NCBI RefSeq assembly: GCF_006345805.1
Contig: NW_021832581.1
Location: 1 to 59,723 of the forward strand
DNA from: Octopus sinensis
Taxonomy: Eukaryota
DNA: 59,723 nt
Direction of reading: 5' to 3'
Shown: piece after piece, positions 1 through 59,723 of the stretch
Position numbering within the stretch: the stretch's first letter is position 1
Layout: each line of letters opens with the position of its first letter
Notes under the pieces: generated by a model
Seen by the model: the letters and a program-made list of their open reading frames with translations, nothing else
What the model was told of the DNA's origin: nothing
The model's database searches: none
Translations under genes and position numbers: made by a program

Positions 1-313
1 AAGCAATGCTAGGAGGACAAACACAGACACACAAACACACACATACATATATATATATATGTACATGTATACGATAGGCTTCTTTCAGTTTCCGTCTACC
101 AAATCCACTCATAAGGCTTTGGTCGGCCCGGGGCTATAGCAGAAGACACTTGCCCAAGATGCCACGCAGTGGGACTGAACTCGGAACCATGTGGTTGGTT
201 AGCAAGCCACACTGCCACTCCAGCGACTATGTTTATATATTTATTGCCTAAACTGGCAAAATGACCATTCCGAATTATAACCATGTATATATATATGTAT
301 ACATATATAGTTG

Positions 314-357
<44 letters not shown>

Positions 358-389
358 ATATGTGTGTGTGTGTATATATATATATTGTA

Positions 390-666
390 TACTCTTTTAC
401 ATGTTTCAGTCATTTGACTGTGGCCATGCTGGAGCACCGACTTTTGTCCAGTAGATCGACCCGAGGACCTATTATTTGTAAACCTAGTACTTATTCTATC
501 GGTCTCCTATACCGAACCGCTAAGTTATGGGGACGTAAATACACCAGCATCGGTTGTGAAACTATGTTGGGCGGACAAACACAGAAACATACACATACAC
601 ACACACATACATACATACATACATACATACATACATACATACATACATACATACATACATACATAC

Positions 667-698
<32 letters not shown>

Positions 699-866
699 CA
701 TATATACGACAGGCTTCCTTCTGTTTCCGTGTACAAAGTCCACTGACAAAGCTTTGGTCGGTCCGTAGGCTATGGTAGAAGACATTTGCCCATGGTGCCA
801 CGTAGTGGGATTGAACCCGGAACCATGTGGTTGGTAAGCGAGCTACTTCCCACACAGACACTCCTG
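390..866 (-). mobile_element. tRNA-derived SINE family A with internal (TA)/(CA) microsatellite (other copies: 1-226 -, 25843-26252 +, 34400-34910 -, 35213-35600 -, 49816-50205 +, 52084-52561 -)
   Basis: Shared head aggcgcaggagtggctgtgtggtaag...ggttcagtccc (Pol III A/B box-like) and shared tail ccagcatggccgcagtcaaatgactgaaac. Confidence 0.85.
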
Positions 867-2801
867 TTTATTAACCTGACAACAAGTTGAAGGTGAGCTC
901 TGACTGGTTGTATTCAAATTAGTTCATTAATGGAATCCGGAACTCTCGTGGGAGAAAAAAAATTTCGTGGCTGGGTCAAATGAGACGATGCGACCACCTT
1001 GGGAATGGGTGGACTGTGCTCACACACGCACAAACACCCACCCGATCGCACACCCACACATATAGATACATGCAAAGACGCATACTCGTAGATATTTATG
1101 CTTTAAAAATGTTGACCTTAAAACCGTGACATTCTGAAGAAACTGTATGAGTGTGTGGGTCAGCCAATATGTGTGTGTGTGTCTGTGTGTGTGTGTGCTT
1201 TCATTTCTGTTTCGCTGAATTTGTGAAAGCGGGACGGAGAAGTTGTTGACATCGATGACAATTTTCGTATATTGCTTCTTTTTTTTTTAATTTTTCAGTC
1301 ATTAAATTGCGACCATGCTGGGTTACCGCCTTGCAGGATTTTTAGTCGAACCAATTGAACTCATTAAAGTACATTTTTTCAGCCTGGTAAGTATCCGCTC
1401 AGTATATATATATATATATACGCAGTCTTTAAATCGTAGTCTTCGTTTCTGCTGGGGGTTCTTTCCATAAAGAAGTTTAGCATATAGCATCTGTTTAGGG
1501 ATCCTCTGATCATTAATCTAAAGAAAATGTCCAGTCCATCATTATACTCTGTGCTTTTATAATTTGACAAATTCAACCGCTCTTCTCTGGGCAACATATT
1601 TTCCTTTTGATGCTTTTAAAATATGAAAATTACTTTGACAGTCATTGACCAGAACAAGATGAAGATCTCAGTCAGTAAAGGAATTTGTCTGGGGTCATCA
1701 AAGTTTGAAGTTACTCTTTTTAGTTTTATAAAGTCACTAAAAGTCTTACGTTTTCTCAATTTATAGAAAACTAACACTTTTATAAATGTGTTTATTGCTA
1801 CGCATTAAATGTTAAACTAAATTTGCTCCAGCTGGTCTATATAAACAGTAACCTATAGCTTTGAACAGCTTTATTATTTTGTTGTGTATTTACATGGCAT
1901 ATAATGTGTGAATAGAATTTCTCCCCCAGTTATCCAAGCAAAAAATCAGAAACTTATGTTATCAATTTATTTAGAATAATTTTGTACAAAGTTTGATACA
2001 AAATAATTTTGTTGTGTCTGGGGAGAGTCATTCTCTTTTAGTCCTTATTATTTAACACACTCACCGGTAAAATTTCGTTTTGCTTTAATAGTAATTATCA
2101 ATTTCTGAATAAAGTTTCTTTTTATCTAATTTAAATATCTTGATTATTTAATTTGAAAACAATCAGGTTTGTTCACTTCTATCACAAAAGAATCCAATAA
2201 AAAGTGGAGAATACTTATGAATCTTCCTTTCCAATTCCACAAAAGTCTGCTCGGTAGAGCTTCCTGTCACATCTTATAATGTACATAAAGGTCTCATGTG
2301 TTTTACTTATTTAATCTTGGTCTCTGCTGTAAGAACTTGAAATCTAATTTCAAATTAAAATAACAGTGGAGTAATATGAAGGTAAATATTGTAAGGAAGA
2401 ATTGTACTCTTCCTTTATCTGAAGTTACTTAAAAAGAGGGAGACACTGTGGCTTTTCCACAATCACATGCAATTAAAACAACAAATGTTGTGTCAGGATT
2501 TTTCAGCACAGCTATTGTTTAATTATAATTTTTTTGATTTATTTTCATAAGTATAATAGTGAAGTTTTATTTTTACTGACGAAAATTTCAGTAATTAGTA
2601 AATAACGAAGGTCATAAAGTAAGAATATAAAATTAGAATATTGTATATTGAACTCAAAACCCCCTGAAATTTTATTCAACCACCACCACTTTGGAGAGGC
2701 CTGTCTTAAACCACAACAGGACAAAGTGAGATATATCCTTAGATACATCATGTATTATATAGAAATACTATCTCTATAGGATATATAAAGGGAAAAGACA
2801 T

Positions 2802-2842
<41 letters not shown>

Positions 2843-2949
2843 AGGCATTCTACTCTCAGCTAAAAATGAAGGTAGATAACTATCAATATAGCAGAAGATA
2901 TTAAAGCTGTCTATATAACAATGGGGTTGTTTAGGGGGGGGGGATTAGA

Positions 2950-3001
2950 TATACAACAACAGCAACAACAATAAATGAACATTTCAAAGTTTGTCTTTAT
3001 T
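2950..3001 (-). terminator. Probable polyadenylation signal of the gene
   Basis: AATAAA on minus (tttatt 2996-3001) ~220 nt after the stop, followed ~25 nt later by a GT-rich tract (TGTTGTTGCTGTTGTTG). Confidence 0.55.
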
Positions 3002-3218
3002 TTAAATGTGAATTTTTAACAAAGGAGCCAAACCAGTGAAGGGATCACTATGTGGCTGATATACCTGCTAGAATTAGTAGCTAAATTCACACGATATCAC
3101 TGTACAGAAGGGCATATTGGACAATGTGGTTGTGGGTTCTCTTTGGAAATAGGCATGATGGTCCTGACTGGAATGCGTTTGATCATAAGTCTCTGTGTAA
3201 CAACAGTTACACAGAAAT

Positions 3219-3418
3219 TTACTTTGCGTCTAATGACAGACATTCCATCGCAGCAAAACATTCAGCTTCTTCAAGAGCTGCACTTAATGTTGCGTGTGTC
3301 CGTGTTTCTGGGTCGCAATTTTTGAACCATTCGTAAAGAATCTGGTAGCCTTGTTTTACAGTGACATTAGACTCATCATCAATTTTCAGTTTAGTTGTAT
3401 CAACTCCTAAAACAACAA
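3219..3418 (-). CDS. Terminal death-domain exon (V)[65 protein letters not shown]
   Basis: ttttgcAG acceptor, phase 1; ORF 3219..3512; Q-x-Y-x-I-L-x-x-W and T-x-x-x-L-x-x-A-L death-domain patterns; TAA stop. Confidence 0.88.
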
Positions 3419-6400
3419 CTGCAAAAGACACAACAATAAGAAATAAATGCAACAACATTGACAATAACATAAAACGCTGTGTACTGTAGGTTGTTATGAA
3501 TATAACAAACAAACTTTATCAATAGAGAAGTAAAAAAAGAAATAGCTAAGAAACATGAAAAATATAAGACATTGTTTTCTATTGACAAAAATTACAAAGA
3601 GTTTGAATTAAACGAGATTTTTAAAGAAAATTAATTGAAAATTATACTTGAGAAAATATATGGTAAACGAGGGCAGGAAAACTTTTGTGAAGGCAAAAGT
3701 ATATCAGAACCTCAAGAATTAACATTGACCTCCAACAGTGAAAGCATATGATCCATCCATTTCCTCTGCTCAATATTCTTGAAAGGGCTGTGGGGAAAGA
3801 GTCCTCAGGCACCTCCTCCATAGGGTCCTATCAGAAGCATCCATCATTAGACATTCTGCTTGTATTCTATGATGTGAAGAACTAAGACTATGGATATCAT
3901 CCAACCATTTCTTTCTTGGCCTCCCCCTCGGTATCGTGTTCCATTGGTTTGACTTTGAGAACCTGTCCTGTAATTCATTGCTGCAACACCCTGATCACAT
4001 GTCCGAGGTACCACAGATGTGGAGGAGACGTGGCTCAACCTGGAGAGACTCCCAGATCTCTGAACTGTAAATCCTATTGAGTACCAAAGACCCTTTAGAA
4101 GAACCCCATACATCTGTCATATTCTGTTAGATTTCAGAACTGGTATTCAAAGGGTCATGAAAGTACTGTCCCTCAGTGTCATCTACTACCTTGCAAAGAT
4201 CCCAAGAGGACACTGGAAATCGAATGATCAGTGATTGTCCAACAGTCGATAATTCTAAGTCAAATTCAATCCCATTTTAAACTTCTCCAATGAACTCCAG
4301 GTTCGATCAATTCTACAGAGCCTATTCAGTTATTATTATGTCAGTCTGAATGAGAGATGCCCCCTGCAGTTCGGCTTGACTTGTGAATGTTCATTTTCTG
4401 GTAAATTCCCTTAAAGGAATTCTCTGTTTTCGCCTGAGGAGAATGATAGGATTTCGCTGTGTCACCTTTATTAAATCTCTTTTTATTGAAGCATTTACAG
4501 ACATATGTCATGTGGTAAAGTCATTGCAAAATGGCAAAATAAATTGGAATTATCAGCTTCCAACACAATAACCCAATAAATAATGGCTGCAAGAAGAACC
4601 AAACTCAAAGTTTTCTGTTGAATAAGATTCTTTGTTTTAGATGTGAACTTTGGTACTTGTCCTTCATTACAATAACCTAACAGTGAACCTAAAGAAAATG
4701 TAAAACAAATTCACTCACCTGTTTACCCTTAAACAATATATTTTAGTTCCTCTTCCAAAAGATAATATTAACGCCATTTGTGTTTTCTAGTTTATCCATT
4801 ATTACCAACCATGCTAACCTCAGTGGATATTTTATGAAATATCAGGAATATCGTAAATAAAATTGTCATACAGGTAACCTATCAATTGGAAATGAGGAAT
4901 GTAACTTGTTCTCATTCATTCTGACAAATAAAATAGATCAGGTGAAAGTAAAATATATAGAAATCAAATATACTCACCTATTTGCCACCAATCACGTCCT
5001 AACCTCTTAGCCACTCTCAGAAGATCCCTCTCCTTCAGAACTGGACTCTCTGAAATAAATATTTCCAGCTTTTATAATTGATTGTAAAACTTATTTATCT
5101 CTATAAATATTCTGTAGTTTATTGTTGTGGGACATTGTTATCATCAGTGGTTGGCTGGTGACCACTAGGGTTTTGCTCAGTATTTTTATACTTTCCATTG
5201 TGGGACCAGGTAATAGCTCAATATTTAGGCCCGCAACAAAATAGACTAACTTTCCGAAACCTTGTTTCTCTTTAACAGAGACATCCTACATAATCTAACA
5301 ATGTTGCAATTATTTCATTTAATTATCATTTCATGAGACTGTTTCTTCTCATAGTTCTCTCTCTCCTTTCATATATCTGTACCAAATCTATGACATGTGA
5401 CTGTCCTCTGAACTCTACACGTCACTAACCACCATTCTCCTCATCTTCTGCTAAAGTCCAATATCATCCAATGTGGTCTCCAAAGATCTCGTCACAAATG
5501 CATGACACACCACTTCAAGTAAAATAAACGTAATACCTGTTCTCTTTGCTGTTGGTAATCTTGAATTTTATCATCCCACATCTCAGTTCACCTGGTCATT
5601 ATCTGGTACAGGGAATATTTTAAGACTCCTTAATAAAGGTGAGCAATGATCAGTTCTCCAAAGATGAAACAAAAAGTGATATCAGGTGTCCTAAAACACT
5701 GTACACTTGTACAAAACCCCATTCACTACATACAACTTGACATCTACACATTATTGCAGGGAAGACATCTGAAATGGTACAAAAGGACTGATACTCAAAA
5801 ATATATAAGAAAGACGGGAATACAAAGTGCGAGCTCCAAATCTTTTATTTTCCAGAATGTTTGGCATATTTATTTCTTTTAACCCATCTTCGTTCTGTGA
5901 CTTGATCTCAATGACTTTACTCTTATTGCAAAATTAGGTAGTGTACCATCGTCGTAATAGTTTTTCAAGTTTCCCTTTAAACTTCATCAGGGTTTCTCCT
6001 GCTATTTTGACCTTCACTTGTTTCTGCTGACCTTTCACAAATGACGGGCTGCATTACTCATTTGCATTGAACCACATTCTTCACCAAGTTCCTCAGTCTA
6101 CCCAGTTAATCCAGAACTATTTGCATATCCTTTTATTTGTTGTTACTATTGTTATGTAATCCATTAATGTCTTCTCGAGTGTTTTCCTTTGAGCCATTTC
6201 TTATCAATCTGCTGATTTAAGTAACCTCTCCATAACAATCACAAACCAAATGACTGATATTGTAGAAACTACAGCAATTCCTGCTTCAAAATGATACCAG
6301 TCTGCCGAGAAAGTTTTCCTCATGAACTGCATATCGAAATTGTTATAGCAGCTCCTCATCAGATCCTTAATCTTTTCTCATATATAAAACAGGTCCACTG

Positions 6401-9400
6401 CTTCCATCAACAATTTGTTTGCTAGAGAACCATAAACCAGATCAAATCACACAACATTCAATCCCTTTTATTCTTCTTTCCGTCTTGTATCACATCCTAG
6501 ATTTAAGACACATGTTCCACACAGCCAGGAATGCCAGAGGATTCCAGTCTTCGAGATACTTTTAGTCCCATATTCATTATTCTGTAGATTTACAGTTGAT
6601 CTCTTTGTGAATACAACCTTGTAAATCTTGCCATTTATATTCAAGGTTGAAATTAGTCTGAACTAATCAATCGGTATTTGATTGCTGGTTTCAATGGACA
6701 TTTCAAACTGTCTATGAATGGGAATCATTGCTTTTGCTTTGGATCTCCTGCATATATCCATCCAGTTCATCTTAATGTATTTTAGCTTTCTGTTCTCAGT
6801 ATCTGCAAACAGAATTTCCTTGTAGAAGTTAAAGAGGCGTTTAATTTTGTTGACGACATGATCATTTTTCTAGGGCTTTTGGAGCAAGATTGTGCCCAAG
6901 GCCCTTTTTAAAGTGGTTGATGTTAGGAAAGGCACATCACCATAGAAAAGCCGGAATGTGTTCCTCATCCAATCAAGGCGGACAGTATTTGTTAATAAGA
7001 ACTGACATGGATAGGAATCATCCATCCAATCGATAGGAGCATAGACATCAGATGATAAATGATGAGGGTCATCAGTGTCTATCTTGGAGAGAGAGGGAGA
7101 GAGAGAACGGTTGTCTCAACATCAAACCTAATACTTTTACATGAATAAAGACAATGTTTAGGGGATGTAATGATAAATTTATTATCAGTGAAAAAAAAAA
7201 GGCAGGGTGTTCACATAAGGAACACATTTCATTGTAAATCTGTCACATTATGAGAGATATTTGCCTAAATAGCAACAACAGCAATAACCTATCAGTAAAC
7301 TTAGTAACTACATATTTTAGTCCTCCGTTTCAAAATACAGTATTAATTCTATTGTCTTCTAAATTATCCATTTTCCGAACCATGCCAACCCCGTTGGATA
7401 TTTTGTGAAATTCCATTGATATCAAAATGTCTAATAGAATTATTATACAGCTAATATTTCAGATGTAAATTAGGAATGGATCTTGTCCTCAGTCATTCTG
7501 ATAAACTACAAATGCTCAGGTGAAGGTTAAAAATATAGAAATCCATGAGGTACTGTTATTTGCTACTCACCAACTGGCTGTGATGTTGTCAAGGCATCCT
7601 TCACAGAAGTTGGAGTCTTACGTTTTATAGTATAATTTCATTATAGTTATTGATAATCAACACTTTATTATTGTGGGAAGGGCATACAGCTGTAAAAACT
7701 AGTTCGTAGGGATGTGGTTGTGTACCCATGTAAAAGTTATGTTTACTTTGAGGGTAACAAGGTGTAAAATATCAGATGAGGGTACAAGATAATGCTATGA
7801 AACATTCACAAAAACAAGTTTAAGAGAGTTAATGAATGATAGCTGATTAATTATCATGTTAATGCGGCGTATAAACACTAACTATCAATATAGATTGTAT
7901 AAAATCTGTGTGAAGAACATGTGACATTTGTTACATTAATATGGTTGTGTCTCAGCACAGTTGATATTATGGTAGTTCCATGAGAAACCATAGAAAAATG
8001 TAACATTTCCAGTACCGAATACTAATGATGAATTCTTTTCTTGGTCAAATAACAATGACCAGGTTCCATGATCTAATTTCACAACATAACAATCAAGTCG
8101 GAAGTAAAACCAAAATGTGAAAGACTGAAAACAGTGACTCTCTTACAATTGAAACCATCTCAAAGCCAACAATTGTCAGTATAACGATGTCTATATATGG
8201 ACAAGAAACGTTATTGAAACATCGTAACAAGCGATAATTATATATATATAGTTAGAAAAGAGTTGTGAGTTCAAGTCACACTGGAATCTCATACGTTCAT
8301 TCCTTTCCATGTATTGCATATGTTAGCATCAATGTTTTGTTCAAATGTGAACATATGTTCTCTGTTCAATATGAATGTTATCAAAATCACTGAACCGGTT
8401 TTCACAATCGATATTATTATACTGAGCTAATATGTTATACCAGACAGGAAACTACTGTAACAATCTAAGACAAAGAATTATGATGAGTTACTGGAAGACA
8501 TCATCATCATCATCAACATTCAAAGTTTGTTTTCCATGCTGGAATGGGTTGGAAAACTTGACAGGATCTGACAAGCCAGACAACTGCACCAGGCCCCAGA
8601 TGGTTTCTTTGGCATGGTTTTCTATGGTAGGATGCTCTTATTGATGCCAACCACCTCACAGAGTGTACGTGGCCCCTTTGTGTAAAGCACAAGTACTGGC
8701 ATATTTAGCCAAAAGACATGTAAGACAAAGACCCCACAGCCGGGAGAGGGGGTATCGCAAATTTCTCTCCCCGCATCCTGATTCTTTTGTCATCACATTC
8801 CCTTCTCACCTCCTGAAAATGTCATCAGCTTCAGTGAAGCAAAACATCATAGAGTAGTGAGGACCGTCTAATTATATAGAATGTAACACAACTTGATTAC
8901 TACTTGTGCTATAATTAAATGCTCCCAGAACACACTAGGAAGTGGTTGGTGGAAACTAGGAAAGATGACACCACAAGTTTGAAAGGAACGTTTGATATTG
9001 TTGGGAAATTGATGATCATTTCTAATGCTTGTGCGACAATAAAATATACCCAGGACCCTTTATAAAGTGGTTGGGGTTAGAAAGGGTCTACCACCTTAGA
9101 AAAGCTGCAATGTTTAAGTGAGATGTTTTCCTCAACAAATGACGGTTGGCAGTAATTTCAGATACAACTGACTTGGACAGTGATGACCCACCTAGTGTAT
9201 GGGAGCATGGAGAGCAGATGAGAAAAGATGAAGATGATATCATTTATTGTATTGAAACTTTTAACCAGCATCTTTCTTGAAAAGACGGAGAGAAAGAGCA
9301 TGAGTGAGAGAGAGAGAATGAATGAGTACAATGAGATGACAAACAGGGCGAATATTCTCCTTAACGGGAGAGAACCGTTTCAGGGTTTATATTTAATTTT

Positions 9401-12400
9401 TGTATCTTTCTTTCTGCGAGTGAATGAGTAACTGATGTTTGCATAAAGTACATTTATTGGATATTCGTGTTGTTGTAGAAGAACAGAATTTCTTTATAGC
9501 TAAGCATTCAAATGAAATCTAGCATTGGAACCTGTTCTCGGTCATTCTATTGACCAAAATAGCTCAGTAAAAGCTAAAATTTATAGAAATCAATTTTGTA
9601 ATGTCATTCTATACTCAGCACGTGGCCCTTCTACTGTCTGGACCTCTTTGTCTTCAAATATTGGCCTTGCTGAAATAAATATTTCCAAGATTATACTTTA
9701 TAGTAAAATTTCTTTAATGAACATCGATATTTTATAATTGTGAAATATTCCTATAACCAATAGTCAAGATTAACCGTCCCAAATCCCCCCACTCTGTAGG
9801 TAACGAAGGGCTTCTCCCTAAGAGTGGAAAGCAGATTGTATGAGACTTGTGTACGGACATATGTACAACACAATAATGAAAGATAGGCTGTGAAGATAGA
9901 AGACATGCAAAGGGTTGGAGACAAATGAAGCCAGCATGCTCCACTGGATGTACAACATCAGTGTTCAGGTAAGTCACAGTGGAAATGTCTTAAGAGAAAA
10001 TCTGGGTATAAGAGTCATCCGATGTAGAGTTCAAAAGAGAGATCTTTCATAGTATGGTTATGTGATGCATATGGATGAGGTGATCAGCATAAAGAGATGC
10101 GGATCTCTAAATGTGGAGAGAAGCTGAGGAAGAGGAAGACTGAGGAAGACATGGGACAAAGTGGTGAGAAATGATGTTCAGATGCTGAGCTTCACACGGG
10201 AAGATAACTAAAACGACTGAGACAATCAGCAATTTTCTGTGCTTGAAAAGACCCAACTGGCTAAGTGACATCGAGGCCATCAAGGCATGTCCTTTATGTG
10301 CATACCTTCAACCCTGAACACAATCTGTCCCCTAAAAAACATCCCCATTAACCTAGAAACCATACACTCTTTCCCCACCATGATCCTTAAAAGGTGTAAA
10401 ATGTTAGGTGAGGGTACACGATGTTCCTATGACAAAATAAGTTTACATTTCAGACATACAAATGTAAGAGAGTTAATGAATTATAGCTTATTAATTATCA
10501 TGATAATTGGGTACATATGTGATACAATGGCACTGTGCTTGACGGTGCAATACTAGATATTAATATAGATTGTATATAATCTGAGTAAAGAACATATAAC
10601 CTTCATTACAATGAATATGATTGTGTCTCAGCAAACGAAGAAAGATATAACCAAGTCCACTGCCAAATACTAATGATTAATTCATTTCCTGGTCAAATAA
10701 CAATGACTATCTTTCATTAAATAATTTGAACGCAACGATGTCAGTGTGCACACAAGGCAGAGTGAAGAGGCCTGAGAGAAGTGTTAGACATAAGAAGCAT
10801 CAGATGTGGTGCACAAGAGAGACAACTGCACTGGTATGGTCATGTGTATGGATGAGAAGAGCCGTGGGAAGAAGTGTTGCACCCTAACAGTGGAAGGAAC
10901 CCGTGGAAAGGGGTGGCCCAGGAAGACAGGGCATGACGTGGTGAAACGACCTTCGAACGTTGGGCCTCACAGAGGTAATGGCAAGAGACAGAGACCTCTG
11001 TAAATATGACGTGATTAAGAGGACTTGGCAAGTGAAGTGAGATCACAGCTGTAGCCTATACCAGTGGCGCATAACCAGCCCTTTTTAAAAGTACCCTTGA
11101 ATCACAGAGTGATAAGTTGCGCTTGAGAAGAATTTCTGAGTCAAGTAAAACCAAAAACCAGAAATCACAAATCAAAATCAAATCAAGATCGAAATCAAAA
11201 TGGAAATTGTAATTATGGCCGATGCCAGTGCCGCCTGGCTGGCACCCGTGCCGGTGGCCCGTAATAAGTACCATTCAAACATTATTTGTTGCCAGTGCCG
11301 CCTGACTGGTTCCCTGTGCTGGTGGCACGTAAAAAACACCATCCGAACGTGGTCAATGCCAGTTCCAACTTCAACTGGCCCCTGTGTCGGTGGCACGTAA
11401 AAAGCACCCACCACACTCTCGGAGTGGTTGGCATTAGGAATGGCATACATATGTGGAAACCTTGCCAGATCACATTGGAGCCTGACGCAGCCTACTGCCT
11501 TGCCAGTGAAATCGTCCGACCCATGCTACTATAAAAACGGACGTTAAACGATGATGATGATGAGGAGGATGATGATGATGATGTTGATGATGAGTTCCAT
11601 GACCAAATGACAATATTAACTCTATTGTGTCTTCTAATTTGAACATTATTACCAACAGCATTAACCTCAATGGGTATTTCATAAACTCTCAGTAAATCGA
11701 TATCTTTAATTCAATTATTATACAGATAATCGTTCAATTGGAAAATAGGAATGGAAGCTGTTTTCAGTTATTCTTTCGAGCACAATATACTCGGGGGAAG
11801 AAAACCTTACAGAAATCAATTGGGAACTATTATTTTATACTCACCAATTGCCTGAGATGCAGCCCCTAATTCCTGACATGTAGCCTCTGTTTGTACACAC
11901 CTGTCCTCAAACTTTGGAGCCTCTGAAATAAATATTTCCAAGTTTTACATTTAATACTAAACTTTCTTCATCTTTATTTTTATTAAACCCTATCTTTTTA
12001 TCGTGAGACATTCAATTCCTGTTGTTATTGGTCAAATGTTGACCATTATGGTTTTGGTCAATATTTCTGTACTTTCTACAGTGGTCCCATGTAATAGCTC
12101 AATATGACCACAATAAAACAGACTATCATTTCTAAATCCACCCTCACTTCTCTCTCTCTCTCTCTCCCTCTCTCTAAAAACACATTAAATATTCAAACAA
12201 TGTTGCAATTATCTTGTTTAATTAACACTTGATAAGAGTTTTCTCTTAGCTTTGTCTTTCTTTTCTTATAACTGTGCCACAATTATGGTATGACACAGTC
12301 CTCTCATCTCTAGAATTCACTAATCAACATTCCTCTCTAATTAAGTAAAACTGAGCCCATAAAGACATGTCCTTTATGTGCATACCCTCCATCCCACACA

Positions 12401-14591
12401 CAATCTGTCCCCTAAAAATCATCTCCACAGCATGATCCCTAACAAGGTGCAAAATGTAAGGTGAGGGTACACAATGTTCCTATGACAAAATAAGTTTACA
12501 TTTCATACATACAAATGTAAGAGTTAATGAATTATAGCTTATTAATTATCATGATAATTGGGTATATATGTGATACAATGGCACTGTGCTTGACGGTGCA
12601 ATACTAGATATCAATATAGATTGTATATAATCTGAGTAAAGAACATATAACCTTCATTACTATGAATATGATTGTGTCTCAGCACAGCTAATATTATCGT
12701 AGTTCCATGAGCAAACGAAGAAAGATATAACCAAGTCCACTGCCAAATACTAATGATTAATTCATTTCCTGGTCAAATAACAATGACTATCTTTCATTAA
12801 ATAATTTGAACACAACAATCAAGACCAGGGTGAAACACTCAGAAATTGTGCCTCTTTTAGCATTAATATCATCTAAAATCTAACAAGTGTGAGAAAAAGA
12901 ATGACTATATGGATGGTAAATGTTGTTCAAACAATAATGTGTAATAAGTTATATATAGTTACAAACAGGATTTGTGAGATCAAGTCACACAGGGAACTCA
13001 TATTTTAATTCCTATTTTATATTTATGTCAACACCAATATTTTGTTTAAATGTAAACATGTTCACCGTTCAATACTAAAGTTAATATCTAATCAACGTTA
13101 ATGATCATTATACTTATAATCTTAGAGATTTGATTTTTAATGTCTTTAATTTATAGCAAAGTTATTCTGACCTGAGATATTCAGGGTACGTACCTAAACA
13201 ACATATCATGACAGACATCTGGCTACATAACAACAACAACAACAATAACCTATGAGAAAACTTAGGAAAGACCTTAGTAGTAAAAGAAACAAAATCTTTC
13301 TCTCGTTAACTCACCTGTTTACAAATAAACACAAAATGTTTTAGTTCTCTGTCCTAAAGACATCATTAACTCTATTATGTCTTCTTATTTAACCATTTTA
13401 CCAACACGTTAACCTTGATTTATGAAATTTCAGTGGAATATTTAATAGAATCCTTTTTACAGCTAATGCGGAAACTAGGGATTGACGAGCGATTATAAGA
13501 GTTGAAGAGGCCCTGTAGTAAGGTGAGGATCGGCAATGGGTATAGTGAAGAATTCCGGATAGAAGTAGGAGTTCACTAGGGATCATTCCTAAACCCCTCG
13601 TTTTCATCATAGTCCACCAGGCAATAAGAGAAATGACAAATCAAAAGCAATTCAAGATCGAAATCAAAATGGAAATTGTAGTTGTGACCGATGCCAGTGC
13701 CGCCTGACTGGCACCTGTTCCTGTGTCACGTTTAAGTACCATAGAAGCATAGGTCCTTGTCACTGCCGCCTGACTAGTTCCCTGTGCCGGTGGCACGTAA
13801 AAAGCACCATCCGAACGTGGTCGATGCCAGCCCCCCCCCCCGACTGGCTCCTGTGTCGGTGGCAAGTAAAAGGCACCCACCACACTCTCGGAGTGGTTGG
13901 CATTAGGAATGGCATACATATGTGGAAACCTTGCCAGATCACATTGAGCCTGGCGCAGCCTACTGCCTTGCCAGTGAAATCGTCCGACCCATGCCACGAT
14001 AAGAAACGATGTTAAATGATGATGAATGATGATGTTCTGTGACCAAATGACAAAATTAACTCTATTGTGTCTTCTAATTTGAACATTATTACCAACAGCA
14101 TTAACCTCAATGGGTATTTCATAAACTCTCAGTAAATCGATATCTTTAATTCAATTATTATTCAGATAATTGTTCAATTGGAAAATAGGAATGGAAGCTG
14201 TTTTCAGTTATTCTTTCAAGCACAATATTCTCGGGGGAAGAAAACCTTACAGAAATCAATTGGGAACTATTATTTTATACTCACCTATTGCCTGAGATGC
14301 AGCCCCTAATTCCTGACATGTAGCCTCTGTTTGTACACACCTGTCCTCACATTTTGGAACCCCTGAAATAAATATTTCCAAATTTTACATTTAATAATAA
14401 AATATCTATATCTTTATTTTTATTAAACTCTATCTTGTTATTGTGAGACATTCAATTCCTGTTGTTATGGTCAAATGTTGACCATTATGGTTTTGGTCAA
14501 TATTTCTGTACTTTCTACAGTGGTCCCATGTAATAGCCCAATATGACCACAATAAAACAGACTATCATTTCTAATCCATCACTTCTCATCT

Positions 14592-14644
<53 letters not shown>

Positions 14645-16134
14645 TAACAATTATACTCATGCAATTATCTCATTTAATTAACACTTGATGACAGTTTCTC
14701 TTCATTGTCTTCTTTTCTTATAACTGTGCCAATCTATGGCATGGCACAGTCCTCTCATCTCTAGAATTCACTAATCAACATTCCTCTCTAATTAAGTAAA
14801 ACTGAGGCCCATAAGACATGTCCTTTATGTGCATACCCTCCACCCCGCACACAATCTGTCCCCTAAAAATCATCTCCACAAGCCAAATTCCATACACCCT
14901 TCCCCAACATGATCCCTAACAAGATATAAAATGTAAGGTGAGGGTACACGATGTTGCTACGACAAAATAAGTTTACATTTCAGACATATAAATGTAAGAG
15001 AGTTAATGAATTATAGCTTATTAATTATCATGATAATTGGGTATATATGTGATACAATGGCACTGTGCTTGACGGTGCAATACTAGATATCAATATAGAT
15101 TGTATATAATCTGAGTAAAGAACATATAACCTTCATTACTATAAATATGATTGTGTCTCAGCACAGCTAATATTATGGTAGTTCCATGAGCAAACGAAGA
15201 AAGATATAACCAAGTCCACTGCCAAATACTAATGATTAATTAATTTCCTGTTCAAATAACAATGACTATCTTTCATTAAATAATTTGAACGCAACGATGT
15301 CAGTGTGCACACAAGGCAGAGTGAAGAGGCCTGAGAGAAGTGTTAGACATAAGAAGCATCAGATGTAGTGTGCAAGAGAGACAACTGCACTGGTATGGTC
15401 ATGTGTATGGATGAGGAGAGCTGTGGGAAGAAGTGTTACACCCTAACAGTGGAACGAACCCGTGGAAAGGAGTGGCCCAGGAAGACAGGGGATGACGTAG
15501 TGAAACGACCTTCGAATGTTGGATCTCACAGAGGTAATGGCAAGAGACAGAGACCTCTGGAAATATGATGTGATTAAGAGGATCCGGCAGATGAAGTGAG
15601 ATCACAGCTATAGCCTATACCAGTGTCGCATAACAAGCCCTTTTAAAAGTACCCTTGAATCACAGAGTGATAAGTTGCGCTTGAGAAGAATTTCTGAGTC
15701 AAGTAAAACCAAAAACCAGAAATCACAAATCAAAATCAAATCAAGATCGAAATCAAAATGCAAATTGTAATTATGGCCGATGCCAGTGCCGCCTGGCTGG
15801 CACCCGTGCCGGTGGCACGTAATAAGTACCATTCAAACATTGTTTGTTGCCAGTGCCGCCCGACTGGTTCCCTGTGCCGTTGGCACGTAAAAAGCACCTT
15901 CCGAACGTGGTCGATGCCAGCCCCAACTTCAACTGGCTTCTGTGTCGGTGGCACGTAAAAAGCACCCACCACACTCTCGAAGCGGTTGGCCTTAGGAATG
16001 GCATACATATGTGGAAACCTTGCCAGATCACATTGGACCTGACGCAGCCTACTGCCTTCCAGTGAAATCGTCCGACCCATGCTACTATAAAAACGGATGT
16101 TAAACGATGATATGAGGATATATGATAAGATGAG

Positions 16135-16166
<32 letters not shown>

Positions 16167-19100
16167 GTGACCAAATGACAAAATTAACTCTATTGTGTCT
16201 TCTAATTTGAACATTATTACCAACAGCATTAACCTCAATGGTATTTCATAAACTCACAGTAAATCGATATCTTAATTCAATTATTATACAGATAACGTTC
16301 AATTGGAAAATAGGAATGGAAGCTGTTTTCAGTTATTCTTTCAAGCACAATATACTCGGGAAGAAAACCTTACAGAAATCAATTGGGAACTATTATTTTA
16401 TACTCACCAATTGCCTGAGATGTAGCCCCTAATTCCTGACATGTAGCCTCTGTTTGTACACACCTGTCCTCACACTTTGGAGCCCCTGAAATAAATATTT
16501 CCAAGTTTTACATTTAAAAATAAACTTTCTTCATCTTTATTTTTATTAAACTCTATCTTGTTATTGTGAGACATTCAATTTCTGTTGTTAATGGTCAAAT
16601 GTTGACCATTATGGTTTTGGTCAATATTTCTGTACTTTCTACAGTGGTCCCATGTAATAGCCCAATATGTCCACAATAAAACAGACTAACATTCCTAAAT
16701 CCACCCTCTCTCTCTCTCTAAGAACACATTAAATATTCTAACAATGTTGCAATTATCTCATTTAATTAACACTTGATGACAGTTTTCTCTTAGCTTTGTC
16801 TTTCTCTTCTTATAACTGTGCCAAATCTATGGCATGGCACAGTCCGTCTCATCTCTAGAATTCACTAATCACATTCCTCTCTAATAGTAAAACTGCGCCC
16901 ATAAAGACATGTCCTTTATGTGCACCCCCCACCCCGCACACAATCTGTCCCCTAAAAATCATCTCCACAACCAAATTCCATACACCCTTCCAACATGATC
17001 CCTAAATCCTAACAAGGTGTAAAATGTTAGGTGAGGGTACACAAGGTCCTATGACAAAATATGTTTACATTTCATACATACAAATGTAAGAGAGTTAATG
17101 AATTATAGCTTATTAATTATCATGATAATTGGGTATATATGTGATACAATGGCACTGTGCTTGACGGTGCAATACTAGATATCAATATAGATTGTATATA
17201 ATCTGAGTAAAGAACATATAACCTTCATTACTATGAATATGATTGTGTCTCAGCACAGCTAATATTATGGTAGTTCCATGAGCAAACGAAGAAAGATATA
17301 ACCAAGTCCACTGCCAAATACTAATGACTAATTCATTTCCCGGTCAAATAACAATGACTATATTCTATTAAATAATTTGAACGCAACGATGTCAGTGTGT
17401 ACACAAGGCAGAGTGAAGAGGCCTGAGAGAAGTGTTAGACATAAGAAGCATCAGATGTGGTGTACAAGAGAGACAACTGCACTGGTATGGTCATGTGTAT
17501 GGATGAGGAGAGCTGTGGGAAGAAGTGTTACACCCTAACAGTGGAACGAACCCGTGGAAAGGGGTGGCCCAGGAAGACAGGGCATGACGTGGTGAAACGA
17601 CCTTCGAACGTTGGGCCTCACAGAGGTAATGGCAAGAGACAGAGACCTCTGGAAATATGACGTGATTAAGAGGACTCGGCAAGTGAAGTGAGATCACAGC
17701 TGTAGCCTATACCAGTGGCGCATAACCAGCCCTTTTTAAAAGTACCCTTGAATCACAGAGTGATAAGTTGCGCTTGAGAAGAATTTCCGAGTCAAGTAAA
17801 ACCAAAAACCAGAAATCACAAATCAAAATCAAATCAAGATCGAAATCAAAATGGAAATTGTAGTTGTGACCGATGCCAGTGCCGCCTGGCTGGCACCTGT
17901 TCCTGTGTCACGTAATAAGTACCATAGAAGCATAGGTCCTTGTCACTGACGCCTGACTAGTTCCCTGTGCCGTTGGCACGTAAGAAACACCATCCGAACG
18001 TGGTTGATGCCAGCCCCCACCCTGACTGGCTCCTGTGTCGGTGGCACGTAAAAAGCACCCACCACACTCTCGGAGTGGTTGGCGTTAGGAATGGCATACA
18101 TATGTGAAAACCTTGCCAGATCACATTGCAGCCTGACGCAGCCTACTGCCTTGCCAGTGAAATCGTCCGACCCATGCTACTATAAAAACGGACGTTAAAC
18201 GATGATGATGATGATGAGTTCTTGACCAAATGACAAAATTAACTCTATTGTGTCTTCTAATTTGAACATTATTACCAACAGCATTAACCTCAATGGGTAT
18301 TTCATAAACTCTCAGTAAATCGATATCTTTAATTCAATTATTATACAGATAATCGTTCAATTGGAAAATAGGAATGGAAGCTGGTTTCAGTTATTCTTTC
18401 GAGCACAATATACTCGGGGGAAGAAAACCTTACAGAAATCAATTGGGAACTATTATTTTATACTCACCAATTGCCTGAGATGCAGCCCCTAATTCCTGAC
18501 ATATAGCCTCTGTTTGTACACACCTGTCTTCAAACTTTGGAGCCTCTGAAATAAATATTTCCAAGTTTTACATTTAATAATAAAATTTCTTTATCTTTAT
18601 TTTTATTAAACTCTATCTTTTTATTGTGAGACATTCAATTCCTGTCGTTAATGGTCAAATGTTGACCATTATGGTTTTGGTCAATATTTCTGTACTTTCT
18701 ACAGTGGTCCCATGTAATAGCTCAATATGTCCACAATAAAACAGACTAACATTCCTAAATCCACCCTCTCCCTCTCTCTCTCTCTCTCTCTCTCTGTCTC
18801 TAAAAACACATTAAATATTCTAACAATGTTGCAATTATCTCATTTAATTAACACTTGATAACAGTTTTCTCTTAGCATTGTCTTTCTTTTCTTATAACTG
18901 TGCCAAATTTATGGCATGGCACAGTCCTCTCATATCTAGAATTCACTAATCAACATTCCTCTCTAATTAAGTAAAACTGCGCCCATAAAGACATGTCCTT
19001 TATGTGCATACCCTCCAACCCGCACACAATCTGTCCCCTAAAAAGCATCTCCACAAGCCAAATTCCATACACCCTTCCCCAACATGATCCCTAACAAGAT

Positions 19101-22100
19101 ATAAAATGTAAGGTGAGGGTACACGATGTTCCTATGACAAAATAAGTTTACATTTCAGACATACAAATGTAAGAGAGTTAATGAATTATAGCTTATTAAT
19201 TATCATGATAATTGGGTATATATGTGATACAATGGCACTGTGCTTGACGGTGCAATACTAGATATCAATATAGATTGTATATATCTGAGTAAAGAACATA
19301 TAGCTTCATTACAATTATATATATGAATATGATGGTCTCAGCACAGCTAATATTATGGTAGTTCCATGAGCAAACGAAGAAAGATATAACCAAGTCCACT
19401 GCCAAATACTAATGATTAATTCATTTCCTGGTCAAATAACAATGACTAACTTCATTAAATAATTTGAATGCAACAATCAAGACCAAAGGGTGAAACACTC
19501 AGAAAACTGTGCCTCTTTTAGCATTAATATCATCTAAAATCTAACAAGAGTGAGAAAAAGAATGACTATATGGATGGTAAATGTTGTTCAAACAATTAAT
19601 GTAATAATGTATATTATATATAATTACAAGAAGGATTTGTGTATTCAAGTCAAATTCAATTTCTGATTGTATATTTTGTATAAACACCAATAATTTGTTT
19701 AAATATAAACAGATATTCACGGTTCAATACTAAATTTAACATTTAATAAAATTAAGTTCATGATGAATATTCTTATACAGAGTTAACATTTAATTAGAAT
19801 TTTCTAATTTGCAACTACAAAATGTATTCTAACCAGAGACATTCAGGGTACACAACCCCAGAAAATACAACATATTACGACAGACATCTGGCTACATAAC
19901 AACATCAAGAATAACCTATCAGAAAACTTACGAAAAATCTTAGTAGAAAAACAAACAACTATCTTATTAACCTAGGTTTTACACCTAAAAAATAACATTA
20001 TGTTCCCTCTTCCAGAAGACAATATAACTCTATTGTGGCTTTTAATTTATCCATTTACCAAACATGTTAACCATGACTTTATGAAATTTCATATTTTTAA
20101 TACAATTACTTTAGAGCTAACCTTTCAAATGGAAATTAGAAATGGGATTTGTTCTCCACCATTCTAATACGCAAAATAGCTGAGGTGGATGTACAATCTA
20201 TAGAAATTAATTAAGTTCTCTAATTTTAAACTCATCAACTGTCTCTGCCACAGTCTGCACTCCCTTCTCTTCAAACTTTGGACTCTCTGAAATATGTGAC
20301 TCCAAGTTTTATATTTATTTATAGCACAATCCCTTTATATTTATTAATAATCTATATTTTATTATTGAGAGACATTCATACCGTCAATGGCCAACCGGCG
20401 ATCATAATGCTTTTGGTCAATATTTTTATACTTTCAACAGTGGACCCATGTAATAGCCAATATTTAGCTCCAAAACGAACTCTAGTTGATCTTTGTAAAT
20501 TTCCTCTCTCTGTTAAGATATCCTACATAATCTAACAATGCTGTAATTATATCATTTAATTATCACCTAATAACAGTTTATCTGTAGGCTTTGGTTTCCT
20601 TGCTTATATCTATGCCAAATCTATTGCATTTTCAAAACCCTGATCTTCACTAACAACCTGTTTGATTCCAGTGTCAACAAATTTATTCATCAAAGATATA
20701 ACAACAAACACATGTCACAACCACTTCAAGTAGGTAAAACATACACCTAATCTCTTTGTTAAACATTGTTGCTGATAATCCCTAATTTTAACTTCACAGT
20801 TCACCAGAATGCCATCTTATTCAGGAAATATTTGAAGGTTTCATGATCTGGTTGGAATGTGACACTCAAGTCAGAACCAAAACCTAAATTTGAGAGACGG
20901 ACAAAACAGTGTCTCTGTTAGCCTTGATATCACCCAAAGACCAACACAGCAACATGGAGTTGCGTGTTGAAGTCTCAAACACAGGTGACACATACATTTT
21001 ACTCCTTTAAAATATTCTACTAATTTTAATACTTTACCAAAGATGACACTGATGTCCTTGTAAGTACTGTTGTATTTACTTATCTTCTAATAACTCATAA
21101 TTAATTATAGAGTTGATGGAGATTTATTGATACTTCAGTTACTCACTAATTATCTTGCAGAATCCTCCATTATTTTTATGTTGCAGACTACAACCCTCTT
21201 GAAGTGTGACATGTTTCCTACTTGGATAAGGTCAATGTTTAGTGGATGTAGTGTGAGAGATATACTATTACAGAGAACAGACACTAGGAACACCTTTTAT
21301 CATAAATCTGCCAGATTATGGCAGACCTCTGTCTACATAACAACATGAAGTATATTATTCTACACAATAAGGGCAATGGGACAAGCAGGACAAACAGACA
21401 GATCAGCAAAGATTTTCTTACCAACTCGACCTCTGCTTGTTACAGGTTTTAAACACTTCAGACATTGTTGAAGTGGAACGTTTGAACATCCCTTACATAT
21501 TACAAGGTGTCCACATGGATGGACTTTTGTTGTGGCCGCTTTATTTCTGCACCACAAACATCTGTGGACAAAACAGAAACATCCAATCAATAACATTCAT
21601 TTATAACAAATATTACATTATTTACATGTTCGGAATAGAGAATATTATAAGATACATCAGTAACTACCAAGAGTACAGCAGAAAATCTTCTTTAAACATT
21701 ACATACATACAGATATTTGTGTAGTTAAATGGCATGCTCACACACCACACACATACATACATACACACACATGCATACATACATTGATAAATGTTTGTCT
21801 TGACCCTGACACATCATAGAAATTTGGTTGACACACAGTGAACTACATATATTCCAGAAATATATTTCACTTCTAACATCGAACTCATTTCTTCTGAAGA
21901 AATATATCTACACAGGTTTCTTTATATACACATACTGTATTGTATACATCCCGTCAACACAGATTAGCAGATGAGGTTTCCAGCACTGCAGAGTGGCAGA
22001 AATTACCCGAAACTAGTACTGGTCAGCTAGACACATCCCTAGAAGATGGTAGGGGTTCGCTCCCTGCTGCTCAATTTATCGGATGCAGTTCCGCATTGTT

Positions 22101-25100
22101 AACCAACTGGAGGAGTTGTTCTCTTGGGGTTCAAAATTCGCAGTGGAGTCCATTGGAACAGATAGTCACGCTGGCGTGGCCTACGAGTATTACTTATATA
22201 TATACATATACATATACATATACAGAGAGAGAGAGTGAGAGAGAGAATTCACGAAAAGAAAAAACAAGACGAAGACAAGTAGTGTAGACAACAAACATAT
22301 GTATAAGTTTAACGCTCGGGAAGTGAAAAAGTCTTTAAAGTTTCGAGCCTACACTCTTCAACAGGAAGGAATACAGAAGGAAACAAGGAGAGAAAATAAA
22401 GAATGTGTAGTGGCTAGCGATCTATCATATATGTATATATATATACATATTCAATTCAATTCAATATTTTTTTTCAATTCATTTTTTTATTGGCTCAAAA
22501 AGCGAAAGCAAGGTTATGTAGGAGGACAGGGAGTTATGTACAGAGAGGGTGGTCATACAAAGAGTTCAGACCATTTCTGGTCAAGGGAGACTTTGAACCG
22601 AGCGGTCGTCGACATCTTCACTATGTCGTCCGGCAGCTTATTCCACGGACCCGCAACCCGGACGGAGAAAGCCCCTCTCCTTCGATTGAGATGAAATTGT
22701 CATAGATAGAGCTTTTCGGAATGACCCCGCAGCCGACGCTCTGGAGCAGGAGTAAAGAACAGCTCTTTCGAGAGGTTACACTTTCTGCTTATGATGTTGT
22801 GAGCAAGAATGAGATCACCACGGCGTCGTCGTTTTTCTAGAGAATAAAGGTCGAGCGTCTTCAGCCTTTCTTCATAAGACAAATGCTTAAGACCAAGAAC
22901 CATGCGGGTAGCCAGCTTCTGGACTCTTTCGAGATTATGTATGTCTTTGAGGAGATAAGGAGAAGAGGCTTGAATCCCGTACTCCAATATGGGTCTCACC
23001 GGCGTGACATAGAGTGGTAGGAATATGGCTGCTGTGAGCATTCCGAATGACTGTCGAATCAAGAACAGAACTCCGCGTGCTTTGGTGGCAGCATGGCCGC
23101 ACTGGGCCGAAGGCGAAAAGGAGGAATCTACCAAGATACCCAGGTCCTTTACCTGATCGGTCCTCTCCAGCAGCAGACGACCCGGCTCGAAATCAAGTTG
23201 AGTTGCAGGAGGAGAGCCAACAGGCAGATGACAGCACTTTGACACATTCAGACACAGGTCCCGTTTGTTTGACCACCTCCGAACTTGGTGGAGGCATCGA
23301 CGAAGATCCTCTATATCACTGCGAGGAGCAACCAGTTTGACATCGTCGGCAAATAGAAGGGTGTGTTGCGTGAGGTCGTCGGGCAAGTCATTTATGAAGA
23401 CTAAAAACAATAACGGCCCAAGCACTGAACCTTGAGGCACGCCACTGCTCGCACTGGAGATGTCGGACCGCGAACCATTAACTTGGACTTGGAAGGAGCG
23501 ATCTGAGAGGAAGGCACCAACCCATCGTACAATATCCGGATGGAAACTATATGCTTGAAGCTTGACAAGTAATAGGCGGTGGTTAACCGAGTCAAAAGCA
23601 TTGGCAAAGTCCAATAAAACGATGTCAACAGCATCACCATCATCCAGGATACGCGCCACCAATTCTTCCATTACCAGTAAGCTGGTCAAGCATGATCTCT
23701 TCAGCACGAAGCCGTGTTGGGAATCAGAGATAGAGGCTGTGTTTTGGAGGTGGAGCAACATACTTTTCTTAAGGATGGTTTCGAACATCTTGCTGAATAT
23801 TGAAGTAAGGGAAACCGGTTGGTAGTTAAGTGGGTCTTTGCGGCACCCTTTCTTGAAAATAGGGCAGATTATCGCTGTTCTCTAGTCCGCAGGTACAACA
23901 CCCGTCGCTAATGACATATTGAATAGAAGTGTTAAAGGTTGGCAGATGACCGGATCCAACGCTTTGATAACCTGTGGGTGTATGCCATCAGGGCCGTGAC
24001 CCTTGTTGATATCGAGGCCTTGAATAACGCGTTCGACTTCGTCCCGAGTGATGACCAATCTAGGCATTGGAGGTACCGATCTATCAAATGGAGGGGGTTC
24101 ACGACCATCATCTTGTTTGAAAATTGTCGAAAAAGCCTCGGCAAATAACTAACTCTGCTGATAAGGGTCCTCAATCGATACACTTGTTGATTATGTGTCA
24201 CGATGTGTCACGATGCTTCCCCTTTATTGATGGCGTCGTATATTTGTTCCTTAAACGTGACATCTTCTTTTCTACTACATTAAATTTTTCTCCTCTTCTA
24301 ATTTGGCTGACTACAAAACTATGGAAAATTGCCACTGTCATTTCCTTATCCAAGAAGGGTATAAAAAGGTGACCCCTTAATAACTACCAATTATTGTCCA
24401 ATCATTTTCATTAGCTGCCTCATCAAATTTATGGTGTTCTGTGACAGAGAGAGATACTTTGAAGAATCTGGAATTCACATAACCTTATTCCATCCTCACA
24501 ATTTGGATTTTTCCCTAATTCTAGCTGCTGTAACCAACTCACAGAATTTCTTCAAGACAATCACCTAAATAACATATTGTGGCTGTTGGGTAGATGTTGT
24601 TTACCTCGACTTCAGCAAAGCCTTTAATTCTCTGCCACACAAACGAATTATGTTGAAGCTGTCTGATTTTTGGGTGAGGTTTAATTTACATAAATCTCTG
24701 ATGTCGTTCATTCTTGCTTAATAAGAAGTAGTCACAGCGTAAAGATACTATAGAATCACACCTGAAGATTGGTAGGATCTGTTTTAGTCCATTGTTGTTT
24801 CTGGAAATGTATTAATTTTATTTGATGCCAAACTGAAGCAGGTTACTCTACGCTACAGATCATTGCTTCAGCCTCATCTGGACATTTTGCAGCAAGGTGC
24901 TGTCTAAATTAAGCTAGTTGTAGATAGGTGCACCACTATACATTATGGAAGGTAAACCCAGAACTGGACCTCGGGATTAATGTCAAGAAGGACATTTGAC
25001 GGATGATTCACATTCCTAAAGTCATCAAAAAGATCGAAAGTATCTTAGCATCTCTCTGAAAACGCTTTGTCTTGCACTTTGTCAAGTTGTCTGTTTAAAG

Positions 25101-26004
25101 TTACGTATGGGAAATGGTATGTCCAAACTTACGGTATTCACCTCCAATCTGGAACCCCATCCTGTCTAGAATATTACGTACAACTAGGCAAATACACTCT
25201 GTCACTCACCATATCTTGAATGTATTGTTTCTCTCGGTATCATCTGAGTACATTAAAATTTGGATGTCTAACAGCTGACTCAGTGGAATCCCACAAGAAT
25301 ATCCACCATCTTCCCAACGACAACTTTGGTAATCGTTTTGAAAGCAATTTCTCTAACACCAGCAGACATGCTTATAACAAAGAGAAAAGCAGTGCAGCAC
25401 CCATGACTTTCAGAAATATTTTTCGCTGTTCAGAATTTTTGAAGCATGAAATAAACTGATATCTCTTGTTAGATATCAGGACACTGCATTCTTCAAAACT
25501 TCCATATTTCCTGAAATTCCCTAACACTCTTCCTGATGTACCTATGTCTTCTTTCTTTGATATAACTCTTTTACTGTTTCCCTCCTTTCGGGTTGTTTTA
25601 TTATATGTATCGTGCATCTACTTCTAGCTTCCATTGCTGCCTTTCTTTGACTAATTGCAGTTTTCTGTCCCCTATTTTGCCCCTTTCCAGTAACTTCAGC
25701 TGCGCTCTATAGACATTATATTATTATTACAACATTCACATAAACGATCATTTGTAAAAGTAGAGAAAATCTTCTGAGGCTTGTCAATTGAAGAAAACAG
25801 ATCTATATTTATACAGTCCAAAAATCAATATCTCTGAACAATAGGCGCAGGAGTAGATGTGTGGTAAGTAGCTTGCTTACCAACCACATGGTTCTGGGTT
25901 CAGTCCCACTGCGTGGCACTTTCGGCAAGTGACTTCTACTATAGCTTCGGACTGACCAATGCTTTTTGAGTGGATTTGGTAGAGGGAAACTGAAAGAAGC
26001 CCAT

Positions 26005-26053
<49 letters not shown>

Positions 26054-28076
26054 TTGTGTGTATATTTGTCTGTCTGTGTTTGTCCCTCCACCATCGCTTC
26101 ACAACCAATGTTGGTGTGTTTACGTTCCCGTAATCTAGCGTTTCGGCAAATAAGTACTAGGCTTACACAGAATAAGTTCTGGGGTCGATTTTTTCGACTA
26201 AAGGCAGTGCTCCAGCATGGCCGCAGTCAAATGACTGAAACAAGTAAAAGAGTGATATTTAAATTTCAACAGACAAAGAAAGTTTTGTATATTCACTGAG
26301 GGGGAAATGTGTCTGCTTCTTAAGTAGCTAATACAGAGAGATGTATGGCAAAGAAATTGCCAAATCTTATAAAATACGGGAGTGAAAGGCGACTAAAACA
26401 CCTAGTAATGGTATATGTGTTACTTGAATTATTTACGTTTCCTGGCAGGTTTTTTTTTCTATGAAGATATGTGGCAATATTCCATCAGTATTTGCAGAAA
26501 TATAATATATACACAGTTGGTGTGTGTTTGTAGGTTATTTTTCTATGAAATCATTCTTAATATTGACTGATTCGGACATAGAAGAGTGAGAAAAAGATGT
26601 TGGTAGACAGATAAATTCCACTTAATTCTAAGTAACAGTCTCAAAATGGAATTCATTCACTTCATTATTTAGATCTATATTTTCCTATTGATCACAAATC
26701 TTTAAAATAGGGAACGAAGAGGGGTAGGTTGGGGTGGACAGTGAAGTATAACTGGCAACACTACGAATCATGTGAATGTAATCAAAATCGTGTTCTTTCT
26801 TTGATCTCCTGACAACTGCATATTGTTTATTGTGTGGCCTTTGACAAAAACACTAGCGACAGTATAATGTATGGTAGAATTAAAACGAAATAAACATATA
26901 AACATGATTATATACAAAATAGAAAATGTACTGGTTTATCTGTTCCATTGCCAGGAAATACTTACTGTGGTGGTAAAACGCTTCTAATTTTCTTCTCAAA
27001 TTTGGGTCCTTAATGAGGTCCAATGGTGTGTTATTTTGTTGTTTTTATGGTGAAAGTCCGCTCCCTGGCTGGCGAGATATCCCGAAACTACTACCCAGAG
27101 AGCATTTCATCCTCTTCAGGTTAAGGGAGTGCAGCACTACAAATGATGAAATATAAAATGATGACAATATTACACAAATATTCAAAACAAATGCCCCTAA
27201 TTACACAAAAGTTCATCTAAATTTACTATAGGTTGTTTATCCACCAATTAAAGCAATTACAAAGTATTGAGTTCCTACATAATCTTTAATTGAGTCCATT
27301 TCCATTTTCATGTTTTTACTTTATTTTCAACACTGAGACACCCTCTAATATATTGTCATTACATTGAGCAGGACAAACCGTATTGATTAACATCAAGCTT
27401 ATTGTTAATTAATGAGTAATATTTACTTGTCAATCATATCACAATATATTCAATAGAAAAATCAAATATAGGAAGAACAAACCAACAAGAACCTATCTAT
27501 ATAATTGGCTTGATAAAGGCGAGCATGTGGCCATAAGAAAGAGTATTGTATATATAAATATAACACAACATGAGAAGAAAGAACATAAGTTATATCAGAA
27601 ACAAAAACACCTATAACATAACAAAGTCAATACCACACAGACATAACCAAACATATCAATAATGTTTCCATAATTAAGCAAGAAGCATCTTTGAATGATG
27701 ACGGTAAAGTAAAGGAAGCAGGAATTAGTGTCAAGTCAGAAGAGTAATGGAGGAGTATTTTTAATCACGGACAAGTGAATTTTGGAAGAGGCGACTTGCA
27801 AGTCTACCAGATAGATGGAAGAGCATTGTAGAAAATGAAGGAGAATATGTTTTAGATTAACAGAAAAAAGTACTTTGTTTATCTTAATTTTGAAAAATAT
27901 AAGAATTATAAAAAACTGCTTCATTTATGAGATGACAGCAAAAAGTCCAGTAGTATTGAAGTCCATACTGTTGATGACATCAGATAGCCGAATACAGTAA
28001 ACGGGCTTTAAACAGCATTTTACAAGATATATACTCAAACTGAAAATCATTACTTGTGTGTGTTTGTGTGTGTGAG

Positions 28077-28109
<33 letters not shown>

Positions 28110-28660
28110 CTAAGTACAGAACTTAAATACAGGAAATCTCACTAAGGACCATGCTTTATTGTATTCATTCTCTAGGGTCCTAATATTGAACATTGTTATG
28201 ACATGTCCACAAGAAGTCAGTGGATTCATGTCGTGTACAAGAAGTAGGATAGAGAGCAGTTTCACTCAGAATTCTTCATAGAATGGACTGGATGTATTTA
28301 CCATGGCACCAGCACTATAAAGCTCAGACATCTCTTCTATCCTGCATCATTGTTAATTGAGAATAATATCTCCTCTATTAAATAGGCCACTTCTCCGTCA
28401 CATTGTGATGGCTGTGTTTATATGGCCAACAACCGAGATGGGTCACCTCTCGACCGTGGTGAGACGACATCTTTGAGAGTGAAAGGAGATGGAATATTGT
28501 TTGTTACATAATATCACTCGGGTCATAAGGGGAGACTGGATCACGGAATGGTAATGGAGGATGGGGTTGATAGGGGAGAATTGATACATGACAAGCAAAG
28601 TTTGTCTGTCTGTCTGTCTCTCACACTCACACAAAGACTCACAAATACACAAATTCACAC

Positions 28661-28696
<36 letters not shown>

Positions 28697-29377
28697 ATAT
28701 ATATATATATACGCAAACAATTTAAAAACTTACTTCGTTTAGTAAATCCAAGGGTGCATCCTCGGAATCAAACACTTCTCTTTCCACGGCCAGGTGCAAA
28801 CAGCTGTTACCTTCACCATCAACAGCATTTATGTCTGCACCCAGTGCTATTAGCTTGTGTGTCATTCCGAGGTGACCCCGGGAAACGGCTTCAAGCAATG
28901 GTGTCCTTTCCTTTTTATTCTTAATATCCAACTGAAGTGAACCCTTTGTGGAAGTAAAAATAGAAAATGAAAATTTACATGAAAATCAGGATGGATATCA
29001 ATGTGTCATTATTGTCTTCTACTGTATACTTGATCAAACTGATCATGTACATTTGATGTTTGTCCGTAAAATCAACCTTCGTAAGATCCTCTAGATGTTG
29101 CTATGAGAATGTGTTCTAGACAGGATAAAGATGTCCTAAATAGATTGTTTCAGCTTAATCTACCTTTCTTCCTAACTATAGTAAGTTTTAGGGGAGCTGA
29201 ACACGAGTGAACACATGATTAACAGATCAAGACTAGTAAAGAAGAATCAAAATTTCTAAAGTATACTTTTGATGTTGCTATAATTAATAAGAGGTTCATA
29301 AAACTGTTGAGGTGGTTAGTGTCCACCACCATGAAATTAATGCGCGTGCACACACACATACACAGAGACACACTCAA

Positions 29378-29458
<81 letters not shown>

Positions 29459-31075
29459 TATACATTACTGTTGGATATATAAATATATATGTTGAATGAG
29501 GAATATGTAAAATGAAGTTCACGAGAAACTTTATCCATCACAACCATTGGTTTGACCCATCTTGCATCGATTCCTTGCAGGTGGGAGAGTTCTCGGTGTC
29601 GCTTGGTATGTTGTTGTTGTCAGTAGGTTCTTGGATTATAGCATTATAGCCAACAACCTCCTGGCAACAACATGCCAAGCGAAACCGAGAATATTTAGTG
29701 AGGTTTCTTCTGTAAAACAAGACACCAGATGAGATGCATCTGCATCGGAGGATGCAACACATCCAATTGTACAGTATCCAACCCACAAGTGTCCGATGCA
29801 AAATGGGTCAATACTCCATTTCCCAATCCCCCATTTGTAATAAAACTCAAAAAACCGTGAAATTCCTGAGGTAGACTAAGTGGCAATTATATCACAACGT
29901 GTGTGAGTGTGTGCGTGCAGACATACATACATACATACATACATACATACATACATACATACATACATACATACATACATACATACATACATACATACAT
30001 ACATAGAGAAACTGTGCATAGTTTAGCTGTGCAGCGGATGTTGACATAAAGTGAAAATAAGTATCTGAAATAAACTGAATAATGACATATCTATGTATAT
30101 ATATGTTTTGATTGTAGAAAAGATAAATCCGGAGAAGAAGCACACTCTAAGATGTAGAGCAGTGTATATTTTAAAACTGGGGAAGGCCGGTTTCCGGGAT
30201 TACCCTTGGTTTCCGGTCCAAAAAGGATTTAGCTTCATGGCGTATCATTAGACCCAAAACCTGTTGGCCTAAGACCTCTTCCAAATATGGAGGTTGGAAA
30301 GCCTTCACCTCATACGCCTAATCCCGTCCAATAGCTTTTCCAGCTGCATACGGGTGTATAGTTCGTTGGATGACGTGGGGATGTTATTGCTGGAGTATCC
30401 GAGGTCAAATTCTTTCATATTTATGGGAGACCCATGGTTTCAGTGAAACGCTTCAATGGTGAGATATTTAACAGGAACCACATGGTCACTGGGATAATCT
30501 CTTGCTAGGGAGCTGAAAAGGATCGTTTGCAGAAAAATTAAATCCAAGGCTTTTCCCCTTCCATATTTTGAAGAGGTTTTAGGCCAACAGGTTTTGGGGT
30601 CTTACGATACGGTACAAAGCTAAACCCTTTATGAATGGGAAACCCAGGGTAATCCCATAAACCACCCCAATTTTTTACATACATATATATGTATATGTAT
30701 ATATATATATAAGTGTATATGCATGTATGTATATTTACTGCTTCCTTTTTGATATCTTACTAAATCTCCTTCTCTCTTCCATAAAAAACTGTTTTGTAAA
30801 TTATTGTTTACCATACATTAATATTTTGAAAATAAAATTCTGTTCTTGTATATGTATATTGCATTGAAGAATGGATGTAAACATGATATTCCATGAACTG
30901 AGGTGCTTGTCATTTATACCTGTTTTACTTTGTAAATTGTACGATGGCACTGTATGATTTATAACCTATACACTAATGCAGACATGTAAAAGAATTTATC
31001 ATACACAAAAATTTCTGTGAAACGATGTAACTGGTGAAAGAAATATATTCATCTTATAATTTCTTACATTATATG

Positions 31076-31133
<58 letters not shown>

Positions 31134-31650
31134 TGTGTGTGTGTGTGTGTGTGTGTGTATAAATATATACATATTCCTACGCATAGTCACACACACAAAT
31201 ATATATATATGTGCATATATATATGTGTATGTATATATATATGAGTATTCATCTTGTATGTGTGTGCGTACACGTGTGTGTATGTGTTATATGTGTGTGT
31301 GAGTGTGTTTTTGTCTTGACGTCTATGTGATAGTTGTAAATGAGTTCCAATGTCATATAAGCAGGGTCTCTTATTTCCAACATTCTGTGGGAACATGTCT
31401 CGTTCTTGGCAAATGTTAGCTTCCTTGAAAAGAAGAGGAGAGGGTTGGCGATAGGGAGAGCATCCAGCTGCGGAAAATCTGCATCAATAAAATCTATTTG
31501 AACCAAGCAAGTATGACGATGTTGATGATCTGTGTATATACATATATATATATGTGTATATATATATATATATATAGTTAGATTGATAGATAGATATATA
31601 GATAGATAGATAGATAGATAGACAGAGAGAGAGATAGAGAGACAGACAAC

Positions 31651-31705
<55 letters not shown>

Positions 31706-31740
31706 CAGAGAGAGAGAGAGAGATAGAGAGACAGACAGAC

Positions 31741-31811
<71 letters not shown>

Positions 31812-31909
31812 CAGAGAGAGAGATGAGAGCAGACAGACAGATGATAGATAGATAGATAGATAGAGATAGATAGATAGATAGATAGAGAGAGAGAAGAGAG
31901 ACAGACGAC

Positions 31910-31972
<63 letters not shown>

Positions 31973-32016
31973 CAGAGAGAGAGAGATAGAGAGACAGACA
32001 GACAGATAGATAGATG

Positions 32017-32077
<61 letters not shown>

Positions 32078-32115
32078 ATAGACAGACAGAGAGAGAGATA
32101 GAGAGACAGACAGAC

Positions 32116-32207
<92 letters not shown>

Positions 32208-34586
32208 ATAGAAAGAAAGAAATAGATAGACACACACATCCATATATACATGGTTGTAGTGTAAGGAACATTTTTCCCAGCCATACACTCTTCCACGTTG
32301 AATCCCTCTGCATGGAAACTCAGGCAAGTATATTCTACCCTTACCTAGGGCTGAACAAAATCTTATAAGCGGATTTGGGAAATGAAAACTGAAAGAAGCT
32401 TCATAACAGGTGTGTGTCTATGTGTGTGCCTATGTAGGTGTGTGTGTGTGAGTTAGTGTTTGCATATGTGTGTGTGTGTGTGTAGCGGTTCGGTAAAGAG
32501 GCTGAGAGGATAAGTGATATGCTTAAAATAAAAGAAAGGACTGGGATCGATGCAGTTGACTAAAAATTCAAGGTGATGCCCCAGCATGGCTGCAGGCAAA
32601 TGTCTAAAACAATTAATATATATATATATACCTGATGTCTGTTATATTTTGGTTCATCTCATAATGACCTTGTTTCATTTGACCATTAAAAATATTATTA
32701 TCAGTGGTGCTGGTCAGTTGGACTGTCCACACCGCTAATATCAACATCAACATGATCAATATACAATTCCTCCACAAACACAAGGCTTTTGTAGTACATG
32801 TGATTAAATCTATCCCCATTATTTCACTGGTACATTGGTAATATTTATAGTATACAGATCAATATAATACTGGAGAGTGTATATAATATGTATTTATTAA
32901 CTAACCTGCTTCAGCAATAGACACACCAATTCATAGCTTTGCCTGAAAGTAATGGATGAGGAAAGAAAAACATGAATAAAAAAACAAACATTACACAGCT
33001 TGAGATAATAATTATTAGGTCATTAAAGAAAACAAATGTAATTAGGTAACAATAACTTAATTACAGCAGTTAGTACACACATACTCACACACACATATAT
33101 ATTTATTCAATACACACTCTACACAGTAGAACAATGATATATAAACCCCTGAGTAAACCCAGAAATGTAAAGACAGGAAAAATACTGCTAAGAACTCTGA
33201 CAGCTTATATAAACATGAAATTTAGGAAGGAAAGAAGGGCTACAGGTAATCATATGGACCCCAGTACATGACTGGTATTGTATTTTATCAACCTTGCAAA
33301 GATGGAAGGAGAAGTTGACCTTGGCAGGATTTGAACTCTGAACGTAAAGAGTCGTAAATAAAATAACACAATTTATTTCCTCTGAAAGTAATTAGAAACA
33401 AGAACAGGAGAAAAGAAGGAAGACAGTTTATTAAAGGAACCCCTGGGTATTACTGGTACAGATTATATTGACCCCAAAGTGATAGTAAATATTCTGGTAG
33501 GATTTGAACATGGAACATAAAGAGACAAATGTAAATACTGTAAGGGGATGATTCTGTATTTAGCCCAGGGTCAGAGTAAATAGGGAAACTACAAAGGAGA
33601 GAGAGTGAGGAAGAAGAGAGAGAGAGAGAGAGAGAGGAGAGAGAAAGTAGTTCTAGATGGGATGAAAGGAAGAAGAGAGAGGATTTGAACCTGTGACGTT
33701 GAAGAAATGGAGAACGAGATGAAGTAAAGTGTCCAATCAGGCAACAACAATAACAATTATGGTGATGATTAATTAATAAAGTAGGTTACAGTGCGAAAGA
33801 GAGAAAAAAGACAATGACCCCGTGGTGGGATTATGACATGAATGACTGAATGAAAAAGAAATAAACATTATTGAAAACATAAAAGAAACAGATTTGGATA
33901 TTCCAGATCCAATGGGAACTTACTCCTGAACTGCCACATGCAGTGGTGTGTCTCCATCGTTGTCTACCACATTGGCATCGATGCCATTGTGACCCAACAA
34001 CAGCTCGACAATGTGCAAGTGTCCGGACGAACAGGCGAAGTGCAGCGGTGTTTGACCATTTACATCTTGAGGATTAACCTGAAAAAGAAAAGAATAAAAA
34101 CATTAAAAATGGTGTCTGAAAGGGGAGTCGGGTGGTGAAGAATTAAAAGAAAAACTCACAGAAAAAGAGAAGAGAAGGAATGAAATTAATTAAACAGGTG
34201 GAATGATTGGGGTGGGGAGTAGGTAATGCAGATTTCTATTGTATATACACACACGCGTATACACACATACATATGTACATATAAATATATTTATACACAC
34301 ACACAAGCACACGCATATAGGATGAATAACTCAATAAATAAACACATAGAGCAGCAAAATGTGTATGTGTGTGTATGTGTGTGTGTTCATAATTACATTT
34401 ATTCTTTTATTCTTTCATTTGTTTCAGTCATGTGACTGTGGCCATGCTGGAGCACTGTCGTTAGTCAAGCAAATCAACCCCAATAAGCCTAGTACCAGCA
34501 TCGGTTGTCAAGCGATGTTGGGGGACAAACACAGACACACAAACACACGCACGTACACAGACACACCACACACACATACATATATA

Positions 34587-34632
<46 letters not shown>

Positions 34633-35057
34633 ATATATATACCTATATATTATATATATATATATTATATATATATATATATACATACTACATATATATA
34701 TATATAATTATATATATATATCTATATATATATATAATATATATATACATAAATATATATACATATTTAATAATATATATTACAATACGACGAGCTTCTT
34801 TCAGTCTCCATCTACCAAATCCACTCACAAGGTTTGCTCAGCCTGAGGCTACAGCAGAAGACACTTGTACATTGTGCCATGCAGTGAAAATGAAACCAAC
34901 CACATGGTTCCGGTTCATTTTCACTGCATGGCACAATGTGCAAGTGTCTTCTGCTGTAGCCTCAGGCTGAGCAAACCTTGTGAGTGATTTGGTAGATGGA
35001 GACTGAAAGAAGCTCGTCGTATGTATATACATATATAAATATGTATATATATTTATG

Positions 35058-35109
<52 letters not shown>

Positions 35110-35110
35110 A

Positions 35111-35145
<35 letters not shown>

Positions 35146-35598
35146 CACACCACACACAAATATATATATATATATATATACATTTGTGTGTGTGTGTATG
35201 TAAATAGATCTCTTTACTCTTTTGCTTGTTTCCATCATTTGACTGTGGCCATGCTTGAGTACCACATTTAGTCGAGGATTTGACAACCAGGACTTATTAT
35301 TTGTAAGCCTAGTACTTATTCTATCGATCTCTTTGCCGAACCGTTAAGTACGTGGGCGTAAAACACCAGCATCGGTTGTCAAGCGATGGTGGGGAACAAG
35401 CACGCACACTCAAACACATTTATATATATAATACATATATAGGACGGGCTTCTTCCAGTTTCCGTCCACCAAACACTCAAAGGCTTTGGTCGGGCCGAGG
35501 CTATAGTACAAGACACTTGCCCAAAGTGCCACTAAGTGGGACTGAACCCGAAACCATGTGTTTGTAAGCAATCTACTTACCACACAGCCATTCCTGTG

Positions 35599-35647
<49 letters not shown>

Positions 35648-35873
35648 TTGTATGTTCCTCATCAAGCTTTTTATATAAACATTTCTTAATGAAATTTTCT
35701 GAAAATCCATCCCTTGCAATGTCTTAATCAACAATTATCTCTGGAGTTGCGATTGGTTTGAAACTAATCAAATGATTCCGTTTTCTCAACATAATAGTCA
35801 TCCAAAATCAATGATTACATTAAAAAGTAGGAAACACCAGAAAGTTATGGGGGAAAATACGTGGGCTCAGGAA

Positions 35874-35962
<89 letters not shown>

Positions 35963-36120
35963 GTATATATATATATGTGTGGTGTTGTGTGTGTGTGTAT
36001 ACGTACTCATATATACGTGTGTAGACATATTTATATATATATATGTATATACAACTCATATATACGTGTGTATACATATTTATATATATATATATGTATG
36101 TATGTATGTAAGTATGTATG

Positions 36121-36193
<73 letters not shown>

Positions 36194-37628
36194 CAACTAA
36201 TATAGGATGAATTTTTTTTACAGAAAAAATATTCCATCAAAAATGTGGCAGCATATTAAATACTTTACAGTTAATTATAAACAACTTATAAATAAGGGCT
36301 AAAGAAAAGTATTTCAATGCCAATTTGCTGATAACAGACTTTTAAATCGTCAATTTCCACATATTATTTACTCGCTACAGAAAAAAAACACGAAGAACTG
36401 AAATCGGGAAAAGCCGGACGATAGAATGTTTTTTAAAAAGTTCGTTATTTCTATATTGAATCAATTTTGGAATTAATCTCATAATAGATTCTTTCGTCTT
36501 CAGTAGAACATACGAAAGGATATAAATAAGATACTTACGTCACAACCCCGAGATAGTAAGATCTCCACAGCATGAGGTTGATCACTGAGAGTAAAAGATA
36601 GAAACATTGACTAATTTACATTAAATATGAAAATATTTTGGCTTTGAGACGAAACATTATCGTCATCATCATCACCATCATTATCACCTGCACTATTATC
36701 ATCAATATCATGCTCATCAACATCATTACCATCATCCTCATTGCCACCACCTCCATCATTGACATAATCATCATCATCATCATCGCCATCATCATCATCG
36801 CCATCATCGCCATCATCATCATCGCCTTCATCATCATCACCATCTTCATCACCTGCACTATTATCATCAATATCATGTTCATCAACATCATTACCATCAT
36901 CATCATCATTGCCACCACCTCCATCATTGACATAATCATCATCATCATCATCGCCATCATCATCATCGCCATCATCGCCCTCATCATCAATCGCCTTCAT
37001 CATCATCACCATCATTATCACCTGCACTATATCATCCTATTTGTTCATCACATCATTACCATCATCACATCATTGCCACCACCTCCATCATTGACATAAT
37101 CATCATCATCATCATCGCCATCATCATCATCGCCATCATCGCCCTCATCATCATCGCCTTCATCATCATCACCATCATTATCACCTGCACTATTATCATC
37201 CATATTATGTTCATCAACATCATTACCATCATCCTCATTGCCACCACCTCCATCATTGACATAATCATCATCATCATCATCGCCATCATCATCATCGCCA
37301 TCATCGCCATCATCATCATCGCCTTCATCATCATCACCATCTTCATCACCTGCACTATTATCATCAATATCATGTTCATCAACATCATTACCATCATCAT
37401 CATTGCCACCACCTCCATCATTGACATAATCATCATCATCATCATCGCCATCATCACCATCATTATCATCACTATCATCATCATCACCATCATCATCATC
37501 ATAGCCTTCATCATCATCACCCTCATTGCCAACACCATCATCATCATTATCATCTTCGACATCTCCAATATCATCATAATCAATATTATCATCATTCATT
37601 ACCACTATAATCATAATCATCACCATCG

Positions 37629-37661
<33 letters not shown>

Positions 37662-37890
37662 CCGCATCTATCATCATCATCAACATCATCATCAACAGCA
37701 AGATCAACCTCATCAATATCATCATCATCATAATAATAACATCATAATCATCATCATCATCGTCATCATCACGATAATCATAATAATCATCGTCGTCATC
37801 ATCATCATCCACATCATCATCATCATCATTATCATCATCATCATCATCATCATTATTATCAATATCTTCATCATCTTCATCATCGTCGTT

Positions 37891-37922
<32 letters not shown>

Positions 37923-40900
37923 CATTATCGTCATCATCATCATAATCATCATCATCACCATCACCATCGTCATCTTCATCATCGTCGTTATCATCAACAT
38001 CATGATCATCATCATCATAATCATCATCATCATCATCATCAACACCATCACCATCATCAGCTTCATCATCGTGGTTATCATCGTCATCATCATAATCATC
38101 ATCATCATCGTCGTCATCATCATCATTCATCGCCACTATAATTATAATCATCATCATCGGCATAATCACAGTCATCATCATCATCGTCATCATCATCATC
38201 GTCGTTATCATCATCATCATCATTATCATTATCATCATCAGCAGCAGCAGCAGCATCACCATCATTGCCTCCATCATCATCATCATAATCAACAACACCA
38301 TCATGATGATCGACATCATCAATACCGTCATCGTCATCATCATCATCGCCGTTATCATCATCATCATCGGGATTGTTATGATTGAATAATGACTAATGAA
38401 TTGCATCGATGACTAAAGAGAAGCTTGTTGTTGTTGTTGTTTGCTAGTCTGCTGTTGTGCTGTTGTCCCACTGCAACTACCATGGCCTGTTTCGATATTG
38501 AACCTGTGTCTGCAATTGCAACAAATTTACAAACAAAAACACATCTGCAGATTTTACTTGATTCTCAACTTACCAAATCACAGCCCAATGCAAAGCTGTA
38601 CGACCAAATATGTCTTTTGTTCCTAACTCCGCACCAGCTTCTAACAATATTTCGGTGATTCTTCTATCGGCGCCCATTCCACAGGCCACCATTAAAGGAG
38701 TTGTTCCATCTCCATCAATAGGTTTATTAATCTGTAATGAAGAAAGTGAGGACATGTGAAATAGAGAAATTCCATTTTCTCTCTCTCTCTCTCTCTTTTC
38801 TCTCTTTGTCTCTCACTCTCTTTCTCGTTTTCTTTCCTCTTTCTCTCCCTCTTTCATTTCTCACTTTCTCTGTCTTTCGTTCTCTCTCCGTGTCTCTTTT
38901 ACTCTCTCTTTTCCCATTTTCTTTTTCTCTCTTTCTCTCTCTTTCTCTTTCTCTATTTCTCAATTTCTCTCTTTCTCTCTCCGTCTCTCTCTCTTTCATT
39001 TCTTTCTCTTTCTATTCTTACATTCTTTCTCTTTCCCTTCTTCTTCTCTCTCTTTCTTTCTCCCTCTCTCTTTCTCCCTCTTTTCCCTCTCTCTCATTCT
39101 TTTCTCTCTTTTTCCATTTTACTTTTCTCTGTTTCTCTCTTTTTCCATTTCTCTTTCTTTATCTCTCTCTCTATTACCTTTCTTCTTTCTTTCTCTCTCT
39201 GTCTCCTTCACTATTCCTTTTCTCTCTTTCACCCAACCTTTTTCCCTTTCGTCTCTCTTTCTCTTTTACTTTTATCTCTTTCTCTCTCTTTCTCTCTCTG
39301 CTTCTCTTTTACTTGTCTCTCTTTCTTTGATGCCCTTTCTCTTTCCCTTTTCTCTCTCTCTCTCCCTTTCCTCTCTCTTCTTCATTCATTGTCTCACATT
39401 TTCTTTTCTATCTTTCTCTCTCTATGTCTCTTACTCTTTGTTCTCTCTTTCTCTCTCTTTCCTTCCTCTCTCACTCTCTTTTATATCTTTCTTCCTCTCT
39501 CTCTATTTCCCACTCATTTTTCTCTCCTATATTCCCCTCTTTCCCTCTCTGTCTCCTTTCTCTTTCTCACCCTTTCCTATTCTTATCTTTCACTTTCTTT
39601 TTCCTCATTTCCCTCCTTCTTTCTCCCCCTCTCTTTTTCTCTTCTCTCCTTCTCCCCCGATCTTTTACCTTTCTCTCCTGCTTTACTTTTCTCTCTTTTA
39701 CTATACTCTCTTCTTTATCTCTCTCCTTTTCTTTTCCCTCCTTCTCTCTCCCTTACTCGCTTCCTTTTATCTCTCTTATCTCTTATCTCTTTATCTCGCT
39801 TAACTACCGACCGGTTTCCCTTACATCAATAATCAGCAAGATGTTCGAAACCATCCTTAAGAAAAGTATGATGCTCCACCTCCTAATCACAGCCTCGATC
39901 ACTGATTCCCAACACGGCTTCGTGCCGAAGAGATCATGCTTGACCAACTTACTAGTAATGGAAGAATTGGTGACGCGCATCCTCGATGATAGTGATGCTG
40001 TTGACATCGTTTTATTGGACTTTGCCAAAGCTTTTGACTCGGTAAACCACCGCCTACTACTTGTCAAGCTTCAAGCATATAGTTTCCATCCGGATATTGT
40101 ACGATGGGTTGGTGCCTTCCTCTCAGATCGCTCCTTCCAAGTCCAAGTTAATGGTTCGCGGTCCGTCGTCTCCAGTGCGAGCAGTGGCGTGCCTCAAGGT
40201 TCAGTGCTTGGGCCCTTGTTGTTCTTAGTCTTCATAAATGACTTGCCCGACGACCTCACGCAAAACACCCTTCTATTTGCCGACGATATCAAACTGGTCG
40301 CTCCTCGCGGTAGTATAGAGGATCTTCGTCGATGCCTCCACCAAATTTGGAAGTGGTCTAACGATTGGGACCTGTGTATCTTGGTGGATTCCTCCTTTTC
40401 GCCTTCAGCCCAGTGCGTCCATGCTGCCAACAAAGTGCGCGGAATTCTGTTTTTGATTCGACGGTCATTCGGAATGCTCACAGCAGCCATATTCCTACCA
40501 CTCTATGTCACGCTGGTGAGACCCATATTGGAGTATGGGATTCAAGCCTCTTCTCCTTATCTCCTCAAAGACATACAGCATCTCGAAAGAGTCCAGAGGC
40601 TGGCTACCCGCATGGTTCATGGTCTCAAAAATTTGTCCTACGAAGAAAGGCTGAGGACGCTCGACCTTTATTCTCTTGAAAAACGCCGCCGCCGTGGTGA
40701 TCTCATTCTCGCCCACAACATCATAAGCGGAAGTGTAACCTCTCGAAAGAGCTGTTCTTCACTCCTGCTCCGGATGTCGGCTGCGGGGTCATTCCGAAAA
40801 GCTCTACCTGCGACGATTTCATCTCAATCGAAGGAGAGGAGCTTTCTCCGTCCGGGTTGCGGATCCGTGGAACAAGCTGCCAGACGAGATGGTGAAGATG

Positions 40901-43900
40901 CCGACGACCGCTTTGTTCAAAGCCTCCCTGGACCTCAAGTGGCCTGAACTCTTTACATGAACACCACCCTGTACTTAACTCCATGTCCCCCAACATGGCC
41001 TTGCTATTTGCTTTTGAGCCAAATTAACTAACTAACTTTCCTCTCTTCCTCTTTCTCTCTGTTATCTCCTTTCTCTGGTAATTTTTCTCTTCTCTCTTTC
41101 TCTCGCTCTCTCAATTTCCTTTTCTCTCTTCCTCCCTCTCCCTCTCTTTCTTTCTGTCTCTTTGTCCTTTCCTTTTTCTCTTCTTTCCCTCTTTTCCTTT
41201 TCTCCCTTTAAGGGACTTACTTTTTTCATTTCCCTCCTCTCTTGCCTTCTCCCTTTCTTTTCTCTCTTTCTCACTCTTTCATTTCTCTCATTCTCTTTAT
41301 CCCTTTTACGTCTCTTTTATCCCTCTCTTTCTCATTTCTCTCTCTTTCAGTGTTTGTTTTTCCTCTTTCTTCCTCTCTCTCTCCCATCTTCTCTCTTTAT
41401 TTCTCTCAGTACCTTTTTCTTCTCTTATCTTCCATCTTACTCTCTTCCTCTCCTTCTTTCTCTTTTACTATTCTCTCTCTCTCCCTCTCTGCTTCTTTTC
41501 TCACTCTTTTTATTTTCTGGTTTTCCTTCTCCCTATCTCTCTTTATCTTTTCCTTTTCTCTCTTTGTCTCTCTGTTTCCTTTCTCTCTCTCTCTCTCTCT
41601 TCTTTCTTTTCTCTCTTTCGCTCGTTTTCTTTGTCTGTTCTCTCTTACTCTCTCATTTCCTCATTATCATTCTCTCTTTCTCTTTTTCTTTTCTCTTATC
41701 TCTCTTTCTTTTTCTCTTTCTCTGTTCCTCTCATCTCTTTTTCTCTCCCTCTTTCTTTTCTCGCACTCTCACTTTTATCTCCTTCTCCCTCCTTCTCGTT
41801 TTCTTTTTACCCTTCCTCCCCTCGCTCACTCTTTCATTTCTCTCTTTCTTCGTCTCATTTCTTTTTCTCTCTCGTTTTCCTTTCTCGCTCTCTCACTTTT
41901 TTCTCCTTTTTCCTCCATCTCCTTTTCTTTTTATCCTTATTCCTGTCTCTCACACTTTCATTTCTCTCTTTCTTCCTCTCGTTTCTTTTTCTCTCTTTCT
42001 TTTCTCGCTCTCTCACTTTTTTCTCCTTCTTTCTCCCTCTCGTTTTCTTTTTATCCTTCTTCCTCTCTCTCATTCTTTCATTTATCTTTCTCTTCCTCTC
42101 GTTTCTTTCTCACTCTCTCCTTCTTTTCTCGCTCACTCACTTTTTTCTCCTTCTTTCTTCCTCTCGTTTTCTTTTTATCATTCTTCCTCTCTCTCACTCT
42201 TTCATTTCTCTCTTCTTCCTCTCGTTTCTTTTTTTCTCTCTTTCTTTTCTCGCTCTCTCACTTTTTTCTCCTTCTTTCTCACTCTCGTTTTCTTTTTATC
42301 CTTCTTCCTCTCTCTCACTCTTTCATTTCTCTCTTCTTCCTCTTTCTCTCTTTCTTTTTTCGCTCTCACACTTTTTTCTCCTTCTTTCTCCCTCTCATAT
42401 TCTTCTTCCTCTCTCTCACTCTTTCATTTCTCTCTTCCTTCCTCTCGTTTTCTTTTTCTCTCTCTTTCTTTTCTCGCTCTCTCCCTTTTTCTTCTTCTTT
42501 CTCCCTCTCGTTTTCTTTTTATCCCTCTTCCTCTCTCTCACTCTTTCATTTCTCTCTTCCTTTTCTTCCTTTCCTTTTCTCTCTCGGCTCCTTTCCGCTC
42601 TCCCCTTTTTTTCTTCTCCCTCTTCTTCCCCCCCCCATCCCCTCTTCTCCTCTCTCACTCTTTCATTTCTCTCTTCCTTCCTCTCCTTTTCTTTTTCTCT
42701 CTCTTTCTTTTCTCGCTCTCTCACTTTTTTCTCCTTCTTTCTCCCTCTCGTTTTCTTTTTATCCTTCTTCCTTTCTCTCACTCTTTCTTCCTCTCATTTC
42801 TTTTTCTCTCTTTCTTTCTCGCTTTCAAACTTTTTTCTCCCATTCATTTTCTTTTTATTCTTCTTCCACTCTCTCACTCTTTCATTTCTCTCTGTCTTCC
42901 TCTCCTTTTTTTCTCTCTCTCTTTCTCCCTCTCGTTTTCTTTCTTTCCTTCTTCCTCTCTCTCACTCCTTCATTTCTCTCTTCCTTCCTCCCCTTTTCTT
43001 TTTCTCTCTCTTTCATTTCTCTCTCTCTTCCTCTCTTTCTTTCTCTCTCTCTTTCTCCCTCTCGTTTTCTTTCTTTCCTTCTTCCTCTCTCTCTCTCCTT
43101 CATTTCTCTCTTTCTTCGTCTCGTTTCTTTTTCTCTCTCTCTTTCATTTCTCGCTCTCGCTTTTTTCTCCTTCTTTCTCCCTCTCGTTTTCTTTTTATCC
43201 TTCTCCCTCTCTCTCATTCTTTCATTTCTCTCTTTCTTTCTCTCGTTTCTTTCTCTCTCTCTTTCTCCCTCTCGTTTTCTTTCTTTCCTTCTTCCTCTCT
43301 CTCACTCCTTCATTTCTCTCTTTCTTCGTCTCGTTTCTTTTTCTCTCTCTCTTTCATTTCTCGCTCTCTCACTTTTTTCTCCTTCTTTCTCCGTCTCGTT
43401 TTCTTTTTATCCTTCTTCCTCTCTCTCACTCTTTAATTTCTTTCTTTCTTCCTCTCGTTTCTTTTTCTCTCTCTTTCTCCCTCTCGTTTTCTTTCTTTCC
43501 TTCATCCTCTCTCTCACTCTTTCATTTCTCTCTTTCTTCGTCTCGTTTCTTTTTCTCTCTCTCTTTCATTTCTCGCTCTCTCTCTTTTTTCTCCTTTTTT
43601 CTCCCTCTCGTTTTCTTTTTATCCTTCTTCCTCTCTCTCACTCTTTCATTTCTCTCTTTCTTCCTCTTGTTTCTTTTTCTCTTTCTTTCTTTTCTCGCTC
43701 TCTCTCTTTTTTCTCCTTTTTTCTCCCTCTCGTTTTCTTTTTATCCTTTTTCCTCTCTCTCACTCTTTCATTTCTGTCTTTCTTCCTCTCATTTCTCTCT
43801 CTCTCTCTCCTTTTCTTTTCTCTCTCCCTTTCTTTTCTCTCTCGTTTTCTTTTTTCAATCTCATTCTCTTTATCTTTTCTCTCCTTTTTTCTCTCTCTCT

Positions 43901-44228
43901 TTCTCTGTTTCGTTTCTCTTTTTGTCTTCTCTATAATTCTCTCTCAATTTTCCTTTTCTTTCTTCTATTTTTCTCTTTCTCTCTTCTTTTTTCTTTCTTT
44001 TTCTTTCTCACTTCTACTTGTTTCAGTTATGAGACTGCGGCCATGCTGGGGCTCTCCTCGATTTTGTCTTTTATGTGTGGTACCTTTTCTGTCTAATTAG
44101 TACCAACCTATAGCTCTCTTTTGCTTCAGGGCTAAGTAACAGGGATGCAAATACACCAACATCGGTTATCAGTTAGCAGTTAGAGACACACACTAGCATA
44201 GATACACATGCATACACACACACAAACA

Positions 44229-44276
<48 letters not shown>

Positions 44277-45819
44277 CGAGTTAATAACACTTGTAAGGAT
44301 GTGTTTTATCTATTTACCAAAGTGAATGGAGCCTGCAGAAAGCTCTTATATCTGTCACACTTCCGTTCATGGGCCTCGTTACAACCCGCTCCCCACGTGA
44401 CTGTTCGTTCAATTATGATAATTTTCTGGGCCTTTACAGACCACAGGACCACATCAGACCTCAGGGTTGTATGGATAACCTGGGGAAACTGCAATCTCTT
44501 TCCCAAGTCTACCTTCATATCCCATTGTTGAGACCCTTGCAGCAAGCTGTGTATTGCTTTTGCTGGCTTTACTGGTTCCTGTCCCTCTTTCACGAACTTA
44601 ATTGCGGCAGTTATCTTCCCTTGGTGATGATGTTTCTTACACCTTTACTGCTCCAGGGTGTGAGCAATTATTTGTATCTGCCTTGAGAAAGTGTTATTCT
44701 GCACCCTGCCAGGATGTGTGCCAGAGTGCCCCTTTCGCACAAAGTCTACACAGCTGGTCTTCCCTCAAACCTTATCTGTGCTGGTTTGTTGGCGTCGGGA
44801 GTGTGTCATACACCGCTCCATGCAGGAAGGAGTTGTGCAAAGGTTCCAGCCTCCACAGGTCAGTCCATGTGAGCTTCCTCTCAGGGAGATCCCATTTAGT
44901 CCATGCACTCAGAGATACCAGCTCCACAGCTCTTGATTTCCTTTTATCTTCCTCCTGGTACCACAATGCTTTCTTAGTCATAACGCACCTCTCCCTGGTG
45001 TCTGCTTTCTGCCGTTGTTGGAAATAAGAAGAGCCAAGTCCCTGGCGACTCCAAGTATGACGCGTACCTCCAGCATGCCCTCATGTACAGTCCTATTCTT
45101 ATGTACAGTCCTATTCAAGTAAAGCTTGGGGAACTCCTAGACATTGTTGGGGGGAAGGGTGTATTTATTTACCTTTCTCGCAACCCTGGTGGGTGACTAC
45201 TTACCATAACACCACCTCACAATAAGTAAATATTTGATGCATCACCACTTTGCTTTTTTTACTCATTCAACCTTTAATACGTGGCTTCTGCCAAACTCAG
45301 TTATATATTCTTTGAGCGCCATATATACATAAACTAATATAAAATGTTCCCACGGTCCCCACACATTGGTGGTAGTGACCACTTTGAGAAGCCCTGCTCT
45401 ATAATCCTGCAAGAGGACTTCTTTAAAAAGTCACCATCCATTTATCGGTTCCATCTGTCTCTCATCTCTTGGACTGAATACTTCCCGCCAGAACACCCCA
45501 CTGAAGTGTTTGATGGATTTCTTTCTCACTCACATTCCATCAATTCTGCCATGTCTCAATGTTTGGATAAATATTTATAAAAATGTCGATGATGAGGATT
45601 AGAGAAAAGAGGTGAAGAAAGAAATGAAATATCATGGACAAATATATGTGGCTACTTTTCATATTGTGTATAAAACATTTCATATTGTGTATAAAATAAT
45701 AAACAGTCAAATTTGAGAAGGCAATAAACAGAACAACTTACTATTGTTGGATCCATTTTTACGAGTCTTTCCACTCCTTCAATGTCACCATTCAAAATTT
45801 TCTGTCTGATATTCGCCAT
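3219..45819 (-). CDS. Spliced gene: ankyrin repeats + C3HC4 RING + tandem mini-exon linker + death domain (the ANK-RING part resembles the Mind bomb/MIB2 C-terminal half). Predicted join (5'->3'): 45742-45819, 38574-38731, 36539-36584, 33924-34078, 32906-32942, 28734-28943, 26966-27136, 21422-21561, 18468-18545, 16408-16485, 14285-14362, 11845-11922, 4978-5049, 3219-3418
   Basis: Internal exons are bounded by AG/GT on the minus strand. Junction phases chain as 0,2,0,2,0,0,2,1,1,1,1,1,1 and give continuous ankyrin, RING and death-domain text across junctions. Only exon 26966-27136 needs frame correction. Confidence 0.85.
4978..5049 (-). CDS. Death-domain exon 1 (E)[23 protein letters not shown]
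   Basis: 72 bp, phase 1-1. L-x-x-V-A-x-x-L-G-x-D-W is the typical death-domain helix 1-2 signature. Same splice-site context as the array exons. Confidence 0.88.
5720..6850 (-). mobile_element. Degenerate non-LTR RT remnant, probably RLE/R2-superfamily
   Basis: Minus-strand fragments [11 protein letters not shown] (~6620-6655) and GIPGCVEH (~6510-6535) resemble the early RT blocks of this group; heavily decayed. Confidence 0.5.
7571..7618 (-). pseudogene. Linker pseudo-exon (E)[15 protein letters not shown], acceptor lost
   Basis: Donor G|GTGAGTA is intact and the flanking intron is paralogous to the other units, but the conserved tatttatttcAG acceptor is missing. Confidence 0.55.
9619..9669 (-). 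pseudogene. Linker pseudo-exon (A)[16 protein letters not shown], donor mutated GT->CT
   Basis: 51 bp, acceptor tatttatttcAG intact, donor G|CTGAGT. A weak in-frame cryptic GT (C|GTGCTG) lies 3 nt upstream. Confidence 0.65.
9830..10270 (+). mobile_element. RTE-like LINE 3' fragment; related pieces at about 10735-11045, 15295-15605 and 17385-17695
   Basis: [16 protein letters not shown] and GRGRLRKTW-type motifs of RTE ORF C-termini. Confidence 0.6.
11180..11592 (+). mobile_element. SINE-like element with (GAT)n tail carried in each young array unit (also about 13650-14035, 15740-16160, 17835-18217; related dispersed copies at 8520-8700 and 47343-47600 on minus)
   Basis: GC-rich body with internal repeats (gtggcacgtaaaaagcacc) ending gacgttaaacgatgatgat. 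Confidence 0.75.
11845..11922 (-). CDS. Linker mini-exon R4 (E)[25 protein letters not shown]
   Basis: 78 bp, phase 1-1, intact splice sites. Confidence 0.8.
14285..14362 (-). CDS. Linker mini-exon R3 (G)[25 protein letters not shown]
   Basis: 78 bp, phase 1-1, intact splice sites. Confidence 0.8.
16408..16485 (-). CDS. Linker mini-exon R2 (G)[25 protein letters not shown]
   Basis: 78 bp, phase 1-1, same intact splice sites as R1. Confidence 0.8.
18468..18545 (-). CDS. Linker mini-exon R1 (E)[25 protein letters not shown]
   Basis: 78 bp, phase 1-1, acceptor tatttatttcAG, donor G|GTGAGTA, open frame. Confidence 0.8.
20236..20286 (-). pseudogene. Linker pseudo-exon (E)[16 protein letters not shown], donor mutated GT->AT
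   Basis: 51 bp, paralogous to the array exons. Acceptor tttcAG is intact but the donor reads G|ATGAGT instead of G|GTGAGT. Confidence 0.7.
21422..21561 (-). CDS. RING-finger exon (Q)[46 protein letters not shown]
   Basis: C-x2-C-x11-C-x-H-x3-C-x2-C-x7-C-x2-C (C3HC4, MIB/IAP-like spacing); ccacAG acceptor, GTAAG donor, 140 bp (phase 2->1). Confidence 0.92.
22450..24160 (-). mobile_element. 5'-truncated CR1/L2/jockey-superfamily LINE (RT and 3' UTR) with (TTGAA)n tail
   Basis: ORF 22700..23788 with [27 protein letters not shown] and FADD motifs; upstream KGHGPDGI and YQPVSLTS; premature stops at 23882 and 22700. Confidence 0.95.
24300..25420 (+). mobile_element. Old degenerate CR1-like LINE RT remnant
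   Basis: [23 protein letters not shown] reads at about 24590-24660; the flanks have many stops and frameshifts. Confidence 0.7.
26966..27136 (-). CDS. Last ankyrin exon, frame-disrupted: approx. [58 protein letters not shown]
   Basis: ttgtAG acceptor and GTAAG donor are intact. [14 protein letters not shown] and [18 protein letters not shown] read in different frames; 171 bp is 5 nt short of the 176 bp that restores frame and phase 0->2. Confidence 0.8.
28734..28943 (-). CDS. Ankyrin exon [70 protein letters not shown]
   Basis: ORF 28722..28931; GTAAG donor at 28733. The acceptor is either aaAG (exon start 28943) or the in-frame ttcAG 12 nt further in. TPLL, GADIN and SCLH motifs. Confidence 0.9.
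30173..30674. mobile_element. MITE / non-autonomous DNA transposon with ~120-bp imperfect terminal inverted repeats
   Basis: gggattaccc..tttagct..cgtatc..agacccaaaacctgttggcctaa..cctcttccaaatatgga (30196-30291) is mirrored at about 30559-30657. Confidence 0.75.
31575..32232. repeat. Compound (GATA)n/(GACA)n/(GA)n microsatellite with ~110-bp higher-order period
   Basis: Alternating GATA runs and gacagagagagagatagagagacagac spacers. Confidence 0.9.
32906..32942 (-). CDS. Micro-exon (E)[12 protein letters not shown]
   Basis: ctttcAG acceptor, CAG|GTTAG donor, 37 bp (phase 2->0); fills the phase gap and completes the ankyrin second helix. Confidence 0.8.
33924..34078 (-). CDS. Ankyrin exon [51 protein letters not shown]
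   Basis: tttttcAG acceptor, GTAAG donor, 155 bp (phase 0->2); two canonical G-x-T-P-L-H motifs. Not in the ORF track on this strand. Confidence 0.93.
34730..35070. repeat. Near-perfect inverted repeat (fold-back) of a SINE segment
   Basis: 34785-34897 is the reverse complement of 34912-35022 with very few differences; symmetry continues into the flanking TA tract. Confidence 0.9.
36539..36584 (-). CDS. Small ankyrin exon (C)[15 protein letters not shown]
   Basis: tctcAG acceptor, GTAAG donor, 46 bp (phase 2->0); supplies the V-E-I-L-L-x-x-G-x-D second helix of the preceding repeat. Confidence 0.85.
36655..38385. repeat. (ATC)n-derived satellite with ~165-bp higher-order units
   Basis: acctgcacta marker at about 36686, 36851, 37020, 37183 and 37348, then degenerate ATC. 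Confidence 0.9.
38574..38731 (-). CDS. Ankyrin exon [52 protein letters not shown]
   Basis: ttacAG acceptor, GTAAG donor, 158 bp (phase 0->2); TPLM and TALH ankyrin motifs (ORF 38570..38755). Confidence 0.92.
38775..44010. repeat. ~4 kb polypyrimidine (CT) low-complexity tract with ~60-bp internal repeats, split by the LINE
   Basis: Almost exclusively C/T on plus; recurring ctctctcactctttcatttctctc and ctcgttttctttttatccttcttcc units. Confidence 0.9.
39800..41037 (+). mobile_element. Second 5'-truncated copy of the same LINE family with (AACT)n tail, inside a CT-rich tract
   Basis: [29 protein letters not shown] and FADD in ORF 39424..40947; internal deletion at ~40377 and frameshift at ~40730. 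Confidence 0.95.
44290..45080 (-). mobile_element. Remnant of an RLE-endonuclease non-LTR retrotransposon (R2 superfamily, Hero/NeSL-like C-terminus)
   Basis: [22 protein letters not shown]...EAHERK..RY matches the R-P-D...I-E-L-T-V-P-W-E restriction-like endonuclease pattern; [16 protein letters not shown] lies upstream. Confidence 0.75.
45742..45819 (-). CDS. First coding exon [26 protein letters not shown] (N-terminal half ankyrin repeat)
   Basis: ATG at 45819-45817, 26 codons, GTAAG donor at 45741. It joins in phase 0 to [13 protein letters not shown] and has the G-D-x-E-x-V-x-x-L ankyrin helix pattern. Confidence 0.75.
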
Positions 45820-46396
45820 GTCTTTTGAATAAAATCAGTCAAAAAAGAAAGAAAGCAAAACAGTTTTTAAAAACTTATAAAATGAATTAAACAACAATAA
45901 ACAGAAGTTGATGGTTCTAAAATATTGCAAAAGATAACATTGATATTGTAAACTTCAGTTTATCTAATGTATTATTCATAGCTGAATGTTCTTCTTGACA
46001 CTAATAAATCTAACAACAGTCATTGTGTTGTGTCTCTAGGTTAGATTACATATTGACTGGTTACTATTAAACCCTCAATATTGGAATGTACAGTCTGTTG
46101 ATCAGCTACGTAGAGGCAGCGTACATGTTGAGCTATAAATCTGTGGATCATACCCCAGCTACGGTGGAGGGCACTTTATATCAAAGACAAACTGATTCTC
46201 CAAAGAAAGGTAAATATACGAAATATAGTAAAAGAATCAATGAAACAGAGTTTGTTCAATAAAACCTCCTGTATTGATCTTTGTCAAAACACTAGCAAAG
46301 TAGATGAGATCAAATCAGACACTATCAACAAGTGCTTACTTTATAGATTTTTGAAAATATATTTATGACTATTTCATAATTATTTAATAAATTTCC

Positions 46397-46479
<83 letters not shown>

Positions 46480-47649
46480 TATATCCTGCCATCATCACTT
46501 AACGTCCACTTTTCATCCATTCATGAGTAAGATGGGTGACAGGAGCAGGCCAGGTAGAAAAAAACTACCCTGGGCTACTGTCTATTTTATCAGGTATTTT
46601 ACTGCTGGATGCCCTTCCAAACGCCAACCACCAGTTTTGTCCCACTGTATGACACCTTGGGCAAGTACCTTCTTCTAAATCCCATGGCTGATCAAGGCTT
46701 CTGAGTGGATTAAATAGAGATAATCTGAGAGAAGCCCATCGTACACCACTGACAAAATCTGAGGACCAGTGAAAAAACTGCCAAAATGAAGTGTCTGTGT
46801 GTTTGTGTGAGTGTACGTATGCATATATATATGCACACACCTGCTTGAGTGTGTGTGTGTATGTTTCCATTTGCTTTTACTGAAAATTGCTCAGCTATGA
46901 ACGATTAGATTATCATTTTCCCTGTTAATAGACAAACCATTGGAATAAGTGATCCCTTGAACAACTGGTAAGGGTTAATAACATGAAGGGGATCCAGATC
47001 CAAAATGAATGAATCAATAATATACTCATACAACCCATGGTAGTATGGAGAAAAGGTGTAAAATGATTGCTTTATATGCATAAACGTACATATATAAGTC
47101 TATGTATGTGCATACTCGTGCGCATGTGTGAGTAGCTGTATGGCATAGTGATTCGGGTGTTACCCTCACAATAGCTAGATCGTGGGTTTGATTCTTGCAA
47201 TGCCCTTCCTTTCCCAAATGTTCGCCTGCTTTCCTAACCAGTGGAGTGGCATCATTCAAAACGTAAAACGATGCAAAGCACATTGTGACCAGTGATGTGT
47301 AACATCTGACAGTATAGTCGATCATGTGACTACATGATTATATCATCATCATCATCATCATTTAACGCCCGCTTTCCATGCTAGCATGGGTTGGACGGTT
47401 TAACCGGGGTCTGGGAAGCCAGGCGGTTGCACCAGGCCCAGTCTGATCTGGCAGTGTTTCTACAGCTGGACGCCCATCCTAACGCCAACCACTCCATGAG
47501 TGTAGTGGGTGCTTTTCACGTGCCGCCAGCACAGGAGCCAGGGGAGGCAGGCAATGGCCACGATCGGTTGATGCTTTTTACGTGCCACCGGCACGGAGCC
47601 ACATTTGTGTAGAGTACACACTGGGTCAAAGGTCGGGTGAGCGCTTGTA

Positions 47650-48480
47650 TATATTATAAATACACAAATTTGGTGATTTGTTTAGTCTACTTCTTTTCCT
47701 CAAGAGCTTCATGCATCAGTGAACAGTCAACAGCGTTGGAGACCATGGAGATTAAATTTCTGAATATTTGAAAAGAGTTTCCTTTATCATTGTAATTTTT
47801 GGTGGATATCAAAATGCCGACATCGTGACTGATCCTCAATGCTCTGTGAATACTGTAAAGGCTGTGAGATGTGACACACGCATGAGACTGCGAATCTGTA
47901 GCTACTGGGAAGGGACATAGTAGGAGTTCTGATTGTGTCTGCACCACACCACAATTCATTGCCACATCGTTGAGCAGGTAGTGAGTTACGCTCTACACAG
48001 ACAGCTTTGTGAAACTGCTGCAGACTGGGATCAAACTCTGGCTGGAGAGGATTGCCATTGGAAGGTCATATGTGTGGCAGCAAGATTCATCTCTTCGTCA
48101 TACCACTGGAAGCAACCAGACGTGATTGTTGGAGATTTTTATACGACTGCCCCAGCCCGAATTTCTGGTCTTCTAATTCCCCTGATTGTAATACCCTGGA
48201 TTACTATGTGAGGGGCGCAATTGAGAAAGATACCAATCACTCTTCTTGCAGCGCTAAGTCCAAGCTGATGACCAAGATCAAAGAGGGGTTCGAAAATCTC
48301 TCCAAGGACACAGTAAGGAACGCATATACCAGGCTTTGAAGATGTGTTGAGTCTGTAGTGGAAGTGAAGGGCAGATAATTTCAGTAAACCTTTATCTCTC
48401 AGCCAAAACCTAGTTTTGACAGGTTTTGAATTTTTAAAACGCTTATTTTTGGATGTGATAAGGAGTTTTATTTTCCTTTT
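47650..48480 (+). mobile_element. Tc1/mariner-superfamily transposase remnant
   Basis: FWSSNSPDCNTLDYYVRGAIEK in ORF 48052..48339 is a degenerate WPPNSPDLNPLDY motif. Confidence 0.75.
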
Positions 48481-48634
48481 GTGAAAACTGTCAGATGTAT
48501 ACATACACTCATTGCATATGTATACATATCTATATACATATATTTAAATGTATATGTATACACAAATACACATACATGTATGTGTATGCTTATCCATTTA
48601 GATATTTATTCACATTTGTTGCAGCTTTGCAATA

Positions 48635-48960
48635 TTGTATGCTAAAAGTATTCCACAAGGGACATCCAGGAATCGCAAGAATGAAAGCACTGATGAGAAG
48701 CTAAGTTTACTGGTTGAATATGGATCAGGAAATTGAAATTGGTGAAGGCCTGCAGGGGTTGTGCCCTGGCAACAAAAAGCACTACCTATAAAAATTCAGC
48801 CTTGGCCCAAGACTGACATAGAGTACAGGCACCGATAATGGAAGGCATTATCTAATTCGCTGTGGACATTTTTCACGAAATGCCGGAATATAGTAATGTA
48901 GGAAGCCAACCTCCAAAGTGCAATGCAATTCCTGGACGAAACATTTTGGGCGCGATTGGT
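48635..48960 (+). mobile_element. Gypsy-type LTR integrase fragment
   Basis: LKVFHKGHPGIARMKALMRS*VYWLNMDQEIE..VKACRGC matches the integrase H2C2 zinc-binding region. Confidence 0.75.
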
Positions 48961-49149
48961 AACCCCAGACCAATATAGTGTTTTGACAAGGTGTTTTTGT
49001 TTTAAAATATACAGAAATGGAGAGGAAAGTTGGGAAGAAATTATAATAAGTAAACGTTTTGGAAAAATAACGTAAATGGTAAAAGGTGAAACATGGGATA
49101 CATTTAAACCAACTGAAAAAAAAGAACTGTTTACGCGAGAAAGAATAAG

Positions 49150-49630
49150 ACGACAAACAGATGAAAGGCAGTGCTATTGGTGTAGGGCTCGCCGGTGATG
49201 TTGCCAGCCTCTTCATAGTATGATGGGACAGGCATTTTAAGCAGTCCCTAGTGACCCGTAACATCCACTTAAATATGTACTCTCGAAACGTTGACGACAT
49301 TGACTTTGTCGTGAAAAGTAATACAAATATGAACACTCTCCTAAATGAAGAATAGATGATGACAACTGTACAACACATGGCTGACTCTATCCATAGCAGA
49401 ATAAAGGCTACTGTAGACTACCCCTCTAAAAACGCCAGAAATAGATTACCTGTCCTATATACTCAGCTGTGGATAGAAAATATTATGATTAACGGAACAG
49501 TTAATCCCTGTTTACTCCATTCACATTATTATAAATCTATAGCTAATCCACTGGTAAATCCGTAGTGACTCAGCGATGTCAAGTACTACCAAAATCAACA
49601 TCCTTGTGGCAGACTTCGAGTAATGAGGAT
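49150..49630 (+). mobile_element. Penelope-like RT fragment
   Basis: QMKGSAIGVGLAGDVASLFI and YSRNVDDIDFV resemble the G-x-A-M-G and Y-x-D-D blocks; stops present. Confidence 0.55.
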
Positions 49631-50205
49631 AACATCGGTGGCGTGGAGAGGAGAGGCTGGTATGCATGGGCAACTGCTGGTCTTCCATAAACAACCTTGC
49701 CCAGACTTGTGCCTCGGAGGGTAACATTGTAGGTGCAATCCCGTGGTCATTCATGACCGAAGGGGGTCACAATATATATATTTACATACACACACATATA
49801 TATTTATATATATATAGGCGCAAGAGTGGGTATGTCTTAAGTAGCTTGCTTACCAACCACATGGTTCCGGGTTCAGTCTCACTGCGAGGCACCTTGGGCA
49901 AGTGTTTTCTACTATAGCCTCGGGCCGACCAAAGCCTTGTGAGTCGATTTGATAGACGGAAACTGAAAGAAGCCCGTCGTATATATGTGTATATATATAT
50001 ATGTGTGTGTGTGTGTGTTCCCCCTAGCATTGCTTGACAACCGATGCTGGTGTGTTTACGTCCCCGTAACTTAGCGGTTCGGCAAAAAACCGATAGAATA
50101 AGTACTGGACTTACAAACAATAAGTCATGGGGTCGATTTACTCGACTAAAGGCGGTGCTCCAGCATGGCCACAGTCAAATGACAGAAACAATTAAAAGAG
50201 TAAAA

Positions 50206-50272
<67 letters not shown>

Positions 50273-50309
50273 TATATATATATGTGTGTTTGTGTGTGTG
50301 TGTGTGTGT

Positions 50310-50690
50310 GGAGGTGCAATGGCCCAGTGGTTAGGAGAGCGGACTCGCGGTCATAGGATCGCGGTTTCGATTCCCAGACCGGGTGTTGTGAGTGTTTATT
50401 GAGCGAATACACCTAAAGCTCCACGAGGCTCCGGCAGGGGATGGTGGTGATCCCTGCTGTACTCTTTCACCACAACTTTCTCTCACTCTTACTTCCTGTT
50501 TCTGTTGTACCTGTATTTCAAAGGGCCGGCCTTGTCACTCCCTATGTCACGCTGAATATCCCAGAGAACTACGTTAAGGGTGCACGTGTCTGTGGAATGC
50601 TCAGCCACTTACACGTTAATTTCACGAGCAGTTTGTTCCGTTGATTCGGATCAACCGAAACCCTCGTCGTCGTAACCGACGGAGTGCTTC
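50310..50690 (+). mobile_element. tRNA-derived SINE family B (head-truncated duplicate at 57686-58006)
   Basis: tggcccagtggttag A box, gtttcgattcc B box; body ends cgtcgtaaccgacggagtg. Confidence 0.8.
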
Positions 50691-51299
50691 CATATATATA
50701 TGTGTGTGTGTGTGTGTGTGTATGTATGCATGTATCTAAATATACATATATAACATAGAATACAGAGACACAGAAAATGAAAGAGAGAACGTATAGTATT
50801 ATAATCCGACAACTGTTTGTGAGGGGTCAGTCCTGTAATATTTGTTTTGGAAATTACTTGATGACCCAACTTGTACTTTCCTAAAAGTGGTTGGCATAAA
50901 GATCGGCATCCAGTCACAGAAACCATGCTAAGAGAGATAATGGGAACCTGGTGCAGCTCTCTGGCTTACCAGTTCCCATCAAAGCGCCCAACGCATGCCA
51001 GTTGGAAAACAGACGTTAAACGATGATGATTATTATTTATGTATGTAAACATACGGACCTATAGAATGAGGACCGATGCTAAGAATGGCCAATGATCTGG
51101 TGTTCATAATAACAGCAACAACAAAGACAACAGAAGCACAACGGCAGGAACGGCAGTGAGCAGACAGGGGTCAATGGGACCGGAACCTTCAAGTGGCTGG
51201 GGAAACTACAGCAGTTGTAGCAGACTATAGAGAAAGGGAAGAAGAAGAGAGGGAGGAAATGGAAGAAGCGAAGGCATTGAAATAAACACTGGGTCCACA

Positions 51300-51610
51300 T
51301 TGAGGGAAAATAAGTTGAAAAACATCATCAGAAGATCTCACTTCTGTGTGTAAAATCGAAAGTGGTCAACTAGATGACATGTTGTTGTGAAGCCATATAC
51401 GTCGGATCAACGAGGAGACAGATTCACCGCAGAGTGAAAGAGCATTCCTTTCAGTCCAAACAACACAGTGTTTTATTCCCGAACGGTCAACATCGCCAAA
51501 GTGAATGTTCCACCAGGATACTAGAAAGAGTCGTGGATGCCGTCAACCTCCGAATAACAGAGGCGCACTTCATTAGAAGAAAAATGACCAGCTTGAACCA
51601 CTGACCTTAG
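51300..51610 (+). mobile_element. GIY-YIG endonuclease fragment (Penelope-like element); second copy at about 58630-59265
   Basis: CCCEAIYVGSTRRQIHRRVKEH is the C-x-C...Y-V-G-x-T-x-R-x-L-x-x-R-x-x-E-H signature. Confidence 0.7.
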
Positions 51611-52026
51611 CTAATGCCTGGAAACCTATTTACTGCTTTCAGGATTATTAATCGACACTTGTTAACATTAGGGGAATAAAGAAGAATCATGGATTCAAAA
51701 GTGCTCACAGTGAAATGGAATTTAAAACCGAGCAACAAGACTTACTCTGGGTTACATGTCACATACAGGATAACTCCATACTTTGCCATTTCCAATCTTC
51801 TCCTCCCCCCTCTCTCTCTCTCTCTTTGCCTCCATTGCGATCGTTAGCCGAATACATTAACCACTAAGCCACGTAACTTCACTCATCTACAAATGTAAAC
51901 TCTTAAATAACCATCACTTTGGCTTTCTGAATCCAGCGGACAATTCCACAGAACTCACCAATAATTTTTCTAAATCTGATCAATTCTAAACTAGATTGTT
52001 CTTTCAAAAACAGTATTTAAATATAT

Positions 52027-52090
<64 letters not shown>

Positions 52091-52285
52091 ACTTGTTTCA
52101 GTCATTTGACTGCAGCCATACTGGAGCACCGCCTTTAATCGAGCAACTCGACCCCGGGACTTTTTTCTTTTGCAAGCCCAGTACTTATTCTATCGGTCTC
52201 TTTTTGCCGAACCGCTAGGTAACGGGGACATAAACACACCAGCATTGGTTGTCAGGCAATGCTAGGGGGACAAAGATAGACACAA

Positions 52286-52384
<99 letters not shown>

Positions 52385-52659
52385 TATACATATATACGAC
52401 GGGGTTCTTTCAGTTTCCGTCTACCAAGTCCACTCACAAGGCTTTGGTCGGCCCGAGGCTAAAGTAGAAGACACTTATCCAAGGTGCCACGCAGTGGGAC
52501 TGAACCCGGAACCATGTGGTTGGTAAACAAGCTACATACCACACAGCCACTCAAGCGCCTATCAATACGAATATATTAAAAACAGAATTCTTTTATACTT
52601 AAGAGGCTGTTTAAGTCTTACGATGTCAAAATATTATTTGTAAAGATGAAATATTCATT

Positions 52660-53310
52660 CAAATTTTGGCACAAGGCCAGTAGTTTCAATGCGGAGATAA
52701 GTTGATTACATCGACCCCAGTGTTCAACTGGTACTACTTTTATCAGTCTCGAAATGTCAAGCCGAACTTGGCAATATTTGAACTCAGAACAAACATTTCT
52801 TCCGGCCTGCTAAGCTTTCTGTCAGCTGGCCTCCTTATAAAAGTGAAATATTCTTTTCTGCTCTAGGCACAGGGCCAGAAATTTTGGGAGAGGGGGTAGT
52901 CATTTGGATCGACCCCAGTAAGCAACTAGTACTTAATTTATCGACCCCGAAAGGAGGAAAGGCAAAATCGACATCGGCAGAATTTGAACTCAGAATGTAA
53001 AAACAGAGGAAAAACCTATTTCTTTACTACCCACAAAGGGCTAAACACAGAGAGGACAAACAAGGGCAAACATACGGATTAAGTCGATTATATCGACCTC
53101 AGTGCATAACTGGTACTTAATGTATCGACCGCGAAAGGATGAAAGGCAAAGTCGACCTCGGCGGAATTTGAACTCATCGGAACCTAACGGCAAACGAAAT
53201 ACCTATTTCTTTACTACCCACAAGGGGCTAAACACTGAGGGGACAAACAAGGACAGACATACGGATTAAGTCGATTATATCGACTCCAGTGTGTAACTGG
53301 TACTTATTTT
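52660..53310 (-). mobile_element. Cluster of tandem SINE-like fragments (related pieces at about 33250-33530 and 56630-56760)
   Basis: Recurrent tcgaccccagt..actggtact..aaggcaaagtcgacctcggc..aatttgaactca; local direct duplication 53014-53120 / 53201-53306. Confidence 0.6.
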
Positions 53311-53507
53311 GCCTCCTAATAAAGATGAAAACATTAAAATTGTTTTTATAAGAAGAAAATATATTTGAAATGTGCCAATTATATTTGTTTAAAATATATA
53401 AAAATTGTGGTTTGTGTTGTCAGGGTTTTAACTAAAGGTTAAACGATATTTAAAACAAAAACAGAAAATAATTTGTTAATTGAAACAAATAGAAGAATAA
53501 TACGTAC

Positions 53508-53740
53508 CTGTATAAATAATTGGGTTTTCTGTTGGAATCTGAAGAGATTGTCTCGCAAGAATATATTGGATGCTCAGCGTGCTTCGAGAAGTGCGATGAA
53601 ATATACAGAAACCCCGTTCAGTTTACTCTTATTTATAATGAGATTACCAGACTTGTCCACGTTGTATATTGAGATAAGGTGTGAACTTTACACACAGGGC
53701 GTTGTGCATTTAATCACGAGGACAAATGATAAATCTTGAC
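53508..53740 (-). promoter_or_regulatory. Candidate non-coding first exon/promoter region of the gene
   Basis: CAG|GTACGT donor at 53507 at the edge of a unique, locally CpG-richer stretch upstream of the first coding exon. The 5' boundary is a guess. Confidence 0.3.
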
Positions 53741-53960
53741 ATTAGTTATAGCAGTTGTGTATGTGTGTATGTTACATCTATATGTGTGCCCGTATATATT
53801 TATGTATGTGTGTGTTTGTAGGCGTAGCAGGTTCTCACTGCAGGTAAAAAGGAGAAACTACTTGCATATGTGTTATACACACACACACACACACATGTTA
53901 ATTTCATATATTTCATGTATACCATACATATACATATCCTTATACATATATATATATATT

Positions 53961-54012
<52 letters not shown>

Positions 54013-54299
54013 ATGTATGTATATATATATATGTATGTATGTGTGTACGTATGTAAGTATGTATGTATATGTATGCATATATATATGCATAATATATATA
54101 TGTATACGCATACATACATACGTACATACATACATGCATACATACATACACGCATACTACATACATACATACATACATACACACACAATACATACATACA
54201 CTACATACATACATACATACATACAGACAGACATACACACACACATAATGCACTGACGTGTGTGTACTTAAAAGTATTGTTGTTTGAACGCAAGTTTGA

Positions 54300-54880
54300 G
54301 AGACAATGAAATGTAACTGAAAGAGGAACTCAATACTAAGAATGTAGAAAAATTCCTAATAAAATTTGCGTTGACCGAGGTTTGAATATTATTCATCAAG
54401 AGAAATCGAACCAGAAATATGAGGTCCCAGTTGACATGAAATATACAGAACCCATGCAGGTTAGTGTTGGACATTTCCAAACCGCATACTATCAACGGAC
54501 AACATATGGTGGACCTGGAGGGATTTCGGTCCCAGATTCATAATCAGGGCGTGACTTAGGCATTGACATGTCCAATGTTGCACACTTCCATGTGCATATT
54601 ACGAAGCTGGCAATAAAATTCAGGTGGTTGGGTGGATGAATTCTTAGAAGTTTCAGTTCAAAGAAGCAGGAAACTATAATGGTCCTCTGGAGGATATTTG
54701 TTCTTGGCCAGTGTGATTACTGCTTCCATCGATGACCACCACATCGTGTAAAATTAAGAGCTAAACTCGAGGCGATTAAACGAAGCTTCACAATGAAGGT
54801 TGCCTCAGTGCAGCAGATTAGTGACTGGGAACGACTCTACAGGTCGAAACATTACTTCCTGTAACGGAGATGGGAAAGTT
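54300..54880 (+). mobile_element. Degenerate LINE ORF2 3' fragment
   Basis: RDLGIDMS...G*ILRSF...ETIMVLW...DYC pattern of CR1/L2-like ORF2 C-termini. Confidence 0.55.
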
Positions 54881-56567
54881 AGACTGCGGCCATGCTGGTG
54901 CACCACCTTGAAGTATTTTTAGTTGTATGTATCGATCCCAGTACTTGTATATTTTTTAAAAGCCTGGTAATTATGCTGTGTTTCTTTTGCCGAACCGCTA
55001 AGTTACTGGGACCTAAACATGCCAATAATGGTTGTCAAGCGGTGCCGGGTGTCTCTTCACTGACTGCAACCTTTCACTGTAACAGACTCCCTGATTTCAT
55101 TATCAGAAAAAAATAAATCGTATGTACATAGAAACCTGTTTAGTTTCATCCCTAAAACATGATTAATCGTTCCTCCCTTCATTTAAGATTTTCGCATCTG
55201 GAGGTGAACTGGTAGAAGCATTGGTCTGAGGGACACAATGCCCTGCGGCATTTCGTCCGTCTTTACGTTCGGGTTTCAAATGGGTTCCACTTTGCTTTAC
55301 ATCGATTCGGGGTCAAGATAATAAGCACGATTTGAGCCCTGTGATTGATGTAATCGATTTACCACCTTCCTCGATATTGCCGGCCTTGTGACAAAATTTG
55401 AAACCGATATTTTCTAATCAAAATAGTGAAACACTTAAATCATTCCAAACGTTCTCAGACCATTGTCCCCTGTTGTTAGTTTTGAGGTGAGGTACATCTA
55501 CAGCTTCTAGATGTTTCTAAATGACCATGTCGTATTTGCCAAACGTTTGGCCAAGTTCAAAGTTTATTCCTCTTTTGAAACTTTGCTGTTATTTTCTCTG
55601 TAGCTTTGATCTTTTACTTGTTTCAAGCATTTGTGTGTCCATGCTGGGGCACCGCCTTGAAAGATATTAGTGAAAACAAATCGACAGCAGGACTTATATT
55701 TTAAGACCTGTTAAATAATCCATATTCATAGAAAGGAGGAATGCACTGGCGATTAGGTTCTGCTGAGAACCAACAAATACGGTAACTTTTGGCGATCATA
55801 CACACACACACCAGAAATACCAAGATACCAATTTTTCTACTAAACTGGGAACATAACATTTTTAGAAAAAATGTCATCTTCTACATATTCAAAGTCTCTA
55901 CACACCGCATCCCCAAGCATCCTTTTAGGGGTGGATTCTTAGATTTTCATCTAAATTTAAGGTAGATGTAAAAAGCAAGGGATTGGTGTGTCACTGAGTT
56001 GATAGTAGGAACCATCTGTGCAGTCCAGGGATCAATTCACATCCCTCTCCTGTTCACTACACGTCTCTAAGCCACAAGAGAAGGATTTAAAAACTTAACA
56101 AGAATTTCCTATATGGGGATTGTCTAGTTACCTTAGTTGTGTCTGACAAAGAAATTCCATGCTTGATTCGGAGAAAAGGAGTAACAAGGGGTTTCATTGG
56201 ACCACATCAGTGATAAGTAAGAAGAAGGAGTTTATTAACAGCAGGGAGCATAGCTGTGACTGAGAAACAAAGAGGACCTGGTAGTATGTAGCATACTTTT
56301 GCTAATTGTTTCAGATGCCTGTGTAGTCAGGAGCAGACAGTGACAACCCCTCAGAATTCTGTCTTCTGTCTAGCAGAATGTTGAGAATGTAATAGCCGGG
56401 GAGAGAGAGAGAGAGAGAGAGAGGGGAGAGAGAGACAGACAGAGACAGACCGTGAGAGAGTATGAGAGAGAGGTATGAATGAAGACAGTAAAAGGGAGAG
56501 AGGGATAAAGAATGGAAAGAAGGGAGAGAAAGGAAGGAAGAAAGAAAGAAGAAAGAAGAAAAAAGAA

Positions 56568-56614
<47 letters not shown>

Positions 56615-57117
56615 GGAAAGGAAGGAAATCAAATTCTGCCGAGGTCGACTTTGTCTTTCTTCCTTCCAGGGTAGCTAAACAAGTACCAGTTCTGGGGTCA
56701 ATATAATCGGTTAACCCTTCCAAAACCATTACTGGTCTTGTACCACGATTTGAAACCGATATTTCAAGAACAGTTTTTTTTTATCTCCGTTTCAACATTT
56801 GGTGACTTTCATATTTATTTTTCGATTTCAACAATTAGCTTCTTTACTGATTAAGAGAATAATATCAGCAATGATCTACTTGAAAATGCAAAGATCATTT
56901 CAACTAAACAATGAGAAGAAATTTAAAAATAGTTACCAGGTATTAGTGATTAAAAAGTATGTCAAGGGTTTTGTTTGGACGATCGAAATAAAGATATTGT
57001 TGTAAACAGGTTGATTACATTAAGATAATTTAGCGAGTTTAGTCCTGTGATTCCATACACACAGAAGTTTATATCAAAGTAACACAAACACGCACACATA
57101 CACACATATGGGTGCAT

Positions 57118-57163
<46 letters not shown>

Positions 57164-57286
57164 ATGCGTGTGTGTGTGTGTATATGTATATAAAGATAAT
57201 AAGATAGATAAATAGATAGATGTACATATATATATATATATATGTGTGTATATACATACATGAATACATACATGTATTTATATAAA

Positions 57287-57348
<62 letters not shown>

Positions 57349-57685
57349 ACTGCGGCCATGCCGGGGCAACATATTATAGGGTTTGGGTTGGACAAATGGA
57401 GCACAGGACATTTAAAAAAAATCTTACTTATTCCAGCAGGTTGTGCCAAACCGATGGGTTTTGGGGATGTAAACGCACCAGCACCGGTTGTAAATCGTGA
57501 TGCAGGAAAAACAAGTACATAATAACATACGCACGCGTACACACACACACATACACATCTTTTACACACATGCACACACTTACAAATGTACATATTCATA
57601 CATACAGATATGTATTCACATACATACAAATACTTGCATACTGATAAACAAATGTTGATGTATACGCATGTATATATATATATAT

Positions 57686-59688
57686 CGGTCATAGGTTCGC
57701 GGTTTCGATTCCCAGACCGGGCGTCGTGAGTGTTTATTGAGCGAAAACACCTAAAAGGGTGGTGACCCCTGCTGTACTCTTTCACCACAACTTTCTCTCA
57801 CACTTACTTCCTGTTTCTGTTGTACCTGTATTTCAAGGGGGCGGCCTTGTCACTCTCTGTGTCACCCTGAATATCCCCGAGAACTACGTTAAGGGTGCAC
57901 GTGTCTGTGGAGTGCTCAGCCACTTACACGTTAATTTCACGAGCAGGCTGTTCCGTTGATTCGGATCAACCGGAACCCTCATCGTCGTAACCGACGGAGT
58001 GCTTCCATATATATATCTGTGTGTGTGTGCGTGTGTGTGTGTGTGTGTGTATGCATGTATCTAAATATACATATATAACATAGAATACAGAGACACAGAA
58101 AATGAAAGGGAGAACGTATAGTATTATAATCCGACAACTGTTTGTGAGGGGTCAGTCCTGTAATATTTGTTTTGGAAATTACTTGATGACCCAACTTGTA
58201 CTTTCCTAAAAGTGGTTGGCATAAAGATCGGCATCCAGTCACAGAAACCATGCTAAGAGAGATAATGGGAACCTGGTGCAGCTCTCTGGCTTACCAGTTC
58301 CCATCAAAGCGCCCAACGCATGCCAGTTGGAAAACAGACGTTAAACGATGATGATTATTATTTATGTATGTAAACATACGGACCTATAGAATGAGGACCG
58401 ATGCTAAGAATGGCCAATGATCTGGTGTTCATAATAACAGCAACAACAAAGACAACAGAAGCACAACGGCAGGAACGGCAGTGAGCAGACAGGGGTCAAT
58501 GGGACCGGAACCCTGAAGTGGCTGGGGAAACTACAGCAGTTGTAGCAGACTATAGAGAAAGGGAAGAAGAAGAGAGGGAGGAAATGGAAGAAGCGAAGGC
58601 ATTGAAATAAACACTGGGTCCACATTGAGGGAAAATAAGTTGAAAAACATCATCAGAAGATCTCACTTCTGTGTGTAAAATCGAAAGTGGTCAACTAGAT
58701 GACATGTTGTTGTGAAGCCATAAAAAGACTCCGCCGGTTACGACGACGAGGGTCCCAGCTGATACGATCAACGGAACAGCTTGCTCGTGAAATTAACGTG
58801 CAAATGGCTGAGCATTCCACAGACACGTGTACCCTTAACGTAGTTCTCGGGGATAATCAGCGTGACACAGAGAGTGACAAGGCTGACCCTTTGAAATACA
58901 AGTACAACTCATTTTTGCCAGCTGAGTGGACTGGAGCAACGTGAAATAAAGTGTCTTGCTCAAGGACACAACGCGTCGCCGGGAATCGAACTCACAACCT
59001 TACGATCATGAGCCGAATGCCCTAACCACTAAGCCACGCGCCCTCACTGTGAAGCCATATACGTCGGATCAACGAGGAGACAGATCCACCGCAGAGTGAA
59101 AGAGCATTCCTTTCAGTCCAAACAACACAGTGTTTTATTCCCGAACGGTCAACATCGCCAAAGTGAATGTTCCACCAGGATACTAGAAAGAGTCGTGGAT
59201 GCCGTCAACCTCCGAATAACAGAGGCGCACTTCATTAGAAGAAAAATGCCAAGCTTGAACCACTGACCTTAGCTAATGCATGGAAACCTATTTACTGCTT
59301 TCAGGATTATTAATCGACACTTGTTAACATTAGGGAAATAAAGAAGAATCATGGATTCAAAAGTGCTCACAGTGAAATGGAATTTAAAACCGAGCAACAA
59401 GACTTACTCTGGGTTACATGTCACATACAGGATAACTCCATACTTTGCCATTTCCAATCTTCTCCTCCCCCCCTCTCTCTCTCTTTGTCTCCATTGCGAT
59501 CGTTAGCCGAATACATTAACCACTAAGCCACGTAACTTCACTCATCTACAAATGTAAACTTTTAAATAACCATCACTTTGGCTTTCTGAATCCAGCGGAC
59601 AATTCCACAGAACTCACAAATAATTTTTCTAAATCTGTTCAATTCTAAACTAGATTGTTCTTTCAAAAACAGTATTTAAATATACTCT

Positions 59689-59723
<35 letters not shown>
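57686..59723 (+). repeat. Recent segmental duplicate of about 50349-52090 (offset ~7.3 kb), running off the window end
   Basis: Near-identical text (ORFs 51079..51300 and 58404..58625 differ at two residues). Confidence 0.95.
58723..59047 (-). mobile_element. Young full-length tRNA-derived SINE with 12-bp target-site duplication
   Basis: TGTGAAGCCATA at 58711-58722 and 59048-59059; absent from the paralogous empty site at ~51385-51397; A box tggcttagtggttag, B box gagttcgattcc. Confidence 0.92.

What the first reader, a model, noticed from the sequence alone, without database searches (positions are those of the whole stretch)
4978..18545. Linker exons appear derived from the first death-domain exon
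Seen: the death exon [24 protein letters not shown] aligns end to end with [26 protein letters not shown] (E-x-P start, [DE]-R, L-G, terminal I|G). Both have the same acceptor (tggaaatatttatttcAG), the same donor (G|GTGAGTATA) and paralogous flanking introns (5050-5560 vs 11925-12330 vs 20290-20780). Inference: a structured-domain exon was duplicated and repurposed as a linear-motif exon. Alternatively the copies could replace helices 1-2 and yield isoforms with an altered or disabled death domain.
Basis: partly seen in the sequence, partly recalled or inferred. Interest (0 to 1): 0.7.

Follow-up and report, generated by a model that had tools for sequence, protein, structure and literature searches.

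The report
Death-domain exon recycled as LC8-motif linkers
In an octopus gene for a predicted ubiquitin ligase, the small exon that starts the death domain was copied several times together with its introns, and the copies, which RNA contigs of this gene family show spliced in front of the intact death domain, now carry a short motif that likely binds the dimerising hub protein LC8, so a piece of a folded domain was likely turned into a countable docking site.

Summary
Observation confirmed. The window holds an Octopus ankyrin-RING-death-domain gene (minus strand). Seven exon units upstream of death-domain exon 1 (D1, 4978-5049) are copies of it: flanks 58-76% identical, exon bodies 45-59% in register and significant without the splice signals for six of seven, weak for one. 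D1 is the ancestral state: it aligns without gaps to human PIDD1, and paralogues hold linker-free genes and intermediates. Exons diverged from D1 about twice as far as their introns, but not from each other. Three single-base changes turn D1's L-L-R into V-Q-T; the four R exons match the published LC8 consensus at 6 of 6 positions. RNA-like contigs join D1-D2, R-D1 and R-R; no R-D2 joint is among 15 shown of 54, and all 17 R-bearing models among 39 keep D1, so the copies are added, not substituted. LC8 binding is untested. As assembled, this copy has an upstream frameshifted exon and three units with broken splice sites. Not found in ten paper searches.

The parts
3219..3418 (-). D2: last exon, rest of the death domain and stop codon
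   Evidence: joint 3418/4978 in runs X1 and X6
4978..5049 (-). D1: 72-nt phase 1-1 exon, helix 1 and start of helix 2 of the death domain; source of the duplicated units
7571..7618 (-). U7: 48-nt D1-derived unit without the VQT motif; acceptor AG missing; skipped by the R-D1 joint
   Evidence: (matches a 16-residue linker of P0037)
9619..9669 (-). U9: 51-nt linker unit, motif DKEVQTV (5 of 6 LC8 consensus positions); donor reads CT; skipped by the R-D1 joint, used in paralogue models
11845..11922 (-). R1: 78-nt linker exon, motif DRCVQTE (6 of 6)
   Evidence: joints 5049/11845 and 11922 back to 11845
13365..13484 (-). remnant of a ninth unit: downstream intron flank only
   Evidence: nhmmer E 2.5e-13
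14285..14362 (-). R2: 78-nt linker exon, same motif
16408..16485 (-). R3: 78-nt linker exon, same motif
18468..18545 (-). R4: 78-nt linker exon, same motif
20236..20286 (-). U20: 51-nt linker unit, motif EKGVQTV (4 of 6, read from the sequence); donor reads AT
21422..21561 (-). RING finger exon
   Evidence: tblastn, boundaries; PF13920 in paralogues
26970..27136 (-). ankyrin-tail exon, reading frame shifts three times as assembled
28734..45819 (-). ankyrin-repeat exons and start exon (28734-28949, 33926-34081, 36530-36589, 38579-38755, 45742-45819; tblastn ranges, approximate; one small exon not located)

Best explanation
The linker units are tandem copies of death-domain exon 1 with its intron flanks, RNA contigs of the family show the R copies spliced in addition to an intact death domain, and their K/R-x-V-Q-T motif likely binds the LC8 (DYNLL) dimer and would pair two ligase chains in parallel between RING and death domain. 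Steps: (1, shown) a roughly 0.7-kb block holding the phase 1-1 exon D1 was duplicated; all copies are multiples of 3, so any subset keeps the frame. (2, inferred) Freed from the fold, copies changed fast; three single-base changes (CTT to GTN, CTG to CAG, AGA to ACA) turn L-L-R into V-Q-T behind an acidic and a basic residue already present in D1; the 51-nt form is likely a 21-nt deletion between two TAG words. (3, shown) The motif exon was amplified further, R1-R4 recently (flanks 95-99% identical), likely by unequal crossing-over. (4, inferred) Exon number and splicing would set the number of LC8 sites, hence dimerisation of an IAP/MIB-type RING and clustering of the death domains in an innate-immune or cell-death pathway.
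For: Homology. Direction: D1 aligns ungapped over 24 residues with human PIDD1 death domain (E 0.011-0.015); the model of paralogue P0002 matches FADD death domain at Z 11.2, rmsd 2.4, 84 residues, residues 206-290 including D1; P0048 and P0050 join RING to D1 with no linker, P0040 and P0044 carry a full-length 24-residue decayed D1 copy without the motif (10 of 24 identical to the D1 of P0042), P0038 has a 17-residue linker that keeps D1's A-K-R; 18 of 19 linker peptides score in register against a D1 profile at p<0.05 (14 below 0.0026), 0 of 18 control windows from D2. Burst of change: D1-to-linker exon distance 0.67-0.99 against flanks 0.36-0.57, while linker-to-linker exons (0.36-0.61) are no further apart than their flanks (0.44-0.68) (Fisher p 0.002-0.02 for R1, R4, U9, 0.11 for U20). 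Splicing: joints D1-D2 and R-D1 in runs X1 and X6, R-R in X1, with CT..AC ends, none shown in X10 and X15, which behave as DNA. Motif: consensus [D/S]K-x-[T/V/I]Q[T/V][D/E] (PMC3078936; VQT named as an anchor in PMC12017986); R matches 6 of 6 with R for K, chance 1.2e-6 per position; other paralogue linkers show DKGVQTD (P0064, P0066) and the canonical K-E-T-Q-T (P0057, P0063, P0072) at the same place (read). Linker 153-201 is predicted coil with pLDDT about 30.
Against: No binding data and no complex model with LC8. Only 9 of the 19 linker peptides have K/R-x-V-Q-T, and those peptides were picked by their central word, so that count is partly circular; several copies have lost the glutamine (K, R, W in its place). 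The 24 strict matches are one repeated sequence, not independent events. Third codon positions are as diverged as first and second, so homogenised or constrained flanks could explain the exon-intron gap as well as selection. Low pLDDT of an extra homologous exon is expected even when it could fold in place of its twin (PMC9741552). RNA joints were counted at 90% likeness and may come from paralogues; X1 and X6 are RNA only by guess. This copy is frameshifted upstream as assembled. Paralogue exon borders are inferred from protein models, which are annotations.
Confidence: 0.6

Rival explanations
1. The copies are D1-derived but act only as a length-variable, disordered spacer between RING and death domain; the VQT word is a by-product of one early decay event and is copied passively.
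For: Motif-less derivatives exist (U7, the 24-residue copies of P0040 and P0044); many copies lose the glutamine; three of seven units here have broken splice sites; only three point changes are needed, so one chance origin is plausible.
Against: Linker-to-linker exon distances are no larger than flank distances while length and 3' parts vary freely; changes seen at the motif in other paralogues often stay within the LC8 consensus (V to T before Q, D or E after T).
Confidence: 0.25
2. The copies are alternative first exons of the death domain: spliced straight to D2 they replace helices 1-2 and give an altered or disabled domain.
For: Frame and splice signals allow it; one annotated isoform, P0017, joins a 51-nt linker to D2, and P0014, P0015, P0034 and P0051 join RING to D2, so D1 can be skipped in models; 39 joints were not shown.
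Against: 0 of 17 R-bearing models skip D1; R-R and R-D1 joints are among the best supported and R-D2 is not; the invariant W and V of D1 are S and E in R and the W is deleted from 51-nt units; Pfam Death match of P0019 disappears in P0017, so a skip would give a broken domain rather than a new one.
Confidence: 0.1
3. Only the intron flanks are homologous (duplicated or converted), and the exon bodies came from elsewhere; or D1 arose from a linker exon.
For: Exon identity (45-59%) is lower than flank identity; the flank tree has no root and no resolution.
Against: In-register ungapped similarity inside the exon, graded intermediates, and D1's match to PIDD1 and to death domains of unrelated octopus and non-octopus proteins.
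Confidence: 0.05

Closest known systems
Tandem exon duplication with mutually exclusive homologous exons (PMC9741552, passages seen)
   Same: A symmetric exon is duplicated in tandem inside one gene.
   Different: There the copies substitute for each other and keep core residues; here copies are added in series, lose the domain core and gain a short motif.
Multivalent LC8 clients such as ASCIZ, GKAP, dynein intermediate chain (search listing; passages)
   Same: Several TQT/VQT-anchored motifs in a predicted disordered stretch beside interaction domains.
   Different: One motif per exon, each exon traceable to a death-domain helix, number variable by duplication and splicing; binding not shown.
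Mind bomb MIB1/MIB2 ligases (database label of the relatives)
   Same: Ankyrin repeats followed by a C3HC4 RING; weak structural hit to MIB1 ankyrin repeats (8v0e, E 0.021).
   Different: No N-terminal Mib-Herc2 or ZZ match in five scanned proteins, one RING, and a C-terminal death domain; MIB architecture is recalled.
NCoR co-repressors: motif gain and exon-wise splicing of motifs (PMC4554918, abstract and section 3.1)
   Same: Alternative splicing changes the number of linear motifs in a disordered region.
   Different: NCoR motifs arose within a large exon later split by introns; no origin from a folded-domain exon is described in what I read.
Accelerated exon evolution in duplicated segments (PMC3906575, abstract)
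   Same: Duplicated exons that differ more than their flanking introns.
   Different: Primate segmental duplications; no domain-to-motif conversion in the abstract.

Membership tests
Death domain (D1+D2) | Death-domain helical bundle fold | tested here: met
   Model of paralogue P0002: top seven VIA rows are death domains, best FADD Z 11.2, rmsd 2.4, 84 aligned; Foldseek RIPK1 DD TMt 0.76, E 0.068. The model draws 208-229 as one long helix.
Death domain (D1+D2) | Pfam PF00531 at the gathering score | tested here: inconclusive
   13.5-17.9 bits against 22.6 in 4 of 5 scanned paralogues; precomputed PF00531 on 7 of 38 hits; Atlas top three hits Death at 0.90; window exons alone give nothing.
LC8/DYNLL client motif | Consensus [D/S]K-x-[T/V/I]-Q-[T/V]-[D/E], no proline at -4 to 0 | tested here: met
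   R 6 of 6 counting R for K, U9 type 5 of 6, U20 4 of 6 (sequence); D1 1 of 6; consensus from PMC3078936.
LC8/DYNLL client motif | Motif lies in a disordered, intracellular region | tested here: inconclusive
   Predicted coil, pLDDT about 30; prediction only.
LC8/DYNLL client motif | Binds LC8 | not testable with these tools
Mutually exclusive homologous exons | Only one copy is included per transcript | tested here: not met
   R-R and R-D1 joints; 17 of 17 R-bearing models keep D1.
Mutually exclusive homologous exons | Core structural residues kept between copies | tested here: not met
   Invariant W and V of D1 lost in all window units.
Mind bomb (MIB1/MIB2) | N-terminal Mib-Herc2, ZZ and Mib repeat domains; two or three RINGs (recalled) | tested here: not met
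   No such Pfam match in five proteins up to E 10, single RING; the window gene starts with ankyrin exons.
Mind bomb (MIB1/MIB2) | Ankyrin repeats followed by C3HC4 RING | tested here: met
RING E3 ligase | Ubiquitin ligase activity | not testable with these tools
   Fold resembles cIAP2/XIAP RING (E 0.006-0.02); activity not assayed.

The most novel reading that the evidence does not exclude
Octopus evolved a family of death-domain ubiquitin ligases whose LC8 valency is set exon by exon, using a motif cassette made by three point changes from the first helix of its own death domain, with the whole series from intact exon through decayed full-length copy to motif exon still preserved in paralogues.
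Probability: 0.5. Interest if true: 0.8.

Novelty: new variant of a known kind. Interest (0 to 1): 0.64.

Why it matters
How short linear motifs arise is usually untraceable because disordered sequence loses its history. Here the intron flanks keep the pedigree: a helix of a folded domain became a candidate hub-binding motif, with intermediates and a three-mutation path, so the origin of a motif can be tested directly by binding assays on extant peptides. It also points to an expanded Octopus ankyrin-RING-death-domain family, mislabelled as MIB2-like, that may be a splice-tuned immune or cell-death regulator.

Tried and rejected
No whole genome is held for this window, so paralogue introns could not be compared. 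No listed holder run is on record as RNA; X1 and X6 are treated as RNA-like only because of splice-shaped joints. Parts without a shown joint (R to D2) are absent only from the 15 shown of 54. Tree of the eight downstream flanks: star, only R1-R4 supported. Death-domain tree of 42 paralogue rows: 4 of 25 inner branches starred, no outgroup, linker gains cannot be ordered. Nei-Gojobori counts on 13-16 codons are too small to show positive selection. Single-sequence model of P0019 had pLDDT 40.6 and was not used. One peptide (bimB) was out of register by one and is replaced by the K17 row; the script timed out. Foldseek of the whole model gave no hit at E 0.001. A complex prediction of D2 with the R linker was not run, so the chimeric domain was not modelled. 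An unbiased tally of motif positions in the first exon after the RING was not done, which leaves the motif count partly circular. The 30-nt loose end after R in X1 is not in the window. No squid or cuttlefish orthologue turned up among named hits (most of the 51 hits were not named), so the family's age is open. Earlier findings: none. Paper searches showed no paper on this family or on a death-domain exon turned into an LC8 motif; subscription journals and supplements of octopus genome papers were not seen and may mention the family.
Full report
Context. The window is repeat-rich animal DNA. The last exon (D2, 3219-3418, minus strand) finds 37 proteins among 71 candidates, all from Octopus vulgaris, O. 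sinensis or O. bimaculoides, mostly labelled MIB1/MIB2-like. Nine of them mapped back by tblastn give one gene across 45819-3219: ankyrin exons, a RING exon (21422-21561), a run of small units, then D1 and D2. No whole genome is held.

Observation. Eight units exist at the stated places: U20, R4, R3, R2, R1, U9, U7, D1 in transcript order, of 51, 78, 78, 78, 78, 51, 48 and 72 nt, all phase 1-1. A profile of the flanks finds exactly these eight and one flank-only remnant at 13365-13484. Downstream flanks of all seven copies match D1's at z 6.8-16; upstream flanks of R1-R4 and U20 at z 13.5-21.5; those of U9 and U7 are short or weak. Exon bodies match beyond the splice signals: R1-R4 37-40 of 72 nt with one 6-nt gap, U20 30 of 51 and U9 23 of 51 without gaps; trimmed tests stay significant for R, U9 and, in register, U20; U7 is marginal.

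Direction. D1+D2 is a death domain: the model of P0002, a near-identical paralogue product, folds residues 202-286 at pLDDT 71-89 and matches FADD, THOC1, ankyrin-G, RIPK1 and PIDD death domains (best Z 11.2); D1 aligns without gaps to the start of human PIDD1's domain; the full-library search returns 51 proteins, among them death domains of unrelated octopus proteins and of other animals with the same helix 1-2 pattern. D1 is therefore the old state. Paralogues preserve steps: no linker (P0048, P0050); a 24-residue decayed copy directly before D1 (P0040, P0044; 10 of 24 identical to P0042's D1); a 17-residue linker that keeps A-K-R (P0038); arrays of 17-residue motif linkers (P0041, P0043, P0044). 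In register, 18 of 19 linker peptides beat shuffles against a profile of 21 distinct D1 peptides, 0 of 18 D2 controls do; borders in paralogues are inferred from protein models. The flank tree is unresolved apart from R1-R4.

Rate. D1-to-linker exon distances are 0.67-0.99 against 0.36-0.57 for flanks (intervals separate for R1 and R4, overlap for U20 and U9), whereas linker-to-linker exons are 0.36-0.61 against 0.44-0.68. This fits one burst of change after duplication followed by slower change; third positions are also high, so flank homogenisation is not excluded. D1 has TAG at both ends of the 21 nt that 51-nt units lack, which suggests a microhomology deletion (inference).

Motif. Codons 10-12 of D1 (CTT CTG AGA) face GTA CAA ACA in R, GTG CAG ACT in U20 and GTC CAG ACA in U9: L-L-R became V-Q-T, each reachable by one base change, behind an acidic and a basic residue that D1 already has. 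The published LC8 consensus (PMC3078936, passages; VQT listed as an anchor in PMC12017986, passages) is met at 6 of 6 positions by R, 5 by U9, 1 by D1. Other paralogues show DKGVQTD and K-E-T-Q-T at the same place (read). Against this, 10 of the 19 peptides lack the K/R-x-V-Q-T core and non-TQT anchors tend to bind more weakly (PMC12057147, passages). No binding or complex model was obtained.

Splicing. Four runs of contigs were laid on 3150-12400 at 90% likeness. Among 15 joints shown of 54: D1-D2 (3418/4978) and R-D1 (5049/11845, skipping U7 and U9) in X1 and X6, R-R (11922 back to 11845) in X1; none of these in X10 or X15, which look like DNA; no R-D2 joint. Of 39 stored models 32 have D1; all 17 with an R exon keep it; one (P0017) joins a 51-nt linker to D2, and three join RING to D2. 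Many of these are isoforms of the same genes and all are annotations. The copies are thus mainly added in series. A skip of D1 would remove the invariant tryptophan and the Pfam match.

State of this copy. U9's donor is CT, U20's AT, U7 lacks its AG; the exon at 26970-27136 changes frame three times. Private single-column gaps in R2-R4 flanks (10-12 each in 953 columns) hint at assembly errors, but a decaying copy is possible; this was not tested, and the joints may come from paralogues.

Mechanism and odds. Homology and direction about 0.93; added-in-series use about 0.85; LC8 binding about 0.6-0.65. LC8 is a dimer that pairs two client chains; IAP-type RINGs, the nearest folds here, work as dimers (own knowledge), so LC8 sites between RING and death domain would plausibly switch or grade ligase activity and death-domain clustering (inference).

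Novelty. Tandem exon duplication, exon-wise motif splicing and multivalent LC8 clients are known (listings, abstracts or passages). Ten searches showed no paper on this family or on such a conversion; PMC8917759 (passages) covers mollusc BIR-DD-RING proteins, a different architecture; the preprint 10.1101/2023.09.15.557927 has no mention of exons. Verdict: real, new variant of a known kind, interest 0.64.

Noticed in passing
window 26970-27136: Ankyrin-tail exon shifts frame three times relative to paralogues: assembly error or pseudogene.
   Followed up: partly
window 11844 (run X1): Two contigs leave the R exon into about 65 nt that are not in the window; possibly an alternative downstream exon of a paralogue, which could drop the death domain.
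   Followed up: partly
window 5327/12298 and 9595/11830: Joints between homologous intron positions of different units, seen also in DNA-like runs: unit mosaics or deletion alleles from unequal crossing-over, or other units mapped in two pieces.
   Followed up: no
protein P0070: An O. bimaculoides protein annotated as GPR126-like adhesion receptor ends in a death domain related to this family, behind S/T/Q-rich repeats.
   Followed up: no
proteins P0056, P0064, P0066: Further linker types: 24-residue motif linkers of D1's exact length, and a heptad S/T/P/Q repeat linker.
   Followed up: partly
window 22700-23881 and 39331-40947: Intronic open frames that look like LINE reverse transcriptase (recognised by eye, no family search).
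   Followed up: no
window 11184-11492 and its copies in each R repeat: Very high-copy interspersed repeat carried inside the 2.1-2.4 kb R repeat (contig depth 17,000-174,000).
   Followed up: no
R exons: Each R exon holds two cysteines seven residues apart; a metal or redox role was not examined.
   Followed up: no
protein P0001: Model with RING, death domain, leucine-rich repeats and a second D2; may be an annotation fusion.
   Followed up: no

What the first reader, a model, noticed from the sequence alone, without database searches (positions are those of the whole stretch)
9619..20286. Each linker exon encodes one LC8/DYNLL-binding-like motif (DRCVQTE x4, [14 protein letters not shown])
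Seen: DRCVQTE is invariant in the four 78-bp copies although 8 other sites vary (5 replacement, 3 silent). The much more diverged 51-bp copies still keep [DE]-K-x-V-Q-T. Established: dynein light chain LC8 binds [DS]-[KR]-x-[TVI]-Q-[TV]-[DE] motifs in disordered regions, dimerises its partners, and binds multivalently to ASCIZ and Nup159. Inference: one exon adds one LC8 site, so exon number would set dimerisation strength of a RING/death-domain protein, both of which commonly act as oligomers.
Basis: partly seen in the sequence, partly recalled or inferred. Interest (0 to 1): 0.82.

Follow-up and report, generated by a model that had tools for sequence, protein, structure and literature searches.

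The report
Death-domain exon copies became LC8-type sites
In a large octopus gene family (ankyrin, RING, death domain), copies of the first death-domain exon form a linker whose conserved K/R-x-V-Q-T motif likely binds the dimerising hub protein LC8; this gene has four such exons with normal splice sites, not six.

Summary
The peptides and the 8 variable sites (5 replacement, 3 silent) are as described, but invariance among the four 78-nt copies is chance-level (P 0.07-0.18). The two 51-nt copies have lost their GT donor, so four exons are live, not six. The gene belongs to an Octopus ankyrin-RING-death-domain family (129 death-exon matches in this genome), labelled MIB-like. The linker exons are duplicates of death-domain exon 1, sharing up to 700 bp of flanking intron. 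Across 19 old exon types the motif codons are constrained at protein level (divergence 0.22/0.31/0.49 by codon position against 0.38/0.40/0.44; Gln kept in 17 of 19; permutation P about 0.002-0.11). The motif also occurs in O. bimaculoides, in a linker predicted disordered, and DKGVQT matches measured LC8 binders. LC8 binding is therefore likely but untested. The idea that exon number sets dimer strength is weak: only 52 of 141 live linker copies, and 6 of 56 in the largest arrays, keep the motif, and the recent 78-nt copies lose it as fast as flanking codons.

The parts
45748..45819 (-). first coding exon (approximate end)
   Evidence: tblastn to paralogues P0025/P0032, weak, E 0.07-0.27
38573..38734 (-). 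ankyrin exon (approximate bounds)
   Evidence: tblastn
36533..36583 (-). part of an ankyrin exon (approximate)
   Evidence: tblastn, weak
33926..34081 (-). ankyrin exon (approximate bounds)
   Evidence: tblastn
28734..28943 (-). ankyrin exon
   Evidence: Pfam Ank_4 E 1.3e-11, tblastn
26976..27136 (-). ankyrin-like exon, frame broken by about five single-base deletions against paralogues
   Evidence: assembly error or pseudogene not decided
21422..21561 (-). RING finger exon
   Evidence: Pfam zf-C3HC4_3 E 2.3e-7, over cut-off; splice sites read
20236..20286 (-). 51-nt linker exon copy (EKGVQTV), donor reads AT: likely dead
18468..18545 (-). 78-nt linker exon 1; DRCVQTE at 18528-18508
16408..16485 (-). 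78-nt linker exon 2; DRCVQTE at 16468-16448
14285..14362 (-). 78-nt linker exon 3; DRCVQTE at 14345-14325
11845..11922 (-). 78-nt linker exon 4; DRCVQTE at 11905-11885
10262..20120 (.). tandem duplication of 2.1-2.4 kb units (83-93% alike), each carrying one 78-nt exon
9619..9669 (-). 51-nt linker exon copy (DKEVQTV), donor reads CT: likely dead here, GT in 3 of 16 copies
7571..7618 (-). 48-nt linker exon remnant without motif, acceptor missing
4978..5049 (-). death-domain exon 1 (72 nt), homologous to the linker exons
3219..3418 (-). death-domain exon 2 and stop codon

Best explanation
The repeated exons are duplicates of the gene's first death-domain exon that now encode a linker predicted to be unfolded, whose conserved K/R-x-V-Q-T motif likely binds the LC8 dimer and would hold two copies of this ankyrin-RING-death-domain protein together. 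Shown: the homology (exon and flanking intron), phase 1-1 symmetry that lets copies be added or skipped in frame, and protein-level constraint on the motif across old exon types. Inferred: the direction (domain exon first, linker later), LC8 binding as a beta-strand, pairing of two chains just behind the RING, and a resulting boost to ubiquitin-ligase or death-domain signalling (RING dimer activation is recalled knowledge). Selection appears to keep one or a few sites per gene; the recent multiplication of copies, including the four here, looks close to neutral, so exon number is not a tuned dial, though it would still change the number of sites.
For: Homology: 4755-5437 aligns at 67-69% over 546-747 columns with the flanks of all four 78-nt exons, 4722-5391 at 69% with the 20286 copy; exon-only scores beaten by 0, 3 and 29 of 1000 shuffles; 72-nt linker types of the same length as the domain exon exist. 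Constraint: 19 types from 112 live rows, nt divergence by codon position 0.22/0.31/0.49 in motif codons against 0.38/0.40/0.44 elsewhere; Gln kept in 17 of 19 (neutral simulation 8.0, P 0.02); [KR]x[TVIS]QT in 11 of 19 (simulation 1.9, 0 of 400); codon-subset permutation P 0.005-0.07 for residue identity, also without the window's own types; no such signal at the same columns of domain exon 1. O. bimaculoides proteins carry EEKEVQTV, TKQVQTV, EKGVQTV, SDKGVQTV; 34 million years apart by PMC10700109. AlphaFold2 leaves exactly that linker (386-456) unfolded, pLDDT 26-28. Measured binders ZFPM1 SDKGVQTP, gephyrin EDKGVQCE, MAST1 RHQSVQTE, syntaphilin QERAIQTD (PMC6607443 Table S4); DRCVQTE meets each position rule of that paper. 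The genome encodes an LC8 83 of 89 identical to DYNLL2, residues 33-89 identical. Annotated paralogues and spliced joints in contigs of guessed-RNA runs include 78-nt-type exons.
Against: No binding shown. Only 52 of 141 live linker copies hold the motif, 6 of 56 in the CPK-type arrays; 6 of 24 live 78-nt copies have lost it, and in that clade motif codons vary as much as others (3 replacement variants over 4 codons, 16 over 21). Thr+1 alone is not significantly conserved (P 0.19), nor are -4 and +2 by identity; the position-1+2 versus 3 permutation gives P 0.002-0.11. AlphaFold2 puts 2 of 3 intact DRCVQTE motifs of paralogue P0022 into low-confidence helices (pLDDT 46-66). Of 19 matrix-predicted peptides only 7 bound in PMC6607443, and DAZL VDRSIQTV with Val at +2 did not. 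35 of 74 family proteins have no motif. This copy may be a pseudogene.
Confidence: 0.55

Rival explanations
1. The linker exons are tolerated, functionless spacers: decayed death-domain exon copies that splice in because they keep their splice signals; the LC8 likeness is an accident of one ancestral copy inherited by all.
For: Non-motif codons diverge about equally at all three positions; many copies have dead donors or lost motifs; 78-nt clade shows 19 replacement to 5 silent variants; death-domain exon 1 itself can read EEKCLQDV, two residues from the motif.
Against: Motif codons keep residues while third positions vary; chance per position of [DE][KR]x[TVI]QT is about 7e-6 at family composition; the two lineages that replaced Val-1 and kept QT use Thr and Ser, both found in binders (only two cases).
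Confidence: 0.25
2. One reading: every linker exon adds one LC8 site and copy number is selected to set dimerisation strength.
For: Four live identical motifs 26 residues apart here; annotated isoforms differ by single linker exons (P0005-P0008, P0096/P0208/P0209); multivalent LC8 clients are known (PMC12057147 passages).
Against: The largest arrays mostly lack the motif (6 of 56); recent copies lose it at the background rate; two of six exons here lack donors.
Confidence: 0.12
3. The conserved element is a site for another partner, for example a caspase cut (x-Q-T-D/E, like Bid LQTD, recalled) that frees the death domain from the RING.
For: Site lies in a flexible linker between RING and death domain; VQTD or VQSD in 4 of 19 types.
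Against: The would-be P1 residue (+2) is not conserved (identity 0.23 against 0.32 neutral), while Gln, Val and Lys/Arg are.
Confidence: 0.08

Closest known systems
LC8/DYNLL recognition motif clients (ZFPM1, gephyrin, MAST1; multivalent ASCIZ, Chica, Nup159)
   Same: D/E-K/R-x-V-Q-T-D/E sequence, in a linker predicted disordered, several copies per chain
   Different: Binding not measured; each motif sits on its own exon that derives from a folded domain's exon; many copies decayed
Mind bomb E3 ligases MIB1/MIB2 (database label of the family)
   Same: Ankyrin repeats followed by a C3HC4_3-type RING
   Different: No MIB-HERC2, ZZ or SH3-like domains among Pfam hits of full-length paralogues; single RING; C-terminal death domain
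Death-domain superfamily (Fas, FADD, RIPK1, ankyrin DD)
   Same: Profile hit to Fas DD E 6.9e-6; model aligns to FADD DD, Z 12.3, rmsd 2.0, 85 residues
   Different: Its first exon has been duplicated repeatedly into non-domain linker exons

Membership tests
LC8-binding motif | Anchor [TVIS]-Q-T at -1,0,+1 | tested here: met
   VQT in all six window copies; rules from PMC6607443
LC8-binding motif | Polar -4, large or basic -3, non-aromatic -2, D/E/P at +2 | tested here: met
   Met by DRCVQTE; the two 51-nt copies have disfavoured Val at +2
LC8-binding motif | Located in disordered sequence | tested here: inconclusive
   Unfolded in O. bimaculoides P0096; pLDDT 29-66 with low-confidence helices in 78-nt-type P0022
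LC8-binding motif | Better conserved than flanks | tested here: met
   Met across old types (moderate P); not met within the young 78-nt clade
LC8-binding motif | LC8Pred score over thresholds | not tested
   Predictor not available; not rebuilt
LC8-binding motif | Physical binding to LC8 as a beta-strand | not testable with these tools
   Needs ITC, pull-down or a structure
Mind bomb (MIB1/2) | N-terminal MZM and REP domains (recalled architecture) | tested here: not met
   No such Pfam hit in P0004 or in precomputed domains of 84 relatives; none mapped in the window
Mind bomb (MIB1/2) | Ankyrin repeats plus RING | tested here: met
Death domain | Sequence profile and helical-bundle fold | tested here: met
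   (PF00531 in relatives); the closest subfamily is under Pfam's cut-off

The most novel reading that the evidence does not exclude
A short linear motif was born inside a duplicate of a folded domain's exon: an octopus death-domain helix-1 exon turned into a one-exon LC8 docking cassette, which duplication and alternative splicing now add to or drop from a family of over 100 RING-death-domain genes, switching them between LC8-dimerised and free forms.
Probability: 0.45. Interest if true: 0.72.

Novelty: new variant of a known kind. Interest (0 to 1): 0.52.

Why it matters
If binding holds, it is a dated, many-copy natural series of a linear motif arising from a domain exon, being kept in some lineages and decaying in others, with measurable intermediates (for example EKCLQDV, EKAVQTV, EKAVQAV, EKAVKTV). 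It would also give LC8 a role on a RING-death-domain ligase family that my searches did not find described. LC8 motifs themselves are common and well known, which caps the surprise.

Tried and rejected
Complex prediction of octopus LC8 (2 copies) with the P0022 linker 160-245 (2 copies): no verdict, score 0.33 against a mark of 0.34, one control 0.35; not used either way. Foldseek on the whole P0022 model gave no match at E<=0.001. No run was on record as RNA; the four laid runs are guessed RNA, contigs only, and near-identical paralogues cannot be told apart, so joints are family-level. No displayed joint used the 20286 copy, but 108 joints were not shown. One joint in X9 links the 9669-type exon to death exon 1 with one differing letter; it may come from a GT-bearing paralogue. 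One search held one mis-registered row and one frameshifted row; superseded. Invariance within the window was rejected as evidence. Retention of VQT in the two donor-less copies was rejected as evidence of present selection. LC8Pred was not run. Earlier scan findings: nothing. Literature searches with no relevant hit. Whether the frameshifts at 27136-26976 are real was not tested with reads.

Full report
Gene. The window is a whole contig of G000. It holds one minus-strand gene: ankyrin exons from about 45.8 kb to 27 kb, a RING exon (21561-21422), the linker region, and two death-domain exons (5049-4978, 3418-3219). Death exon 2 has 129 matches among 150 candidates scored in G000. Its named relatives are Octopus sinensis, O. 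vulgaris and O. bimaculoides proteins labelled MIB1/MIB2-like (36 hits, 84). They lack the N-terminal Mind bomb domains (architecture recalled; Pfam), so the label is a resemblance. The death domain is supported by a profile hit to Fas DD (E 6.9e-6) and a fold match to FADD DD (Z 12.3, rmsd 2.0, 85 residues). The exon at 27136-26976 carries about five single-base deletions against paralogues; three other loci show their own single-base indels there, which fits uncorrected assembly errors, but a pseudogene is not excluded.

Observation. The four 78-nt exons, the invariant DRCVQTE and the 5+3 variable sites are exact. The invariance is unremarkable: P 0.07 by nucleotide, 0.18 by codon. The 51-nt copies read ATGAGT and CTGAGT where paralogous exons read GTGAGT. 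The 20286 type has no GT in 8 of 8 copies; the 9669 type has GT in 3 of 16. A seventh, motif-less 48-nt remnant at 7618-7571 lacks its acceptor. So this gene likely encodes four motifs, 26 residues apart.

Expression. Annotated paralogues contain one to four 78-nt repeats and isoforms that differ by single exons. Contigs of four runs from four studies, guessed to be RNA, show joints RING to 78-nt exon (3 of 4 runs), 78-nt exon to death exon 1 (3 of 4) and death exon 1 to 2 (3 of 4, counting both joint positions). These are family-level, since paralogues are over 92% alike.

Origin. The linker exons are homologous to death exon 1. The region 4755-5437 aligns at 67-69% over 546-747 columns with the surroundings of each 78-nt exon, and 4722-5391 at 69% with the 20286 copy; exon-only scores were reached by 0, 3 and 29 of 1000 shuffles. 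In register, [14 protein letters not shown] of the domain faces [14 protein letters not shown]. Elsewhere in the family, domain exon 1 reads TPKLEEKCLQDVA and 72-nt linker exons read SPKFEDKGVQSD or SPKFADKGVQTD. In a tree of 186 rows (111 columns, many forks open) all domain exons and two motif-less linker types fall on one side of a branch with 93/75 support, the QT-type linkers on the other. That fits one origin but is unrooted; the direction is inferred from the age of death domains.

Selection. I scanned 141 stretches (1.28 Mb, window included), mostly chosen by nearness to death exon 2; 20 were chosen by likeness to the 9669 copy and 13 short ones as its close matches. This gave 233 exon-like hits, of which 223 were kept. 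The pattern missed the window's own death exon 1 type and the motif-less 66-nt and one 48-nt type seen. After dropping one mis-registered and one frameshifted row, 112 live QT-side rows formed 19 types. Nucleotide divergence by codon position was 0.22/0.31/0.49 for positions -3, -1, 0, +1 and 0.38/0.40/0.44 for the other ten codons. Gln was kept in 17 of 19 types (simulation mean 8.0, P 0.02), the motif [KR]x[TVIS]QT in 11 of 19 (1.9; 0 of 400), mean residue identity 0.60 against 0.34 (P 0.0025; 0.015 without rate calibration). Permuting codon subsets gave P 0.005-0.07 for residue identity and 0.002-0.11 for the position contrast over three clustering cut-offs, with or without the window's types; with the two motif-less types added, 0.016-0.047 and 0.011-0.072. 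The same columns of the domain exon show no such pattern (P 0.49-0.76). Thr+1 alone, -4 and +2 are not significant. The signal is moderate, and the short alignment makes the tree rough.

Against the dose model. Of 141 live linker copies 52 hold the motif; in the CPK-type arrays 6 of 56; among live 78-nt copies 18 of 24, with 3 replacement variants over 4 motif codons against 16 over 21 others, and 5 silent. Of 74 family proteins (isoforms redundant) 39 have at least one motif; all 61 motifs lie in the linker, none in 23,640 residues outside.

Fit to LC8. PMC6607443 (read: parts 2-4 of 8 of the text, supplements 1 and 3) lists binders SDKGVQTP, EDKGVQCE, RHQSVQTE and QERAIQTD, and gives position rules that DRCVQTE meets; Val at +2, as in both 51-nt copies, is disfavoured, and only 7 of 19 predicted peptides bound. 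PMC12057147 and bioRxiv 10.1101/2023.09.15.557927 were seen as passages only; the preprint's supplements were not seen, nor Tables S1-S3 of PMC6607443. G000 encodes an LC8 identical to DYNLL2 at 83 of 89 residues. O. bimaculoides proteins, 34 million years away (PMC10700109 passages), carry the motif in up to four different exon-sized units (P0096, P0208, P0093, P0106), while others have degraded or no motif (P0081, P0082, P0053, P0084). AlphaFold2 leaves the P0096 linker wholly unfolded, but gives low-confidence helices over two of the 78-nt-type motifs of P0022. The window's own spliced protein was not folded; P0022 stood in.

Mechanism. Most likely (0.55) the LC8 dimer binds the motif on two chains and pairs them right behind the RING, favouring RING and death-domain dimers. 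Homology, exon phase and constraint are shown; binding and its effect are inferred. One or a few sites per gene seem to be what selection keeps, while copy number drifts by tandem duplication of 2.1-2.4 kb units here and 154-166 bp units in other genes.

Novelty. LC8 motifs and multivalent clients are known. I found no paper on this octopus family or on a motif arising from a duplicated death-domain exon (open-access library only). Rated a new variant of a known kind, interest 0.52.

Noticed in passing
window 26976-27136: Coding exon with about five single-base deletions against paralogues; assembly error or pseudogene undecided.
   Followed up: partly
window 22703-23881 (-) and about 39800-40944 (+): Two reverse-transcriptase-like open frames in introns, similar to each other; LINE-like by recalled motifs.
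   Followed up: no
window 36655-38368 and 41725-43841: 1.7 kb CAT-rich array with a 165-bp period and a pyrimidine-rich 124-bp satellite inside introns.
   Followed up: no
window 11160-11560, 13629-14030, 15718-16160, 17811-18220: A high-copy interspersed repeat with internal 68-bp units sits in each duplicated unit.
   Followed up: no
L032, L035, L036, L040, L042: Paralogues with arrays of up to nine 51-nt exons at 154-166 bp spacing, mostly without the motif.
   Followed up: yes
P0059 (O. bimaculoides); L110, L114: Some genes hold two intact-looking death exon 1 copies, which could allow alternative death-domain N-termini.
   Followed up: no
P0104 (O. bimaculoides): A protein labelled GPR126-like adhesion GPCR ends in a death domain related to this family's.
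   Followed up: no
G000:C1:41735547-41762728 and 107091609-107100340: Tandem arrays of death exon 2 copies with stop codons.
   Followed up: no
G000, family PF01221: 22 LC8-family matches, several on small contigs.
   Followed up: no
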